Shown: positions 1 to 64,000, numbered from the stretch's first letter. The stretch: DNA of 64,000 nucleotides from Armatimonadota bacterium (GCA_039811685.1 JBDHZC010000003.1:160001-224000); one strand, 5' to 3'. Notes: generated from the sequence alone by a model not told the origin. Numbers and translations: made by a program.

Positions 1-1
1 T

Positions 2-574
2 TGGGATTACTGGGGCAAGCCCGTTCCGAACTTTGGAGATCCGAACGCAAGAATCCTCATTATCGGACTTGCTCCAGCGGCGCACGGCGCCAATAGAACC
101 GGGCGGATGTTCACCGGTGACGAAAGTGGCAACTGGCTTTTTCAGACGCTGTACGAAGTTGGGCTGGCGAATCAGCCGACTGCCGTGCGCGCTGACGACG
201 GCCTGGAGTTGAAAGACATCCTGATAACCGCCTCCGTTCACTGTGCCCCGCCAGCCAACAAGCCGACGCCAGGTGAGCTGGCGAACTGCCTGCCTTTTCT
301 GCTGGAGACTCTACAGATTGTTGAGAACTGGCGGGTGATGGTGGCGCTTGGGCGCATCGGCTTCATCCAGACTCTGCGCACGCTCAAAGAAGCGCAGATC
401 CCGCACGCTATCCGGCAATCCAGTTTCGCTCACGGCGCTGAGCTTCAGCTTCCCGGCGGCCGCTGGATTGTCTGCAGCTACCATCCGAGCCAGCAGAATA
501 CCTTCACTGGGAAGCTTACGCGCGAGATGATGCGCTCGATCTTCACACGCGCCAAAGCGCTCGCTGACGGCTAA
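2..574 (+). CDS. udgB: Uracil-DNA glycosylase family 5 (UdgB-type), 5'-truncated by the window edge
   Basis: The frame is open from nt 2: WDYWGKPVPNFGDPNARILIIGLAPAAHGANRTGRMFTGD...HCAPPANKP...YHPSQQNT. GLAPAAHG and HPS are family-5 UDG motifs. Confidence 0.9.
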   Translation, partial: WDYWGKPVPNFGDPNARILIIGLAPAAHGANRTGRMFTGDESGNWLFQTLYEVGLANQPTAVRADDGLELKDILITASVHCAPPANKPTPGELANCLPFLLETLQIVENWRVMVALGRIGFIQTLRTLKEAQIPHAIRQSSFAHGAELQLPGGRWIVCSYHPSQQNTFTGKLTREMMRSIFTRAKALADG

Positions 575-708
575 GAGCCACGCGCCCGGCGTCTGATCCC
601 TATCAGCTTTTTGCAACCGGGCAGGTGTACAATCGTATTATTCGTATAATACAATCCTGGGGGCTGTTGTTCACACAAGAGCTGCTGTCCTCCTGGAAAG
701 AGACCGCA

Positions 709-3700
709 ATGGATTTTCTTAGGCGTCTGTACAGAGTGTGTGCCCGGCTCGCGTTTCCGGCGCTGCTTTGGAGCATCGGTTTGCTCTGGGTTGCGTCGGC
801 TGCGCTGCAGGCGGCTGATCCGCAGGCTGTGAGCATTGAGCCTCTGAGTGCGGGGGTGGCGACTGGAGAGAAGACGACCTTTGTCACAACCTATTCGGAT
901 GCCGATGGCGCCGGAAATCTTGCCGGAGTGTTCCTGCTGATAAATACCTCCGTTTCGGGTGCGCAGGGGGTCTATCTCTACTACGACATCAATCGCAATC
1001 GCCTGTTTCTCAGAGACGATACCAACAGCGCGTGGCTCGGCGGTTACGCCCGCGGGGCGCAGATGACAGTTCAGAACAGCCAGTGCACGCTCTATTGTGC
1101 TGACACCACGGCCAGGAGTATTGGAAATGACGTCATTGTCAACTGGCGTCTGGAGTTCAAACACTCTCTGTCCGGGCGGAAGTGTGGTGGGTGGCTTTTT
1201 GCCGCGGACGACGACGGACGCTCAAGCGGCTGGATGCGGCGCGGAACCTATGTCTTCGGCCGCGCTCCACTTAACGCCAGCCTTACACCCCCCACGGGGC
1301 CGGTGACGCCAGAAGCGTATTCTGTCTTCACTGCGAGCTATGTAGATGGTGATGGCGCAGACGACATGAGCGGCTGCTATCTGCTGATCAACACCGAGCT
1401 CAGCGGCGCCAACGCCATCTATTTGCTCTATACGCCCGCCGATAACCGCCTCTATCTGCGCAATGACGCAAACACAGCCTGGTTGGGAGGCGTCGCTCCG
1501 GGGCAGTCTGTCTTTCTGGACAACTCACAGGCGCGAGTGGACGTCGCTGGAACCAGTGTAACAAAGAGCGCCGGAACCGTCTCTATCAAATGGCGCGTCC
1601 TTCCGAAAGCTACCATGACGGGCTCTTCGGTGGGCGCGTGGCTCTATGTTTCGGACAAGACCGCCTTGATCGACGGCTGGGACCGCTTTGCCAGCTACTC
1701 CATCAGCCGTGCGCCAACGAATCAGTTCTTCGCGCCGAGCAGTGGTGTTCTGGATGTCAACACGCCGCTGACTCTCACCAGCCGCTACGCTGACGCTGAC
1801 GGTGCGGACAACATCTGGACGTGTTATGTCCTCCTGAGCGCCAGCGGAACGGGGCAGAGTTCGATCTATCTGTACTACGATGCGAACGCGGACAGGCTCT
1901 ATCTGCGCAATAGCGCCAATACGGCGTGGCTTGGTGGAGTCAGTCCAGGCAGCGCCAACCCTGTTGAGAACGACCAGTGCACGCTGTACCCCGCTGAGAC
2001 CACTGTCGCCAGGTCCGGCTCGATACTCACGGTCAACTGGAGAGTTCTGATCAAACCGGCTCTCAGCGGGCAGAATCTCTCCCCAATGCTGTATGTCACG
2101 GACGATACACGCCTGGCTGCGGGATGGGACAGCTTTGGATCTTTGAGTGTGGGACAGCCGGTATCTGTCAGCCGCATCACCATGGCGCCGGAGAATCTTG
2201 TTCTGAACGTCGGTGACAGCTACGTTCTGCGAGCCGGTTTACTGGATGTCTATGGTCAGGTAGTCAGTTCAAGAAGCTCACCCGTATGGGCAACCTCCAG
2301 CGCGTCACGGGTCTCGGTTTCTCCTCAGTCTCTGGATGACACGCGTGAGTTCCAGACTGCGCGCCTGCAGGGCGTCGCAACCGGCCAGGCGAATGTGTCC
2401 GCCACCAGTGGTAGCGTCAGCGGTGCGACTGCTGTGAAGGTGATGGACCTGTCGGCTCTTGGAAAGCTGGTGGAGAACGCGGACTGGTTCCCGGACCAGA
2501 CTCTGAGCAACGGCTACTACGTTGACTACTATTTCTATACGACGCCCGGCACTATCTACCGCGCCTACCTTCAGACGTCTCAGGGAAGCGTCGATGCGTT
2601 GCTTTCCAATGATCCAGCTTTTGCCTCATCTTCCGGGACTGTGCGAGTGAACAGTGGACAGACAAAGACGTGGGGTTTCACAGCAGGCTCTGGCTATGGA
2701 ACTTACTTTATCCGCGTGACAGGCCGCTCTTCTTCCAGCGCGTTCGATCTCTGGTTGGACAGTGGGCAAAACGATTACAGATATCCTGTACCAGGGCACT
2801 ACCTCTCACTCGAGCCAAACGGCCAGACTATCTTTCGCAGGGTGGGGGACGGTGAGAGTTCGCTGTACCGCTTTGAGGGCGTCGGGGGACAGCTTTACGA
2901 TCTCCGTATTGACGCCGATGCCGACGTGACTGTAACAGGATCGCAGAATCAGACCGTAGCGCACCGCACGGTCAGCGCTGGCTCTGACAATCACGTGAGC
3001 TTCACCAGCAGCGCCAGCCAGTCGTACTTTGTCGCCGTCTCCCATACGGGAGACAGTCAAGTTGGAGAAGCGGTGCGCCTGATGCAGCCCAGCCGCCCGG
3101 ATATTCGAGGCGGTCAGATGGCTCTGCTGCCGTCGCGATCGGCCCTGTTGCCGGGAGAGTCAGAGACGTTGCGGCTTGCTATGGTGGACTCGTCGTGGCT
3201 GCCTGCGCCCGAGCCAGCCTTCGTCACCTGGACTGCGGGCGGTGACCGCCTCAGCTTTGCCAGCGGCGGCTCCGTGGGCGGATATGTGACTGCTTCTGCG
3301 CAGGCTGATTCCCCCGGACCCGCGCGGTCTTACGGCCAGATTGCCACGCGGCATACGAGTTCCGCTGCGCAGAGTTTCGCTCTGGTAGATTTGCTGGGGC
3401 AGGGAGAAGCCGAGCGTCTGAATCTGAACGCTCCTGCCACCGTCACTCTGGCAAATGGTGGAGAAAAGGGCTACACACTGGCTGTCACAGCCGGCACGAA
3501 GTACACAATCACTGCCTCGGCAATTGCAGGAGAGGCCGATGTGGAGCTCTCGTCAGATCCGAACTTCTGGAACAGCCTCGGATTTTCACACATCACCTCG
3601 TCTTCGAGCTATGACTTCAGCTTCATCGCTCCAGGACGCATAGGAGTCGTTTACATTCGCGTTTCGGGGACTCAAGTATCCAACCGTGTGAGCGTTTCGG

Positions 3701-4077
3701 CGTCTGCGCAGAGTGATACCTATCTCTATCCCGTGCAGTCAACTATGAGCCGAATCTCTCTGAATGGGTCTGCTCTCAGCGCGAAGCTGGGTCGGTGGGA
3801 CCTTGGACGTGGGCTGGATGAGGAGGCGGCGTGGTTCTATTTTGATATCCCGAACACTGGCATAAACTACTCACTTCAGTTGCACAGCGACAGCGGAGCT
3901 ATTGATTGGGAGGTGGCGGATAACTACGGTTTTCAGTCACGACTCTTCTCAGATCACACTGTGGAGGGCACAACTGGCGCCTACAACTTTGTGCCGCCTC
4001 GTGCCCCCGCACGCTACTATGTGCGAGTGCGAGGTCGCTCTCTGATCAACCGCTTTACGCTTACCTTCCGGACGTAG
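709..4077 (+). CDS. Large secreted multidomain protein: three ~150-aa tandem repeats, an Ig-like (Big_2-like) segment and PPC-like beta-sandwich domains
   Basis: Signal peptide after ATG 709. Three repeats YxDxDGAxx...YLxYxxxxxRLxLRxxxNxAWLGG...NxQxxxxxxxT...xxWR. Ser/Thr/Gly-rich beta-strand C-terminal half. Confidence 0.7.
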   Translation: MDFLRRLYRVCARLAFPALLWSIGLLWVASAALQAADPQAVSIEPLSAGVATGEKTTFVTTYSDADGAGNLAGVFLLINTSVSGAQGVYLYYDINRNRLFLRDDTNSAWLGGYARGAQMTVQNSQCTLYCADTTARSIGNDVIVNWRLEFKHSLSGRKCGGWLFAADDDGRSSGWMRRGTYVFGRAPLNASLTPPTGPVTPEAYSVFTASYVDGDGADDMSGCYLLINTELSGANAIYLLYTPADNRLYLRNDANTAWLGGVAPGQSVFLDNSQARVDVAGTSVTKSAGTVSIKWRVLPKATMTGSSVGAWLYVSDKTALIDGWDRFASYSISRAPTNQFFAPSSGVLDVNTPLTLTSRYADADGADNIWTCYVLLSASGTGQSSIYLYYDANADRLYLRNSANTAWLGGVSPGSANPVENDQCTLYPAETTVARSGSILTVNWRVLIKPALSGQNLSPMLYVTDDTRLAAGWDSFGSLSVGQPVSVSRITMAPENLVLNVGDSYVLRAGLLDVYGQVVSSRSSPVWATSSASRVSVSPQSLDDTREFQTARLQGVATGQANVSATSGSVSGATAVKVMDLSALGKLVENADWFPDQTLSNGYYVDYYFYTTPGTIYRAYLQTSQGSVDALLSNDPAFASSSGTVRVNSGQTKTWGFTAGSGYGTYFIRVTGRSSSSAFDLWLDSGQNDYRYPVPGHYLSLEPNGQTIFRRVGDGESSLYRFEGVGGQLYDLRIDADADVTVTGSQNQTVAHRTVSAGSDNHVSFTSSASQSYFVAVSHTGDSQVGEAVRLMQPSRPDIRGGQMALLPSRSALLPGESETLRLAMVDSSWLPAPEPAFVTWTAGGDRLSFASGGSVGGYVTASAQADSPGPARSYGQIATRHTSSAAQSFALVDLLGQGEAERLNLNAPATVTLANGGEKGYTLAVTAGTKYTITASAIAGEADVELSSDPNFWNSLGFSHITSSSSYDFSFIAPGRIGVVYIRVSGTQVSNRVSVSASAQSDTYLYPVQSTMSRISLNGSALSAKLGRWDLGRGLDEEAAWFYFDIPNTGINYSLQLHSDSGAIDWEVADNYGFQSRLFSDHTVEGTTGAYNFVPPRAPARYYVRVRGRSLINRFTLTFRT

Positions 4078-4110
4078 CTCGGATTTGTTATCATCCCGTT
4101 CGTTGGCGCG

Positions 4111-4959
4111 GTGCGCCTCAATTCGCAGAAATCCCTCCTACGGCGTCTCCAGGGTTTGCGCAATCAGCCCGGCAGGCAGGCTGTCTTTGTGAGACGGCGG
4201 CTTCTCTGCATAGCAGGCAATGTCGTTCGTGTCAGCCTTGTATGGACATCAGTGGGACTGGTGTTGTGGGTTTTCTTCCGGACGCAGTTGACCGTCTCGC
4301 CGGAAAAGGCCCTGGCGAATGGGCGACACCTGCTGCGCGGCCGCACCGTTCTGGCAGTAGCAGCGCATCCTGACGATCTGGAATGGTACGTCGGCGGCAC
4401 GCTTCGCCGATTGTCAGATGAGGGCGCGCGAGTACATGTCATCGTTGCGTCATTTGGTGAAAAAGGCCCAAACCTTACCCATGCCGGAAACCTGGCCGAA
4501 ACTCGCGAGCTTGAGCAGCTTCGCGCTGCCCGAATCAATGGGTATGCACAGGTGCATTTCTTCGGACTTCCAGACAAAGGAGTTGTCGATGGCCCGGCAA
4601 TGCGCCAGAAACTGACTCAGGTGTGGCAGTCCCTGAATCCGGATATTGTCCTCACCTTCGATCCGGTCTTGTGGTCACTGCCTTACCTCCATCCGGACCA
4701 CCAGGGATCCGGAAGAACTGTCTACGAGTACTGGCGCTCTATGAGGCGTGAGAGCCGTCCGAGCCTGTTCTTCTGGCAGTCACGGCGGCCGAATGCCGTA
4801 GTGGACATATCAGACACACTCACTACAAAGGAGCGAGCGCTTAATCAGCACTTCACGCAAAACCTCGGCCGCGCAGGCGCCCGCAACGCCGCCATCAGCT
4901 CGCAAGTTGGACACCAGGTTGGCATAGGGTACGGTGAGAGCTTCCGGCGCTTGCAGTAG
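4111..4959 (+). CDS. PIG-L/LmbE family N-acetyl deacetylase with N-terminal membrane anchor
   Basis: AAHPDD and HPDH zinc-binding motifs; start codon uncertain. Confidence 0.85.
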   Translation: MRLNSQKSLLRRLQGLRNQPGRQAVFVRRRLLCIAGNVVRVSLVWTSVGLVLWVFFRTQLTVSPEKALANGRHLLRGRTVLAVAAHPDDLEWYVGGTLRRLSDEGARVHVIVASFGEKGPNLTHAGNLAETRELEQLRAARINGYAQVHFFGLPDKGVVDGPAMRQKLTQVWQSLNPDIVLTFDPVLWSLPYLHPDHQGSGRTVYEYWRSMRRESRPSLFFWQSRRPNAVVDISDTLTTKERALNQHFTQNLGRAGARNAAISSQVGHQVGIGYGESFRRLQ

Positions 4960-4961
4960 CC

Positions 4962-6317
4962 TCAGTCGCGGGAGACTTTGTGCTTGATGATGGAGCGATC
5001 GCTGCGGATTTTTTCTGCGCCGCGCTCAAGCTGATCGACAAACTGCTGTGCGCTCAGCTCCCCGCCAAGAAGTCGCCGCATTGCGTCGTCGGTTGAGTCT
5101 TTCAGCCCTGGATACCACTGCTGATACTGCGTTGACCAGACGCTCTTCGCCCTGTTGAAATAGCGAGCGGCAGTAGCCAACTCAGGCGGAATATCCGTAT
5201 TCTCAGCTCCCTTGATCGGGGAAAGTGTCTTCTTGTCGCGCACCCATTCTCTCTGGCTCTCAAGGCTCATCAAGAACTTGAAGTACTCAACGGCCATGTC
5301 CGGATGAGCGGAGCGCGTTGGAAGTACCCAGTCTTCAGTCCCGGAACCGAGTGTTGTGGGGTCTCCCTTTCCTCCCGGGATAATCGGAGGTGGTAGAAAC
5401 TGCAGTTTGAACTGAGGGTGGGCGGCAAAGTCTTGCTTGTTTTCATTTGACAGCCACGTGCCACAGGGGATCAGAGCCGCCTTGCCGTTTGCAAAGTCCG
5501 TTTGCGCCTGCAAATGTGTTTTGCCAAGCGCGCCGTCCGCAAAATATCCCTTTTCTCGAAGCTCTACAATCAACTCCGCAGCCTGTAGAAAGGCCGGAGA
5601 TTTCCACGCGCCGGGAACAAGGTCCTGCGCATCGTTGTACGTATCAATCCCTCCTATTGAAATAGCCCAGGGGAACAGAAATCCGCTCATAACATAGTAG
5701 GGATATTTCCCCTGATAGGTGATTGGAGCAATACCCGATTTCTTGATCTTCGCGCAGACATCCAGCAGTTCCGGATAGCTCTTCGGGGGAGCCCAGCCAT
5801 TCTTGTTGAACAGGTTTTCGTCATACCACCACCCGTACACGTTGTTGTTGATGGGGATGAGATAGTGGTGACCATTGTACCGCCCACGGTTCAGGAGCTT
5901 GCTGTCAAAGGTGTCCTTCCAGGTCGTGTCCTGCCCGTACGCTTTCTCCTCCAGCCACTTGTCGAAAGGCTGCACCTGCTCTTCAGACACCAGCTTCCAG
6001 TAGTCCATGCCCCAGCCGGGCCAGGTGATGTCCGGGACGTTGCCTTTCACAAAGCGCGGACGCAGCTCTTCCCAGACTCTTGGCGTTCCCCAAACGCGAA
6101 TACTCAGCGGCCGGGTTGCGCCTGGAGGGGTCAGTTTTTCAGGAAACTTCTGTTCAAACTCGCGGGCTTTCTCTTTGAAGAAGTCTATGCCAAAGCCGCC
6201 GTTAAAGACCGCCACTTCAATTTCGTTTGTTGCCGTCTTCTTTGCGCAGCCTTCCAGCGCGCCCGCCAGCGGAAGCGCTGCCAGTCCTGCGCACAATTGT
6301 CTTCGAGTCAGCTTCAT
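4962..6317 (-). CDS. Carbohydrate ABC transporter substrate-binding lipoprotein, NgcE-like (GlcNAc/chitobiose)
   Basis: TRRQL twin-Arg-like signal with lipobox LEGC. EVAVFNGGFG, LRPRFVKGNVPD, GKYPYY and IPCGTWL resemble the NgcE-type SBP. Confidence 0.8.
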   Translation of the reverse strand: MKLTRRQLCAGLAALPLAGALEGCAKKTATNEIEVAVFNGGFGIDFFKEKAREFEQKFPEKLTPPGATRPLSIRVWGTPRVWEELRPRFVKGNVPDITWPGWGMDYWKLVSEEQVQPFDKWLEEKAYGQDTTWKDTFDSKLLNRGRYNGHHYLIPINNNVYGWWYDENLFNKNGWAPPKSYPELLDVCAKIKKSGIAPITYQGKYPYYVMSGFLFPWAISIGGIDTYNDAQDLVPGAWKSPAFLQAAELIVELREKGYFADGALGKTHLQAQTDFANGKAALIPCGTWLSNENKQDFAAHPQFKLQFLPPPIIPGGKGDPTTLGSGTEDWVLPTRSAHPDMAVEYFKFLMSLESQREWVRDKKTLSPIKGAENTDIPPELATAARYFNRAKSVWSTQYQQWYPGLKDSTDDAMRRLLGGELSAQQFVDQLERGAEKIRSDRSIIKHKVSRD

Positions 6318-6370
6318 CTTATAGCTCCTTCCGGTTCTTCACTGTCCATCGTAGCCAGACGCTTCTCCGC

Positions 6371-7150
6371 CTACGGATAGAGCTTCCTGGCTTCTTCAAC
6401 AGAGGTAGAATACACGCGTCCCCCGCCGAGTATCTGCCGTCGCATGCCACCTGTGTTTTCCCACAGGCTCTGCGGCGGGCGGAAGCCTTCCCACGGTTCA
6501 ACCCAGCTAGGGCCATAGTTGAAATACATGTTTGTCCGCGTTCTGTCAGACTTATTCACATTGCCAGCGTGCAGCACAGCCTCACTGAATATCAGACATG
6601 CGCCCGCGTCGACTTCCAGTTCGATTTGCCCTGGCAGATCATCGCTGCCTGATGTCTCATCGGGCAGGTGAATCTGTGACTTGTGCGAGCCAGGGATCAA
6701 ACGCGTGGGACATGCCCCCTTGCGGACATCGCTCAAATAGAAGATGCACTTGACCATAAGGCAGAACGGTCGGCCCTCCGAAATGCTGTAGCCGTACGTC
6801 TGCACTCCGCGGTGCCAGCCGAGCCCCACGGACTTCCCCGGAGTAAGTTGTGCGGTGTTGTCAATCAGTCGGGGAGCGCCTCCGGTGAGCTCTACCAGAA
6901 TATCCAGAGTCGACGGGTGATCTACGACGTTCAGAAAAGCATGGCTTTTTTCGATAGGACGGTGGACATTCACTACTTCGCGAGGCTCTCGGCGGTCGTC
7001 CCAGAAGCCTGCCTCCGGGTGTTCTTCGCGCGCCATGCGATAAATCTCATCCCTGAAGCGCGCGGTCTCAGCCGCGTCCAAGGCGTTTGGAATTACGATG
7101 AACCCCTGAAGGTCGAACAGAAACCTCTGCTCATCCGTCATTTGCGCCAT
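6371..7150 (-). CDS. Phytanoyl-CoA dioxygenase (PhyH) family Fe/2OG oxygenase
   Basis: FDLQGFIVIPNAL, WHRG, YLSDV, IPGSHK, HAG..N.S...R. SD AAGGAG precedes ATG 7150. Confidence 0.85.
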   Translation of the reverse strand: MAQMTDEQRFLFDLQGFIVIPNALDAAETARFRDEIYRMAREEHPEAGFWDDRREPREVVNVHRPIEKSHAFLNVVDHPSTLDILVELTGGAPRLIDNTAQLTPGKSVGLGWHRGVQTYGYSISEGRPFCLMVKCIFYLSDVRKGACPTRLIPGSHKSQIHLPDETSGSDDLPGQIELEVDAGACLIFSEAVLHAGNVNKSDRTRTNMYFNYGPSWVEPWEGFRPPQSLWENTGGMRRQILGGGRVYSTSVEEARKLYP

Positions 7151-7225
7151 TGCTAACGTCTCCTTTATATCACTGGTCAATGTGATCAGTTCGAGTTCAC
7201 AGTGTAGCACCGCCGCGGCACTGTT

Positions 7226-8695
7226 TCAGCGCGGCGTCGCACGGTGGTGCAGGAGTATATCCTGCGTCTGAAGCGTCTCGAACAGGCTTCGGGCGTCCTT
7301 GTACTGCGGGTTCAGCTTAAGAGCCTCTTGCGCCTGTATCAGTGCATTGTCCAGGTCCCTGTCCTCCGCCAGCACGCGCGCCAGGCGGTAGTGCCCCAGG
7401 CTCGCATTTGGGGAGCGGTTGTACTTGACAGCGTCCGTCCACAGAGTCTGTGAATTGTGCCACGTGCCACACCTCAGAGTAGTTTTGAGCGCAAACAGCG
7501 ACAGCACGATAAGCATAGCTGCGAACAGAACTGCTTTGTGCTGGGTGGAGAACAGGCGCTTGTAGATATCCCGCACAATAAGCCCGCAGCATACGAAAAG
7601 CCCTACGTCCGCCAGATACATGTAGTGATTTGCGAACGGCGCGACGCTTACAACGTATCCGAAAGGAAGGAAGCCCAGAATCGGAGTGGCCAGCAGAACA
7701 AACCAGGCCAGTCCAAATCCATAGTCCCGCGACAACATCAGCATCCAGCATGTCACAGAGACGAAAGCGATTGACAGGCCGATAGTCCCAACATACCAGC
7801 CAGGAGTGTGTGTGGACGCGTAAAGGACGGACAGCTTGAGTGGGATCAGGAGCTTGTACACGTAAAAACCGATGGCTGCCCAGGCGTTGGTGCGCGAATA
7901 ATACGAGACGCTCTCTGTCATCAACTCAAGAGCGTGGCCCCCACGCGTCTGCCACGTGACAAGTCCTAGCAGGACTGCGGCCACAAAGAAGAATGTTTTC
8001 TCGGGGAGTTCTTCGCTGCCGTCCTTGCGCCTTTGCTGGTAGTCAACAATCAGCAGAAGATAGGGCAGCAGTGCCGCGATCGGCTTGGACAGCAACGCCA
8101 GCACGTACATTATCAGCGATACGGTTAGAGTCGATCTTTTTCGGCTTTTCAGATAGCGCACGTAGGCCAGCATGCTCAAGAGCGCGAAGGTGCCACTGAG
8201 CACATCCTTCAATCCGCTCACCCATGCGACGGCATCCACGTGAATTGGGTGCAGGGCGAAAAGCAGGGCGGCTGTCAGCGCCGGAATTCTCTGTCTCAGC
8301 AACCCCGTAACAATGAGATAGACAAGAAGCGCATTTGTAGCATGCAGGAGCACGCTTACGGCATGAAAGGCTAACGGATGCGCGCCAAACACCGCATAGA
8401 TGGCCGCATAAACGCTGTAGACGGGTGGCGCGTAGGGACGTGCGGACATATCCGCCCAGATAGTCCACAGACTGTGAAGGGTGGGATGCGTAACCAGACT
8501 GTTCTGCAGGACGTTGAGCGGATCTTCAAAGTCCACAAAACCGTTAACCAGGCAGCGAGCGTAGACGGCGACGGTCACCGCAAACAGAATCCACAGATCC
8601 AGAAAAACCGGCCTGCCGTTCACTGAAGCCGTGTGCAGATCGGTCTCTTGCGGGGTCATTCTAAGGTCTGATTGTGCGTGCTCTTCCAGAAGCAT
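7226..8695 (-). CDS. Polytopic membrane GT-C-like glycosyltransferase (TMTC-like) with C-terminal TPR
   Basis: FHAVSVLLHATN, LFALHPIHVDAVAWVSGLKDVL, LLSK, WHNSQTLWTDAV, then a TPR-like helix pair. Confidence 0.8.
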   Translation of the reverse strand: MLLEEHAQSDLRMTPQETDLHTASVNGRPVFLDLWILFAVTVAVYARCLVNGFVDFEDPLNVLQNSLVTHPTLHSLWTIWADMSARPYAPPVYSVYAAIYAVFGAHPLAFHAVSVLLHATNALLVYLIVTGLLRQRIPALTAALLFALHPIHVDAVAWVSGLKDVLSGTFALLSMLAYVRYLKSRKRSTLTVSLIMYVLALLSKPIAALLPYLLLIVDYQQRRKDGSEELPEKTFFFVAAVLLGLVTWQTRGGHALELMTESVSYYSRTNAWAAIGFYVYKLLIPLKLSVLYASTHTPGWYVGTIGLSIAFVSVTCWMLMLSRDYGFGLAWFVLLATPILGFLPFGYVVSVAPFANHYMYLADVGLFVCCGLIVRDIYKRLFSTQHKAVLFAAMLIVLSLFALKTTLRCGTWHNSQTLWTDAVKYNRSPNASLGHYRLARVLAEDRDLDNALIQAQEALKLNPQYKDARSLFETLQTQDILLHHRATPR

Positions 8696-8864
8696 GTTCC
8701 AAGCTGCCTGTCTTCAACGATTACCAGGCAGAAACAGAATCACCCTCTAAGCAGCGCGTGAGTCTTGATACGAGCGCTTGCGGGTGTTGTAAGTCTTGCG
8801 GTCGCCGGAGAGCGCCAGGCTCCACAGGGGGGTCAGGTCTATCAGCAGCAGGGCCATCTGGCAC

Positions 8865-8893
8865 TTGACCGTTTCGCGCCATTTTGGCATAAT
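8865..8893 (+). promoter_or_regulatory. sigma70-type promoter for tRNA-Gln
   Basis: TTGACC-17 bp-CATAAT, ~55 nt upstream of the tRNA. Confidence 0.6.
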
Positions 8894-8947
8894 ACCGTTC
8901 GGTACACGCAGCGTCATGTCCTTTTGCGTTGCCCACAAGAGTTTCGT

Positions 8948-9023
8948 TGCCGGATAGTTTAGTTGGCAGAACGCCTGACTCTGGATCAGGAGGTCCTAGG
9001 TTCGAGTCCTAGTCCGGCAGCCA
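8948..9023 (+). tRNA. tRNA-Gln (anticodon CTG)
   Basis: Acceptor stem TGCCGGA/TCCGGCA, anticodon arm CCTGA-CTCTGGA-TCAGG, T-arm CTAGG-TTCGAGT-CCTAG, encoded 3' CCA. Confidence 0.97.
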
Positions 9024-9320
9024 ATTTCATCTGGTCGGTTTTCCCGGCTTCAGCTACATCCCCAAAGCAACAGTACACCGGCTGGCGGGGCGCTTGTCGC
9101 TTCCAGTGCTGGCCGTTCTCTGAAAACACCTGCAGCTTTCTGCCGAGGGCTCTTCGCAACTCCAGCAGCCTTCGTTGAAGCAAACTCTCACGGGTAGGCT
9201 TCAGCCCCTGCGTTTGACGGTTCGGTTCTTGCGGGAAACATCTATTGCGTCTGCCGTGGATTCCGCGCGACGCTCCAGTATTGTGCTCCGGCGTTTCTTC
9301 GCAGAAAGCTATGTTTAGTT

Positions 9321-9548
9321 ATGAAAGACAGGCTCATCTCGCTACCCGCCAGCATTCGTAATCGCCTTCCGTCCCAGGCTCGTGAGATTTACCAGGCTGT
9401 GTTTACCAGTCTGTTGAGTGATCCCTCATTTGCGGACAGTATGGCTGATCCTGCATTGAGAATTGAAAAAGCGCACCAGGTGGCTGTCCAGATTGTCCGT
9501 GGTGAGTACAGTCCGGAAGAAACGCCGTCTGCCTCAGAAGATACCTGA
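9321..9548 (+). CDS. chaB: ChaB family protein
   Basis: LPASIRNRLPSQAREIY...F...AHQVA matches the ChaB pattern LPxxVxxxLPxxAQxIY...AHxxA. Confidence 0.75.
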   Translation: MKDRLISLPASIRNRLPSQAREIYQAVFTSLLSDPSFADSMADPALRIEKAHQVAVQIVRGEYSPEETPSASEDT

Positions 9549-9774
9549 GACGTTTCACTGGCAGGATATGTTCGAAACTTCAGTCCGAAAGAGCGCATTG
9601 CATCGAGCCTCGCTTCAAAGCTCTCAACTACCTTACCATTCTCCTGCTATATCCCACGCAAGCGCATTCGATAGGAACAGTCAGCCCTCTTTGAAGCGAT
9701 GCGCGACGTGTCTCCTGTTGGTCACGTCCTTCTAGAAAGCAGGAGCGGCGCCTCGTCGCATACAAGAGAGCGGC

Positions 9775-10170
9775 ATGAGCAAGACGCTGCTTTCACTTCT
9801 TCCTTTGCTGCCGTGCGTGTTTCTTGGCGCACTGGGCCAGTTGCTGATCAAACAGGGTGTGCAGAGCATAAAATCGGCTGCGGGACACGACCTCACGATA
9901 GGGATGATGTTGAGTCACCCAACGCTCGTCGTCTTCAACTGGGCGATTGTTGGCGGATTTGTCGCCTATGGTCTGAGCTCTGCGTTCTGGCTGACGCTGG
10001 CCTCCAAGTTTCCACTTACCTACATCTACCCGATGGTCGCTCTGACCTATGTTCTCGTCGTGCTCGCCTCTGTTGTGTTCAACCGGGAGCCGGCGAACCT
10101 GTTCACCTGGCTCTCTCTGGGACTGATCGTCGCAGGCGTGTCGCTTCTTGCCGGTGCAGGCGGCAAATAG
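9775..10170 (+). CDS. Small 4-TM DMT/SMR-like (ArnE/ArnF/EamA-like) transporter
   Basis: GQLLIKQG, YGLSSAFWL, PLTYIYPMVALTYVLV, FNRE; four hydrophobic helices. Confidence 0.8.
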   Translation: MSKTLLSLLPLLPCVFLGALGQLLIKQGVQSIKSAAGHDLTIGMMLSHPTLVVFNWAIVGGFVAYGLSSAFWLTLASKFPLTYIYPMVALTYVLVVLASVVFNREPANLFTWLSLGLIVAGVSLLAGAGGK

Positions 10171-10188
10171 TCTCTCGCAGATGACTTT

Positions 10189-10752
10189 TCAGCGCCCCAT
10201 CAGATCGCAAGTGGCCAGAGTCTGGACTGGATCCAGGGTCAAGAGTGAAACTGATTCAACCGTGCCGGAGATATGCGGGCACAGATCGAGGACAATCTCC
10301 AGCGCCCGCCCGGCGGCATAGGGCGTCAGGTCCTCAGCAAGCGTGCAGTGTGGCGCCCAGATATCCGGTAGATAATAGGCCCAGGGGCGGTAGGCGATAT
10401 CCCGGAAGCGTTCGTGGAACTCCCGGTGGAGCCGGTAAAGATCGTCCGTCATCGCAGGCGCCAGAAAAACAGTTGCAGGCTTCTTCAGGAAGGCCCCGAC
10501 TTGCGACAGTTGGATGACCTGTGCGGGCTTCTCCTCTGCCCACTGGGTCAATCGAGCGATGAATTGCTCGCGCCGGATATCCTCGTAGACCGCTACCGTG
10601 ATGTAAGGCCGTGTGGCTTCAAGGACGCTGTCGTCAACCAGACCAGCCAGAGCGATCTCACCCGAAAGATGGCGCAGGGCCAGTTCTGCGGCGACGTTCA
10701 TATGCAGCTTGACGGCGTATGGCAAGAGGCTTCTCCAGACTGCCTCGAGCAT
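10189..10752 (-). CDS. 2H phosphoesterase / 2'-5' RNA ligase family protein
   Basis: Second motif WAPHCTLA is intact; the first-motif position reads RPYITVA. Confidence 0.75.
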   Translation of the reverse strand: MLEAVWRSLLPYAVKLHMNVAAELALRHLSGEIALAGLVDDSVLEATRPYITVAVYEDIRREQFIARLTQWAEEKPAQVIQLSQVGAFLKKPATVFLAPAMTDDLYRLHREFHERFRDIAYRPWAYYLPDIWAPHCTLAEDLTPYAAGRALEIVLDLCPHISGTVESVSLLTLDPVQTLATCDLMGR

Positions 10753-10798
10753 GCGTCAATATTGCCTGAATCGCCACCCACGTTCGCGTGCTCTCGCG

Positions 10799-10990
10799 TC
10801 AGGTACCGACTTCATAACCTGTACCATTGCACTGCGAGCACTCGCCAGTCCCGTCGCACGAAGGACATCTGTCGTCTATGAAGTCCTCAGGCTCACTTGA
10901 TTCAGCCGGAGTTGGATCCTTGTAGACGAGTTTTCCTGTGCCACCGCACGAAACACAGACGCCTGTTCCTGAACACACGCTGCAGACCAT
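10799..10990 (-). CDS. Small stand-alone DnaJ-type cysteine-rich zinc-finger protein (63 aa)
   Basis: Four CxxCxGxG motifs (CSVCSGTG, CVSCGGTG, CPSCDGTG, CSQCNGTG). SD-like GGAAAGAGGT upstream of ATG 10990. Confidence 0.75.
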   Translation of the reverse strand: MVCSVCSGTGVCVSCGGTGKLVYKDPTPAESSEPEDFIDDRCPSCDGTGECSQCNGTGYEVGT

Positions 10991-11227
10991 TTCAGATGAG
11001 ACCTCTTTCCTGAGCAGCTTTCCTTTTGTGTCATTGTTCCCACAGATGGATGCCGGACACTCGCACAGAGCGCACAATAAGTCTGGACCCTCAAAGCTGA
11101 GGATAACGCAAACTGAGAAAAAACATGTGACTCGAGCACTCTGGTATGCTAAAATGGGCCGAAAGCTAGGGATGGCTGGGACGGACACCGGAGGTGTCTG
11201 CCGTGTCCCGCAGGATTGCACATCTTA

Positions 11228-12010
11228 ATGGTGATTGATCTCAGACAAGAGGCCGCGCCCAACTCAGGTTTCATGGTCACTCTTCAAAAGTTCGAGGGTC
11301 CGCTCGATCTTCTGCTGCAGATGATTCGCAGCCAGGAGATTGACATCTACGACATCCCCATCGCAAGCGTCACAGACCAGTATCTGTTCCACTTGCGCGC
11401 GATGGAGGAGATGGATCTGGATGTCGCCAGCGAGTACCTCGTCATGGCTGCGACGCTCATCGAGATCAAGAGCCGCTTTCTGCTCCCGAAGCCTCCCGCG
11501 CCGGAGCAGGAAGAAGGACCGGATCCACGAGATGAGCTGGTTCGCCGCCTTCTGGAGTATGAGAAGTACCGTCAGGTAGCCGATCTCCTGCACGGGCACG
11601 AAGATGCGCAGAGGCTGCTGCATGCCCGCACCGTTGAGCTGGACCCCGATGATTTGCCCGCAGTGCCGTCATCTTCCGTGACCACGCTCGATCTTCTAAG
11701 CGCGCTAAAGCGGGTGCTTCAGAACGTGGGAGACGTTGTTACTGCGCCAGTTACGACGATCCCCAGACAGAAGATTACGCTGCGCATGAAGATGGCGGAA
11801 ATGATGCGGCGCGTGCATGAGTCTGGATCACGCATACCGTTTTCGCAGCTCTTCGCGGCGGAGCGCACCCGGCCCGATATAGTGATGGCATTTCTTGCGC
11901 TGCTCGAGTTGATGCGCCAGTTCAAGATAGTCGCGGAGCAGGATCAGCAGTTTGGAGAGATTTTTATTTCGCCAGCCGTGCAGGTTGAACAGAAGGCGCT
12001 TGCTCAGTGA
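11228..12010 (+). CDS. scpA: Segregation and condensation protein A
   Basis: FEGPLDLLL...IDIYDIPI...ASEYLVMAATLIEIKSRFLLP...FLALLEL. Confidence 0.95.
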   Translation: MVIDLRQEAAPNSGFMVTLQKFEGPLDLLLQMIRSQEIDIYDIPIASVTDQYLFHLRAMEEMDLDVASEYLVMAATLIEIKSRFLLPKPPAPEQEEGPDPRDELVRRLLEYEKYRQVADLLHGHEDAQRLLHARTVELDPDDLPAVPSSSVTTLDLLSALKRVLQNVGDVVTAPVTTIPRQKITLRMKMAEMMRRVHESGSRIPFSQLFAAERTRPDIVMAFLALLELMRQFKIVAEQDQQFGEIFISPAVQVEQKALAQ

Positions 12011-12684
12011 CTGATTCCAGCGAGATTCGGCGGGCAGTGGAGTGTTTGCTGTTTGTGAGTGGCGCTCCGCTGGGGACCAGAGACCTGGCGCTGGCTCTGG
12101 AGTGCGAGGAGGCCTCAGTCGTAAGCGCGGCGGAGGAGCTTGCCGCCCGGGACCCGGAAGTATCAGGCCTGCGTGTGCAGCAGGTCGCGGGCGGATGGCA
12201 GATGGTGACTCGCCCCGAATACGCCCTGGCTGTGGCGCGCTTTGTGGGTAAACGAGCGCAGAAGCTATCCAAGGCGGCGCTCGAAGCACTGGCCATTCTA
12301 GCCTACAATCAACCCTCAACACAGCCGGAGATTGAAGCGATTCGGGGTGTGGATTCCTCCGGCGTTCTCAAGAGCCTGATTGAGCGCAATCTCGTCAAAG
12401 AAGCCGGTCGCAGAGATGGTCCCGGACGCCCAATACTCTACGAGACGACCGACGGTTTTCTTGTGTATTTCGGTCTGAACTCGTTGGATGACCTGCCAGA
12501 TCAGAGCGTGCTGGAGAGCATGCTCGCAGAAACTCAGTCCCGCGTGGAAGAGCGCGCTGACGAGCAGTTTCCGGCTTCCACTGATGGAAACGATAGTGTC
12601 AGTGGTGGGCAGGAACAGGCGCAGGGAGTTGAGGAGACTCTGCATATTTCGGAAGGCTTCGAGCCGGAAGTCGTGGAAAGGTAG
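12007..12684 (+). CDS. scpB: Segregation and condensation protein B
   Basis: VECLLFVSG, VAGGWQMVT, LSKAALEALAILAYNQP, IEAIRGV, PGRPILYETT; overlaps the scpA stop (GTGA). Confidence 0.95.
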   Translation: MTDSSEIRRAVECLLFVSGAPLGTRDLALALECEEASVVSAAEELAARDPEVSGLRVQQVAGGWQMVTRPEYALAVARFVGKRAQKLSKAALEALAILAYNQPSTQPEIEAIRGVDSSGVLKSLIERNLVKEAGRRDGPGRPILYETTDGFLVYFGLNSLDDLPDQSVLESMLAETQSRVEERADEQFPASTDGNDSVSGGQEQAQGVEETLHISEGFEPEVVER

Positions 12685-12705
12685 CTGCAATCCAGGCCAC
12701 TTTAG

Positions 12706-14046
12706 ATGCAGCAGATCATCAGTAAATCCAGTCTTACAGTAGGGCTATTTCTGTGCGCCTTTCAGGTTTTTTGTATGCGCTTGAGCGCCGGAGCCGCTAA
12801 TGCCACAGTGTCTCCACCATCCTCACCAGCATCAGTTTTTCAATCGCCTGCGCAGTCTCCGCATAATCCGAAAGCCGCAGAGGCTGTACCGGGTCTTCCT
12901 GCGCCTCCAGCAGTCAAAGCCGCTTCTGCCATTCTGGTAGATGCTGTGACCGGACAGGTCATCTTCGCGAAGAACGAGCACACGCGTCGTCCGAATGCCA
13001 GCACCACCAAAGTAATGACTGTGCTTCTCGCCCTGGAGCACGGGAAACTTGACGATCAAGTTGCCGCTCCCGGGGTCGTGAAGGACATTCCGGAAAGCTC
13101 ATTCCATCTGCTTCCGGGGGAAAAGCTTTCGCTTCTTGACCTGCTCTACGCCGCGTGTGTCCGTTCTGCCAACGACGCGGCCTGGGCGATAGCCGAGCAC
13201 GTCGGCGGGACCGTCCCGAAGTTTGTGGAGATGATGAACGCGCGCGCCCGTGAAATTGGCATGAAGGATACGCAGTTCAAGAACCCCAACGGTCTCAACG
13301 CTCCCGGACACTACTCCAGCGCCTACGATCTTGCGCTGCTGACGCGCGAAGCCATAAAGACGCCGCTGTTCAACGAGCTTGTGAACACGCGCAGCATCAC
13401 CATTGATCGCTCATCGAGTCAGGACAAACTCCTTAGAGCGCGCTCCAAGTTTTTGCTTCACTATCCCGGTGCGGACGGCATCAAGTCCGGGTACACCCGG
13501 CAGGCTGGCCACTGCTACATCGGCGCGGCTACGGAAAACGGATGGCGGCTGATCTCAGTTGTCTTGAAGAGCTCAAGTGCCGGCGAGGACACCAAAGCTC
13601 TGATGAGCTATGGTTTCAAGCACTTTGAGCGTCTGCAGCTGGCCAAAGCTGGCGCGCGCTACACTGAGGTGGAAGTGCCCAATGCCCACCCTGAGAAACT
13701 CCCGCTGATTCTCCAGGACGATCTGAGCGTGGTTGCTCCAAAGGGCCGCTCCAAATCTGTGAAAACGCGTTTGGATATCGCGTACGTTCGCCCTCCCATT
13801 AACAAGGGCGATGTCGTGGGCTATGCCGTAGCATCCGGTGGGTCCAGTGAGGTGCGGGTCCCACTTCTCGCTGCCGAAGACGCCCGGGAAGCCAGAAACA
13901 ACCTCCTCGGATTTCTTGCCGTCGGCGCCTGTCTTCCTCTCGGTTATGCCGGAATCAGGCGGGCTGCCTCAGATCGCCGCGCTCGTGGAGGGCGAAGGGC
14001 GTCAGAGTTGGACCTCAACACTCTGCTGAAAAACGATCGCGCCTAG
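12706..14046 (+). CDS. D-alanyl-D-alanine carboxypeptidase (peptidase S11, DacB/DacF-like)
   Basis: SxxK (ASTTK), SAN and KSG motifs, FKNPNGL, PBP5-like C-terminal domain and TM anchor. Confidence 0.9.
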   Translation: MQQIISKSSLTVGLFLCAFQVFCMRLSAGAANATVSPPSSPASVFQSPAQSPHNPKAAEAVPGLPAPPAVKAASAILVDAVTGQVIFAKNEHTRRPNASTTKVMTVLLALEHGKLDDQVAAPGVVKDIPESSFHLLPGEKLSLLDLLYAACVRSANDAAWAIAEHVGGTVPKFVEMMNARAREIGMKDTQFKNPNGLNAPGHYSSAYDLALLTREAIKTPLFNELVNTRSITIDRSSSQDKLLRARSKFLLHYPGADGIKSGYTRQAGHCYIGAATENGWRLISVVLKSSSAGEDTKALMSYGFKHFERLQLAKAGARYTEVEVPNAHPEKLPLILQDDLSVVAPKGRSKSVKTRLDIAYVRPPINKGDVVGYAVASGGSSEVRVPLLAAEDAREARNNLLGFLAVGACLPLGYAGIRRAASDRRARGGRRASELDLNTLLKNDRA

Positions 14047-14087
14047 GACACAAGCCCACTGCGCCCGGATAGCGCATAATTGTCTAC

Positions 14088-14867
14088 ATGCAGGAGCGAT
14101 TGCAGAAGATACTGGCGAGTGCAGGTCTGGGCAGCCGACGGGAATGTGAGAAGCTCATTCAGGACGGTCACGTGCGCGTGAATGGCGAGATCGTGCGCGA
14201 ACTTGGCGTGCGCGCAGATCCGGATGAGGATGTTATCGCTGTTGGTCGCAGAGCCATACACGCCAGAAAGCTCTCCTACATCGCGATGTACAAACCGCGC
14301 GGCTATGTCTCTACGCGCAGAGACCCTCATGCGACGCGGACTTTGATGGATCTGCTTCCGGAGAAGCTGCGCCATCTTAATCCTGTTGGACGGCTGGACG
14401 CCGCCAGTGAGGGACTCATTCTTTTCACCAACGATGGGGAGCTGGCCAACCGCCTGACGCATCCGCGCTTCGAAGTCACCAAGACATACCGGGCTACTAT
14501 TCGGGGTGTTGTCTCGGATGAGGATATTAAGCGTCTTGCTGAAGGTGTTGAACTGGACGACGGGCTCACGCTGCCTGCGCGCGTTGAGCTAACTGTACGC
14601 GATAAGGAGAAAGAGCGCACGCGCGTGGCGTTGACTATTCGTGAAGGACGCAACCGTCAGATCAGGCGGATGTTCGAGGCGCTTGGGTACGAAGTTGCGC
14701 GTCTCGTTCGCGTTCAGCTTGGGCCTGTCAGTCTGGCGGATCTGCGGCCGGGTCAGATCAGAGACTTGACGGACGAAGAGATGTCCTTGTTGAACAAACT
14801 GAAGGCGCAACCGGCGCAGTCGAGCAAACTCAACCCTGCGGACGCAGCTCGGGAGTCAGGCGCTTGA
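14088..14867 (+). CDS. rluB: 23S rRNA pseudouridine synthase (RluB/RsuA family)
   Basis: S4 domain ERLQKILASAGLGSRRECE; GRLD catalytic motif; EGRNRQIRRM. Confidence 0.92.
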   Translation: MQERLQKILASAGLGSRRECEKLIQDGHVRVNGEIVRELGVRADPDEDVIAVGRRAIHARKLSYIAMYKPRGYVSTRRDPHATRTLMDLLPEKLRHLNPVGRLDAASEGLILFTNDGELANRLTHPRFEVTKTYRATIRGVVSDEDIKRLAEGVELDDGLTLPARVELTVRDKEKERTRVALTIREGRNRQIRRMFEALGYEVARLVRVQLGPVSLADLRPGQIRDLTDEEMSLLNKLKAQPAQSSKLNPADAARESGA

Positions 14868-15790
14868 CTCTACCCTGGACCAGGCTCAGCGCTCTTGACG
14901 CCGGCCGTCGCGTAGTTCAGACGCTGGCAGCCGTCCTCGTTGTCGCTGTAGTACAAGGTTGCGTATCCCGGTCTAGTTCCCCCGGTGTCAGGACGTCGTC
15001 CGAGACTAACGCAGCGCCTAAGCGCATCGTTTCTCTGTCACCCAGTACCACAGAAGTTCTGTATGCCCTGGGTCTTGGCAGCCGTGTCGTTGGTGTCACT
15101 AAGCAGTGCAACTTTCCACCTGAGGCAAGGTCCAGACCAAAAGTCGGCGACGTCAACATCAGTGTGGAGGCTGTTCTTGCCCTCAAACCTGATCTTGTTG
15201 TGGGCCATGCTCTTCTGAACCGGCAACCACTTGAAGCGCTCAGAAAAGCCGGAATCCGCACGGCCGAGATGAATCCTGTAAGCTGGCGAGAAGTTGGGGA
15301 TGAAATTGAGAGTCTTGGTAAAGTCTGTGGAGCGCCGGACCGGGGAGCTGTCATCCGAGCTCAGATGGACACCGCTTACACTGAGGTTCAGCGCAGGTAT
15401 GCTGGCAAGAAGGCGCGGCCTCTGGTGCTTTTCGCCGTCCAGGGCAATCCGGTCTGGGCGGCAGGACCGAAGACCTTTGTTGATGACATGATCACTGTCG
15501 CCGGCGGCGTGAACGTTGCGCACGATGCGAGCCCCGGCTTCAACCACCTGTCCCAGGAACTCACCGCGAAATATCAGCCAGACTTCATTTTTGTCACTGA
15601 TACAGCAGCCAGAAAAGACATTTTGAACTCGCCTTTGTGGAAAAGAGCTCCTGCAGTTCGACGTGGGAAAGTGTTCCAGGTAGATCCGGATCTCTATCTC
15701 CGCCCCGCGCCGAGACTTGTGGATGGCCTGCGCCAGATGGCTCGGGAGATTGGCCCAGCGCACTCTGCAGGGAGCAGCCTGCAGCCGTGA
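14864..15790 (+). CDS. btuF: Cobalamin/iron-chelate ABC transporter substrate-binding lipoprotein
   Basis: Lipobox VQGC; RIVSLSPSTTEVLYALG, VVGVT..CNFP, RPAPR. Confidence 0.8.
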   Translation: MTLPWTRLSALDAGRRVVQTLAAVLVVAVVQGCVSRSSSPGVRTSSETNAAPKRIVSLSPSTTEVLYALGLGSRVVGVTKQCNFPPEARSRPKVGDVNISVEAVLALKPDLVVGHALLNRQPLEALRKAGIRTAEMNPVSWREVGDEIESLGKVCGAPDRGAVIRAQMDTAYTEVQRRYAGKKARPLVLFAVQGNPVWAAGPKTFVDDMITVAGGVNVAHDASPGFNHLSQELTAKYQPDFIFVTDTAARKDILNSPLWKRAPAVRRGKVFQVDPDLYLRPAPRLVDGLRQMAREIGPAHSAGSSLQP

Positions 15791-16839
15791 CTAACTCGAG
15801 CAGACTTGGGCACAGGATGCTGGTAGCCGGTGTTGTCCTGCTCGTGGCACTTTTCGTATGCATTGCCATAGCCCTGCGAGTTGGCGCTGTCGGGATTGGC
15901 TACGGTGAGATTCTGCGCGAGATCGGGCAAAGTCTCTGGAATGTCCTCACGCGTCACCACGACGACTCCACAAGCATAATCTTTGACCTCCGTCTGCCTC
16001 GCATTTTGCTGGCCGCATTCACGGGTGCGGTGCTGGCGGCCGGAGGGGCCGCTCTACAGGGACTTCTTGGTAACCCCCTTGCTGAGCCTTACACCGTTGG
16101 AGTGTCTTCGGGCTGTGTCCTCGGCGCCAGTATGGCGGTTGTGCTGGGGTGGGACAGCTCTGGCGCAGGGTGGATAATACCGCTGTGCGCATTCGGGACG
16201 GGAGTAGTTGCGGTCGCCCTGGTGTTTGCCTTTGCCCGTCGCGCGGGCCGTGTGGACGTGAACACGTTTTTGTTGTCCGGAATTATCGTGGGGGCGCTTT
16301 TCTGGGCGATTACGACTTTTCTGCTGACCGCCCGCACCGATGATCTGGGACGCGTCTTCATCTGGTTTGCAGGGAGCTTTGAGACGCCGTCTCCGTGGGG
16401 CTATCTTGCTATGGTTGACCGGGCGGCCGTGGTCACGCTGGGCGGCCTTTACTGGTTCTCCCGCGATTTGAACGCCTATGCGCTGGGAGAGGAAACGGCG
16501 CGGCAGCTCGGAGTAGAGCCGGAACGTCTGAAAGCTTGGGTGATTGGGCTGGTCACTTTTGGCACAGCGGTGACTGTCGCTTCAGCCGGCGTAATCGGCT
16601 TTGTCGGGCTTCTTGTGCCGCACGCCATGCGCCGGGTGCTGGGAGCAGATCACCGGATGCTGTTGGTGACCAGCGCGCTTGGCGGAGCGTGCCTGCTGGT
16701 GCTTGCTGACGCGCTGGCTCGTGGATTGGCGCCGCCTAGAGAGATTCCCGTAGGTGTCATCACAGCGGCAGTGGGGGCGCCAGTGTTCCTCTACATTCTG
16801 ACCAGAGGAAGCCGCAAGGCCGCGCAGGACAGGCCGTGA
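15787..16839 (+). CDS. btuC: FecCD/BtuC family ABC permease
   Basis: RLPRILLA, QGLLGNPLAEPYTVGVSSG, G.IGFVGLLVPH, EIPVG; GTG 15787 overlaps the btuF stop. Confidence 0.85.
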   Translation: MTNSSRLGHRMLVAGVVLLVALFVCIAIALRVGAVGIGYGEILREIGQSLWNVLTRHHDDSTSIIFDLRLPRILLAAFTGAVLAAGGAALQGLLGNPLAEPYTVGVSSGCVLGASMAVVLGWDSSGAGWIIPLCAFGTGVVAVALVFAFARRAGRVDVNTFLLSGIIVGALFWAITTFLLTARTDDLGRVFIWFAGSFETPSPWGYLAMVDRAAVVTLGGLYWFSRDLNAYALGEETARQLGVEPERLKAWVIGLVTFGTAVTVASAGVIGFVGLLVPHAMRRVLGADHRMLLVTSALGGACLLVLADALARGLAPPREIPVGVITAAVGAPVFLYILTRGSRKAAQDRP

Positions 16840-18125
16840 GCGCTCAATTGGAAATCCGCAAAGTCGCCGCGGGATACAACCGCGCGCATCCTGTTCTGAA
16901 GGATGTCTCACTGCAGCTTGAGCGCGGGCGCTTCATTGGGCTGGTCGGGCCAAACGGGAGTGGAAAGAGCACGCTTGTGCGCACCGCCAGCCGCGGTGTG
17001 AAGCCGCTGCGTGGACGGGTGCTGTTGGCGGGAAAGGACATCTGGAGCTACTCAGCCAGGGATTTCGCCAGACGCGTTGCGGTTGTCCCTCAGGAGATCA
17101 GTGTCCCTTTTGATCTGAGTTGTCTCGAAATCGTACTTCTTGGAAGACACCCTCACGTTGGTCGCCTGCATCTGGAGACTGTAGAAGATGAGTCTGTGGC
17201 TCTGAGCGCTCTGGACGTAGTTGGAGTCTTGCCACTGGCGTCACGCTCAATTCGTGAAGTTTCCGGGGGCGAGCGCCAGCGAGTCACGATCGCCAAAGCT
17301 CTGGCGCAGGTGCCGGAAGTGCTGCTTCTGGATGAACCAACCGCGCATCTGGATGTCGCCCAGCAGACGGCAATTCTCTCCCTGGTCGCTGATTTATCTC
17401 GTGAGCGGGGAATTGCGGTGCTGGCCGTTCTGCACGATTTGAACCTTGCTGCTACGTGGTGCGAGCAGATTGCCGTCATGGACAGCGGTCGGATTGTGGA
17501 GCAGGGCGCCCCGCAGGACGTGGTGACTGAATCTTTGCTGGCAAAGGTCTGGCAGGCTCGGATGTGGGTGCGCCGCAATCCCATGACCGGGCGGCCTTAT
17601 ATGCTTCCGATGCCGCCTCTGTTCGAGCCGGATAGATCTGACGAAGGCGCGCCCACGGTGCATGTTGTCTGTGGAGGTGGAAGCGGCGGGCCGGTCCTGA
17701 CAATGTTGATGAGCGAAGGATACCGCGTTACGTGTGGCGTTGTAAATATCGGGGACAGCGACGAAGAATTGTGTCGCGCGATGAACATCCCCCATGTTGC
17801 CGAAGCGCCGTTCTCGCCTATCTCTCCGCCTCGCGCCGCTGCCAACCTCAAGATGGCGCTGGATGCAGATGCCATTGTGCTGACGGACTTCTGCCTTGGG
17901 CCGGGCAATGTTGACAACCTGCGTGTCGTTATGGAGGCGCTGAAGGACTACAAACGGGTCATCAGCCTCAAATCCAGTGACAGCGATAGTGGAGCGGAAA
18001 CAGCGCAGGACTACACGGACGGTCAGGGAAGCCAGTGGCTGGCGGCCATCCGGGAACAGGCTCAGGTCGTCTCAAATCCTCCGGCTGTACTCGATGCTCT
18101 GCGTGCGCAGCTTGGCCGCAATTAG
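16836..18125 (+). CDS. btuD: BtuD/FepC-like ABC ATPase with ~160-aa C-terminal extension
   Basis: Walker A GPNGSGKS, signature VSGGERQ, LLLDEPT, HDLN; extra domain begins VHVVCGGGSG. Confidence 0.85.
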   Translation: MSAQLEIRKVAAGYNRAHPVLKDVSLQLERGRFIGLVGPNGSGKSTLVRTASRGVKPLRGRVLLAGKDIWSYSARDFARRVAVVPQEISVPFDLSCLEIVLLGRHPHVGRLHLETVEDESVALSALDVVGVLPLASRSIREVSGGERQRVTIAKALAQVPEVLLLDEPTAHLDVAQQTAILSLVADLSRERGIAVLAVLHDLNLAATWCEQIAVMDSGRIVEQGAPQDVVTESLLAKVWQARMWVRRNPMTGRPYMLPMPPLFEPDRSDEGAPTVHVVCGGGSGGPVLTMLMSEGYRVTCGVVNIGDSDEELCRAMNIPHVAEAPFSPISPPRAAANLKMALDADAIVLTDFCLGPGNVDNLRVVMEALKDYKRVISLKSSDSDSGAETAQDYTDGQGSQWLAAIREQAQVVSNPPAVLDALRAQLGRN

Positions 18126-18312
18126 CGTGCTTTCCAGCCCATGTCCGCCTAAAAGCGTACTACATCCTCACACGCAATTTGGGATCTCTCCGAGCGTTCC
18201 TTTGCAGTGTAATAATCGCGGGCTGATTGCGCGCATGCCCGTGGGCTGATATACTGAATACAGCTTTTCCACGGCCCATCGGCCGTCATCGCGGAGGAGC
18301 AAAGGAGAATCC

Positions 18313-20082
18313 ATGTCTGGCTTTCGCGCGTATGTGTGCGTGCTCGTGCTCGCAGCGGCTTCCAGCGGCTCATCGCAAACGGTGCGCCTGGCCCTTCCGG
18401 GCGCCTCAGGACAGACCGCTATCTTCGATGCGCAAAACCAGCTCAGTGTTGTGACCCACAGCGTCCCTGCTGGCTACATGGACCTCTACCCAGCCTATCG
18501 CGCCGAGTCCGGCCCTCCGGTGATCATCGTTGAAGGCTTTGATCCGACAAACAAGACAGTACCTGACGCCGTTTATCAACAGGTCAACGTGCTCGGTGGG
18601 ATAGACACAGTCCGGGCAGCCGGGCGCGACGTCTGGATTGTGAACTTTGGAGATGGCGGGGGAGCTATTGCGGCGAACGCGAAGCTTGTAAGCTCCGCCG
18701 TCGCGCAGGCCGCCAACTACGGTGGTCTGGCAAGTGGGCAGGTGGACATTATTGGCCTCAGCATGGGAGGGGTCATCACGCGATGGGCGCTGGCGGCGGA
18801 TGAAGCTGGCCACGGTCCCTCAGACGGTCTGGTGCGCCTGTTCGTCTCCGGCGATTCCCCTCAGCAGGGCGCTAACGCCAACCCCAACCTCCAGGAGCTC
18901 ATCATCTTTCAGAACAGCCCTGATACACTGCCGCTAATGCGCTCGGACGCCGCAGTGTCCATGCTCTACCAGAGCGTGCTCAGCTTTGCCACCAATGGCT
19001 GTGCTCTCGGCGCGCTACCCTCAGCCACCAGTTTTGTGAGCTCACCCGCTGCGCACGACTGGTTCTACAACGCTCTGAATGCGCTGAACGGCGACGGCTA
19101 TCCTCACAAAAGCCGCAACGTCGCCATCTCAAACGGCTCCTGGAGCGCGCTGCCTTATGCCACCGGAGACTGGCTGGCCGCCTGCCGCACCTATGCCAAC
19201 TTCATTGTGCGCATCCAGGTGTGCTCTCAGACTTACAGCGCAACGGCCACGGATGTCGGTCCGGGTTCCCTTGCGGGAGACTTCGCGGCCGGAAACATCC
19301 GCACGCCGGAGTTTGAGATGGATCAACATTTCGTACCTGCGTTCATTCCAGCTGGCTCAGCTCTGGACATGCGCTCTGGTCAATCCATGTTCGACCGAAC
19401 TCTTGTCCAGATGACCGCTCAGAATCACTCCACTATTACGCCCGCCACAAATGCGTTTATGCTGGACGAAGTGCTGGGAGCCGGCGCAAAGGTGAATCCC
19501 TGCTTTATGCCGGACGGCGCAACGGCTAATATCGCTGGTCTTGTTGTTACCGGCGTCTATGCGGGGCGGTTCTATGCGGAGCAACCGGATCGCGCGTGGG
19601 GAGTGGCTGTAGAAAGTCCTGCGGCAGTCGCTCCCGGAGACACTGTGACGATCTTCGGCCCAATGGCGACACGTGGGGGTGAGCGCGCAGTAGCGGCGTC
19701 CTCAGTCACAATCACCGGTCACGCCTCGCCTCCCGCGCCGCTCACAATGAAAACGGGCGCGCTCGGTGGTGGGCTCGTGGGGCAGTTCTCCGCAGGTGTG
19801 ACAGGTGGAGTTGGCGCCAGCAATACCGGTCTGCTGGTGCGTACAGGCGGCCTTGTGACTGGCGTCGCCGACGATCAATCCTTCTTTACTATCAATGACG
19901 GTTCGGGCGATGTGCGCGTGCTTGTAACGGGCCTCTCTGCGGGACAGACGATAGCCGCGCCACCGGTCGGTGAGTTTGTCACCGTCACTGGCGCAAGCTC
20001 CACCTCAGACACCGGTTCAGCAGTTTTGGCGGCTATCCGTCCGCGTGATCAAGGCGATATCGAAATCCTCACCCAGCCCTGA
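18313..20082 (+). CDS. Secreted alpha/beta hydrolase (PGAP1/lipase-like) with C-terminal recurrent OB-fold-like module
   Basis: Signal peptide; VEGFDP, nucleophile elbow GLSMGG, DSPQQGA; C-terminal EQPDRAWG...GASNTGLLVR. Confidence 0.75.
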   Translation: MSGFRAYVCVLVLAAASSGSSQTVRLALPGASGQTAIFDAQNQLSVVTHSVPAGYMDLYPAYRAESGPPVIIVEGFDPTNKTVPDAVYQQVNVLGGIDTVRAAGRDVWIVNFGDGGGAIAANAKLVSSAVAQAANYGGLASGQVDIIGLSMGGVITRWALAADEAGHGPSDGLVRLFVSGDSPQQGANANPNLQELIIFQNSPDTLPLMRSDAAVSMLYQSVLSFATNGCALGALPSATSFVSSPAAHDWFYNALNALNGDGYPHKSRNVAISNGSWSALPYATGDWLAACRTYANFIVRIQVCSQTYSATATDVGPGSLAGDFAAGNIRTPEFEMDQHFVPAFIPAGSALDMRSGQSMFDRTLVQMTAQNHSTITPATNAFMLDEVLGAGAKVNPCFMPDGATANIAGLVVTGVYAGRFYAEQPDRAWGVAVESPAAVAPGDTVTIFGPMATRGGERAVAASSVTITGHASPPAPLTMKTGALGGGLVGQFSAGVTGGVGASNTGLLVRTGGLVTGVADDQSFFTINDGSGDVRVLVTGLSAGQTIAAPPVGEFVTVTGASSTSDTGSAVLAAIRPRDQGDIEILTQP

Positions 20083-20274
20083 AGCCCGAAGCCTGGTTTT
20101 TCCCGCTGCCGCTAACAGTTCTAGAATGAGCTCTCTCCTGCCAGCCCGTGACTCGTCACACAAGGGGAGCCATGCTTCCCAGCCTGGCTGGTGTACAGCA
20201 GCCGGGAAAACTGCAAGGCAGGAGGCCGCTTGAGTATTGAGGAAAGGAAACGCAGCGATGGTTGAGGGCTGAAC

Positions 20275-22887
20275 ATGACCGACTACGAAGTTCTGGATAT
20301 CTCTGGTTTTTGCAGTGCGGGGGCAGACGTGCGTACGCAGGTGGACTATGAGCCTGCCGCCTGGCCGACGGACTACCGCGGAATTCCTTTTCGCTTCGTT
20401 CCAGATATGAAGTCGTGCTTTGTGTGCCTCGGGCGCCGGCCGGATAGCTCAGCGGTGGGCGCCAGCAAGATATCAATCCCCATCGGCAAGACAGCCAGAA
20501 ACGTCATCTTCGCCCACGCGATGCTGGAGAGTTTTCTGGAGCGCGGAGACAGTCTTGGCCGTACTGTGGGAATCTACACGTTCGTGTACGCGGATGGAAG
20601 CAGCGTCGAGGCGCCAATTCGGGAGCGCTTCGAGATTGCCGCTATTCCAATTCCCTGGGGCTTCCTGCCGTTCGCTTCGCTCCCGGACGGGCGCGACGGC
20701 CTGCACACGCGGGGGCCTGTTCCGCCGGGTGAGGCCGGAAATCGCCAGCAGGAGGTAGGGTTGGGATGGCCCGGAGACTACTATCTGTGGGTCTGGGAGA
20801 ACCCGCGGCCGGAAGTTCCTCTGGATCGTGTTGAGCTGAGAGCCGCCGAGCCTTCGGAGCGTTCACCGGGCCGGGCGGATGCGCTTGGACCGCACAGCCA
20901 GACGCTGGACGAATACGGTAACTTTCCCTTGCCAGGCTTCGTCGTCGGGGCCATCACTCTCGGGCATCTCGACGAGAAGCCGTTTCATCAGAGCGCGGCT
21001 GTTCCTGTGAAGCTGACTCTGCTCAGCCCGGAGCTCGCTCAGAAAAACTTCAACCTCGACGTTACTGTTGATCGAGGTGTCGCAACCTACGTCTACGCCT
21101 TGCCACTGGAGACTCCGGTCGCCTTTCTGGCGAGCGGCCACGCCGGATTCGGCGAGGAACAGAATCTGACAAGTTCGCCTGCGTACGTGGAGATCGCAGC
21201 GACGCCGTCAGCGACTCTCACCGTCAAGCAGGGCGAAGATGAAATTGCACAGGCGAATTGGGGTGAGATCGAGTCCAGGGGCAGCGTCGAGACGGAGCGC
21301 GTCAGAATCGAAGTCATTGAAAGCGGCCGAAACTGGGTGCATACCACCGTTCTGGATGCCGATACCGGAAAACCCGTTCCCTGCCGCATCCACTTTCGCT
21401 CACCACACGGCGTTCCGTACCAGCCGCACGGCCACCACGGGCACGTCAACTCAAATCTCGGAACCTGGCACATAGACATCGGCGGCGACGTGCGCCTGTC
21501 TCAGATTACCTACGCCTACATTGACGGAAAGTGTCAGGGCTGGCTACCCCGTGGTGAGGTCATCGTGGATGCCGCGCGGGGGTACGAATACGAACCACTG
21601 CGCCAGACTGTGACCATCCAGCCTGGACAAAGAGAGCTGACTCTTCGCCTGAAACGCAAGCACAACCTCAACGCCGAGCGCTACTTCAGCGGGGATACGC
21701 ACGTCCACTTTCTGTCTTCGCAGGGCGCGCTGCTGGAAGCGTCCGGCGAAGACCTGGACGTCGTCAACCTCCTTCAGTCCCAGTGGGGACATCTGTTCAC
21801 CAACACCGAAGAGTTCACCGGGAAGCCCCACGTTTCGGGTGACAAAGAGACGATCGTCTATGCAACGCAGGAAAACCGCCAGCACATTCTCGGGCACCTT
21901 ACGCTGCTCGGTCTGAAGGAGCCTGTCATGCCCTGGTGTTCTGATGGTCCGGGCGAGGCCGAAATGGGAGGGAATCTGGAAACGACCCTGTCCCGCTGGG
22001 CGGACGTATGCCACGCTCAGGGTGGCACCGTCGTTATCCCTCACATGCCCAATCCGAACGCAGAGCCCGCTGTGCTCATAGCGACAGGCCGCGCAGACGC
22101 TGTCGAGATGATTGCGCAGAACATGTTCTTGCACGTGGACTATTACCGCTATCTGAACGCCGGATACCGCTTGCCCATCACAGGCGGGACCGACAAGATG
22201 GACGCGGGTGTTCCGGTGGGTCTGTACCGCACGTACGCCTGGATCCCGCCGGACGAGGAGTTCACTTATGACAACTGGTTGAAGGCCCTTCGCAGCGGAA
22301 ACACCTTCATCTCCGGAGGACCGCTGCTGCGCTTCAAAGTGAACGGACAGACGATGGGTTCAACCATTCATCTTGGCAGGGATGGGGGCACTCTCGACGT
22401 GGAGTGTAGCGCGTCGAGCATCATTCCTGTCCATACGCTGCAGATTGTGCAGGGCGGGGAGGTAGTCGCGCATACGCAGGAATCTGCGGGTGCGAAAGAA
22501 TTGACGCTGCGCGCGCAACTGAAGATAGACGGATCCACCTGGCTGTGCGCGCGCTGTGGGGGACCGGATTATCACATCGAATCCGCACCAGCAGGAAAGG
22601 CAGTGCGGCACTTTGACTCGTGGCGGCGCGCGGTGTGCGCGCATACGTCTCCCGTTTACATCCAGGTAGGCGAAACCTACGACGTCTGTAGCCCCGCTTC
22701 ACTCCAATACATGCTGACGCTTGTGGATGGCAGCCTGCAGCACATTCGTCGCGCGCCTCAGTGGAAGCCCGGGCACGTCACGCATCACCACCACTCCCAC
22801 GACCATCTAGAATATCTGGAGGGTCCACTGCGCGAGGCGGCTCAGGCCATCCACAAGAAGATGCACGAGCACGGAATCCCGCACTAG
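20275..22887 (+). CDS. CehA/McbA family (PHP-like) metallohydrolase
   Basis: SGDTHVH, QENR..LGH, PH, YYRYLNAG, GGTD, LRSGNTFISGGP, AHTSPVY. Confidence 0.8.
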   Translation: MTDYEVLDISGFCSAGADVRTQVDYEPAAWPTDYRGIPFRFVPDMKSCFVCLGRRPDSSAVGASKISIPIGKTARNVIFAHAMLESFLERGDSLGRTVGIYTFVYADGSSVEAPIRERFEIAAIPIPWGFLPFASLPDGRDGLHTRGPVPPGEAGNRQQEVGLGWPGDYYLWVWENPRPEVPLDRVELRAAEPSERSPGRADALGPHSQTLDEYGNFPLPGFVVGAITLGHLDEKPFHQSAAVPVKLTLLSPELAQKNFNLDVTVDRGVATYVYALPLETPVAFLASGHAGFGEEQNLTSSPAYVEIAATPSATLTVKQGEDEIAQANWGEIESRGSVETERVRIEVIESGRNWVHTTVLDADTGKPVPCRIHFRSPHGVPYQPHGHHGHVNSNLGTWHIDIGGDVRLSQITYAYIDGKCQGWLPRGEVIVDAARGYEYEPLRQTVTIQPGQRELTLRLKRKHNLNAERYFSGDTHVHFLSSQGALLEASGEDLDVVNLLQSQWGHLFTNTEEFTGKPHVSGDKETIVYATQENRQHILGHLTLLGLKEPVMPWCSDGPGEAEMGGNLETTLSRWADVCHAQGGTVVIPHMPNPNAEPAVLIATGRADAVEMIAQNMFLHVDYYRYLNAGYRLPITGGTDKMDAGVPVGLYRTYAWIPPDEEFTYDNWLKALRSGNTFISGGPLLRFKVNGQTMGSTIHLGRDGGTLDVECSASSIIPVHTLQIVQGGEVVAHTQESAGAKELTLRAQLKIDGSTWLCARCGGPDYHIESAPAGKAVRHFDSWRRAVCAHTSPVYIQVGETYDVCSPASLQYMLTLVDGSLQHIRRAPQWKPGHVTHHHHSHDHLEYLEGPLREAAQAIHKKMHEHGIPH

Positions 22888-22913
22888 ACTTCTGCGGAGA
22901 GTGCGCCGCTTAC

Positions 22914-22941
22914 CATCCCTCCAGGTTTCCCAACCTGGAGG
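22914..22941 (+). repeat. REP-like hairpin family A, copy 1
   Basis: CATCCCTCCAGGTTTCCCAACCTGGAGG, followed by AGGAGGTG-7nt-GTG. Confidence 0.85.
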
Positions 22942-22995
22942 TCCGCCGGGCAGGAGGTGAGGACGGGTGGCTGATCGAAGGAAGCTCTAGGTATT

Positions 22996-23029
22996 TCATC
23001 CCTCCAGGTTTCCCAACCTGGAGGGATGA
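22996..23029 (+). repeat. REP-like hairpin family A, copy 2 (perfect 15-bp stem)
   Basis: TCATCCCTCCAGGTT-TCCC-AACCTGGAGGGATGA. Confidence 0.9.
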
Positions 23030-23062
23030 CCCTGCCTTGTCCGGGTTCTGGAAGTCTCAATG

Positions 23063-23090
23063 TCCAACCCTCACATTCCGAAATACCTAC
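23063..23090 (-). repeat. GTAG-footed repeat family C, left copy
   Basis: TCCAACCCTCACATTCCGAAATACCTAC is the near reverse complement of GTAGGTATTTCGGGATTTGAAGGTTGGA at 23615. Confidence 0.8.
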
Positions 23091-23143
23091 GGTGCAGGCA
23101 GTTGTAGTGGCTGGGATCGGTCCTATACGTGGTAGTCAGCGCG

Positions 23144-23605
23144 ATGCGTGAAAACAGCGAGGCACTCGTCGCGGGGCTGGCGTTGGCGGCTGTGCTGCAG
23201 TCCTCCATCTTCTACTTCCAGCTTTGGCGGCCACGCCTGGAGCGCATGCGGCTGCTGCAGGGCCGTAGTGTTCTTAGCCAATGGGAACTGGCGGAGCTTT
23301 TTGCCATCGCCGGCGCATCAGGGCTGTCAGTAGCGGCGAACTTAGCCGTGATCGGCAGATACCTTCACGTGCACTCTGGTTGCCTCAGGCCGACAGATAG
23401 ACTGGCCGACTTATACTGCGTGTCCCCTTTTGCCATCAAGTACATAGGCTTAATAGACTCCGACATCTTTCGCTGCAAAGAAGCGATACGGGACCGGGTC
23501 GAGCGCCAGCACCGCTTTCGTACCTGTCTGGTGGGGGATGTAGTGGAGCAACTGCCGCTTTCCGTACTGCTAAGCGGCCTTGAGCAGCAGAGCGTTCGCC
23601 TGTGA
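23144..23605 (+). CDS. Hypothetical membrane-anchored protein (immunity-like cargo)
   Basis: N-terminal TM; lies between the inverted family-C repeats; alternative GTG start at 23129. Confidence 0.55.
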   Translation: MRENSEALVAGLALAAVLQSSIFYFQLWRPRLERMRLLQGRSVLSQWELAELFAIAGASGLSVAANLAVIGRYLHVHSGCLRPTDRLADLYCVSPFAIKYIGLIDSDIFRCKEAIRDRVERQHRFRTCLVGDVVEQLPLSVLLSGLEQQSVRL

Positions 23606-23614
23606 ACTGAGGCT

Positions 23615-23698
23615 GTAGGTATTTCGGGATTTGAAGGTTGGACGTGAGAACCATCACATCTCTGGGGAGTTACGGCTCCAACCTGGAAATCCCGAAAT
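23615..23698 (+). repeat. GTAG-footed repeat family C, right copy (long hairpin)
   Basis: GTAGGT-ATTTCGGGATTTGAAGGTTGGA ~34-nt loop TCCAACCTGGAAATCCCGAAAT. Confidence 0.8.
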
Positions 23699-23750
23699 GA
23701 GGGGGACGCCGTGAAATGGAAGAGCATTGACACTGGCGCAGGCTGCTACT
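23699..23750 (+). pseudogene. 5' remnant of a second RAYT-like gene (SD + GTG + KWKSIDTGAGCY)
   Basis: GAGGGGG-ACGCC-GTG AAA TGG...; 34 bp identical to 25307..25340, which continues into a RAYT-like N-terminus. Confidence 0.6.
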
Positions 23751-23761
23751 GCGTCTTACTG

Positions 23762-23792
23762 CCTCCAGGTTCGGAACCCTGGATGGATGAAA
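23762..23792 (-). repeat. REP-like hairpin family A, degenerate reverse copy
   Basis: CCTCCAGGTTCGGAACCCTGGATGGATGAAA. Confidence 0.75.
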
Positions 23793-23963
23793 AGACTCGA
23801 TCTTTTCGACTGCAGAGCAGGGGGACCAACCGGATGGTTCAACCCTTACATGGGGGAGAACATGGAGTACAATGCTCTGGGCACGCTGTGTGGATACAAC
23901 GTGTTCCAATCCTGTGACAATTGTTGTAAGAGCCTGTGCGGCTGTGTCTTTGGACACTGGTGA
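23793..23963 (+). pseudogene. Orphan Cys-rich C-terminal fragment (toxin-tip-like)
   Basis: ...LCGYNVFQSCDNCCKSLCGCVFGHW*; no convincing native start after the repeat; stop lies 1 nt before the lipoprotein ATG. Confidence 0.45.
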
Positions 23964-23964
23964 C

Positions 23965-24324
23965 ATGAGAATCTTACGCGTTTTTCTTGTCTTGCTCACC
24001 GCCGGCATAGCCGTTTGTGGTTGCGCTCAACGGTCTCGCCCGCCGTCCGGCGATATTCCATACTACGTGACGCTTGTCGGCCACCCACGTTCAGACGTGG
24101 ACCGAATCATGAGGCTGGGCGGTGGCCAGTACGTGCGTAGCTACAAATCAGAGAAGGAGTTTGCCGCGTTCAAGCGTACGATCTCTCCGCTGACGGACAA
24201 GACGCTGGACGGGGAGGTTATGCAGTACCACCTTGGAGGCGACCTTGGCAATGGGGTCTTACTGGTCTTCTTGGACCACCGGGGCACGGTTACGGCCATT
24301 CATTGGGCCGTCGACCGATTCTAA
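23965..24324 (+). CDS. Small hypothetical lipoprotein (immunity-like)
   Basis: MRILRVFLVLLTAGIAVCGC lipoprotein signal; 119 aa; tightly coupled to the upstream Cys-rich tail. Confidence 0.7.
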   Translation: MRILRVFLVLLTAGIAVCGCAQRSRPPSGDIPYYVTLVGHPRSDVDRIMRLGGGQYVRSYKSEKEFAAFKRTISPLTDKTLDGEVMQYHLGGDLGNGVLLVFLDHRGTVTAIHWAVDRF

Positions 24325-24331
24325 GGAGCCA

Positions 24332-24406
24332 AATGGAGAGTTGGTAGCCAGAGCCTACCCCAGCGGAGGAGGGCAGTACTACTTCTTCGACTGGCTGGGC
24401 TCGACC
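24332..24406 (+). pseudogene. RHS-core fragment
   Basis: NGELVARAYPSGGGQYYFFDWLGST resembles the RHS core YYxxDxLGS motif. Confidence 0.55.
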
Positions 24407-24457
24407 ATCGCGCATGCGCCATTAACGGAAGGGACACGCACGGATCGTCTGTATTTC

Positions 24458-24485
24458 CATCCCTCCAGGTGTCCTCACCTGGAGG
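24458..24485 (+). repeat. REP-like hairpin family A, copy with compensatory stem change
   Basis: CATCCCTCCAGGTG-TCCT-CACCTGGAGG (a G-C pair replaces T-A). Confidence 0.85.
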
Positions 24486-24558
24486 AGGCGACGGGACGGA
24501 CTTAGGTACGTACGCCTGGTAACCCGCTGGGAGCCAGCGGGACCGGAGGAGGCTTTCA

Positions 24559-24624
24559 GATGCTGCGGGAATGGCAAACCTCACCAGCGTGTCGACTGAC
24601 TGAAACTGAAATTCCCGCAGCCAC
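24559..24624 (+). repeat. Long palindromic repeat family B, left flank of RAYT
   Basis: GATGCTGCGGGAAT...ATTCCCGCAGCCAC. Confidence 0.85.
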
Positions 24625-24667
24625 TCCGGACTCACCGTGCAGCCGGCGGCTGTGGTATCATAGCCTC

Positions 24668-25276
24668 GTGAGCAACCAGCGCTACCGGAACAGCTACATC
24701 GACGGGTGCTCCCACTTCGTAACAGCGAGCGTCGCCGGCTTCGCGCCGCTTCTGGCGTCCGATACCGGGCGGCAGACGGTTCTGCGATCGTGGAGCCACT
24801 GCCGGGGCAGGTATGGTGTCCTGATCGAGGGCTTCGTGATCATGCCGGAGCACATTCATGTCCTTGTGCGAGGGAAGGCGAAGCCTGTCGAACAATTCAT
24901 CCAGTACAGCCTGCAGCGTTCGGCACGTCATCTGCGGGAAGTATATGTCGCCGCGGCACGGGGTGGTGACCCGGCTGCGGCAGCGCTGGTGGAGCACATA
25001 CACAGTCTGGGTCGGGTCTGGAAGGAGCGGGCGCGCTGCGTGGCGCTGTCGCGGGCCGAAGATGTGCTGGGGAAGCTCGAGTACATGCACAACAACCCGG
25101 TGAAGCGCGGGCTGGTGGTGGCGCCGGGCCAGTGGGCGTGGTCGAGTTGGGCAAACTACTACGGCGGTGAGCCGGTGCTGGAGATCACGCCTGCTCTGGG
25201 CTTCGACGAACCGGTGACCCTCGCGGCGTCGCAGGTGGCTGCGGGAATTGAGGCCAGTGGAGGACGAGGGGCATGA
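24668..25276 (+). mobile_element. REP-associated tyrosine transposase (RAYT/TnpA-REP, Y1 HUH family)
   Basis: HFVT near the N-terminus, HUH motif VIMPEHIH, KLEYMHNNPVKRGLV...WAWSS with catalytic Tyr; flanked by inverted family-B repeats; no tnpB. Confidence 0.9.
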
Positions 25277-25300
25277 GAAGTCTGTCATTCCCGCAGCATC
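25235..25300 (-). repeat. Long palindromic repeat family B, right flank of RAYT (inverted, overlaps gene end)
   Basis: GTGGCTGCGGGAAT...TGTCATTCCCGCAGCATC. Confidence 0.85.
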
Positions 25301-25306
25301 AAAAAG

Positions 25307-25410
25307 TGGAAGAGCATTGACACTGGCGCAGGCTGCTACTATTTCACCAGCGCCTGCTCGGAGTGGCTCCCAACCTTGGACCTCCCGGACGGATGCGACA
25401 CAGTGTGCGT
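25307..25410 (+). pseudogene. Truncated N-terminus of a second, divergent RAYT
   Basis: WKSIDTGAGCYYFTSACSEWLPTLDLPDGCDTVC aligns without gaps to the intact RAYT's YRNSYIDGCSHFVTASVAGFAPLLASDTGRQTVL. Confidence 0.6.
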
Positions 25411-25456
25411 TTTCAAAGTATTGACTGCCGGCGCTTTAATACGAGGGAGGCCGAAG

Positions 25457-25579
25457 GTGAAGAGAAGAAATGAACGGCTATGGGACCAGATTCTGCTGTG
25501 GCTTATGCTGCTTGCCATGCTGGCAATTGCGGCGTCAATCATGGTACCTGCCTACCGCCTTACGCTTGAAAGTCGGTAG
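25457..25579 (+). CDS. Possible 40-aa single-TM peptide or truncated membrane gene
   Basis: GGGAGG SD before GTG 25457; KRRNERLWDQILLWLMLLAMLAIAASIMVP. Confidence 0.35.
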   Translation: MKRRNERLWDQILLWLMLLAMLAIAASIMVPAYRLTLESR

Positions 25580-25749
25580 TGCACCCCAGGTAGAGCCGTC
25601 AGGCTCAGGAGCCGGCGTCCGGCTCTGCGGCGACGGACATTGATTGGGAGTGGTCAAGCGCCAGAGCGTATGCCAGGCAGCAGACGGTGGAGACCGACGA
25701 TAGCCTTGACGCACTTAGCGGGGGATGAGACTATGACTACGACCTTTGG

Positions 25750-25778
25750 CCTCCAGGTTGGGAAACCTGGAGGGATGA
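25750..25778 (-). repeat. REP-like hairpin family A, exact reverse copy
   Basis: CCTCCAGGTTGGGAAACCTGGAGGGATGA. Confidence 0.9.
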
Positions 25779-25799
25779 GGTAGCAATCATTATGGACGA

Positions 25800-26207
25800 G
25801 TGGGGGCTGTGACGACGGCGACAATTGACCAGGACGAGGCCGCCAAGCTGGACGCTCTGCAACGCGAGTTGAGTTGTTCTCGGCGACTCCGTTTGCGCTC
25901 CGTACTTGTTGCTATCTTCTTCTTTCCGATTGTCCTGCTGGTATTCTTCATTGAACGCCGACCCGCGGTTTCGCTGCTGATGTTTCTGATCTTTGTCGTC
26001 TACGGGACCAATGCGCTACAGCCGGTGGCCTCTCACTCAGCGCTTCGGATTCTGAAAACGCTACGACCTTCTCGTGATAGCCGCACAGTGAGTGTTCTGT
26101 TCGATGCTATGCAGTATTACTCTCTCGCACCAGCAGCCAAGGAACAGCTTATGCGACTGCTTTTGGAGGGCGACGGTTATGATGCTCACGATCAGCAGCC
26201 ACCTTGA
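25800..26207 (+). CDS. Hypothetical 2-TM membrane protein (immunity-like; possibly 3'-truncated)
   Basis: Two hydrophobic helices followed by a short helical segment; immediately downstream of a family-A repeat. Confidence 0.55.
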   Translation: MGAVTTATIDQDEAAKLDALQRELSCSRRLRLRSVLVAIFFFPIVLLVFFIERRPAVSLLMFLIFVVYGTNALQPVASHSALRILKTLRPSRDSRTVSVLFDAMQYYSLAPAAKEQLMRLLLEGDGYDAHDQQPP

Positions 26208-26208
26208 C

Positions 26209-26440
26209 GTTGCCAAGTGGTATGACCCGGCGGGCAATCGGCGGCCAGCCAGCGACCACAGGTACAATACGTATAACGCGGCAGACATGTTGCTGGCGAA
26301 CGGCCTGAACGGCGATACGCTCTCCGGAAGTGGGCGATCCAACGTCTGGGATTCGCAGAAACGGCTTGCGTAGAACCGCCACCTTGGGTGGCGTCATGAC
26401 GCAGTGCATCCTCGACGGGCAGAGCGTAGTGCAGGAGATA
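26209..26440 (+). pseudogene. RHS/YD-repeat fragments
   Basis: YDPAGNR...YNAADML...NGDTLSGSGRSNVWDSQKRL*, then in another frame ILDGQSVVQE; YD-repeat-like patterns with deletions and stops. Confidence 0.65.
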
Positions 26441-26444
26441 TTTA

Positions 26445-26616
26445 GACGCTGCGGGAATGGCAAATCTCGCCAGCGTGTCGGGCGACTGGAAACCGAAATT
26501 CCCGCAGCATCAAAAAGGAGGGGGACGCCGTGGAGTGGAAGAGCATTCAGATGCTGCGGGAATGGTGAATCTCACCGTTGTGACGAACGACTGGAAACCG
26601 AAATTCCCGCAGCATC
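26445..26616 (+). repeat. Tandem pair of family-B palindromes (26445..26511, 26550..26616) separated by a RAYT 5' remnant
   Basis: GA(C/T)GCTGCGGGAATGG...GACTGGAAACCGAAATTCCCGCAGCATC twice; spacer AAAAAGGAGGGGGACGCCGTGGAGTGGAAGAGCATT. Confidence 0.88.
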
Positions 26617-26652
26617 AAGAGCGCCGGATGAAAGGCTGCGCTTGCAGACCGG

Positions 26653-27330
26653 TCACGGCGAGGACGGCCGCAGGCGCCATTCTCGTTTGATATGCTTTGA
26701 GAGGATGACACGGTACGCGGGATGGTAGGCTCTCGCGTAAACCTCGGTGTGGCTGACTGCAGGATACCCGGCCTTCTTCATTCGCGTGTCCAGCTCTTGC
26801 CAGTCCTCGAACGTTATCTGCATTATCCGGCGCTTTTTCAGTCGCTCTCCGAGAAGCTGCCACTGCTTGATAAAGCCGGTTTTATCTGCGCGGAACTCGT
26901 TTGCTGATGCGAGGAACGCCGCCAGCACGGCTTCCTCCGAAATCCCCTGTGCTTTGGCCACTGCCAGGTTCAAGCGAACGAGTCGGCCGTCGGGCCTGAG
27001 CGCGACGATGAGCTTCTCGCCGGGATCGGGCTTGCGGAGGCCGTTCCACTCTCTGTCCAGCCAGGCGCGCGCGCCCTCAGGGTCGGATACAGCGTGTTCG
27101 CCGCCCATATTCGCCTGAAACAGCCACTTGTAGGCATCCTGCACCTGCATCGAGGGCGTGCTCTTCCATGCCTTCACATACCAGTCCAGGCCCGGTGCGC
27201 AGGCGACAGCACCGGGCAGAATCAGGCAGAAGAGTATTGCTGTCAAGAGAGGTTTCGTGTTGACCACGTTTTTGCTTTTCGCTTTGGAGCTCGCTGGAAC
27301 GAACGGGTCGAGGGACATGCGCCCTCCCAC
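26653..27330 (-). CDS. Conserved hypothetical exported protein
   Basis: Signal-like hydrophobic stretch; QDAYKWLFQANMGGEH...PAVSHTEVY...YHPAYRV look like conserved motifs; start uncertain (27318 or 27267). Confidence 0.7.
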   Translation of the reverse strand: MGGRMSLDPFVPASSKAKSKNVVNTKPLLTAILFCLILPGAVACAPGLDWYVKAWKSTPSMQVQDAYKWLFQANMGGEHAVSDPEGARAWLDREWNGLRKPDPGEKLIVALRPDGRLVRLNLAVAKAQGISEEAVLAAFLASANEFRADKTGFIKQWQLLGERLKKRRIMQITFEDWQELDTRMKKAGYPAVSHTEVYARAYHPAYRVILSKHIKREWRLRPSSP

Positions 27331-27370
27331 CTGTCTACTTTCTTGACCTTCGCCATCTGGAATGTGTTTT

Positions 27371-27434
27371 CATCCCTCCATGTTTCCCAACCCGGAGGCC
27401 CATCGCGCGGGCAGGAGGTGAGGTCGAGTGGCTG
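27371..27434 (+). repeat. REP-like hairpin family A plus SD/GTG tail; degenerate direct repeat of 22914..22973
   Basis: CATCCCTCCATGTTTCCCAACCCGGAGG...GGGCAGGAGGTGAGGTCGAGTGGCTG. Confidence 0.8.
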
Positions 27435-27469
27435 GAGAAAGTATCTCTCGACCGCGCAGCACTGCCCGT

Positions 27470-30400
27470 TCAGCCAGCCGAAATCGCGGCCGTGTTGTTC
27501 TCTTCGTCGCGCTCAAATACCGCGTCATCCGGATCGAGCCGCACGCGGAGATGACTTCTGCTCGCACCTTCGGGCAAGGGAAGGCTGACGACAACCGTGC
27601 TCAGGGTCAGGTTGCGCGGGCTTGCCAGCGCCTTCACGGGATGCGACGAAAGCTGTTTCCATGCCCCGCCGCTTTGCTGCTCCAGCGCGACTCTGAAGGC
27701 AGAGGACGGTGCGTTCCCAATGTTGTGCACAGTAATGTATAGCTTTTGTCCTCTAACTTGAATATCACGAGTCGCGATAGCCAGATCCGGCGCCTTCACT
27801 GGAATTGTGGCGGCCTCATCGAGGCGAAGGTCAATCTCGTACTCCTTGCCTGGGGGAAGCTCAACGTAAACTGGCTGCGCCCGGTGCAGAATTTTCATCT
27901 TCTGGCGCGGACCCCAAGCGTACCGGTGTTGTCCTGCGTGCTCTCCGCCCAGGACGCGGCCTGTCATCAGGATGTATGTCCCGGGCTTCAGCAGCCACGG
28001 ACGCAGAGCGATCTTCTTCGTCTCCTTCCAGAACGAGTACATCCGTATGCGCAGGCGCTGGGGTGTGCTTTCGGTCACCAGAGCGGCAAAACCGGTGTCG
28101 GGTGTGACGTAGGTCACGGCAAAAGTTGGAGTGGACGCGTCGCGCAGCCCCTCTACTGCTCCGGTGTAGGCGCCAAAGACCGTGAGCGCATTATTCAGCG
28201 CTGCGCGGTCAGTGGACAAAACCTCGGTTGTCTGCAACTCCAGGTTGGTTCTGTTCGCCTCGGCAGTTCGTTGAAAGCTGCGCATATAGCGGTCCAGATT
28301 GTAGTCGGTCCGGTAAATCTGAGCGGGATCACCAAAGCGTCGCGTGTACTCGTCATAGACCCGCTCTCCCGTGAGATAGCGATACAGCGCTGTCTTGTTG
28401 GGATCGGCCATGCTCGCCATCGCCAGATTACAGTACTCAACCGTTCCTGGCGCGGGATTTCCTGAAGGCAGCGGCCCGAGCGTCGCCCCATCCATCAGAA
28501 GCTGAAAAGGCTTCAAAAACGTCCTGTCTCCACTTAGCGCATAGGCGCACAGGATTGCGTCGTGGATCATTGTTCCCATCTGCCCGTAGTAGTTGCGTTT
28601 TTGGTCCCACCACGGATATCCGCCGGGAGGAGAGATGGATCCGGACGGATACCAGAGGCTTTCAGGAGGCAGGCCGGGCAGCTTCGTATCGCTTTTCGAG
28701 CTGGTCGCTGCGGCCCAACCCTTGCACCATCGGAGGAACCAGTCTCTGGCCACCGGATCACCCTGCCATGCCTGCCAGATGAGGTGCTTCATCGTGCGCG
28801 CGTTGTAGCCGGTATCACCTCCGGCCTGCGGCTGGGTGTGTACCCCGTTCCATCCATACTCGCTGGACTTGAACCGCGGATAGCCTTTCGCGTCAATACC
28901 CAGAAAGCGCTCAATAATCGTCTTGCACGATCTCATGTTGCGCTCCACCCAGAGCGGGTCCCCATAGCGCAGAAAAAGCATCGTGGGCAGCGTATCCGCA
29001 GACGGCTCAGCCGAGTGCTCCACATCCCCCACCTTGTCAAAACCATCCTTCAATACAGACTTCCAGACGCCATCAGCAAGCTTCTCAATGCCGGCCTGGG
29101 CTTGTGTGGCTCCAGTCGAGATTGCGGCGATTTGCATCCAGGTGCGCATCAGCTCGACATCGTCTCCCCAGCCACCACCAAGCTGTCCATCCGGCGCCTG
29201 GCGCTTCTCGAACCAGACATCCATAAGCCGCACCTGCCGCGCGTAGGCTTCGTGAAGATAAGCCGCCCATGCAGGATGACGCTGCGTATCTGCGTTCAAC
29301 TCCTCTCCCCACGGAATCGTCTCGCCCGTGTACTCCCGAAGGATCACATTTTCTGGCCACAGCTTCTTCAGATCACGCATCCAGCCCACAGCTTCACCAA
29401 CCACCTCGTTGTTACCGCCCTCCTTTCCGTCCCAGTAGCGGTAGCGGGCCTTGTACAGCAGGGCCTTGTAGTAGAAGGGATTGTTCTCACGACCCAGAGC
29501 CACAAGTCGCGACGCCGATATTTTGCCGCTGCGCGCCATTTTCAGGTCCGCAAACCATCCTGATGCTGTGGCCAATGCGGATATCGCAGGGTTTTCCGGA
29601 CTCTTGCTCAGCAGCCGCTGCCAGGCCCGCGCCACTTCGGCTAACTCACCTGTCCGGTCGCTCTCCTGAAAACGCAGGTCGCCTGCCACATAGGACCACC
29701 CGGCCATTCCGATCAGCGTGTCCGCATGGGCCTGGAAATCGTGCAACGCGTCGGCTATCTGACCCCTGTTGAACTTATCAATCGCCGCCGAAGCCCAGGC
29801 AGGGCCATCTCCGGGGCTGTCCAGCGCCAGCTCTCTTCCTTCCCGGCTAATAGGGAGACGTGGAAGGCTTTCGAGGTATTCAGGCGTTCCCGCTGCAGGT
29901 GTTACCCGTTCATAGACGCGCACGTTGTCTGCGTACAATCCAGCCCAGGTCACAATACCGGCGCGGTCAAAGCCGGGTCCACCCAGTGGGTCCCGCACCG
30001 TTGCGTGAACGAGAACTTTCCCGTTGACCCTCAGGGTGAGCTCCCGGCCCTCCTTGGTGGCGGAAATGTGGTAGGTTTCCCCCTGCCGGATCAGCACCTT
30101 CGGATGCTGGTCAACCACGCTGAACCCGGGCCCCACAATCTGATTCACGCGGTTATTCTGGCCGCCGAACGCCAGCAGATACCTGTATCCGTACTCTGAA
30201 CTGGCCGCCAGTCCCGCCGACAGATCAACCGGCGGATAGCGAGGGTCAGCCTCCGCGTCAAACTCAAGTCGTACGTCGGGCTTGAATCCGCGGTCAATTA
30301 TCGCAAAGACGCCGCTGCCGGTGAGATGCAGGCGTCCGTTTTCAATGCTGATCTCTCCGTTCACAGCCTTCCATTCCAGACCAACTTCGTCCCTTTGAAA

Positions 30401-30517
30401 ATCGTCACTCCAAACCAGTTTCCATTGCGCATTATCGTGCCTGATCTCCGTCTGAGAGAGCGCTGCGAACGGATGGAGCCACATTACTAACATCAGAAGA
30501 TAAAGAGCACTCTTCAT
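27470..30517 (-). CDS. Large secreted protein: ConA/LamG-like N-domain, alpha/alpha-barrel-like core, CARDB-like C-domain
   Basis: Signal peptide; WKLVWSDDF; core motifs GGGWGDDVE and DVEHSAE; PDLAI...TVHNIG...LDPDDAVFERDEENN (CARDB). Confidence 0.7.
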   Translation of the reverse strand: MKSALYLLMLVMWLHPFAALSQTEIRHDNAQWKLVWSDDFQRDEVGLEWKAVNGEISIENGRLHLTGSGVFAIIDRGFKPDVRLEFDAEADPRYPPVDLSAGLAASSEYGYRYLLAFGGQNNRVNQIVGPGFSVVDQHPKVLIRQGETYHISATKEGRELTLRVNGKVLVHATVRDPLGGPGFDRAGIVTWAGLYADNVRVYERVTPAAGTPEYLESLPRLPISREGRELALDSPGDGPAWASAAIDKFNRGQIADALHDFQAHADTLIGMAGWSYVAGDLRFQESDRTGELAEVARAWQRLLSKSPENPAISALATASGWFADLKMARSGKISASRLVALGRENNPFYYKALLYKARYRYWDGKEGGNNEVVGEAVGWMRDLKKLWPENVILREYTGETIPWGEELNADTQRHPAWAAYLHEAYARQVRLMDVWFEKRQAPDGQLGGGWGDDVELMRTWMQIAAISTGATQAQAGIEKLADGVWKSVLKDGFDKVGDVEHSAEPSADTLPTMLFLRYGDPLWVERNMRSCKTIIERFLGIDAKGYPRFKSSEYGWNGVHTQPQAGGDTGYNARTMKHLIWQAWQGDPVARDWFLRWCKGWAAATSSKSDTKLPGLPPESLWYPSGSISPPGGYPWWDQKRNYYGQMGTMIHDAILCAYALSGDRTFLKPFQLLMDGATLGPLPSGNPAPGTVEYCNLAMASMADPNKTALYRYLTGERVYDEYTRRFGDPAQIYRTDYNLDRYMRSFQRTAEANRTNLELQTTEVLSTDRAALNNALTVFGAYTGAVEGLRDASTPTFAVTYVTPDTGFAALVTESTPQRLRIRMYSFWKETKKIALRPWLLKPGTYILMTGRVLGGEHAGQHRYAWGPRQKMKILHRAQPVYVELPPGKEYEIDLRLDEAATIPVKAPDLAIATRDIQVRGQKLYITVHNIGNAPSSAFRVALEQQSGGAWKQLSSHPVKALASPRNLTLSTVVVSLPLPEGASRSHLRVRLDPDDAVFERDEENNTAAISAG

Positions 30518-30599
30518 AGCGCCTAAGGATACCACATGGGAGACGCACAGTTCTCTATCTCGGGGAATGTGGTTTCAAGCGGTATCACAAGTCGTCAGC

Positions 30600-30628
30600 T
30601 TGACACAAGCCGCGCTTTGCTGTACCTT
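30600..30628 (+). promoter_or_regulatory. sigma70-type promoter of the prepilin gene pair
   Basis: TTGACA-17 bp-TACCTT. Confidence 0.55.
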
Positions 30629-30660
30629 AGAGGAAGAAGGTAGTCTTTTCGGAGTCGATT

Positions 30661-31461
30661 GTGGCTTTTTCAAGAAATCTGCGGCTCTATGCCTGGTCCG
30701 CGCCCTTCAGACGGTCGTCTAAGGGTTTCACGCTGATAGAGTTGTTAGTGGTGATTGCGATCATCGCTATTCTGGCTGCCATTCTGTTCCCTGTGTTCTC
30801 ACGCGTGCGCATGCGCGCCAACGTCGCGAAGTGCACCAGCAACATGGCGCAGCTTGCCAAGGCCATGGTCATGTATGCCAATGACAACAAGGGCTATCTT
30901 CCAACTCCGGGGTGGAGTGGAGACTGGCCGAACTGGGCAGGATGCAAACCTCCGCAGGCGACTGCGCAGATGCCGAAGGCCAACTGGGTCTATCCAGAGG
31001 CCGGACAGATCTGGCCGTACGTGAAAGCTGCCAGGGTCTATCTTTGTCCGCAGGATGTGAAGAGGGCCGCTAACCCGGACTACTGGGATCCGCCGGCTGG
31101 TAAGTCCATCAAGGACATGCCGTTGTCCTACTCTATGAACGGCCGCTTTTCAACGGGAAATCCGGACGGTAGCGGGGCTACACCGATGGACAGCGTGCGT
31201 GGAAATATTGACCCTGCGCAGATAATGCTGCTCATTCAGGAGGCTCGAAACCGGGAAGATACCTCCCCGGTAGTCTGGTCTGCTGGAATGAATGATTCGG
31301 TGTTTGATGCGCACCCGGGCAACTTACAGGACAATCCGAACCACGTGCACTACGACGGTACATGTGTAGCCTACCTGGACGGTCACGCGAAATGGAAGCC
31401 GTACAAGCAGCTCGATACAGAGCACAGAAATGGGCAATGGATGCCCTATTCGCGGTATTGA
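30661..31461 (+). CDS. Prepilin-type N-terminal cleavage/methylation protein with H-X9-DG C-terminal motif (DUF1559-like)
   Basis: [46 protein letters not shown]. Confidence 0.9.
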   Translation: MAFSRNLRLYAWSAPFRRSSKGFTLIELLVVIAIIAILAAILFPVFSRVRMRANVAKCTSNMAQLAKAMVMYANDNKGYLPTPGWSGDWPNWAGCKPPQATAQMPKANWVYPEAGQIWPYVKAARVYLCPQDVKRAANPDYWDPPAGKSIKDMPLSYSMNGRFSTGNPDGSGATPMDSVRGNIDPAQIMLLIQEARNREDTSPVVWSAGMNDSVFDAHPGNLQDNPNHVHYDGTCVAYLDGHAKWKPYKQLDTEHRNGQWMPYSRY

Positions 31462-31620
31462 TATAATTCTATTCGCAGGAGTTGTGTTTCAGTGATGAGG
31501 CATTTTTCAGTTACAAGGCATTGGAATCGCGGTTTTAGACAAGCACGGACAATCTGCACAACTGATTGGGCGATGCGTGCTTCCGGTCAAAGCTCTATTG
31601 GCCTGATCTCTCCTGGCCGG

Positions 31621-32343
<723 letters not shown>

Positions 32344-32391
32344 GGAGCTCTGCTAGAAAGTCTTACGTCTCAGGCCGGAGATCATGGTACA

Positions 32392-35300
32392 ATGACGTCG
32401 TATCGCGACGTCGAGCAGTCAAGGGCCGGTCGCGCACTCTGTCTGGTCAGCCACGCCGTCAGAATTGTTCCGGCTGCCAGGTCGAGTCGGGAGGGTGTAT
32501 TGCTTCGATTTAGAGTTTTTCCTGCGTTGTTCTGCGCGCTCACACCGCTGCTTGCTGCTGTTTCTCTCGGTGGACTTTCTGCAGCTCCTTCGATCCAGTT
32601 TGGCGATCCTGAAACGGTCCAGGAAGTGGACCAGCTGCTCAATGGCGTCTCTATGGATTTCGATCCGTCCAACCGCGCCCACATCTCCTACGTCAACTAC
32701 AGCGCTGGCAACATTGTCATGTACGCCTACTACAATGGCACGAAATGGATCACGCAGTCTCTCCCTCAGCTTCGTGTGCTGTCTTCGATTTCGCCAACCT
32801 CCCTTCGTATTGATTCTGCCGGATACCCTCATATCGCGTGTAACGGAGTCAGCTATGATTATGCCTACAAGGATGCATCAGGCTGGCACTTCCAGGACGT
32901 CGCGGGTCGCGTGGGTTCTCCATCACTTCGATTTGGCTCGGATGGCAAACTGCGTCTGGCTTACTACGACGCAGATATTCAAGCGTATCGGTTCGGAGTG
33001 CGCTCCGGTGGTGTCTGGACACTGGAGACTGTGGCTCCCACCATCTATCATTCTGGTAAGATTCCGTGGGAGTGGTGTTCGTTAGTGCTGGATTCTTCGG
33101 ACAAACCTCGCATTTCTTTCTGGGACCAGGATGCAGACACTCTTAAATACGCCTACAAGTCCGGAGCTTCCTGGATCCGTATCACGGTCGATGGCAATCC
33201 TGCTCAGGTTGGGTTTCCAAACAGTATTGAGTTAGACTCCAGCGGGAATCCTCACATCATTTACAGCGACTACACGAACCATCGTGTGCGCCATGCCTGG
33301 ATTGAAAGCGCGCTGTGGAAATGGGAAGATATCACTTCAGCAGGCGCGGCGGATGCGCTCAGTGTGGATATGAGCCCCAGTGGCGTTCTGGGAGTCGGAG
33401 CGGCTATTAACGGCCAGATATACTACTTCCGCAAGATAAATAACTCCTCATCCTGGGTGACATCCAGCACTCCTGGGGTTTTGCAGAGTATTGGGTTTGC
33501 GTTTAACAACTCCGGATCGCCTTTTTTCGCTATGAACTCTGCAGGGACGCTCAGGGCACAGTACTCGCTTTACTACACAGCTTTCGTCGCAGGAAGCTGG
33601 AATCGCACACTCATAGACGACGGCGGTTTCTTTGGGGAATTCGGGATATCTATATCCCGCGACGGACGCTGGATAGCTTACGGGAGCACGGGCACAGAAC
33701 AGTTGCGTGTCCGCGAAAATAGTGTGCTCGGCTATCGCCACGGGGTAATGGATGTAGGGCCAGGGTCAAACAGGAGCATGTCTGTTGACACCGCGCCGGA
33801 CGGCACTGTCTACGCAAGCTACAGAAATACTATTGACGGGTCCCTTCGAGTCGCTAAGGGACCGCAAGGACCGAACTTCTGGAACGACTGGGAGATCGTA
33901 GACAACACGGCTACCGTGGGTAACTCGTCTCTGACTGTGGGGAGTACAGGCGATATTTACGTCAGCTACGCTGACATCACTTCGGGTTCTGCTCTGCGCT
34001 TTGCGCGCAAATCGGGCGGAGCCTGGACGAAGGTGCTCGTTGACGGGGTGGGCCATAAGGGAGGCGATTCACGCATTGCTCTGAACACGGCCGGACAACC
34101 CCGAATTGCCTATACCGACGTGCTTGGCCATCAACTCTTGATCGCCTACAGCAACAATCAGGGTGCTAGCTGGACCACGCAGACCATAGACACGACCTCT
34201 GTCCAGTTTCAGTGGCCTTCGCTCGCCTACGATACCTCTAACCTGCCTCATGTCGCCTATCTGGACAGCGGCCCGGTAGATTTGAAGTACGCCAGGGGGC
34301 CAATCGAATCCTGGTCAACTCAAACGGTTGATGCTGCTGGAAGCACAGGGCTGTACCCGAGTCTTGCTCTCGATATTCAGAACCGTCCGATCATCTCTTA
34401 TTACGACAATACAGACAGGGTGCTCCGGTGCGCCTGGTATGACGGCTCTACCTGGCGGAAGCTTTCGCTCGATACCGCATTTTACACCGGGATGAACAGC
34501 AGCATTGCCGTCAACGGCAACCGGATTGATATCGCCTACAGCGATAGTAGCAACCGGTCCGTCAAGAAGATTACCGGATATTACGACTACACAGCACCGG
34601 CTACGCCTGTTGTTACGGACGCGGGGCAGTTCACAACAAATGCGTCGCAGCTGTGGGCATCGTGGACTGCCAGCGATCCGGACAGCGGAATTGACGGTTA
34701 TGAGTACGCTATTGGGACCTCTCCGACTGATCCAGGAAGCGGCTACACCGTTGGCTGGACCTCCAGATCGTCGGCGTCCGTTACCCATACTGGGTTGTCG
34801 TTGGTTAACGGGCAGACGTACTACTTCTACGTGAGAGCGAAGAATCGCGCGGGGGATTGGAGCGCGGTCGGAGTCTCAGACGGGATCAAGGTAGTTACCG
34901 GCGCGCTGCGCATCGCGGATGCCAAACAGCTTGCAGATGGCGTCTGGGTACAGCTTACTGGCAAAGTCGTCTCGCGCAACGCCAGCTTCTACTACACTTA
35001 TGTACAGGAGCCGGATCGTTCCAGCGGCATCACCATCTACAGCGAAGGCGGTGGTCTGTCCCTCGGTATTACGAAAGGCAAGATTGTCACCGTAACCGGC
35101 AGGATGGGGCATTTCCTTGGGCGCCGCTGCCTGTATGATCCGTCCGTCTCTATCACCGGAGCCACGGCGCCACCACAACCACTGTACGTTCGCGGCAGCC
35201 AACTCGGCGGCTCGCCATTCCTCTATTCAGCCGGACCGCCGGAAACCGGCGAGCGCGGATATCCTGGAAGCGTGGGACTCAACAACATCGGACTGTATCT

Positions 35301-35490
35301 GCGCATCAGCGGGCGTGTGACGGCTATCCCGAGCAGCATTTCCTTCAGGATAAACGACGGCTCACGCGTGGACGACATTAGTGTCGGCTACTCGGCTGGC
35401 CCGCTTCCTGTGGTCGGAGACTATGTTGAGGCCGTGGGCTACGCAGGTATCGGTGCGTTCTCAGCCGATAGCTGGGTCAAGAAAGACTGA
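32392..35490 (+). CDS. Secreted beta-propeller repeat protein with FN3-like domain and C-terminal recurrent module
   Basis: Repeats SLxxDxxxxPxIxY...LKYA...W...VD; WTASDPDSGI..YEYAIG (FN3-like); IADAKQLADG...EPDRSSG...GLNNIGL. True start probably ~32500. Confidence 0.75.
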   Translation: MTSYRDVEQSRAGRALCLVSHAVRIVPAARSSREGVLLRFRVFPALFCALTPLLAAVSLGGLSAAPSIQFGDPETVQEVDQLLNGVSMDFDPSNRAHISYVNYSAGNIVMYAYYNGTKWITQSLPQLRVLSSISPTSLRIDSAGYPHIACNGVSYDYAYKDASGWHFQDVAGRVGSPSLRFGSDGKLRLAYYDADIQAYRFGVRSGGVWTLETVAPTIYHSGKIPWEWCSLVLDSSDKPRISFWDQDADTLKYAYKSGASWIRITVDGNPAQVGFPNSIELDSSGNPHIIYSDYTNHRVRHAWIESALWKWEDITSAGAADALSVDMSPSGVLGVGAAINGQIYYFRKINNSSSWVTSSTPGVLQSIGFAFNNSGSPFFAMNSAGTLRAQYSLYYTAFVAGSWNRTLIDDGGFFGEFGISISRDGRWIAYGSTGTEQLRVRENSVLGYRHGVMDVGPGSNRSMSVDTAPDGTVYASYRNTIDGSLRVAKGPQGPNFWNDWEIVDNTATVGNSSLTVGSTGDIYVSYADITSGSALRFARKSGGAWTKVLVDGVGHKGGDSRIALNTAGQPRIAYTDVLGHQLLIAYSNNQGASWTTQTIDTTSVQFQWPSLAYDTSNLPHVAYLDSGPVDLKYARGPIESWSTQTVDAAGSTGLYPSLALDIQNRPIISYYDNTDRVLRCAWYDGSTWRKLSLDTAFYTGMNSSIAVNGNRIDIAYSDSSNRSVKKITGYYDYTAPATPVVTDAGQFTTNASQLWASWTASDPDSGIDGYEYAIGTSPTDPGSGYTVGWTSRSSASVTHTGLSLVNGQTYYFYVRAKNRAGDWSAVGVSDGIKVVTGALRIADAKQLADGVWVQLTGKVVSRNASFYYTYVQEPDRSSGITIYSEGGGLSLGITKGKIVTVTGRMGHFLGRRCLYDPSVSITGATAPPQPLYVRGSQLGGSPFLYSAGPPETGERGYPGSVGLNNIGLYLRISGRVTAIPSSISFRINDGSRVDDISVGYSAGPLPVVGDYVEAVGYAGIGAFSADSWVKKD

Positions 35491-35557
35491 CTTGGCCCAA
35501 TTCCGCCGTTGCGGCCTGCCTCTGGGCGAGAGTTTCTCTCAGGGGCAGGCCGTATTT

Positions 35558-37210
35558 TCAATGAAGCTGGAACCGTGTCGCTGACCACAGTTCCAAGCAG
35601 CTTTCCACTTCCATCACGAGAACCCAGTCCTGGAAAATTGGCATTACGTGCCATCCCGCTGCACCCAGCGGCATTTTCCATACGCCGTTGTCATCTGGGG
35701 TAATCTCGCCCAGGTCAATCTCTTCTGCGTTGATTGGGCTGAAGAGGTAAGCTCGGTACTGCACGCCAGGCTCAATTCCCTGAATGGTGTCCGCCGCGAA
35801 AGCTGAAGGCCAGTAGACAATTCGCAGTTTGCCAGGGATTCCCGCCGCGTAAGCGCCCATGGGGCTTTCATCAGTGTATCGCCCCTTGACCCATTCCGGG
35901 TGAGGCTCCATCTTCCACCATTCAAAGCGCTCCAGCAGCCGCTTCCCGAGCCCGATCTGCCGCGATCCGGGAAGCTGAGCCGCGTCCTGCCAGGAAGGAC
36001 CACCCCACGCCAGTCCATGGGGAGAAGGGCCATAAGGCTGCTCGGGTGTGTTGACCTGCCAGATGCCGTTTGCGCCGTAGGTATGCCCGGCGGCTCCGCT
36101 CAGCATGCTCGTCCAGAACAGCATACGCTGCACTTCCTGCCGGCAGGATTCGCCAATTCCCTCATAGCAGACTTCGCCCACCAGCGTAGGCATTTGTGGC
36201 TCTGCGGCGCGAGATCTGCTCACTGCTGCGACTGTATGGGGAAGGCTCACGCGGTCGCCGTGGCCGGTCTGCAGCATATCGAAGTCAAGAACCGAATCGT
36301 CCACCACTTCAAGCCTGCCGTCCTGGCGTGGATGGGCGGTAAGCGGACGATGAAACGGATCTACCTCCCGCACGTAGCGGGCGACCTCCGTCCACGCCTC
36401 ACGCAACTTTTCTGTATCCGCCTCTTTCGTCTCGGACAGGTAGAACGGCATTCCCGTCTCTCCCGCCAGAATCCACACCACAGGGTAAGCGCCGTACCGG
36501 GCAATCAAGTTGCGCCAGTGACGCTTCACCTTGTCTATGCCCATCTCCAGCAGGTGATAGCCCCAGCAGGCGACAATCGCGGGCACAAGACCACTCTCCA
36601 CCAGATACGCGATCCTGCGGTCAGCGAAGTTGTAATACTCCGGGTTGATCTCCCCGAAATCCGCCGTCCATGCGAATCCGGCTTCGTTGGCGGCGCGCGC
36701 ATCGAACGCTGTCATATCGGGGTAGGGGCCGGCGACAATCTGTATGAGGTTGTAACCCTTCTCCGCTCGGTCCATCGCCAGCGTCTGAAAGCCGCGCGGC
36801 CAGTCCATCCGCTTACTCAGCCCCATCCACCACGTATCGCCCAGCCACAGAAATGGAGATCCGTCCTCGTGCTCAAAATGGCGCCGGTCAGCAGCCACCC
36901 GCAGCGGGCCTTTCCTTAGAAGTGGGTTGTCTCCAGCGTAATCAACAGCGACAAACTCGGACTCAAAGCCGTGCAGCCCGCTCTCTGTGGAATCGCTGCA
37001 GACAGTGCGAACAGAGTGCTTCCCGGACCTTTGCGGGGCGAACCGCACGCGCCAGACCTCACCGCCAGCCCAGAACCCCGGAACCACCCACTCCGTTCCG
37101 TCCTCGTGACGCGCCACCATCGAAAACTCCGTGTCCACCGGTCTCCGCGGCGCCGATGAGACGAAGCCCCACTCATAAACTCTGCGAACTTCTAATGCCT
37201 GCATGTCCAC
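35558..37210 (-). CDS. DUF5060/DUF4038 (GH140 apiosidase-like) glycoside hydrolase
   Basis: GFWAGG..WRVRFAP, DGSPFLWLGDTWW, WILAGE, FDMLQTGH, GEVCYE, GHTYGANGIWQ, DWVLV. Confidence 0.85.
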   Translation of the reverse strand: MDMQALEVRRVYEWGFVSSAPRRPVDTEFSMVARHEDGTEWVVPGFWAGGEVWRVRFAPQRSGKHSVRTVCSDSTESGLHGFESEFVAVDYAGDNPLLRKGPLRVAADRRHFEHEDGSPFLWLGDTWWMGLSKRMDWPRGFQTLAMDRAEKGYNLIQIVAGPYPDMTAFDARAANEAGFAWTADFGEINPEYYNFADRRIAYLVESGLVPAIVACWGYHLLEMGIDKVKRHWRNLIARYGAYPVVWILAGETGMPFYLSETKEADTEKLREAWTEVARYVREVDPFHRPLTAHPRQDGRLEVVDDSVLDFDMLQTGHGDRVSLPHTVAAVSRSRAAEPQMPTLVGEVCYEGIGESCRQEVQRMLFWTSMLSGAAGHTYGANGIWQVNTPEQPYGPSPHGLAWGGPSWQDAAQLPGSRQIGLGKRLLERFEWWKMEPHPEWVKGRYTDESPMGAYAAGIPGKLRIVYWPSAFAADTIQGIEPGVQYRAYLFSPINAEEIDLGEITPDDNGVWKMPLGAAGWHVMPIFQDWVLVMEVESCLELWSATRFQLH

Positions 37211-37257
37211 AGGTCTTCAAGAAGTGCCTGCGCTATTCCTTTGTACCTTTTACGCCT

Positions 37258-39723
37258 TTACCACGCCTGGATGTCGGTCTGAGTGCGCACAAGGATCAGC
37301 GGGCGCAGCTCTTCGCCGACCTGGTCCACCGCGCATACCCCGGTGATAATGGCGTAGCTCCACGCGCCGCTTGCGGTTATGCGGGGGCTGTACACGCATT
37401 TGGCCGTAGATCCGTCCGGGTCTTCCAGAACGATTGTCCGGCTAGCCGTATCCACAGATTGCACCCGTCCAAAGGTCTTCACCAGCATTCCAACCTGACT
37501 CGGGCCTCCCGCCGATCCCGGTTTCACCGATACCGGACCCTGCAGACCAGAGGCGCCACCTCCAAGATGGGAGAGGGGTACGAACAGCGGTCGAACGGTC
37601 ACATTACCGACTGATTCTGGTTGCAGCGCTGTCATCAGCGCTTCGCCATTCTTCACCGAAATTGTTCCAGTAACAGAGTAGCGTCTGTTGCCAAAGGACA
37701 GACCTTGGCACCGGATACCGCTTGATCCCATAGGGTCCTGGAGTGCGCCCGAGACGCCGATGTCAGCCACACCTGCGCCTGAAACCACGTCCGTAAGGAC
37801 AAATGGCGTACCCGCCGGGAGTTGTCTCGCTGCGCCCGGAGTGGTAACTACTGGCAGCACAGAATATTCTCTGAGACGGGCTCCGTACAAGGTGTAAAGC
37901 GTTCCCGCCGGATCGGCATCGGCGCTTAGCGCGTCGAGATACGCTGCCGTCTCATAGTGTTGATCCAGACGCATCTGGACGATCCCGCCTGTGCTGCTGT
38001 CAATAAATAGCCGCCCCTCAGTCAGCGCGAGCGCCCCCGGATTCACCTGACCCAGGAAGATGTTTGGATCGGTGAGATTGAAGCTTGCCAGCAGCGCCCC
38101 TGTCGGCGCATACTTGCGAACGACCCTGTCTTGATAGCGGGACTCGTAGAGATTGCCGTCGCTATCAACTTTGATGCCGCCAACCGTGTGCACAGCAGGG
38201 AACACATAACCCGGCCCGCCAAACGTCCGCAGATACTGTCCATCGGAGGAGTACTGGTAGATCGCGTTATCCAGATAGCGCGCAACAAAGACATCCCCGT
38301 CGCTGTTAGTTGTCAGCGCATGGGCGATCCAAGGAAGCATCCATACAGGGTTCCCGCCCGCAGAGAACTTGCACACACTGTCTGCCGTTGCAACGTAGAA
38401 GCTACCATCTGGACCGACGCTGACTGCTCGCACTCCCGGAGCTAACGATTTCTGCGGTGGAGTAGCAATCGCCTGGATGAACCGGCCATCCGGGTGGAAT
38501 ATCTTGCAGGTGTCGTCTTCTGTGTCAACGATGAACAGCCGCCCATCTGGAGCGCGGGCGACGTCTGCCGGAGAGTAGAGATTGTGCAAGGGTCGTGGAA
38601 ACGAAATCTGATACCAGGCCGATCCTGGAGATGTAAAGCCCGCAAGCCACGTTTTATCAAACAGGTCCAAACCCCAGACTATGCCGGTTGGGTCCGGATA
38701 CAGCGCTGTGAAACGGTACGCTGGCTGAAGAGTCTCCTGTCCGAGGAGTGCCCCGGAGGTGTCCAGTTTTGTAATGGACGTCGCGCCGAGAACGACTATG
38801 CCGCCGTCACCGGTCTGGCAGACATCCAGTGGAGTGTTGATGTAGCTGCCTTGCCAGAGAGCTAGCTGGGTCCCTGAAGACGTGTGTTTAGTGATCGTGT
38901 GCTGCGACGTGTGGACCGCGTAGACAAAACCCTCAGCGTCTACGCCACAGGAGTTGCCGGAAGTCACGTTCAGAAACTGTGTATTCGGCAGGTCCGGATT
39001 CTGCAACCTGCGGATAGTTACCGTGTCGCAGGCGTAGATGGAGCCATCCGGACCGAAAACCATTTTCGATCCGCCGGCCGGACGTGTGGAGACTACGTCA
39101 CCACTTTGTGTGAACTCGACCAGTGTCCCCGAAAAGTTCGCGTACAAGTGGCCTCGGCCATCCACGAGCAACCCGCTCGGTTGGGCGGGCGCCGGGGGAG
39201 AACCAGTGACGTATCGCCAGGACATCACCGGCTGCATATCTTCGTCGAACTTGACGACGCGATTGTTTTTGCTGTCGCTGATGTAAAGGACATTGTTCGC
39301 GTCGAATGCAACGCCCGCTATTGCGCCGACGTGTTCAGGAGATCCCGTTCCCCAGCTACTGCCGCTCTTCAGCCCGCCAGTGATAGCCGGCGCGACTACC
39401 GAAACTGTCGCCCATGCCTCTAATCCATCGTGCGCAGTCGCATGAACGCCGAAAAAGCTATAAGCCGGGCTGGCTATTGCGGTCAGTATCCCGTCGGGCG
39501 CTATCGTGCCGATAGAAGGGTCACACTCCCAGATCACGCTCTCTTCTTCGACGGCGACTCCACCGTCGTCGCTGTACCGGACAACGGCAAAGGCCTGCGT
39601 CGCGCCTGTGGGGACCGCCGGGCCTCCCGGCGAGATGTAGATACGGTCAGCGCGTATCTGACAGGGAATCGCTCCTATCAGAAGATACAGAACAATCAGC
39701 GGCTTCCAATTTGAATACAGCAC
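37258..39723 (-). CDS. Secreted NHL-repeat beta-propeller protein with Ig-like N-domain and C-terminal recurrent module
   Basis: GAGGT SD 8 nt before GTG 39723; signal peptide; NHL-like GVAFD...LYISDSKNNRVVKFD and PADVARAPDGRLFIVDT. Confidence 0.75.
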   Translation of the reverse strand: MLYSNWKPLIVLYLLIGAIPCQIRADRIYISPGGPAVPTGATQAFAVVRYSDDGGVAVEEESVIWECDPSIGTIAPDGILTAIASPAYSFFGVHATAHDGLEAWATVSVVAPAITGGLKSGSSWGTGSPEHVGAIAGVAFDANNVLYISDSKNNRVVKFDEDMQPVMSWRYVTGSPPAPAQPSGLLVDGRGHLYANFSGTLVEFTQSGDVVSTRPAGGSKMVFGPDGSIYACDTVTIRRLQNPDLPNTQFLNVTSGNSCGVDAEGFVYAVHTSQHTITKHTSSGTQLALWQGSYINTPLDVCQTGDGGIVVLGATSITKLDTSGALLGQETLQPAYRFTALYPDPTGIVWGLDLFDKTWLAGFTSPGSAWYQISFPRPLHNLYSPADVARAPDGRLFIVDTEDDTCKIFHPDGRFIQAIATPPQKSLAPGVRAVSVGPDGSFYVATADSVCKFSAGGNPVWMLPWIAHALTTNSDGDVFVARYLDNAIYQYSSDGQYLRTFGGPGYVFPAVHTVGGIKVDSDGNLYESRYQDRVVRKYAPTGALLASFNLTDPNIFLGQVNPGALALTEGRLFIDSSTGGIVQMRLDQHYETAAYLDALSADADPAGTLYTLYGARLREYSVLPVVTTPGAARQLPAGTPFVLTDVVSGAGVADIGVSGALQDPMGSSGIRCQGLSFGNRRYSVTGTISVKNGEALMTALQPESVGNVTVRPLFVPLSHLGGGASGLQGPVSVKPGSAGGPSQVGMLVKTFGRVQSVDTASRTIVLEDPDGSTAKCVYSPRITASGAWSYAIITGVCAVDQVGEELRPLILVRTQTDIQAW

Positions 39724-39852
39724 TGTTCGATACCTCGACTGAACATGATCTGAGTTGTAACAGTTATGGTAACTCTGCGGCGGCAGCCGGTCAAGTAGAG
39801 CTTCAGCATTGCGAAATTGATTCTCCCCATCTCTCCGCTGTATAATCGCGTT

Positions 39853-42800
39853 ATGCACTCTCTTCTCCCTGGACTGCGCCGTCCAGCGACTGTGTGGCGC
39901 GCAACAATGGTGATTGCTCTCTTGGCAACTTGTGTTCCGGTATCCAGTGCTCGAGACTGTGGGGGCATTTATACGGCTCAGCGCATTGCCAACACCAGGC
40001 GCAACTGTTCCCGTTACGGCTGGGCCAGAGATCTGAAGGCTAAGGCACTCGAAGCCGCCCGCCCGTGGAAGGACATGTCTGATGAGGCGCTCTGGCGTAT
40101 GGTTCCAGGGCAGGACTTGCCGCGCTGCATTGACGTCTCCTGGGATTACAATCTGGAACCGCATCGGGTTGGCTGCCTCAACTGCGGGAGTAAGATTGAC
40201 GGCTTTGGCAACTATCCCTATCGCCCCGACATTCCGGCAAGAACCTGGAAGCTGACCTGCCCCTCCTGCGGCGCCGTCTTCCCAACCAACGACTTTGGCA
40301 AATACTACCAGAGCGCCATCGACGAGCATGGGCTCTTCAATCCGGCTAAAGGTGACCGGTCACTTCTGTTCAACACCGACCACCCGGATCCTTCAGATCC
40401 GCTGCACACCTATGGCGTTGATGACGGCTTCGGCTACAAAGCTGCGGACGGACGCACATACAAGTTTGTTGGCTACTATACGTGGAAACTCTGGCGGGAA
40501 TTGCTGGGTGGATTACAGCGCCTGTCAGAAGCCTATCTCTACACCGGCGACAAGACCTATGCGCGCAAGGCTGCCATCATACTGGATCGCATAGCCGACG
40601 TCTATCCCTCTATGGACTGGAAGACTTATGCGGATATGGGATGGTACCACTCAGATGGGTCTTCTCACAAAGGCAAAATTGAGGGCTGTATCTGGGAAAC
40701 CGGAGTTGTGCGGTGGATGGCCGACAGCTATGACATGATCCTGAGTGGGACGGTGGACAATCCCGAACTCTACGCCTTTTTGTCAGATCGCGCGAAGGCG
40801 TACGCGTTGCCTCGCCCCAAGGGAACACGCGATCTCTTTGTCGCGAATGTGGATGACAACATTCTGCGCTGCGCCGCGCAGGCGATCAAAGACGGCCGCA
40901 TCCGTGGTAACGAAGGGATGCACCAGAGCGCCATGGCCGCGCTGGCGACTGCGCTCAACACAGATCCTGAGACGTCGCAGTGGCTGGACTATATATTCGC
41001 GCCGGAAGGAGGAGCCATTCCCGGTGTGATCGTCGGCAAGATAGACCGGGACGGCTTTGGGGGCGAAGGAGCGCCCGGCTACTCCCTGCTCTGGAACAGC
41101 GTCATTGCCGATCTGGCCGAGCGCCTGGCCACGTTCCCTGCCTATAACCGTCACAGCATTTTCCGGGATTTCCCGCAATTCCGCCGCTCTTACACCTCAG
41201 CCTGGCGCGCCTGCGTCCTGGGCTTGTCCACTCCTTCTATTGGAGATTCAGGCGCAACGGGCTTGCTGGCTGCTATCAACGTTGATCCGGAACGGATGGC
41301 GAGAGGTTTTTACTACCTGCGCGATGCCGAGATTGCTCGCGCTACCTGGGAGGCCAACGGCAAAAGTGCCAAAGGGTTGCACGGTACAGTTTTCGATCCG
41401 GACCCGGAGAAGCTTGCAGAAGACATCGAGAAAGCCGCGAAAAGCCAGACTCAACAGAGCGTTTCCAGCCGGAACCTCGCCGGCTTCGGGTTGGCAGATT
41501 TGGAGAGTGGCGGTGCAAAGGACGGGACGGCCCTCTGGCTTTACTACGGCCGCATGGACCACCACGGACACGCCGATCGTCTCAACATAGGCATGTATGC
41601 CTTTGGGGTGGACCTTGCTCCGGACCTTGGCTACCCGGAGTTTGCCGCAGACTGGCCGCACCGCTACGCCTGGACTAACAATACGCTATCTCACAACACG
41701 GTGATCGTTGACGGGGCACCACAGGAGCGCAATCTCTCCGGGCGTCCGCTCTGGTTCCGCCAGTTCGATGGAATCGGAGCGGCTCAGATTGAAAGCCCAG
41801 GTGTCTATCCGGGGACATCTCTGTATGGGCGCACGATTGCCCTGGTCCAGTCACCCGGCGGCGCTTATGGCGTGGACATTTTCCGCGTCGCTGGAGGAAA
41901 AGAACACGTCTTCAGCTTTCACGGCCCGCCCGGGCCCCTCGCCGCGGATGGTCTCAGCCTCACCGCTCAGCCAAGAGGCACTTATGCCGGCCCGAACATT
42001 GCTTTCGCGAGCTTGGACGCCGCGGTCCCATTGGGATTTTCCTTTCTCTACAACGTATCTCGGGACACTCGCCCATCGTCCTCCTTTGCGCTGGACTGGA
42101 AAGCGGAAGCGGGCTATCGTTCAGTGATTGACAAAGACGACATCCATCTGCGTCTGCACTCGTTGACTTCACTCAGCGAGGTAGCGCTTGCAGACGGCGA
42201 CCCGCCACAGAACAAGCCCGGCAACCCTCGCCGCATCCGCTATGCCCTGTTGAAGCGTTCCGGACAAAACCTTGCGAGCGCTTTTGTCAGTATCCTCGAA
42301 CCTTACAAACAGAAGCCCTTCATTGACAGGGCTTCCAGTCTACTTGTTTCCGGCTCAGACAGCTCCCGCGCCGTGCGTGTGGCGCTAAAAGACGGCTCCG
42401 TTGACTGTATTCTAAGCTCAGTGGACGGCCAGAGGATCGAGGCTGGCGGCATTACCACTGATGCCTCGCTAGCCTTCCTTCGCTTTTCGAACGGCCGGAT
42501 CAAACAGGCTGCGCTGTTCGGAGGCACGAGCCTGCAGTACGGGGACTTTACACTCAACGCGCAGGCCCCGATCCGCGGTAAAGTCGTAAAATGGGACGAA
42601 GGTCTGAACGGCAAAGGCCGGATCTGGGTCCAGGCGGACATCGCAGACGCCGGAGCGCTGACAGGTGAGCAGATTGTCATTGAGAATGACGGAGCGCTGA
42701 ACGCCTGCTATGACATTCGCAGCGTAATCCGAGATGGAAAGCTCTGGTGCGTTGACTGCGGAGATGTTTCTTTTGTTCGCGGATATCTTGATGCGTCCAA

Positions 42801-42891
42801 CTATGACAAAGGTTTTACTTATAACTTTAACTCTGGCGCGGGGTTCACAATCTACAATAGCGCCGAGTGGACGGCCAAGCCAGAGCGGTGA
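39853..42891 (+). CDS. Heparinase II/III-like polysaccharide lyase family protein
   Basis: Signal peptide; EGAPGY, HGHADRLNIG, DLGYP, SHNTVIVDG, VDIFRV. Confidence 0.8.
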   Translation: MHSLLPGLRRPATVWRATMVIALLATCVPVSSARDCGGIYTAQRIANTRRNCSRYGWARDLKAKALEAARPWKDMSDEALWRMVPGQDLPRCIDVSWDYNLEPHRVGCLNCGSKIDGFGNYPYRPDIPARTWKLTCPSCGAVFPTNDFGKYYQSAIDEHGLFNPAKGDRSLLFNTDHPDPSDPLHTYGVDDGFGYKAADGRTYKFVGYYTWKLWRELLGGLQRLSEAYLYTGDKTYARKAAIILDRIADVYPSMDWKTYADMGWYHSDGSSHKGKIEGCIWETGVVRWMADSYDMILSGTVDNPELYAFLSDRAKAYALPRPKGTRDLFVANVDDNILRCAAQAIKDGRIRGNEGMHQSAMAALATALNTDPETSQWLDYIFAPEGGAIPGVIVGKIDRDGFGGEGAPGYSLLWNSVIADLAERLATFPAYNRHSIFRDFPQFRRSYTSAWRACVLGLSTPSIGDSGATGLLAAINVDPERMARGFYYLRDAEIARATWEANGKSAKGLHGTVFDPDPEKLAEDIEKAAKSQTQQSVSSRNLAGFGLADLESGGAKDGTALWLYYGRMDHHGHADRLNIGMYAFGVDLAPDLGYPEFAADWPHRYAWTNNTLSHNTVIVDGAPQERNLSGRPLWFRQFDGIGAAQIESPGVYPGTSLYGRTIALVQSPGGAYGVDIFRVAGGKEHVFSFHGPPGPLAADGLSLTAQPRGTYAGPNIAFASLDAAVPLGFSFLYNVSRDTRPSSSFALDWKAEAGYRSVIDKDDIHLRLHSLTSLSEVALADGDPPQNKPGNPRRIRYALLKRSGQNLASAFVSILEPYKQKPFIDRASSLLVSGSDSSRAVRVALKDGSVDCILSSVDGQRIEAGGITTDASLAFLRFSNGRIKQAALFGGTSLQYGDFTLNAQAPIRGKVVKWDEGLNGKGRIWVQADIADAGALTGEQIVIENDGALNACYDIRSVIRDGKLWCVDCGDVSFVRGYLDASNYDKGFTYNFNSGAGFTIYNSAEWTAKPER

Positions 42892-42900
42892 ACAGATCAG

Positions 42901-43617
42901 GTGACTCAGCGCTCTGCAGGCGGCTCTGCTATCAGAGTGCTGGATGAACATCACGCTTCCCTGCTGGGATGCTCTGCTGAGGACCTGCGTTCCGGCGAAT
43001 TGAGAGTTGTGAAGAGTCCCCACCGCAACATTCGCATTGCCAAGGGCTGCCCGCTGCCGGCTTTTGCTATGGATACAGGCGAAGGGACACTGTATTCAGT
43101 CCGGCCGGATCTCTGTGAGGCTGTCAGCGACGCGGTTCGGAGCTCTCAGAATCTCAATGAGGTCACCTGTCAGAGAGTCGAAACTGCTCTCGCGGGGTGG
43201 GTGTCAGAAGTGGAGTGGTTTCGTGGTGTCCGGCTCTGGCTCGACACACAACACTTCATCGATTGCCAGAAGAACGGCGTTGTGGACATCAGCGAGTCTC
43301 ACGCTACGGGGAAAAATCTGAGGCGCATCTGGGGCGGTCCGGTGTTTGCTCATCTCATAGATGGGGCGCCCGTCTCCTGGGCTGCCGTCAAGCTCATTGG
43401 TCAAAAAGTCTGGGATGTCGGCTGTGTTGAAACACTGCCTGGTTTTCGCGGTCAGAGCTACGCCCGAAGCGTCGTATCTGTCGCTCTGAAGTATATCTTC
43501 GATGCCGGCCGCCTGGCCTGCTGGGGCACCGACGCCGACAACGCCGCGTCTCTCCGGACTGCCAGAGCGCTTGGTTTCCAGCGCTATGCGCTGGAACATG
43601 GGTGTTTTGTCCTGTAA
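42901..43617 (+). CDS. GNAT family acetyltransferase
   Basis: VETLPGFRGQSYA (motif A) and NAASLRTARALGF (motif B). Confidence 0.85.
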   Translation: MTQRSAGGSAIRVLDEHHASLLGCSAEDLRSGELRVVKSPHRNIRIAKGCPLPAFAMDTGEGTLYSVRPDLCEAVSDAVRSSQNLNEVTCQRVETALAGWVSEVEWFRGVRLWLDTQHFIDCQKNGVVDISESHATGKNLRRIWGGPVFAHLIDGAPVSWAAVKLIGQKVWDVGCVETLPGFRGQSYARSVVSVALKYIFDAGRLACWGTDADNAASLRTARALGFQRYALEHGCFVL

Positions 43618-43780
43618 GGACGGCGGCAGTTTGCCAAAACTCGCTATACATGAGTCTCAGTCAACTGAGTCCGCAATCGGCAAGTCGCCGATCTTGCGAT
43701 AGTCTCAGGTTGCCTGGGGCAAGGAAGCGCGCTCAGAGAGCTGTGTCGTCACAAGTGTCAAAATCTGGAGGAGATCAGCA

Positions 43781-44710
43781 GTGAGTCAGGTCGGAAAACT
43801 CGAAAAAGTAAGCATTCAATCCGTTTGGCGAACAGAGCCGGAGTTTACGAGATGGCTTGAGCAGAATCCAGACACGCTCAGCGAGACGCTCGGTACGGCT
43901 ATCGAATCTCTGACGCGTGAAATGTCCGCAGGCGACTTCTTCGTAGATCTGGTCGGCGAAGATGGATCCGGTGGAAAGGTAGTTATTGAAAATCAGTACG
44001 GAAAAAGCGATCACGACCATCTGGGCAAAGTCCTGACATACCTTGCGGCTTTTGAAGCTGTAACGGCGGTCTGGATTGTAGAGACACCACGTCCTGAACA
44101 TGTCAAAGCTTTTGCCTGGTTGAACGATGCGTCCTCAGCCAGCTTCTATCTGGTTCAGATGCAGGCCGTCCGTATTGGAGACTCTGCGCCGGCCCCGCTT
44201 CTCACGCTCATTCTTGGCCCAAGTGAGGAGCGCGGGAGGGTCGGCGAGATTAAGAGGACACTTCGCGAAAGGCAACAGGTGCTATTGGAGTTCTGGACGA
44301 TATTTGCTGAAGCGTTAAAAAAAGCTGGGGATAGTGCGCATGCGCATCTCAAACCTACCTATGGCGATTGGCTATCCACTGCGGCAGGGATTACTGGATT
44401 GGGATACGCGTACGTCCTTTTGAACGATAGCGCCCGAATCGAGCTCTATATAGACAAAGACACCACAGAAGCAGAAAATCGCGAATTGTTTGACAGATTG
44501 CTCAGCCATAAAGAGGCCATCGAGCGCGACTTCGGCGCCCCTTTAGATTGGGAGGCGCTTGACGGCAAGCGCGCAAAAAGAATTGCCTGGCGGACCGATC
44601 TGGGCGGGATCAAGAACCGCAAGAAATGGCCACAGCTTCAGGCGGAGCTCATTGACCGCATGCACCGCTTCATGAATGCGCTGAATCCGTATGTATCGGC
44701 ACTGAAATAG
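43781..44710 (+). CDS. NucS/EndoMS-like PD-(D/E)xK domain fused to DUF4268
   Basis: EPEFTRWL, VDL...VVIENQ...DHDHLGKVLTY; C-terminal EFW...IELYID...IERDFGAPLDWE. Confidence 0.8.
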   Translation: MSQVGKLEKVSIQSVWRTEPEFTRWLEQNPDTLSETLGTAIESLTREMSAGDFFVDLVGEDGSGGKVVIENQYGKSDHDHLGKVLTYLAAFEAVTAVWIVETPRPEHVKAFAWLNDASSASFYLVQMQAVRIGDSAPAPLLTLILGPSEERGRVGEIKRTLRERQQVLLEFWTIFAEALKKAGDSAHAHLKPTYGDWLSTAAGITGLGYAYVLLNDSARIELYIDKDTTEAENRELFDRLLSHKEAIERDFGAPLDWEALDGKRAKRIAWRTDLGGIKNRKKWPQLQAELIDRMHRFMNALNPYVSALK

Positions 44711-44784
44711 ACTGTCTATTCAGCCGACTTAGCGGAAGCGTGCCACCTTGCACACTTCCGCCCCGGTCTCAGGCTAGATGTGGC

Positions 44785-45516
44785 CTAGAACGCCCAGGTT
44801 GCGCCGAGCGCCAACTGATTCCTGAAGCCCTGCCCGAGATTAGCCAGGCCAATATCCAGATTCAGGTTCTTGTTGACGACATAGCGGGCGGCAAGGTCGC
44901 TCCATGTTTTGGATCCAACCTGCTGGCGAACTTCCGTGCCAACAATCAGGTTCTTGGTGACAAAGATCGCAACTAGCCCCTCAAAGCGGACTTTGTGGCT
45001 GCCCAGTCCGTACACTCCCTGACCAAGAGACGGGGTCGAACGAACGCCCGCGCTCAGGATGATCGGGTGGTCTTTCACGTCCGAAAACACCTTCGTCGCT
45101 ACAATCCCGTACTCCTGATCAGACTTGGACCCGTCCAGATCGCGGTGCAGGACCCACACAGCCACAGCCGGGGAGTTCTTCGTTTCCGCAACAAACTGAT
45201 ACTTGGCGTGAACGATATTCTGGTCTTTGAGACCGGGCACATCCACAAATACCCGCGTGTAGCCGATGTCCGCTTTTCCGCCTAGCCCATGTGTTACGCT
45301 GGCCGAGTGGACGGCTCCAACCTGATCCAGACTCACGTAGTGATAGGCCACTTCCGTCTTGTTCGCGCCGAGAGGATAGGCCAGCGCGTTCAAAAAGACG
45401 CCGTTTTGCCCTTCCCAGTTGAGCGCCGCATGCGCCCCGGGCGCAGGCAGGATCAGCGCAGCCGAAACCGCAAGGGCGGCGACAGTTACAAGGCGGTGAG
45501 AGATTTTGATATGCAT
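44785..45516 (-). CDS. Exported beta-strand-rich protein ending in Phe; probable outer-membrane barrel (DUF3034-like)
   Basis: Signal peptide AHA|ALNWEGQNGVFLNALAY; alternating beta pattern; terminal ...ATWAF. Confidence 0.6.
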   Translation of the reverse strand: MHIKISHRLVTVAALAVSAALILPAPGAHAALNWEGQNGVFLNALAYPLGANKTEVAYHYVSLDQVGAVHSASVTHGLGGKADIGYTRVFVDVPGLKDQNIVHAKYQFVAETKNSPAVAVWVLHRDLDGSKSDQEYGIVATKVFSDVKDHPIILSAGVRSTPSLGQGVYGLGSHKVRFEGLVAIFVTKNLIVGTEVRQQVGSKTWSDLAARYVVNKNLNLDIGLANLGQGFRNQLALGATWAF

Positions 45517-45553
45517 TTGATAGCTTCCTTTTTCTTGTTCTTTTGTTTGTATC

Positions 45554-46912
45554 CTAGACTAGGCTGGATGCAACGCCGAGGGTAGAGCCTGGCTGTCCGG
45601 CGACTGTCTGGCTGGCAGCCAGAGCCTGCTCGAGGTCCGCGATGATGTCATTCACATCCTCGATGCCGACCGAGAGCCGGACGTAGTCTTCGCTGACTCC
45701 CGACGAGGCTTGTTCTTCAGGCGTTAACTGTTGATGCGTCGTTGATGCGGGATGAACGATGAGGCTCTTGGCATCTCCCATATTCACCAGATGCGAGAAC
45801 AGCTTTACACTGTCAATCAAGCGGATACCGGCCTCACGGCCTCCTTTGATTCCGAATCCGATCATGGCGCCGAAACCCTCCTTCAGAAAGCGTGCTGCGC
45901 GGTCGTGGTCACGGTGGGACGGCAGGCCCGGGTAATTCACCCATGTCACGGCCGGGTTGCTCTCCAGCCACTCGGCCACGCGCAGCGCGTTCTCTGAGTG
46001 TTTGCGGATACGCAGTGGCAGGGTCTCCAGGCCCTGCAGGAAGAGAAACGCGTTGAACGGAGACAGCGCCGGTCCGATATCGCGCAGGAGCTGAACTCTG
46101 GCCTTGATGATATAGGCTATCCCGGGAACAACGGCCTGGTCGTGGCTACCAAACGCCGCCCAGTAGTTTACGCCATGATAAGACGGGTCTGGTTCGGTGA
46201 TCTCGGGAAACTTGCCGTTGTCCCAGTTGAACGTTCCCAGCTCCACGATCGCACCGCCGATGCTCGTCCCGTGTCCCCCGATGAACTTTGTCAGAGAATA
46301 GACAACGATGTCCGCGCCGAGCTCTTTGAGCCGCAGAAGAGGAGGCGGGCTGACCGTGTTGTCCACAATGAACGGAATCCCGTGCCGATGAGCGACCTCG
46401 GCAATAGCGGGGAAATCGTCCACGTTGTTGGCCGGATTGCCGATTGACTCTGTATAGACGAGGCGTGTATTTTCATCAATCGCCTTCTCGATATTGGACG
46501 GATCCGAGGAGTCCACAAAACGCACCTGGATGCCCAGCTTCGGCAGTGTATAGTGGAAGAGATTGAACGTCCCGCCATAAAGGCAGGTTGTGGACACGAT
46601 ATTCTGCCCGGCTTGCGTGATGTTCAGAATCGCCAGCGTGATCGCAGACTGACCTGACGCCAGGGCCAGCGCTCCGGTTCCACCGTCAAGCTCTGCCAGA
46701 CGCTTCTCGAGCACATCTGTCGTCGGGTTCATAATACGGGTGTAGATGTTGCCGAACTCGCGCAAACCGAAGAGATTCGCTGCGTGCTCCACAGAATTGA
46801 ACACGTACGACGTAGTTTGATAGATGGGCACGGCCCGAGAGTTTGTGGCCGAATCCGGCGTCTGTCCTCCGTGGAGGGCGACGGTATCTGGACGGAATCC
46901 GTTGGCGGACAA
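45554..46912 (-). CDS. metY: O-acetylhomoserine/O-acetylserine sulfhydrylase
   Basis: [24 protein letters not shown] lysine [30 protein letters not shown]. Confidence 0.93.
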
Positions 46913-46936
46913 AGTGCTTACCTCCTAATATCTGAT

Positions 46937-46996
46937 AATATTGAGTGATTTAGTCAGGATTTGAGAAGTATAGCTGTCACACCAGACGGCTGTCAA
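46937..46996 (-). promoter_or_regulatory. metY promoter with overlapping Rrf2 (IscR/CymR)-like operator
   Basis: Minus strand: TTGACA-18 bp-TATACT, then the AT-rich imperfect palindrome AATCCTGACTAAATCACTCAATATT. Confidence 0.6.
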
Positions 46997-47187
46997 GAGG
47001 TCTGGCGCAAAAAAGCGCAATATTAGAAAATTCTCAGAAAGGAGATTGGGTGTCGTTTGGAATCAGGCGTCAGGGCGCCGCGCCCTCTAAGACGAGGCCG
47101 GAATACCTGGACTCCGTTTCTCGCTCGGCCTGACTGTGTCTGATTGTGTTCGAACTGCACCGCTAATGGCAGACTGTGGTCTCAACC

Positions 47188-49266
47188 TCAGTTCCGTTCG
47201 AACCTGAAGTTCCTCACTAGAAACGGTTTCGGCCCCAGCAGGCGAAAGTCTGCGAGCATGTTCTGTCCCCCTGCAAGGCTTGCGTTCGGAAGGCGTACGG
47301 AAGCGCGCTTCCAAGTCTTTGTGTTCCCAGTCTGGATACTTTCGGCGGGGTGGTATTGCTGGTCGGTGTCGTACTGTGAATCGTACTGGAGTGAGATGGA
47401 CGCATCGCCTGAGTCGAAGTAGTCAAAACTGAAGAGATAGTCTCCGGGGCCGCTCGCCTTCATGGGCGTCACATCGAAGTAGATACAGCGCGACTCCTCA
47501 GATGTCGTCAGCGCCCATCTGCCGCCCACTTTATCGAGCGCCCACGTTCCGTCTCCGCCTCGCAGCACTCTCAGACCCGGATCGTTGTAAACCGCTTTCA
47601 GCTGCGACGCAAGGTCAGAAATTGTGTCAATGCGCTGCATAAGATAAGGCTTCACCAGCGGATTGGACAGCAGGCTCACCGTAGCTTCAACTGCCTGTTC
47701 CTGCCGGTTCTGGCTCAGCAGCTTTTCGATTTGCCTGGCCGCTACAGAGATCGGGTCCTGTCCGGTCAGGCCTGAAAGCGCCTGTGTGACGGAGTTGGCG
47801 AAGCCCCGCGCGTTTGGTGGCGTGTTGCCTTGTTCTGAGACCTTCAAAACTGCAGCAGCGGCGCTGGATGCGCGAGCTTTTGTAGAGTCTGTGCCGTCCA
47901 GGGCATACAGAGACGTATAGAGGAAGGCTTGTTTCACGCTTCTCCAGAACGGAGCGCGGCCGACATAGGCTTGAACCGTGGCCGTAAGAGCTCGCGATTC
48001 CTCAGACGGAGCTTTGTCCACTACCCTGCGAGCGGCCTGCTCAGCAATGCGCAGTGCCCAGTCCGTTGTCTGTGCCTCCGCATCCACGAGTTCGACAGTC
48101 TGTTCTGTCGGCTTCAGAAGCATCGCTGCTGTGGTCTGCACTTTGCCGGAAGATCGGTGTTCCAGTTCCTCGCGCATAGCAGTATAGCTGCGCATCCGGC
48201 CGTCTTCCGTGAGAAAGTCTTGCCCCAGTCCGCTAATCATCAAAGCTCGTGCTGAAGCGATCCACTTCAGGGCTTCTGTCGCATCCTGTGACGCCTCTGC
48301 AAATCGTTTTGAAGTGACAGCGCGCCATACTTCGTCAATATTCTGAAATGGCGCCTGTGCCAGAGCATACGCGGCGTCAAGATTCAGTTGGTTCAGAGCC
48401 GGCTTCGCAGTAGCTCCGGCTGTTGCGCGAATCACAATGCCTGCTTTACCGAGTAGCGCAGCGTCAGCTGCCTGCGCCGCCATTTCGTCCATCCTTGTCA
48501 CGGGAAGCTGTGGTTGCAGCGCCTGGCCGTTTGAGGCGTCCACGATCGCCGTGTTTTTCGGGACATCATTCTCGGATGTGAGTATCTTTTTGACGGAACG
48601 CCTGTGCGCTTCAGCGATGACTGCCGGATCGTTGCGCAAAGCCTTGTCAACTATCCACCCCACAACGGGCAGTCTGCGCTTGAGTGTTGCGCTGTCAACA
48701 TTGGCGATATGGCAACTTCGGGCGTAGATCCCGGCGATATTATTGAACTGAAAGCGCAGCCCGGCGCCCGTCAGCGCGCGATCTGCCTCTGAAGGGAGCG
48801 CTTCCCGCTCCAGGCCACTGTCTGGCGCAGTCCCGGCTGAGAACACTTCGATCTTTCCGAGACGTCCGCCGGGACCCAGTTTTCTGGCCCACACGCGCAG
48901 CGTTGTGACATCCCATTCTGGCGCGCCCCGGGCGCCGAACCCAACCGCAACGTAGCCGTCTGGGAGCAGGATTTCCGCTTCCAGCACATGATCTGGCTCG
49001 CTGCCTGCGCGCTCTGTTTTGGGGTCCACAAGCCGTCCGTCTGCGCTTACGCGGTGGTATCGGCAGAGCATCGTCGTGATGTTGTCCTGATGAGCCCGAA
49101 AGCCCAGCCCTGTGATAACGCTGCCGGCTGGTACATCTATGCGGACCTCGGTCATCTCCTGAACATCAATGCGCTGCCCAAATGTGATCACGTTGCTGTG
49201 GGCGGTGGAGGCAAAGCGTAGCAGAAGAAGTGTGCTCGCGAAAGCCAGCCAGGTGACTTTTTTCAT
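47188..49266 (-). CDS. Hypothetical secreted protein with N-terminal triple repeat and C-terminal CBM-like domain
   Basis: Signal peptide from ATG 49266; repeats VITGLGFRA / VAVGFGARG / ALTGAGLRF; C-terminal IYFDV...DYFD...LQYDS...TWK...ADFRL. Confidence 0.65.
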   Translation of the reverse strand: MKKVTWLAFASTLLLLRFASTAHSNVITFGQRIDVQEMTEVRIDVPAGSVITGLGFRAHQDNITTMLCRYHRVSADGRLVDPKTERAGSEPDHVLEAEILLPDGYVAVGFGARGAPEWDVTTLRVWARKLGPGGRLGKIEVFSAGTAPDSGLEREALPSEADRALTGAGLRFQFNNIAGIYARSCHIANVDSATLKRRLPVVGWIVDKALRNDPAVIAEAHRRSVKKILTSENDVPKNTAIVDASNGQALQPQLPVTRMDEMAAQAADAALLGKAGIVIRATAGATAKPALNQLNLDAAYALAQAPFQNIDEVWRAVTSKRFAEASQDATEALKWIASARALMISGLGQDFLTEDGRMRSYTAMREELEHRSSGKVQTTAAMLLKPTEQTVELVDAEAQTTDWALRIAEQAARRVVDKAPSEESRALTATVQAYVGRAPFWRSVKQAFLYTSLYALDGTDSTKARASSAAAAVLKVSEQGNTPPNARGFANSVTQALSGLTGQDPISVAARQIEKLLSQNRQEQAVEATVSLLSNPLVKPYLMQRIDTISDLASQLKAVYNDPGLRVLRGGDGTWALDKVGGRWALTTSEESRCIYFDVTPMKASGPGDYLFSFDYFDSGDASISLQYDSQYDTDQQYHPAESIQTGNTKTWKRASVRLPNASLAGGQNMLADFRLLGPKPFLVRNFRFERN

Positions 49267-49585
49267 AATCCCGAGTTCCTCTTGTTTTGTACCAGGTCTG
49301 CGGACGCTTGCGGCTTTCAAGAGTACCCTCTGAAAGAGCTGGCAGAGATTGCGGGACCATGCCGCATGCCAGGGTGGTCCGTTGCGTCCGGCTGGCCAGT
49401 AGTTCATCGCTTCTGCCAGGATTATTAGCGCAAAACCAACATAGCCGGTGAGAACAGACCCAGGCTCACTTCGTTAGTCTGAAGGCGCATCCCTGCCGTG
49501 ACGCAACAGACGGGCAATTCCTCCCACATCAGCGTTCTCTATTCGCTGCAGGAAAACCGCCTCCAATCGTCTGACGTAACGGCAA

Positions 49586-50024
49586 ATGAAGCCGGTATTC
49601 TCCGTAAGGAAATTGGCCGTTGTCACGGTCGCAAGCCTGTGGATGATCCTGATTTTTAGTCCCTGCCCATGCGGATATTGGGCTGCCGATGGTCTTCATG
49701 GTGCTCCCTGCCGCAGTCATGGATCTTTTGGGTTGGGGCTACGCTCGGGGACTACAGACTGCCTGGCATCGCATCTTTGCAGTTACACTTCAGAGTCCCT
49801 GGCTGATGCCTTACGAGAGTGACCTGCACTGGATGGTACCGGCAGCGGCCATGGTACTTTGCGGGTTTTTCTTTCTCGCAAACGTCTGGCTGGAGTACCT
49901 TGTAATGCGGCGCATGGCTCAAGATGTGGAGCGCCGTTTAGTAGGCCGCTGGGTGTGGCTTGCGAATGCCCTGAGCTATGGTCTGATTGAGTTCGCGTTG
50001 CTGGCCGTCCTCATCGGAAACTAA
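49586..50024 (+). pseudogene. Frameshifted membrane-protein gene
   Basis: Removing one T from the T5 run at 49653..49657 joins MKPVFSVRKLAVVTVASLWMILI to LVPAHA|DIGLPMVFMVLP... in one frame. Confidence 0.6.
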
Positions 50025-50415
50025 ACAAGCAGCCCACATCCAGTCTCTCTCCATTCTTGTTTCTTCGGCTCTGATGTTTTGCTGAGCTTCGCACTCGCGC
50101 TTTCACTCCGGCTCAGCGAGGATTTTTGCCGCCGCGAGTCAAACACCACAGACGGTATATGTCAGCAGTTCTAAAAACCGGCAGGCTCGGCTCTGGTCAG
50201 CGGCCGCGTCAGATCAACTCCCCGGTCAAGCGCAAGCGTCTGCTCGATAGTGAGCTTCCAGAGAACTCGCCGTCAGCTCACGGGAGTTGTTCCTTCGCAA
50301 GACTCAGACCTCGGAATACAGGCGCTGGTATTATTCAGCCTCTGAGCTGTCAGTGACTATTGGAAGGAAAAGAGGGTTCGGTGCGCGACAGTGAAACACG
50401 GGAGAAGGAGAGGTT

Positions 50416-51255
50416 TTGAGCATCCTGGCTTTTACGCTGATCGTCTGGACTGGGTCGCTGGTCGCGGGCTTCGTCGGTGCGCTAACCGGGCTGGGTGGCG
50501 GTGTCGTTATTGTCCCGCTTCTGGCTCTTGCGCTTGGCGTTGATATACGCTATGCGGTTGGCGCCTCGCTCGTCTCCGTGATCGCCACCTCCTCAGGCGC
50601 AGCCGCCGCATACGTGCGCGAGGGCTTCACTAACATCAGAATTGGCATGCTGCTTGAGATTGCTACCACATTTGGAGCCATCGCCGGAGCCCTTGTCGCT
50701 GCTCTCGTTACTCCTTCCGTAGTGGCCATTATCTTTGGCGGCGTTCTGATTTATTCTGCCTACGCGTCATCCAGGCCAAGGCCGGCGGATGCGCAGAGCG
50801 CGAAGCCGGATCGTCTGGCCTCTCGCTTAAGGCTCAACGGCGCCTATCCGGACAAAGACGGCAAGCTCATCAACTACAGTGTCAGAAATGTGCCGGGTGG
50901 CTTTGCTCTCATGGGGCTGGCAGGCGTGCTCTCGGGGCTGCTTGGGATTGGCTCGGGAGCTGTCAAAGTGCTGGCAATGGATCAGGCGATGCGCATTCCC
51001 TTCAAGGTATCAACGACAACCAGCAATTTCATGATTGGTGTGACAGCAGCGGCCAGCGCGGGAGTATATCTGCACCGCGGGTACATAGATCCGGGGCTTG
51101 CGATGCCAGTGATGCTGGGCGTTCTCATTGGCTCCCTTGTCGGCGCGCGTGTTCTGGCGCACTCTCACCCCGCCATACTGCGCAAGGTCTTTGCGGTAGT
51201 GATTCTGGCGCTCGGATTGGAAATGATCTTCAATGGTCTCACAGGGCGAATCTAA
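50416..51255 (+). CDS. TSUP (TauE/SafE) family sulfite exporter
   Basis: GALTGLGGGVVIVP, SLVSVIATSSG, SGLLGIGSG, STTTSNFMIG. Confidence 0.9.
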   Translation: MSILAFTLIVWTGSLVAGFVGALTGLGGGVVIVPLLALALGVDIRYAVGASLVSVIATSSGAAAAYVREGFTNIRIGMLLEIATTFGAIAGALVAALVTPSVVAIIFGGVLIYSAYASSRPRPADAQSAKPDRLASRLRLNGAYPDKDGKLINYSVRNVPGGFALMGLAGVLSGLLGIGSGAVKVLAMDQAMRIPFKVSTTTSNFMIGVTAAASAGVYLHRGYIDPGLAMPVMLGVLIGSLVGARVLAHSHPAILRKVFAVVILALGLEMIFNGLTGRI

Positions 51256-51646
51256 CAAGCGGCCTCGCAGAAAACTGGCTCTTACGGACGAAGCCATGGA
51301 AACAGCCATCAGTCGGCTCTTGCAGGCGGGCGTCGCTCTGGCGGCTCTCGTTGTGGCGGTGGGGGCAGTGATATATTTGCTTCACCACGCCAACCAGAAA
51401 GCCGCCTACTCAGCATTCCAAAGCGAGCCTTCTCATCTGCGCTATGTCACCTCCATCATCGAATACGCCCGGGATGCAAGTGGCCGGGGGCTTATCCAGC
51501 TCGGGCTGTTGATTCTAATTGCAACTCCTATCGCGCGTGTGGCGTTCTCTGCCATAGCGTTTGCCGTGCAACGAGACTGGCTTTACGTTGGAATCACGCT
51601 GGTGGTGCTTGTTTTGCTGGCAGCAAGCCTTGCCGGCCTGGTTTAG
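51233..51646 (+). CDS. DUF1634 family membrane protein (usual TSUP partner)
   Basis: ISRLLQAGV...IQLGLLILIATPIARV...DWLYV; start uncertain. Confidence 0.85.
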   Translation: MVSQGESNKRPRRKLALTDEAMETAISRLLQAGVALAALVVAVGAVIYLLHHANQKAAYSAFQSEPSHLRYVTSIIEYARDASGRGLIQLGLLILIATPIARVAFSAIAFAVQRDWLYVGITLVVLVLLAASLAGLV

Positions 51647-51682
51647 TGGCCAACTCTGCCAGTATCCTGGCATCGCATAGAC

Positions 51683-52651
51683 TCACCCGTCGTTTGTCCC
51701 ATTGATTCTTGGACTTTTCACCAAAGTCTCCTGATACTTCTCTGCGCTGTGCCGCCACACTGCTGCCAGCATACTGGCAATAAGAGAGTGGAACAGGCTG
51801 GATATGGCGCTTGGAATAGCGAAGGCCGGATTGGCGAAGCTGCCCCGCGCCAGGACCACTCCCAGTCCCGAGTTCTGCATTCCGACCTCAATGGAGACTG
51901 TTCGCGCGGTGATCTCTTCTCCTGTCATAAGCCGGGAGAGCGCATATCCGAACAAGAAACCGCCCGCGTGCAGGGAGGCCACCGCGGCAACCAGAGTCAA
52001 ACCCGAGCTCAATATGATAGATTTGCTTGCCCCGATAATGCTGGCGACAATAAGCGTAATCGCCAGCACAGCGACTAGCGGCGCTACCGGCAACAGGCTT
52101 CTGGTAAGCCGCGGCAAAAGGCGGTTCATTGCCAGCCCCAGGAAGACAGGCACAACAACGACTTTCAAGGTATCAATCAGCAACCCAATCCGGTCGACGT
52201 GAACATAGGCGCCGGCAAGCTCTCCGGTCAGGATTGGTGTCATGACGACCGCCAGAACTGTCGAACACGCCGTCATCGTGACGGAAAGCGGTACGTCAGC
52301 TTTAGCGATAAAGGATACTACATTCGACGCCGTCCCACCGGGACAACAGGAGACCAGTATCAGTCCGACTGCAAAAGGCTTGGGTAGATGATAAAGCCTT
52401 GCAAGAGACAGTCCGAGGGCTGGCATCACAGTGTACTGCAGCAAGACTCCGACCAGTACCTGTCGTGGCATTGTCAACACGCGCCGGAAATCCTCCAGCG
52501 TCAGTGTCAAGCCCATGCCGAGCATAATAACACCCAGCCCGATCGGGATCAGAGGTCCTGAAAACCAGGTGAAAAACTCCGGCTTCCACAACGCCAGCAG
52601 TCCGCAGGCGAGCACCCAGAGGGGAAAGCCGTTTACAAGCGCGACGAGCAT
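51683..52651 (-). CDS. Bile acid:sodium symporter (BASS) family transporter
   Basis: IMLGMGLTL, QYTVMP, CCPGGTASNV, SIEVGMQNSGLG. Confidence 0.92.
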   Translation of the reverse strand: MLVALVNGFPLWVLACGLLALWKPEFFTWFSGPLIPIGLGVIMLGMGLTLTLEDFRRVLTMPRQVLVGVLLQYTVMPALGLSLARLYHLPKPFAVGLILVSCCPGGTASNVVSFIAKADVPLSVTMTACSTVLAVVMTPILTGELAGAYVHVDRIGLLIDTLKVVVVPVFLGLAMNRLLPRLTRSLLPVAPLVAVLAITLIVASIIGASKSIILSSGLTLVAAVASLHAGGFLFGYALSRLMTGEEITARTVSIEVGMQNSGLGVVLARGSFANPAFAIPSAISSLFHSLIASMLAAVWRHSAEKYQETLVKSPRINGTNDG

Positions 52652-52730
52652 AGCACAGCAAGGATAGCAGATTGAGGCAGACATCCGCCTGCCTCAACTC
52701 GCCTTTGACCATCTGTCCGAAGACGCGCGC

Positions 52731-55700
52731 CTAGTGAGTGGATATGTAGTCCGCCAGCGCCGGGAGTGCCGGGGCGATATTCGCGTTTGCCCACCCACAC
52801 TCGCCCAGAAGCCACGCTGCGCACCCGATAACGTAAGGGTCCTTCTTCATCTCCTGATCGTACCAGGTGTAGTCCATAATAAGCAACGGAGTCCCGACGA
52901 AGTTGTATCCGCCGTCCTGCCCCGTCTCCGTGAGCACGAGCGGGATAACCGCATTCCTGGGCGCCAGATAGTTGTACAGCTTGCGATAGCGTGTGACCAG
53001 ATCAGGACCGGCATTGGAGAGCAGGGCGTGCTGTCCCGGATCTGCCCACAGCCCGTATTCATGCAAACTCAGCATATGGCCACCGTGCGCGGCCGCCCGG
53101 GCGCAGGCGCGGGCGATGTCGGGGTAGTATGCCTCGGGCGGGTTGCCAACGGACGCCGACCATATCGCAAGCTTGAACCCGTCCGCCTCAGCCAGATCCA
53201 TCAGCGCAATGTAAAAGTCTGCCTGCCATGCCCAGTGCCAGGACCACTCGTTGCAGGCTTCCCACACGTCTATCCACGGATTTGCCTGCCAGATAGGCTT
53301 CACAAGCGAGTAGTAGAACGCCGCGACGGCCTCCGGAGACTGGTTCACATACCCATCCAGACCGCCCAGATCAACTGATCCAACCTGGTTGATCCGTCCT
53401 ACGGTCAGCGTGTATTTGTTGACCTGCTTCGCCTCATAGGCTGGGCTGAAGTCGTCCACGACCTTGATGACCCTTACTGGGTGAAGAGCGTTTGAGCACT
53501 GCTGCAGGAACTCAAGATACCCTGGCCGCGGTCCGCACACAACGTGCAGGCCAACTTTGCTGTAAGGAGACAGTGGATTGTTCACGACAATGGTCGTCAT
53601 CGTCGTAAGGTAAGAGTAACAGCCGGTGGCGCTGGAGGTCGCCCGAATAGAGAATTGGCTCGATGCCGCAATCGGGCCACTTGGCAGGTTGATTGATCCG
53701 CTGGTTCCTGCTACAGCACTGCCGACCGGAGATCCCTGCTTCAGCAGTTGATAGCTCACGCCCACTTCAGAAAAATCAACTGTGAATGTTGTGCTTCCAC
53801 CCGGATCAATCGGATTATTCGAGACAGACACATGCAAGCCTGCCGCAGGCGGCGCAGATACCGCTACGGATTGTTGGGTTGTGAGTCTGGCTGAGCAGGT
53901 CGAATGGTTCCGTGTAGCCAGCACGTCGAAAACGGTATTCTCCGAGATTGGGCCCGTCGGTAGCTCGATGCTCCCTCCGTTTCCAGCTATCGGGGCTCCC
54001 ACATTTACGAGATTGGTTCCTTTGCGAAGCTGATAGGACACGCCTGGTTCGGAGGACTGAACTCTGACGACAGTGGTCTGTCCTGGACAAAGCACGGAGT
54101 TGTCGATGGTGACAGGCAGGTTAGTCGCGGGACTCGTACATCCTGCCGTAATCTGCACAATGGCGGGCCGGATTTGCCCGGCGTTATCCGCAAAGGTTGT
54201 GACAGGCCCTGTGACGCGGTTGAATGCGCCTGGTGCTGGTTCATCTGGCCAGCCCAGGATTCTGAGCCCCTGCGTCGGTGCGCCGGACAGGTCGGTTCCG
54301 TCAATCAGAGCGCTACCGTCGTCCACGTAAAACGCGCCGTCCTGGACAGCGCCAAGCGTACCCCACACGCGTGCGAGAAGGCCGATGTTGTTGAGTCCCA
54401 CGCCGCCCTCGATGCCTGGGGAATAGTTGTTCAGATCTCCACCGCCAACCCGGGCATTGTTCATCCCCAGCGCTTCAACAGGATTGCTGCCGCCTGCCTG
54501 CACTTCTGAGATCACCTGAAGCCTGCGCTCACCGTCAACCGTGGAGATAGTTCCGGTTACATTTCGCAGACTGCCAATCGGTGGCAGCGTGCCGGACATA
54601 ACGCGCAGGGCGCTGGATCGGTCCGGCTCCTCGATCCAGTAAGATTGTCCTGTAGAAGCTGTGACTGGCTTTGCGCTCAGGCTGACAGTCTCTCCGTCGG
54701 CGAACGCTTTGGCCTGGCCAATTCTGGAAACCGGGTGTCCCGCGAGCACTGTCGCCGTCTGCTGTAGCGTGGCCGAACAGCCTGAGCCCGTGGACGCGGT
54801 AGCTCGGACGCTGAACTCAGAGGATGCGTTGACAGGACCAGTGGAAAGATAGACCGTCCCGCCGTTACCGGCAACTGGCGTTCCGATGTTGGTTCCGTTT
54901 TTCTGTAACTGGTAATAGACTCCTCGCTCAGAGGGCGCTACTGCCACCTGCGTTGCGCTGCCAGGCTCCACGACGCCAGCCACGGGAGTGACCGAAGGTA
55001 ACGCGGATGGTTGGACGCAGGGCGCTGAAGGATCGCTCGGGTCCAGAGCTCCGCTTGTTTTCAGACGAAAAAAGTCAACGTCCATAGAACCCAGACCCGG
55101 CTGACTCAGACTACCGATATAGACGACGCCGCCCGATGCTGGAGCGATGCCTTTGGAAGCCAGTGTCCAACCGGAAGGGCTGAATGTGTAGAGCCAGTAT
55201 TTTCCGCCCGCAACCCTTGCCCACAGCTCGATCCACTGGTTGACTGGCAGCGGAAGCGAGGATGGCCAGCCGGAGTCCGGTGTGCCTGTGCGGATTTTCA
55301 GGGACCCATCAGTGTAGCTCAGTCCAAGGCGGCCGTTGGCGACTCCGTCGTTGATCTGCAGCCCCATCGTGTCCGCGCTTCCCGCGCCGAATCTGACACG
55401 CGTATGCATCGTCACGCCCTGGACACTTGACCAGTTGCCTCTGTTAATGCGTCCCATCCGGCTGGAGGACGATTGATCCTGCAGATGCAACGCCAGCTCT
55501 CCGGTGTCTGCGACTGTGGATGTGACGCCGCTGGTGGGATCGGGCAACTCCAGCGTATAGGGAGCGATTAGCGGAAGCGTGCCTTCCAGGCGCTCATCCC
55601 AGTTGTCTGCCCTGGTAGCCGGGACTATCAGAAAGCAGAAAAGAAAAGCAATGGAAAGACCCGCTGCAAACAATCGAAGCGCACGAAAAAGACGTTCAGG

Positions 55701-55748
55701 GTAGGTGGCCAAGGTGGTGGATCTCCAGACAGCGCACAACGTGCTCAA
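52731..55748 (-). CDS. Secreted multidomain protein: Ig-like repeats, internal recurrent module, C-terminal clan GH-A-like TIM barrel
   Basis: Signal peptide; three xExGVxYQL...AxxxxxxCS-type repeats; EEPDRSS...GLNNIGLL; WEACNE, SLHEY, LTETG. Confidence 0.7.
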   Translation of the reverse strand: MSTLCAVWRSTTLATYPERLFRALRLFAAGLSIAFLFCFLIVPATRADNWDERLEGTLPLIAPYTLELPDPTSGVTSTVADTGELALHLQDQSSSSRMGRINRGNWSSVQGVTMHTRVRFGAGSADTMGLQINDGVANGRLGLSYTDGSLKIRTGTPDSGWPSSLPLPVNQWIELWARVAGGKYWLYTFSPSGWTLASKGIAPASGGVVYIGSLSQPGLGSMDVDFFRLKTSGALDPSDPSAPCVQPSALPSVTPVAGVVEPGSATQVAVAPSERGVYYQLQKNGTNIGTPVAGNGGTVYLSTGPVNASSEFSVRATASTGSGCSATLQQTATVLAGHPVSRIGQAKAFADGETVSLSAKPVTASTGQSYWIEEPDRSSALRVMSGTLPPIGSLRNVTGTISTVDGERRLQVISEVQAGGSNPVEALGMNNARVGGGDLNNYSPGIEGGVGLNNIGLLARVWGTLGAVQDGAFYVDDGSALIDGTDLSGAPTQGLRILGWPDEPAPGAFNRVTGPVTTFADNAGQIRPAIVQITAGCTSPATNLPVTIDNSVLCPGQTTVVRVQSSEPGVSYQLRKGTNLVNVGAPIAGNGGSIELPTGPISENTVFDVLATRNHSTCSARLTTQQSVAVSAPPAAGLHVSVSNNPIDPGGSTTFTVDFSEVGVSYQLLKQGSPVGSAVAGTSGSINLPSGPIAASSQFSIRATSSATGCYSYLTTMTTIVVNNPLSPYSKVGLHVVCGPRPGYLEFLQQCSNALHPVRVIKVVDDFSPAYEAKQVNKYTLTVGRINQVGSVDLGGLDGYVNQSPEAVAAFYYSLVKPIWQANPWIDVWEACNEWSWHWAWQADFYIALMDLAEADGFKLAIWSASVGNPPEAYYPDIARACARAAAHGGHMLSLHEYGLWADPGQHALLSNAGPDLVTRYRKLYNYLAPRNAVIPLVLTETGQDGGYNFVGTPLLIMDYTWYDQEMKKDPYVIGCAAWLLGECGWANANIAPALPALADYISTH

Positions 55749-55812
55749 ATAGCCCGTCCTTTGGAGTGAACTAACGCGCTATTGCCTGTACGCGCCGCCG
55801 CTGCCTGTTACT

Positions 55813-55841
55813 ATGGTAAGCGACAGGCGCTACTGTGTCAA
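55813..55841 (-). promoter_or_regulatory. sigma70-type promoter for the 52731..55748 gene
   Basis: Minus strand TTGACA-17 bp-TACCAT. Confidence 0.6.
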
Positions 55842-56182
55842 CAGACTCTTGAGAAAACCGCTTTCTCTTCCAGCTTCAGCGGCTCCCAGGGGTGCGCAAC
55901 CGCCCACATTGGACGCCGTATCCCATAGCTCCGTCTCTCCCGCAGACAAGTGTTTCGCGTTCTTCTGCCTGTCGAGAACGATAGCCCGTCGTATTCGCGT
56001 GTCCGGCAGCAGTTGCCACTGATTACCAGACCTTCACTTATCGATTTCTTTGCCCAGCTCCAAACGACCCCGAAAATTGTTCATCACGCTCGACATCTCT
56101 AGCGTTTGGAGTGTGTCATCGGGTATCCTTATAGCGACACCGAGCCCACAGGGCCGGATGACTACACGTCTGGAGAACCGGC

Positions 56183-57634
56183 TTGTCCCTCAGGGTCTAT
56201 AACACCCTCACCCGCACCAAAGAAGATTTTGTGCCGCTCGTCCCCGGCTTTGTCCGCATGTACTGCTGCGGGCCGACTGTGTACGATCACGCTCACATAG
56301 GCCACGCCAAGCTTTACGTAGCAATGGATGTCGTTGTGCGCTATCTTCGCAGCAGCGGCTATAGCGTAAAGTACGTCCAGAACATCACGGACGTGGGGCA
56401 CCTCACAGATGACGCGGACAGTGGCGAGGACAAGGTAGAGCGTCGCGCTGCAGCCGAAAGCGTCGATCCCATGGAGCTGGTGGACAAATACACCAACAGC
56501 TTCTTTGAGGATATGGACGCTCTGAAAGTGCGCCGGCCCTCTATTGCGCCGCGCGCAAGCGCTCACATACCCGAACAGATTCAAATTATCCAGGACTTGA
56601 TTAACCGGGGAAGCGCCTATGAGGTGGATGGCTCCGTTTATTTTGATGTAACCAGCGCCGAGGACTATGGCAAGCTCTCCGGGCGGCGGCTGGAGGACAT
56701 GGAGGCTGGCGCGCGCGTTGAAGTGGACTCCAACAAGCGCCACCCGGGGGACTTTCTGCTCTGGAGAAAGGCCGCGCCGGAGCATATTCTGAAATGGCCG
56801 TCACCGTGGGGAATCGGTTATCCCGGCTGGCATATCGAGTGCTCGGCGATGGCAAAGCGCTATCTGGGAGAGACCTTCGATATCCACGGCGGGGGCCTAG
56901 AGAATATGTTCCCCCACAATGAGGATGAGATCGCTCAGAGTGAAGCTGCCAACTGTGCGCCGTTTGCCCGATACTGGATTCACGTCAATACGCTGACGGT
57001 CGGCGGACAGAAGATGGGCAAGTCGCTCGGAAACGCTATCTACATCAAAGAAGCGCTTGGCCGTTGGAGCCCGGAAGCCATTCGTTTTTTCATCCTCTCC
57101 ACACACTACCGCAGCGTGCTGGACGTAACAGAGGAAGCCCTGGACGCTGCCGAAACCGGTCTCAAGAGCCTGACCACGCTCTGGCGGCTTCTGAATGAAG
57201 CCCTGGCCAAAGCGGAAGACGGTGAGGAAGCAACAGACATAACTGAAGCCGTGGGCCATTTGAAGGGACGTTTTCGCGGCGCGATGGATGACGATTTCAA
57301 CACCTCTGCGGCGATGGCGGCGCTTTTTGATTTTCGCCGGGAACTCAACACGGCGCTGGGCGTCAAAGAAATACCCGCGCGACAATCGCTGGAAGCTGCC
57401 GCAAAGGCGCTGAGGGATACTGCGGGTGACGTTCTGGGTATTCTCAAAGAAGACAGCGCCACTGAGACTGATGATCTGGCGCCGCAGTTGATGGACGTTC
57501 TGATTTCAACACGCTCTGCGCTGCGAAAGGCCAAACAGTTCGAGCTGGCAGATAGAGTCCGCACGGAGCTTGCGGACGTTGGTGTGGAGTTGGAGGATCG
57601 AGCGGGTGAAACGGTCTGGCGAAGAAAGAGTTAG
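56183..57634 (+). CDS. cysS: Cysteine--tRNA ligase
   Basis: CGPTVYDHAHIGH, PGWHIECSAM, DIHGGG, FPH, KMGKS, DDDFNT. Confidence 0.97.
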   Translation: MSLRVYNTLTRTKEDFVPLVPGFVRMYCCGPTVYDHAHIGHAKLYVAMDVVVRYLRSSGYSVKYVQNITDVGHLTDDADSGEDKVERRAAAESVDPMELVDKYTNSFFEDMDALKVRRPSIAPRASAHIPEQIQIIQDLINRGSAYEVDGSVYFDVTSAEDYGKLSGRRLEDMEAGARVEVDSNKRHPGDFLLWRKAAPEHILKWPSPWGIGYPGWHIECSAMAKRYLGETFDIHGGGLENMFPHNEDEIAQSEAANCAPFARYWIHVNTLTVGGQKMGKSLGNAIYIKEALGRWSPEAIRFFILSTHYRSVLDVTEEALDAAETGLKSLTTLWRLLNEALAKAEDGEEATDITEAVGHLKGRFRGAMDDDFNTSAAMAALFDFRRELNTALGVKEIPARQSLEAAAKALRDTAGDVLGILKEDSATETDDLAPQLMDVLISTRSALRKAKQFELADRVRTELADVGVELEDRAGETVWRRKS

Positions 57635-59096
57635 CGCTTCATCTGCCAGCGTCTTGAGCTGGCGGAGTGTTGCACTGGGTTGCGCCGCTCTGGCGGCCTG
57701 TACAGCCGGAGCGCTTTTCGGACTCGATCGCCATTTTGTTCTCAGCCAGAAGATCGCACAGGGTGTCAGCGTGGCAGGCATCTCCATTGGGGGTCTGAGC
57801 TACGAGCAGGTTGCCAACCTGCTTACAAAGAAAGCTCCTGCTCCCTCCTTTGTGCGCCTTGTCGTGAATCAGAACGCGGCCCCTATGAATCTGCCCGCCT
57901 CCTCTGTGGGCCTCAAGTACAATACACCAGAAGCGCTTTACATGGCGCAGGATATTGGGCGTAAAGGCTCGATTGTCCGTCGCTTCACGGATCGTCGCCG
58001 CGCGCGTGAGACGGGTGTCGCTCTTCCACTGCACGCAACCTACAACAAAGGCGCGCTGAAGTGGAGCCTGGACAACGCCGTTCGCAACCGTTTTGAAGTC
58101 AAACCTGTTAATGCGAGAATAGCGGTACAGTCCGGCGAACTGGTGAAGATATCCGGGCGCGATGGCATTGAGATTGACGTTCCCCGCACTCTGAAAAACG
58201 CTGTCTCTTTTGCCGTGACAAAGCCAACAGAGTACGTGGAATTGCCGGTCGCCCTGAAGACTGCCAGACCGCACATTACGCTGGAAGACTTGCAGCCAAT
58301 AGACAGCGTACTCGCCACCTACACTACCAGCTACAATCCGGGAAAACGTTCACGCACCAACAACCTGAGGTTGGCTGCAAAATCCATAAACGGCAGCTTG
58401 CTCAAACCCGGTGATACCTTCTCCTACAACGACACCGTGGGACCTCGTGTGCGAGAAACTGGCTACCAGGATGCTATTATCTTCGTCAAAGGTAAAATGG
58501 AGCAGGGGACCGGAGGCGGTATCTGCCAGGTATCCAGCACGTTGTACAACAGTGCGCTGCTCTCCGGGCTCAAGATCACTCAGCGCAGCAATCACTCCAT
58601 GCCAGTCGTTTATGTTCCCCCGGGGATGGATGCCACTGTAGCTTACGGGTCTCGTGACTTCAAGTTTCGCAATTCGCTGGGGCACACAATATATCTTCAG
58701 ATGGCAGCCAGCGGGTCGCGTCTCACGTCAACTATCTACGGGGCAGCATCAGACAAAAAGACTGTGAAGATTGTTAGAAAGGTCGGTCGCAGTGTGCGGC
58801 ACGGCACAATGACAGTGGTCAATCCATCTCTTCGGCCTGGCCGGCGAATTGTCAGCGAGCGCGGCCTGAACGGTGTGTCCGTGACGTGTCAGCGTGTAAT
58901 TGAAGAAAACGGCGAGCAGAAAGTAGACATGGTCTGGAGCAGCCGCTACCGGCCACACCCTACTCTTGTGGAAGTGGGGCCGCAACCCCGCCCGAAGCCA
59001 AAGTCTGATCCCAGGACTGCTGCGCCTGCAGGCGCCGCCTCTGCAGCGTCTGCTCAGCTTGGACGAGGGTTCTTCAGACAGGCTGTGACCAACTAG
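57570..59096 (+). CDS. VanW family protein with PG_binding_4-like and G5 domains
   Basis: N-terminal TM; RTNNLRLAA, FSYNDTVGPR, GGGICQVSSTLYN, HS...YVPPGMDATV; start uncertain. Confidence 0.88.
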   Translation: MRTLVWSWRIERVKRSGEERVSASSASVLSWRSVALGCAALAACTAGALFGLDRHFVLSQKIAQGVSVAGISIGGLSYEQVANLLTKKAPAPSFVRLVVNQNAAPMNLPASSVGLKYNTPEALYMAQDIGRKGSIVRRFTDRRRARETGVALPLHATYNKGALKWSLDNAVRNRFEVKPVNARIAVQSGELVKISGRDGIEIDVPRTLKNAVSFAVTKPTEYVELPVALKTARPHITLEDLQPIDSVLATYTTSYNPGKRSRTNNLRLAAKSINGSLLKPGDTFSYNDTVGPRVRETGYQDAIIFVKGKMEQGTGGGICQVSSTLYNSALLSGLKITQRSNHSMPVVYVPPGMDATVAYGSRDFKFRNSLGHTIYLQMAASGSRLTSTIYGAASDKKTVKIVRKVGRSVRHGTMTVVNPSLRPGRRIVSERGLNGVSVTCQRVIEENGEQKVDMVWSSRYRPHPTLVEVGPQPRPKPKSDPRTAAPAGAASAASAQLGRGFFRQAVTN

Positions 59097-59123
59097 CTTG
59101 GGTCGCGGCAAGGATCGCCTGCT

Positions 59124-60056
59124 TTGAGTCAACCGAGCGACGTCTCCGGCGCCGAGAGATTTTTTCACGCCGCCGCTTCGGGCGCAACAGCTCAACTAGC
59201 TGAACTCCTGCAACAACATCCCGAGTTGGTAAATGAGCGGGATGAACGCGGCCACACGGCCCTTCACCTTGTTGCACTCGGTGGGTGGAGCGCCGACGCT
59301 AACAGCGACTATGTCGAGGCGGCGAAGACACTGCTTGACGCTGGCGCAGATGTAGGTGCGCCTGCCAGTCACGAAAGCCTGGGAGACTCCAGCCCGCTGA
59401 TACTGGCTGCTTGTGGGGGAGGTCAGGATGCCGGATTGGCCCGTCTCTTGCTGGAGCGCGGCGCAGACCCAAACGCCACAAGCAGTGAAGGCGTGACGGC
59501 TTTGCAGGCTGCTGCAGAGCGCGGGGCACGGGCGATCTGCGACCTGTTGCTTACAAAAGGAGCCGAGCTAGATATTCACTCGGCGGCTGCGCTCGGGATG
59601 CGTCAACAGGTGCGTGAGATGTTGCGCAATGACGATGCACTTGCGCGAGAGAAAGACCGTTATCGCCGCGCGACTCCGCTCTACTACGCAGCGCTGCACA
59701 ATCAGAAAGAGATTGCGCAGCTTCTTCTGAACTTTGAAGCGGACATCAATGCCACAACGAACATGGGGAATACCGCTGTTCATGTGGCGTCTGCGGCTCC
59801 TGCGCGCCGGACCCTTGAGCTTCTGTTGGACAACGGTGGGGACGTGAACGCGCGCAACTACAAACTCCAGACTCCCCTGCACTATGCCGTTGAGGAGTGG
59901 TGGGCGGAGGGCTCAGAAACGGTCCGGCTGCTCATCGAGCGCGGCGCCAATGTCAGCGCAAAGGACGAAACCCGCCAGACTCCGCTTGCCAAAGCCCTTG
60001 CCCGGAACAAACTGCACATTGCTGAGATTCTTCGGGCTTCCGGCGCCAGAGATTGA
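59124..60056 (+). CDS. Ankyrin repeat protein
   Basis: Repeated TALH/TPLY/TAVH/TPLH...LL..GADxN. Confidence 0.92.
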   Translation: MSQPSDVSGAERFFHAAASGATAQLAELLQQHPELVNERDERGHTALHLVALGGWSADANSDYVEAAKTLLDAGADVGAPASHESLGDSSPLILAACGGGQDAGLARLLLERGADPNATSSEGVTALQAAAERGARAICDLLLTKGAELDIHSAAALGMRQQVREMLRNDDALAREKDRYRRATPLYYAALHNQKEIAQLLLNFEADINATTNMGNTAVHVASAAPARRTLELLLDNGGDVNARNYKLQTPLHYAVEEWWAEGSETVRLLIERGANVSAKDETRQTPLAKALARNKLHIAEILRASGARD

Positions 60057-60189
60057 CCCCCTGACCGCGCTTTGCGCCTGAACTGGGCTCTGTTTGGAGG
60101 TTTCGGATAAAAGGGTATGTAAGGTTCAGCGGCCGGCGTTCAGGCGTCAGCCGCGGACAATTTTACTGCGTGAGACGGAGGATTGGACG

Positions 60190-60708
60190 ATGGCTGGTCG
60201 GACTGTAACCATGCATGGCACGCCACTGCCGGTGTTAGGAGATGAACTCAAGAAGGGCGATAAAGCGCCGGACTTCAAGCTGCATAAGCTCACTGATGGT
60301 GGCGTGGGGGATGTCACGCTCTCTGACTTCAAGGGCAAAACGCTGATTCTCAGTGTGGTCCCATCGCTCGATACGCCTGTCTGTGAGATTCAGACGATGC
60401 GTTTCAATGAAGAGGCCGCGAAGCAGCCAGAGAACATAAGCGTGCTTACCGTCAGTATGGATCTTCCTTTTGCGCAGGGACGTTTCCGTGAGGAGCACAA
60501 AGCGCAGAAAGTCCAGTTTGGCTCCGATCATCGGGATGCGTCATTTGCCCGGGCTTACGGCACCCTGATCGAACCGTTACGCCTGGAGGCGAGGTCGATC
60601 TTCGTCGTCAATCCGGAAGGCGCGCTGGACTATGTGCAGTACGTCCCGGAGATCACAGATCAGCCAGACTACGATGCTGCCCTGAAAGCCGCCCGCAAAG
60701 AGGCCTGA
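60190..60708 (+). CDS. tpx: Thiol peroxidase (Tpx subfamily peroxiredoxin)
   Basis: VVPSLDTPVC, RFN, SMDLPFAQ.RF, SDHR, LEARSIFV, PDYDAAL. Confidence 0.92.
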   Translation: MAGRTVTMHGTPLPVLGDELKKGDKAPDFKLHKLTDGGVGDVTLSDFKGKTLILSVVPSLDTPVCEIQTMRFNEEAAKQPENISVLTVSMDLPFAQGRFREEHKAQKVQFGSDHRDASFARAYGTLIEPLRLEARSIFVVNPEGALDYVQYVPEITDQPDYDAALKAARKEA

Positions 60709-60865
60709 GCGCTTCACACTCGAACGAAGGTAGATACTGAGCGCTGGCTGCGCGAATACGCCGGGTTGCTATCGTAGTACGCGACCTGGCCGCGCAGCCA
60801 GCCGCTTCCGGCTGTAGCGCGAACTTACCAGACACTCCCCGCACCGACGCAGCGAGAGCTCTGCA

Positions 60866-63800
60866 TCATACAGAGCCAGCACAAACATCAAGCCTCGCGA
60901 CCGCTTCGCCACTCTTGTTATCCACAAACGCCAGCGCGATGCGTCCAGCAGGGACTTCTCTTTTCTCAGACATAAGCCGGGACTGTCGCTTCGAGCTCGC
61001 TTCATTGACCTCAATGAGTAAAGTGTAGTCCTTGAATACTTCCCTGCGTCGAAGCACCTCAGTCTCCATATCCGATATATCTTCGCAGTGTGAGATACCT
61101 GCTTCGCGAGCGGCCCTGAGGTATATCGGGATCACACACTCATCCGCGTTGCTTGAGACTTCGAGCGGAACGGCGCAGTAGATGACTTTCCCCTTTCCGT
61201 GGGAAACGACGAAGATCGAGCTATCGTTCGACCCGCAGACGACGGCGCGGTCCACTCTCTGCAGAGCTTCTCCAGAAAATACTGCGCGGGTGTGGGTGGG
61301 CTCTACTGGCGCTCCGGCGTCATATCGCAAATCCTCGCATCGGTGCACTGGGACGGAATGTGTTTTGATCCCAAGTCTGTCCAGGCGTTCTACTCTGCGC
61401 CAGTAGTCATCGCAATCAATGAACCCTGTAGCAAGAAGTGTAGAGCCTTGTTCAACTTTTCCCAAGAGAGCTTTCCAGCAGTCGGGGCGCAAGTTTCTGG
61501 CAACCGGCAACACTATGAGCCTGGGTTGACCCAGGTCTGCCATTCGATATTCGCTGACACAGCGCGTTGAAATGCCTGCGCCATATTCCAGAGCGCGCAC
61601 GGCTGTACGCGTCGCACGATCTGCAAGACAGCGCGCGCTGAAGAGGTTGGAGTGGGGGATAACGATCACAGCTTCTTCGCGCTGACGGCCCGTCATCTTC
61701 TCCGCATTGCTTCTGAAGAACTCTGCAATAGCGCGAAAAGCGTCCAGCTCCGGTTTTTCTGTGCCATCTGCCCGGAGGAAGCCTATTCCCACCTCATTAT
61801 CAGAGTCCATGTAGACGTTTGTATTCCACAACCACTGAATAAACCCGGCGCATCCACCCGCGAACGACAGAGCCATCTTGCGCTCCAAAAGACTTCGCGC
61901 TTCTGAAGGAGTGCGCCAGGCTGCTCCGTCCGGGGATTCTACAAACATGATGCCCGTCTCTTCGATCAGATTGGGCTTGTCTGGGAGTTTGGTGAATACG
62001 GAGTCCCACAGCAGGTCGTCATTCTGCCACCAGGAATGGTTAGACGTGAAATCCACGGCCGGGCCATAGAAATGAGGTGCGGGACGCTCGCCCGTGCCGC
62101 CCTCGTCCTGCCCAACAGTGACAAGCTGCGCAGGGTTACCGGTAGCGCGAACCACCGAAGCCATGTCCTCCGCCCACCGCCTGAACATCTCCTGCGCAAA
62201 CAGCCTGTAGGTCATAGCCCTCAAAGGATGGGCGCCCTGGTTGATCTGTTTGTCCTGAAAATCCTCCGGAGGTGGCAAGGCGATGCCGTCGTTGGGAGTC
62301 AGACGCCACCGTTCTCGCCACTCGTCTTCACTTGCCTGCTCCAGCAGCCATCGCCGCCACGCTTCCTGCTCAAAGCGATCATAGTTCGGCCGCGTGTACC
62401 ACTCATTCGCTTTGGACGAGAACGAGGGCTCGTTGATGAAATCCCATAGAAAGATGTCACACTCTTTGAAACGCTCGACGAACGCGCTCACGAACGCTTT
62501 TTGGGCGGCGACAGACTGCGGGTCCAGATAAGGGTTTTCACCCCCCCAGGCTGGTGGCAGAAACGCAAAGAACGTGAAAATCACCGGGATGTCATACTTG
62601 CACGCGCTCAGTAGAAATGCGGCAAATGCCCGCAGAACACCCTCATCCACTGCACCCGGATCAAGCATAATACGGGACCACGCTGTCCAGATGCCCGTTC
62701 GTACCACGTTCACGCCTGCGTCTTTCATACGCGCGAAGTCATGGTCCCACTGAGCGGGGTTCGGCTCGAATAGAAACTTCCTGTGCGTGTCGCCGGACAT
62801 GTAGGTAGTTCCTGTCACTGGAAACGGCTTTCCACGCCGCCAGAAGTAGTCGCGGTCTGCAGTTAGTGGAGCATTACTTCTGAGCAGATGCGCTTCGTAG
62901 CGCCAGAAGCCGGTTTCGCACTGCGCAAGCAACTCACCCGTATCTTTGTCCAACAGTTCGGCGCGGTAACAGTGCAGACCAGGCGAGGCCGCTTCGTCAG
63001 GACAGCTCAGGCGTACAAATGAATGGGCGCCTCCAATCTGCATGCTTTGTTGCGCCACCGGATCTTCCACGCTGTCCGGCTCGACGTCGCCTGGCCTGTG
63101 GGGTTGAGACTCCAGCCCCCGTGAAATGCGTTGGAGCCTCACGGAGGCGGAACGCGAGATGCGACCCGCGCGAGCGCTGACAGCAAAAGCTGGAGACTCT
63201 CCGCTGTGGTAGCAGGCAAAAGATGGCCGCACGCTGAACTCGACCGAACCCTGCGCAGCCTCTTTGATAAGTTCGGACAGCGTCTGTGCGGGGAGAGGGT
63301 TGGCCAGGTCCGCGTTTACCAGAAGCCAGCGTCCGCCGCCGAAGTCTCCATAGAAACGGTCAACACAGACGATGGGCGCGGCAATGCGGCGGCCGTCGCG
63401 ACAGCCTTCGAGCAGTGGGCGCAGTTGTGCGAGCCTTACAGATGTAGAGCCGCATTCATCCGGGAATTCCTTGTCCTCGCAGAATCGCACCTGGAGAGAC
63501 CAGCACCTGCGAATCTCGGCTGCCGGCAGATCTGGCTTTCGGAGCGCCTCTTCCGTCCATCTCCACTCAAGTCCTTGCGTCTCCGTCTCAAAGGCGTGAT
63601 TAATGCGCAGTTCTTTGGCATAAGCTCTCTGCGGGCACTCAACCTCCCAGCGTCCGTTCTCTCGCCGCACCGGCCGGGAGAGCGGGTCGCCACCCAGATT
63701 GAGCCAGCTCCCGCCGCGCTTCAAGTAATCTGAAAACTGCGGCCAGCACGCTTTGGAGAAAGCAGACCCGTACGGATTGATAACAACGTCTGGCTGCTGC

Positions 63801-63940
63801 GCGAGTGCAGCGGGCAACTCGTCGTCTGAGCAGAAGAGCACATCCTTACCACAGGCTTGCTCTATCAACTCACGGGGATGTTCACAGCAGTCCAGAGTGG
63901 GGAAGCCATCCTCCCATAGCACAACAACTCTCAAAATCAC
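60866..63940 (-). CDS. Clan GH-A glycoside hydrolase (GH42/GH5 beta-galactosidase-like) with trimerisation-type C-domain
   Basis: DFARMKDAGVNVVRTG, WDFINEP (acid/base), IEETG (nucleophile), QWLWN. Confidence 0.75.
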   Translation of the reverse strand: MILRVVVLWEDGFPTLDCCEHPRELIEQACGKDVLFCSDDELPAALAQQPDVVINPYGSAFSKACWPQFSDYLKRGGSWLNLGGDPLSRPVRRENGRWEVECPQRAYAKELRINHAFETETQGLEWRWTEEALRKPDLPAAEIRRCWSLQVRFCEDKEFPDECGSTSVRLAQLRPLLEGCRDGRRIAAPIVCVDRFYGDFGGGRWLLVNADLANPLPAQTLSELIKEAAQGSVEFSVRPSFACYHSGESPAFAVSARAGRISRSASVRLQRISRGLESQPHRPGDVEPDSVEDPVAQQSMQIGGAHSFVRLSCPDEAASPGLHCYRAELLDKDTGELLAQCETGFWRYEAHLLRSNAPLTADRDYFWRRGKPFPVTGTTYMSGDTHRKFLFEPNPAQWDHDFARMKDAGVNVVRTGIWTAWSRIMLDPGAVDEGVLRAFAAFLLSACKYDIPVIFTFFAFLPPAWGGENPYLDPQSVAAQKAFVSAFVERFKECDIFLWDFINEPSFSSKANEWYTRPNYDRFEQEAWRRWLLEQASEDEWRERWRLTPNDGIALPPPEDFQDKQINQGAHPLRAMTYRLFAQEMFRRWAEDMASVVRATGNPAQLVTVGQDEGGTGERPAPHFYGPAVDFTSNHSWWQNDDLLWDSVFTKLPDKPNLIEETGIMFVESPDGAAWRTPSEARSLLERKMALSFAGGCAGFIQWLWNTNVYMDSDNEVGIGFLRADGTEKPELDAFRAIAEFFRSNAEKMTGRQREEAVIVIPHSNLFSARCLADRATRTAVRALEYGAGISTRCVSEYRMADLGQPRLIVLPVARNLRPDCWKALLGKVEQGSTLLATGFIDCDDYWRRVERLDRLGIKTHSVPVHRCEDLRYDAGAPVEPTHTRAVFSGEALQRVDRAVVCGSNDSSIFVVSHGKGKVIYCAVPLEVSSNADECVIPIYLRAAREAGISHCEDISDMETEVLRRREVFKDYTLLIEVNEASSKRQSRLMSEKREVPAGRIALAFVDNKSGEAVARLDVCAGSV

Positions 63941-64000
63941 ACTCCTCTACGCCCTTCTGTCTTTCGCGCCTGCGTCAAAGCCAGTAGAAACTGTATCCTC

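Follow-up and report, generated by a model that had tools for sequence, protein, structure and literature searches.

The 4.5-kb island at 22914-27434 lies in a 64-kb window (the whole stretch of DNA analysed, 64,000 nucleotides of an Armatimonadota genome) and contains remnants of RHS toxin/immunity modules, hairpins of three families (A, B and C) and one intact RAYT. To its left, a + strand gene (20275-22887) encodes an 870-aa metallohydrolase of the CehA/McbA family (NF038032, 151.9 bits), which was 65% identical in the sister-genus genome G004, there in a different genomic context. To its right, a - strand gene (27470-30535) encodes a secreted protein of 1021 aa with a CARDB domain revealed by domain search; it was 53-58% identical in 7 of the 40 relatives. 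The G+C content dipped to 0.52-0.58 in the island compared with about 0.60 in the flanks. The initial annotation had described a degenerate direct repeat of about 60 bp around the island, and a sequence repeat search recovered it: 22914-22954 matched 27371-27411 with 83% identity, and 22947-22973 matched 27408-27434 with 93% identity. The left copy (22914-22973, + strand) was composed of family A copy 1 (22914-22941) and a 27-nt flank, and the right copy (27371-27434, + strand) of family A copy 6 and its 27-nt flank. This 27-nt part occurred at two sites in the genome, only at the two ends of the island.

The repeats previously noted inside the island were all present and were assigned to families A, B and C by repeat search. 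The family A core was CCTCCAGGTT-4 nt-AACCTGGAGG with a CATCC tail; six copies were found in the 64-kb window, all within 22914-27398, and 100 shuffles yielded no matches. Copy 2 (22996-23029) was a perfect 15+4+15 palindrome with tails on both sides and an ssDNA fold of -17.2 kcal/mol, and copies 4 (24457-24485, + strand) and 5 (25750-25778, - strand) were located by a core pattern search. Family B, with 14-bp stems (GATGCTGCGGGAAT...ATTCCCGCAGCATC) and a loop of about 38 nt, formed four hairpins in the island. The first two bracketed the intact RAYT gene (RAYT1), one lying upstream (24559-24624) and the other overlapping its 3' end (25235-25300). The third and fourth (26445-26511 and 26550-26616, together 26445-26616) were separated by a 34-nt scrap (26514-26547) from the 5' end of a second RAYT gene, RAYT2. 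Family C was represented by one full hairpin (23621-23698) and one + strand half-arm (23062-23090), which was 90% complementary to 23615-23643 and did not fold on itself. The full C hairpin was part of a composite repeat (23617-23790, + strand), followed by a RAYT2-type ribosome site with the first ~13 codons (23695-23750) and by family A copy 3 (23762-23790, - strand). Within it, 23617-23750 shared 92% identity with the RAYT2 5' flank on contig C5, and the unit of C hairpin and RAYT2-type gene start was also found on contigs C10 and C11. When ssDNA folding was compared with shuffles, the z-scores were -7.4 for family A at 22990-23035 (copy 2), -5.2 for the C hairpin and -2.1 to -5.0 for the B hairpins (-2.5, -2.1, -3.7 and -5.0 in order along the island); the half-arm region 23055-23100 (z -0.2) and the A copy with its flank at 22908-22975 (z -1.7) were unremarkable. 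No Rfam family was matched in the island at E<=0.1. The junctions of the island held one to three elements each, with the three families mixed and in both orientations.

RAYT1 (24668-25276, + strand; 202 aa from a presumed GTG start; codon score 0.24) matched the whole NCBIfam REP_Tyr_transpos profile (NF047646, positions 1-146 of 146) with 76.5 bits, 3.5 under the curated cut-off of 80. Its HUH motif (HIH) and Tyr motif (Y..NPV) aligned with those of the E. coli TnpA-REP structure 4ER8, bearing out the earlier report of an intact RAYT. In domain searches this Y1 HUH transposase was the island's sole enzyme, and no integrase-type tyrosine recombinase was found. The family B core CTGCGGGAA flanked RAYT1 homologues at 3 of 4 Armatimonadota MAG loci; judged by this conservation, family B is the partner of the RAYT1 clade. 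The full RAYT2 gene lay on C5 between C hairpins, with family A also flanking. RAYT1 and RAYT2 were 30% identical, and each was present as one full copy in the genome with its own hairpin family. RAYT gene scraps were also found, at least five from 5' ends and further ones from 3' ends. In the island, a + strand RAYT2-type 5' fragment of 46 codons (25304-25441) aligned over 36 aa with the RAYT2 of C5 at 64% identity. Multi-copy units joined a C hairpin to the first ~40 or the last ~70-95 nt of the RAYT2 gene.

The earlier claim that the cargo stems from RHS toxin/immunity modules was largely right. On the + strand, 23790-23963 holds the final 58 codons of a Cys-rich C-terminal toxin domain; family A cuts it on the 5' side, and it weakly matched the C-terminal end of an RHS toxin in genome G018 (33% over 36 aa, pairwise E 4e-5). 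One nt further, a small intact + strand ORF (23965-24324; codon score 0.19) encodes a 119-aa lipoprotein that matched an ORF in the G018 array, 143 nt past an RHS toxin (27% over 82 aa, E 4e-7); this was the same toxin whose C-terminal end matched the Cys-rich tail. The lipoprotein is thus placed like, and probably is, an orphan immunity protein. Language-model features of the lipoprotein were BamE/BLIP-like, which we note as a lead only. The next piece (24323-24457, + strand), the start of an RHS orphan module cut by family A, aligned over 47 aa at 57-60% identity with 19 core-bearing orphan modules from the two sister-genus genomes, G004 and G002 (best E 1.4e-12). A second + strand module start (26212-26440), frameshifted and cut by family B, matched RHS modules of G004 first over 58-60 aa (65% identity, E 1e-21) and then, in another frame, over 27 aa (78%). 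Both starts corresponded to the pre-core stretch of core-bearing orphan modules in G004 and G002; by this homology they are true RHS fragments, and they stood in the order expected of separate modules. The RHS homology ended at the hairpin itself. Toxin parts were truncated or frameshifted, and immunity ORFs were open. At 97% completeness, the genome as a whole gave no match to the Rhs-associated core domain (TIGR03696) at E<=0.1 or to RHS_repeat at E<=0.01. The Rhs core was present in 29 of 40 relatives, with 25 matches in G004 alone, and large intact RHS orphan arrays were present in the sister genus.

The remaining ORFs were harder to place. Homologues of cargo ORFs downstream of RHS toxins were found for the lipoprotein, in the G018 array, and none were found for 23144-23605 or 25800-26207. 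The former (+ strand, 153 aa), a candidate ORFan gene between C elements, had an ambiguous codon score (0.14), no Pfam, NCBIfam, PADLOC or PHROG match, no related locus, and in a search of 5.8 billion proteins matched only itself. The latter (+ strand, codon score 0.18) encodes a 135-aa ORFan membrane protein that matched only itself among 1.84 billion representatives and in a further search. The gene lies in the immunity position, just ahead of the start of an RHS module, and from this position it may be a putative immunity gene. A 40-codon + strand ORF with one hydrophobic helix (25457-25579, codon score 0.22) lay within a longer ORF (25376-25579) that had no family match in domain searches. 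The unit bracketed by A copies at 25779-27370 had been listed among the cargo units; its - strand gene at 26653-27330 (225 aa, codon score 0.22) was excluded, being a conserved native gene 72% identical in G004 and 71% in G002.

Across the genome, 21 family A palindromes, 25 B arm matches (~14 hairpins) and ~30 clustered C arms were counted, all in nine clusters with at least three hairpin matches that covered 0.75% of the genome. The hairpin elements were extragenic, few and not dispersed. A tblastn search with 63 RHS-motif ORFs located six RHS-specific pieces at four loci. All six lay 0-87 nt from a hairpin, and four ended within 7 nt of one; the repeats were not scattered without regard to RHS remnants, and the cargo was not unlinked to polymorphic toxin loci, outcomes that would have spoken against the initial annotation. 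At one of these loci, on contig C11, an intact 159-aa ORF was 38% identical over 118 aa to an immunity ORF of G004; it was preceded by a 39-codon toxin tail (59% identity), and the pair lay between a family A and a family B element. The association of hairpins with RHS pieces is tighter than simple decay predicts and leaves room for an active role of the hairpins.

We consider it likely that the island is a decayed RHS orphan array of which orphan immunity genes are left, colonised and fragmented by the REP-type hairpins that belong to two RAYTs. The lineage would once have held an RHS orphan toxin/immunity array, probably at the island site and contributing both RHS starts, and would then have lost every intact RHS gene. 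The survivors would be two or three short genes of immunity type that are still intact, and stubs of the neighbouring toxins, namely one toxin tail and two orphan-module starts. The colonising hairpins would belong to two Y1 HUH transposase elements: RAYT1 with its B hairpins inside the island, and RAYT2, with C and A hairpins, on another contig and represented here by 5' scraps. Hairpins may have inserted in dispensable array DNA, with later recombination between copies deleting the intervening DNA, or RAYTs may have cut directly at the breaks. Selection for protection against the RHS toxins of neighbours would have retained the immunity genes. We infer that hairpins took part in the break-up because they stand at every break between RHS and other DNA. 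No same-genus relative was found in the collections searched, and, speaking against an ancestral array at this site, RHS was absent from all 80 metagenome loci with a CehA homologue and from the four loci around flank-gene homologues in G004 and G002. A decaying RHS locus passively invaded by REPs had been named in the initial annotation as the alternative to its own proposal. It fits better, with one amendment: because the breakpoints carry hairpins, the REPs probably did more than invade passively.

An unlikely alternative is that hairpins and RHS relics accumulated together without a causal link, both persisting in the few dispensable, recombination-tolerant regions; the hairpins would then be neither the cause of the breaks nor of use to the genes. 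Five of the nine hairpin clusters were without an RHS remnant and instead held accessory genes (Fic, an APH-family kinase, a methyltransferase, CsgG) and an IS110 transposase; this and the lowered G+C of the island agree with such co-accumulation, as does the clustering of REPs described in PMC3116915 and PMC3337134. However, every RHS piece ended close to a hairpin, and a stop of RHS homology at the hairpin is hard to explain in this way unless hairpins mark break points. Still less probable is a recruited function, in which orphan immunity genes would keep hairpins to stabilise or terminate transcripts or to supply expression signals after loss of the toxin promoter. A hairpin did follow every small ORF of the island, and PMC3479197 credits REPs with roles in mRNA turnover. 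However, the four terminator-like sites detected were at chance level (3.6 in shuffles), none was an A, B or C hairpin, and the RAYT gene scraps would be left unexplained.

We regard as very improbable a RAYT/hairpin system acting specifically on RHS arrays, which would strip toxin parts, with hairpin-bracketed orphan immunity genes left behind, or move bracketed immunity cassettes as single-stranded units; if true, it would be the equivalent, based on an HUH transposase, of integrons and recombinase-associated immunity islands. Hairpins beside all six RHS remnants, the multi-copy hairpin units with flanking DNA and the G038 locus described below, with its ORF in the immunity position, agree with such a system. 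Lowest of all stands the initial annotation's inference of integron-like capture or shuffling, by which immunity cassettes between hairpins would be moved when RAYTs cut and join ssDNA at those hairpins. Inverted A copies with tails inward bracketed 23790-24457, as around RAYT2 on C5, and three cassettes (23790, 25779 and C11 46632) were each immediately preceded by an A copy, oriented alike relative to the cassette. Hairpin units that extend 34-138 nt into the neighbouring RAYT gene were multi-copy, and therefore hairpins moved along with flanking DNA. In genome G038, the membrane ORF that comes after an intact RHS toxin stood between two identical 53-nt hairpins, and two RAYT copies were adjacent. 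The presence of hairpins beside all RHS remnants would also be expected. However, 23790-24457 runs from a toxin tail into the start of the next module and is therefore a random cut of an array, not a defined unit. Among 36 loci of relatives, of which 32 surround RHS cores and 4 surround flank-gene homologues, no family A match, no RAYT and at most one loose family C match (L229) were found. An RHS-like neighbour was seen at 1 of 80 RAYT loci of other genomes, and in the 40 relatives 2 RAYT matches lay no more than 2 kb from an RHS core, against roughly 0.6 expected by a rough estimate. Contigs from four runs of four independent studies, which cannot reveal rare variants, contained the same island pieces; no alternative joint was well supported, and those listed had sides of 22-32 nt and can be accounted for by repeats. 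With every cargo ORF single-copy in the genome and the mixed junctions offering no one site per cassette, capture by a RAYT is very improbable here.

The island can be set beside four known systems. It resembles the REP/REPIN-RAYT systems of Pseudomonas and E. coli (TnpA-REP) in its Y1 HUH transposase with full profile and HUH/Tyr motifs, in a RAYT1 flanked by its own hairpins with a core conserved at homologous RAYTs of other MAGs, and in hairpins that are extragenic and clustered. Usual REP systems comprise hundreds of dispersed copies; here the copy number was very low (~14 B hairpins and 21 A palindromes) and confined to nine clusters, two diverged RAYTs and gene scraps were present, and no GTAG or CGTC tag was evident on families A and B. 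RAYTs are typically single-copy according to PMC5581495.

Integrons and Bacteroidales rAID islands use integrase-type tyrosine recombinases and carry small co-oriented genes. The island likewise has small co-oriented genes, some immunity-like, with structured repeats between them and a DNA-breaking enzyme adjacent. However, that enzyme is an HUH Y1 transposase, the repeats are of three families in mixed orientation, and no cassette turnover was seen in the contigs of the four studies. As in IS200/IS605 elements and their miniature derivatives, RAYT2 lies between C hairpins, and the multi-copy C-hairpin units with RAYT2 gene ends resemble internally deleted derivatives; unlike them, each gene has one full copy, no TnpB was found, and the NCBIfam IS200 model gave RAYT1 18.1 bits (cut-off 55) against 76.5 for the RAYT model. 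Compared with the RHS orphan arrays of E. coli, Salmonella and Serratia (orphan immunity genes and such arrays are treated in PMC3150448 and PMC10539506), the genome lacks an Rhs core or full RHS gene, and the modules are broken by hairpins and a RAYT instead of being consecutive. However, the module starts are homologous to the pre-core region, a gap of 1 nt separates the toxin tail from the small immunity-type ORF downstream, and, as with orphan immunity genes, immunity ORFs are intact without a working toxin.

The window corresponds to C3:160001-224000 of a 3.42-Mb genome (G000; 15 contigs, 97% complete), for which the closest RAYT homologues and the neighbours resembling pilins indicated Armatimonadota. 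The left neighbour of the island was a CehA/McbA-type hydrolase gene (20275-22887, + strand; stop at 22887), and its right neighbour was a conserved gene on the minus strand (26653-27330). The three families of palindromic repeats and the intact RAYT reported here by the initial annotation were all present. Family A comprised six palindromes, which were all six matches in the 64-kb window (none in 100 shuffles); family B comprised four hairpins (stem, 14 bp; loop, ~38 nt), and family C one full and one half hairpin. The full A, B and C hairpins folded better than shuffled sequence (z from -2.1 to -7.4), and none of the hairpins matched any Rfam family. The ~60-nt degenerate direct repeat said to bound the island was also real. 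Each copy (22914-22973 and 27371-27434) consisted of an A copy plus 27 nt, and the 27-nt part had no third site in the genome. This repeat enclosed the native gene 26653-27330 along with the putative relic discussed below.

The RAYT gene of the island (RAYT1, ORF 24560-25276) scored 76.5 bits over the entire NCBIfam REP_Tyr_transpos profile (cut-off, 80), with a weak match to Pfam Y1_Tnp. Its HUH motif and Tyr-x-x-x-NPV stretch aligned with those of E. coli TnpA-REP (PDB 4ER8), and the actual start is probably the GTG at 24668. RAYT1 had B hairpins on either side. Its closest homologues (45-51% identical) were found in Armatimonadota MAGs, and inverted repeats with the B core (CTGCGGGAAC/GTTCCCGCAG) flanked them in three of the four loci examined, indicating that family B is the cognate repeat of the RAYT1 clade. 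A second RAYT gene (RAYT2) on contig C5 was 30% identical to RAYT1 and was set between C hairpins and A copies. Scraps of the RAYT2 5' end were present in the island at 23695-23750, 25304-25441 and 26514-26547, each 3' of a hairpin. The composite unit at 23617-23790 in the window, in which a C hairpin is joined to the initial ~40 nt of RAYT2 and to an A copy, was repeated at 87-92% identity at C10:2676-2852, C11:150-301 and C11:917-1055, and RAYT2 3'-end scraps with a C hairpin were repeated on C5, C9 and C1. Such composite units and 3'-end scraps look like internally deleted derivatives of the RAYT2 element. In hairpin clusters outside the island, a B hairpin with the opening codons of a gene of RAYT1 type occurred at C1:222784-222961 and C11:44540-44698 (75% over 159-176 nt); a scrap of the RAYT1-region 3' end (70% over 126 nt) stood just after the former, at C1:222963-223088.

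The Rhs core family did not occur in this 97% complete genome. Of 40 relatives, 29 had it, in many cases as arrays, and the sister-genus genome G004 gave 25 matches. The island was searched in six frames against 32 loci around the relatives' Rhs cores (282,861 nt). Positions 24323-24457 matched 19 core-bearing orphan modules, from G004 and a second sister-genus genome, G002, at their pre-core start (57-60% over 47 aa, best E 1.4e-12). Positions 26212-26370 matched an RHS module type of G004 (65% over 58-60 aa, E 1e-21), as did positions 26360-26440 past a frameshift (78% over 27 aa); this module type differs from that matched by 24323-24457. The lipoprotein ORF 23965-24324 resembled an ORF 143 nt downstream of an RHS toxin in another relative, G018 (27% over 82 aa, E 4e-7), the toxin being a member of a five-core array. 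The Cys-rich tail before the lipoprotein aligned weakly with the extreme end of that toxin (33% over 36 aa, pairwise E 4e-5). From the G018 and G004/G002 alignments, 23790-24457 is read as the tail of a toxin, then an immunity gene, then the start of the next module. At 25800-26440 a small ORF again preceded the start of a module.

No usable match for the small cargo ORFs came from Pfam, NCBIfam, PADLOC or PHROGs, and homologue searches of 23144-23605, 23965-24324 and 25800-26207 returned the window's own proteins only. No homologue of 23144-23605 or 25800-26207 was obtained in any search run; their codon scores were 0.14 and 0.18, respectively, on a scale where true genes averaged 0.255 (5th percentile, 0.079) and the 95th percentile of shadow ORFs was 0.172. 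A YaiO match was sub-threshold and on an out-of-frame ORF; a 34% match of 23144-23605 to G014 was discarded because it fell in the shadow frame of another gene; 24365-24500 and contig C10 shared an A variant plus 12 nt only. The gene 26653-27330 (225 aa) was 71-72% identical in both sister-genus genomes and is not cargo. The proposed RHS origin of the cargo held for the RHS fragments 24323-24457 and 26212-26440; a homologue downstream of an RHS toxin was found for the lipoprotein, in G018, and for neither 23144-23605 nor 25800-26207.

Across the genome there were 21 A palindromes, 25 B arm matches and ~30 clustered C arms. Single C matches numbered another 25, compared with ~22 expected by chance (own calculation). 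Nine hairpin clusters, each with at least three matches, together covered 25.5 kb, or 0.75% of the genome. An unbiased tblastn search of the genome with 63 RHS-motif ORFs recovered six RHS-specific pieces at four loci: 24323-24457 and 26212-26440 in the window, C1:81333-81665 and C1:82204-82392, C10:2398-2676, and C11:46163-46632. All six lay 0-87 nt from a hairpin, for which the probability was ~3e-9 to 3e-8 if the four loci were placed at random; the link of the hairpin families to RHS cargo, which the initial annotation proposed to test genome-wide, was supported. At C11:46089-46632 (L026:5089-5632 in the fetched locus), an intact 159-aa membrane ORF was 38% identical to a G004 RHS immunity ORF. 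Just upstream, the matching toxin was represented by its last 39 codons (59% identity), with family A at the truncation and a B hairpin downstream of the pair.

Matches of RHS-array ORFs to window 59124-60056 and C9:40.6-41.8k were generic ankyrin repeats, and the N-terminal 450 residues of one RHS protein gave matches to large proteins elsewhere that were not RHS-specific; both groups were left out of the count. Window 59124-60056 encodes a 310-aa ankyrin-repeat protein with generic-repeat likeness to ankyrin ORFs inside relatives' RHS arrays. The five clusters without RHS pieces held RAYT2, a Fic protein, an APH-family kinase, a methyltransferase, a CsgG-like protein and an IS110 transposase. 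Hairpin-bracketed accessory genes encoded a SoFic-like Fic/DOC protein (46864-48021) and an IS110-family transposase (48239-49495) on C11, and an APH-family phosphotransferase (221651-222760) and a methyltransferase (223143-223892) on C1.

The source genome was the sole member of its genus among the 40 relatives compared. In G004, the genes for CehA, for the 225-aa protein and for the 1021-aa protein of the right flank (27470-30535, - strand) were at three separate places. The only neighbours of the 1021-aa gene still adjoining it there were 30661-31461, with a prepilin-type N-terminal methylation motif (Pfam), and the adjacent 31492-32343, a tblastn match to the same G004 stretch. Among JGI metagenome contigs, the top match to CehA was 65% identical, and none of 80 JGI metagenome CehA loci contained an island ORF. 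Single matches of the family A core in eight unrelated species genomes were not informative.

The window stretch or part of it accounted for 20 of 24 entries among the matches listed, from 12 studies of sludge and bioreactor runs, with activated sludge recurring in several studies. One contig piece ran from the CehA gene through the first hairpins into ORF 23144-23605, as part of the cover with zero differences; island parts that no contig covered in some runs are not evidence of absence. Six alternative joints were considered as deletions and none was accepted, their sides being 22-32 nt at 90% likeness in metagenome data. The joint 23027>26490 recurred; 27 nt long on one side, it may stem from A and B being adjacent, in that order, on C5 at 4630-4684. 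Within window 20000-30600, contigs of one run (X5) over the flanking genes differed at 14/810 and 17/1717 positions, and four listed island pieces were identical; a strain mixture or a recent island sweep could explain this pattern.

We consider it fairly probable that the island is a relic RHS orphan array with its immunity genes kept, into which the hairpins of two RAYT elements have settled. The toxin parts would have been lost and the immunity genes would have remained, with the relic colonised by hairpins that mark the breaks and probably helped make them. A decaying RHS locus invaded by REPs, the alternative offered by the initial annotation, agrees with this relic reading except that the invasion was called passive.

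The main proposal of the initial annotation, that a RAYT captures or moves hairpin-bracketed immunity cassettes, was not borne out and appears very improbable. Each cargo ORF had one copy in the genome, and the junction hairpins were of mixed families and orientations. The proposal gains from a locus in G038, a class-level relative with an 8.2-Mb genome, where an intact 1578-aa RHS gene was followed by a 53-nt hairpin, a 203-aa multi-helix membrane ORF, an identical hairpin, and a partial and a full RAYT (L240:2957-10044; G038:C1:4735956-4743043). This hairpin had only four copies in that genome, one of them beside another RAYT. However, a RAYT match within 2 kb of an Rhs core was seen at only two loci (G038 and G032) against a rough expectation of ~0.6 in the 40 relatives, 24 of which had RAYTs, and an RHS-like neighbour was found at one of 80 RAYT loci from other phyla. 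The relatives' 36 loci (32 RHS, 4 flank-gene) had no A match, at most one loose C match and no RAYT; the A core was lacking in all five same-family genomes. Contigs from four runs in four studies carried island pieces with zero differences, and the only joints were those with sides of 22-32 nt.

Two themes meet in this genome, the cellular role of RAYTs with their REP hairpins and the only partly understood survival of orphan immunity genes after their toxins: all RHS toxins were shed, immunity-type genes were kept, and each RHS scrap stops at a hairpin. Should the hairpins be what breaks toxin arrays apart, genome remodelling at conflict loci would have a concrete agent; should they move cassettes, that would amount to a new way of capturing genes. 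Even the plain reading provides testable RAYT substrates (three hairpin families and two enzymes) and documents REP/RAYT elements in the phylum Armatimonadota. GTAG/CGTC are the tags of REPs, and rAID are the recombinase-associated immunity islands of Bacteroidales. A full-text literature search found no paper that connects Rhs or other polymorphic toxins with RAYTs or REPINs, and the one preprint containing both terms, bioRxiv 10.1101/2024.07.17.603846, handles REPs and rhs genes separately. RAYTs are described as typically single-copy (PMC5581495), REPINs as REP doublets moved by RAYTs (PMC3116915, PMC3337134), and orphan Rhs immunity genes are described (PMC10539506, PMC3150448).
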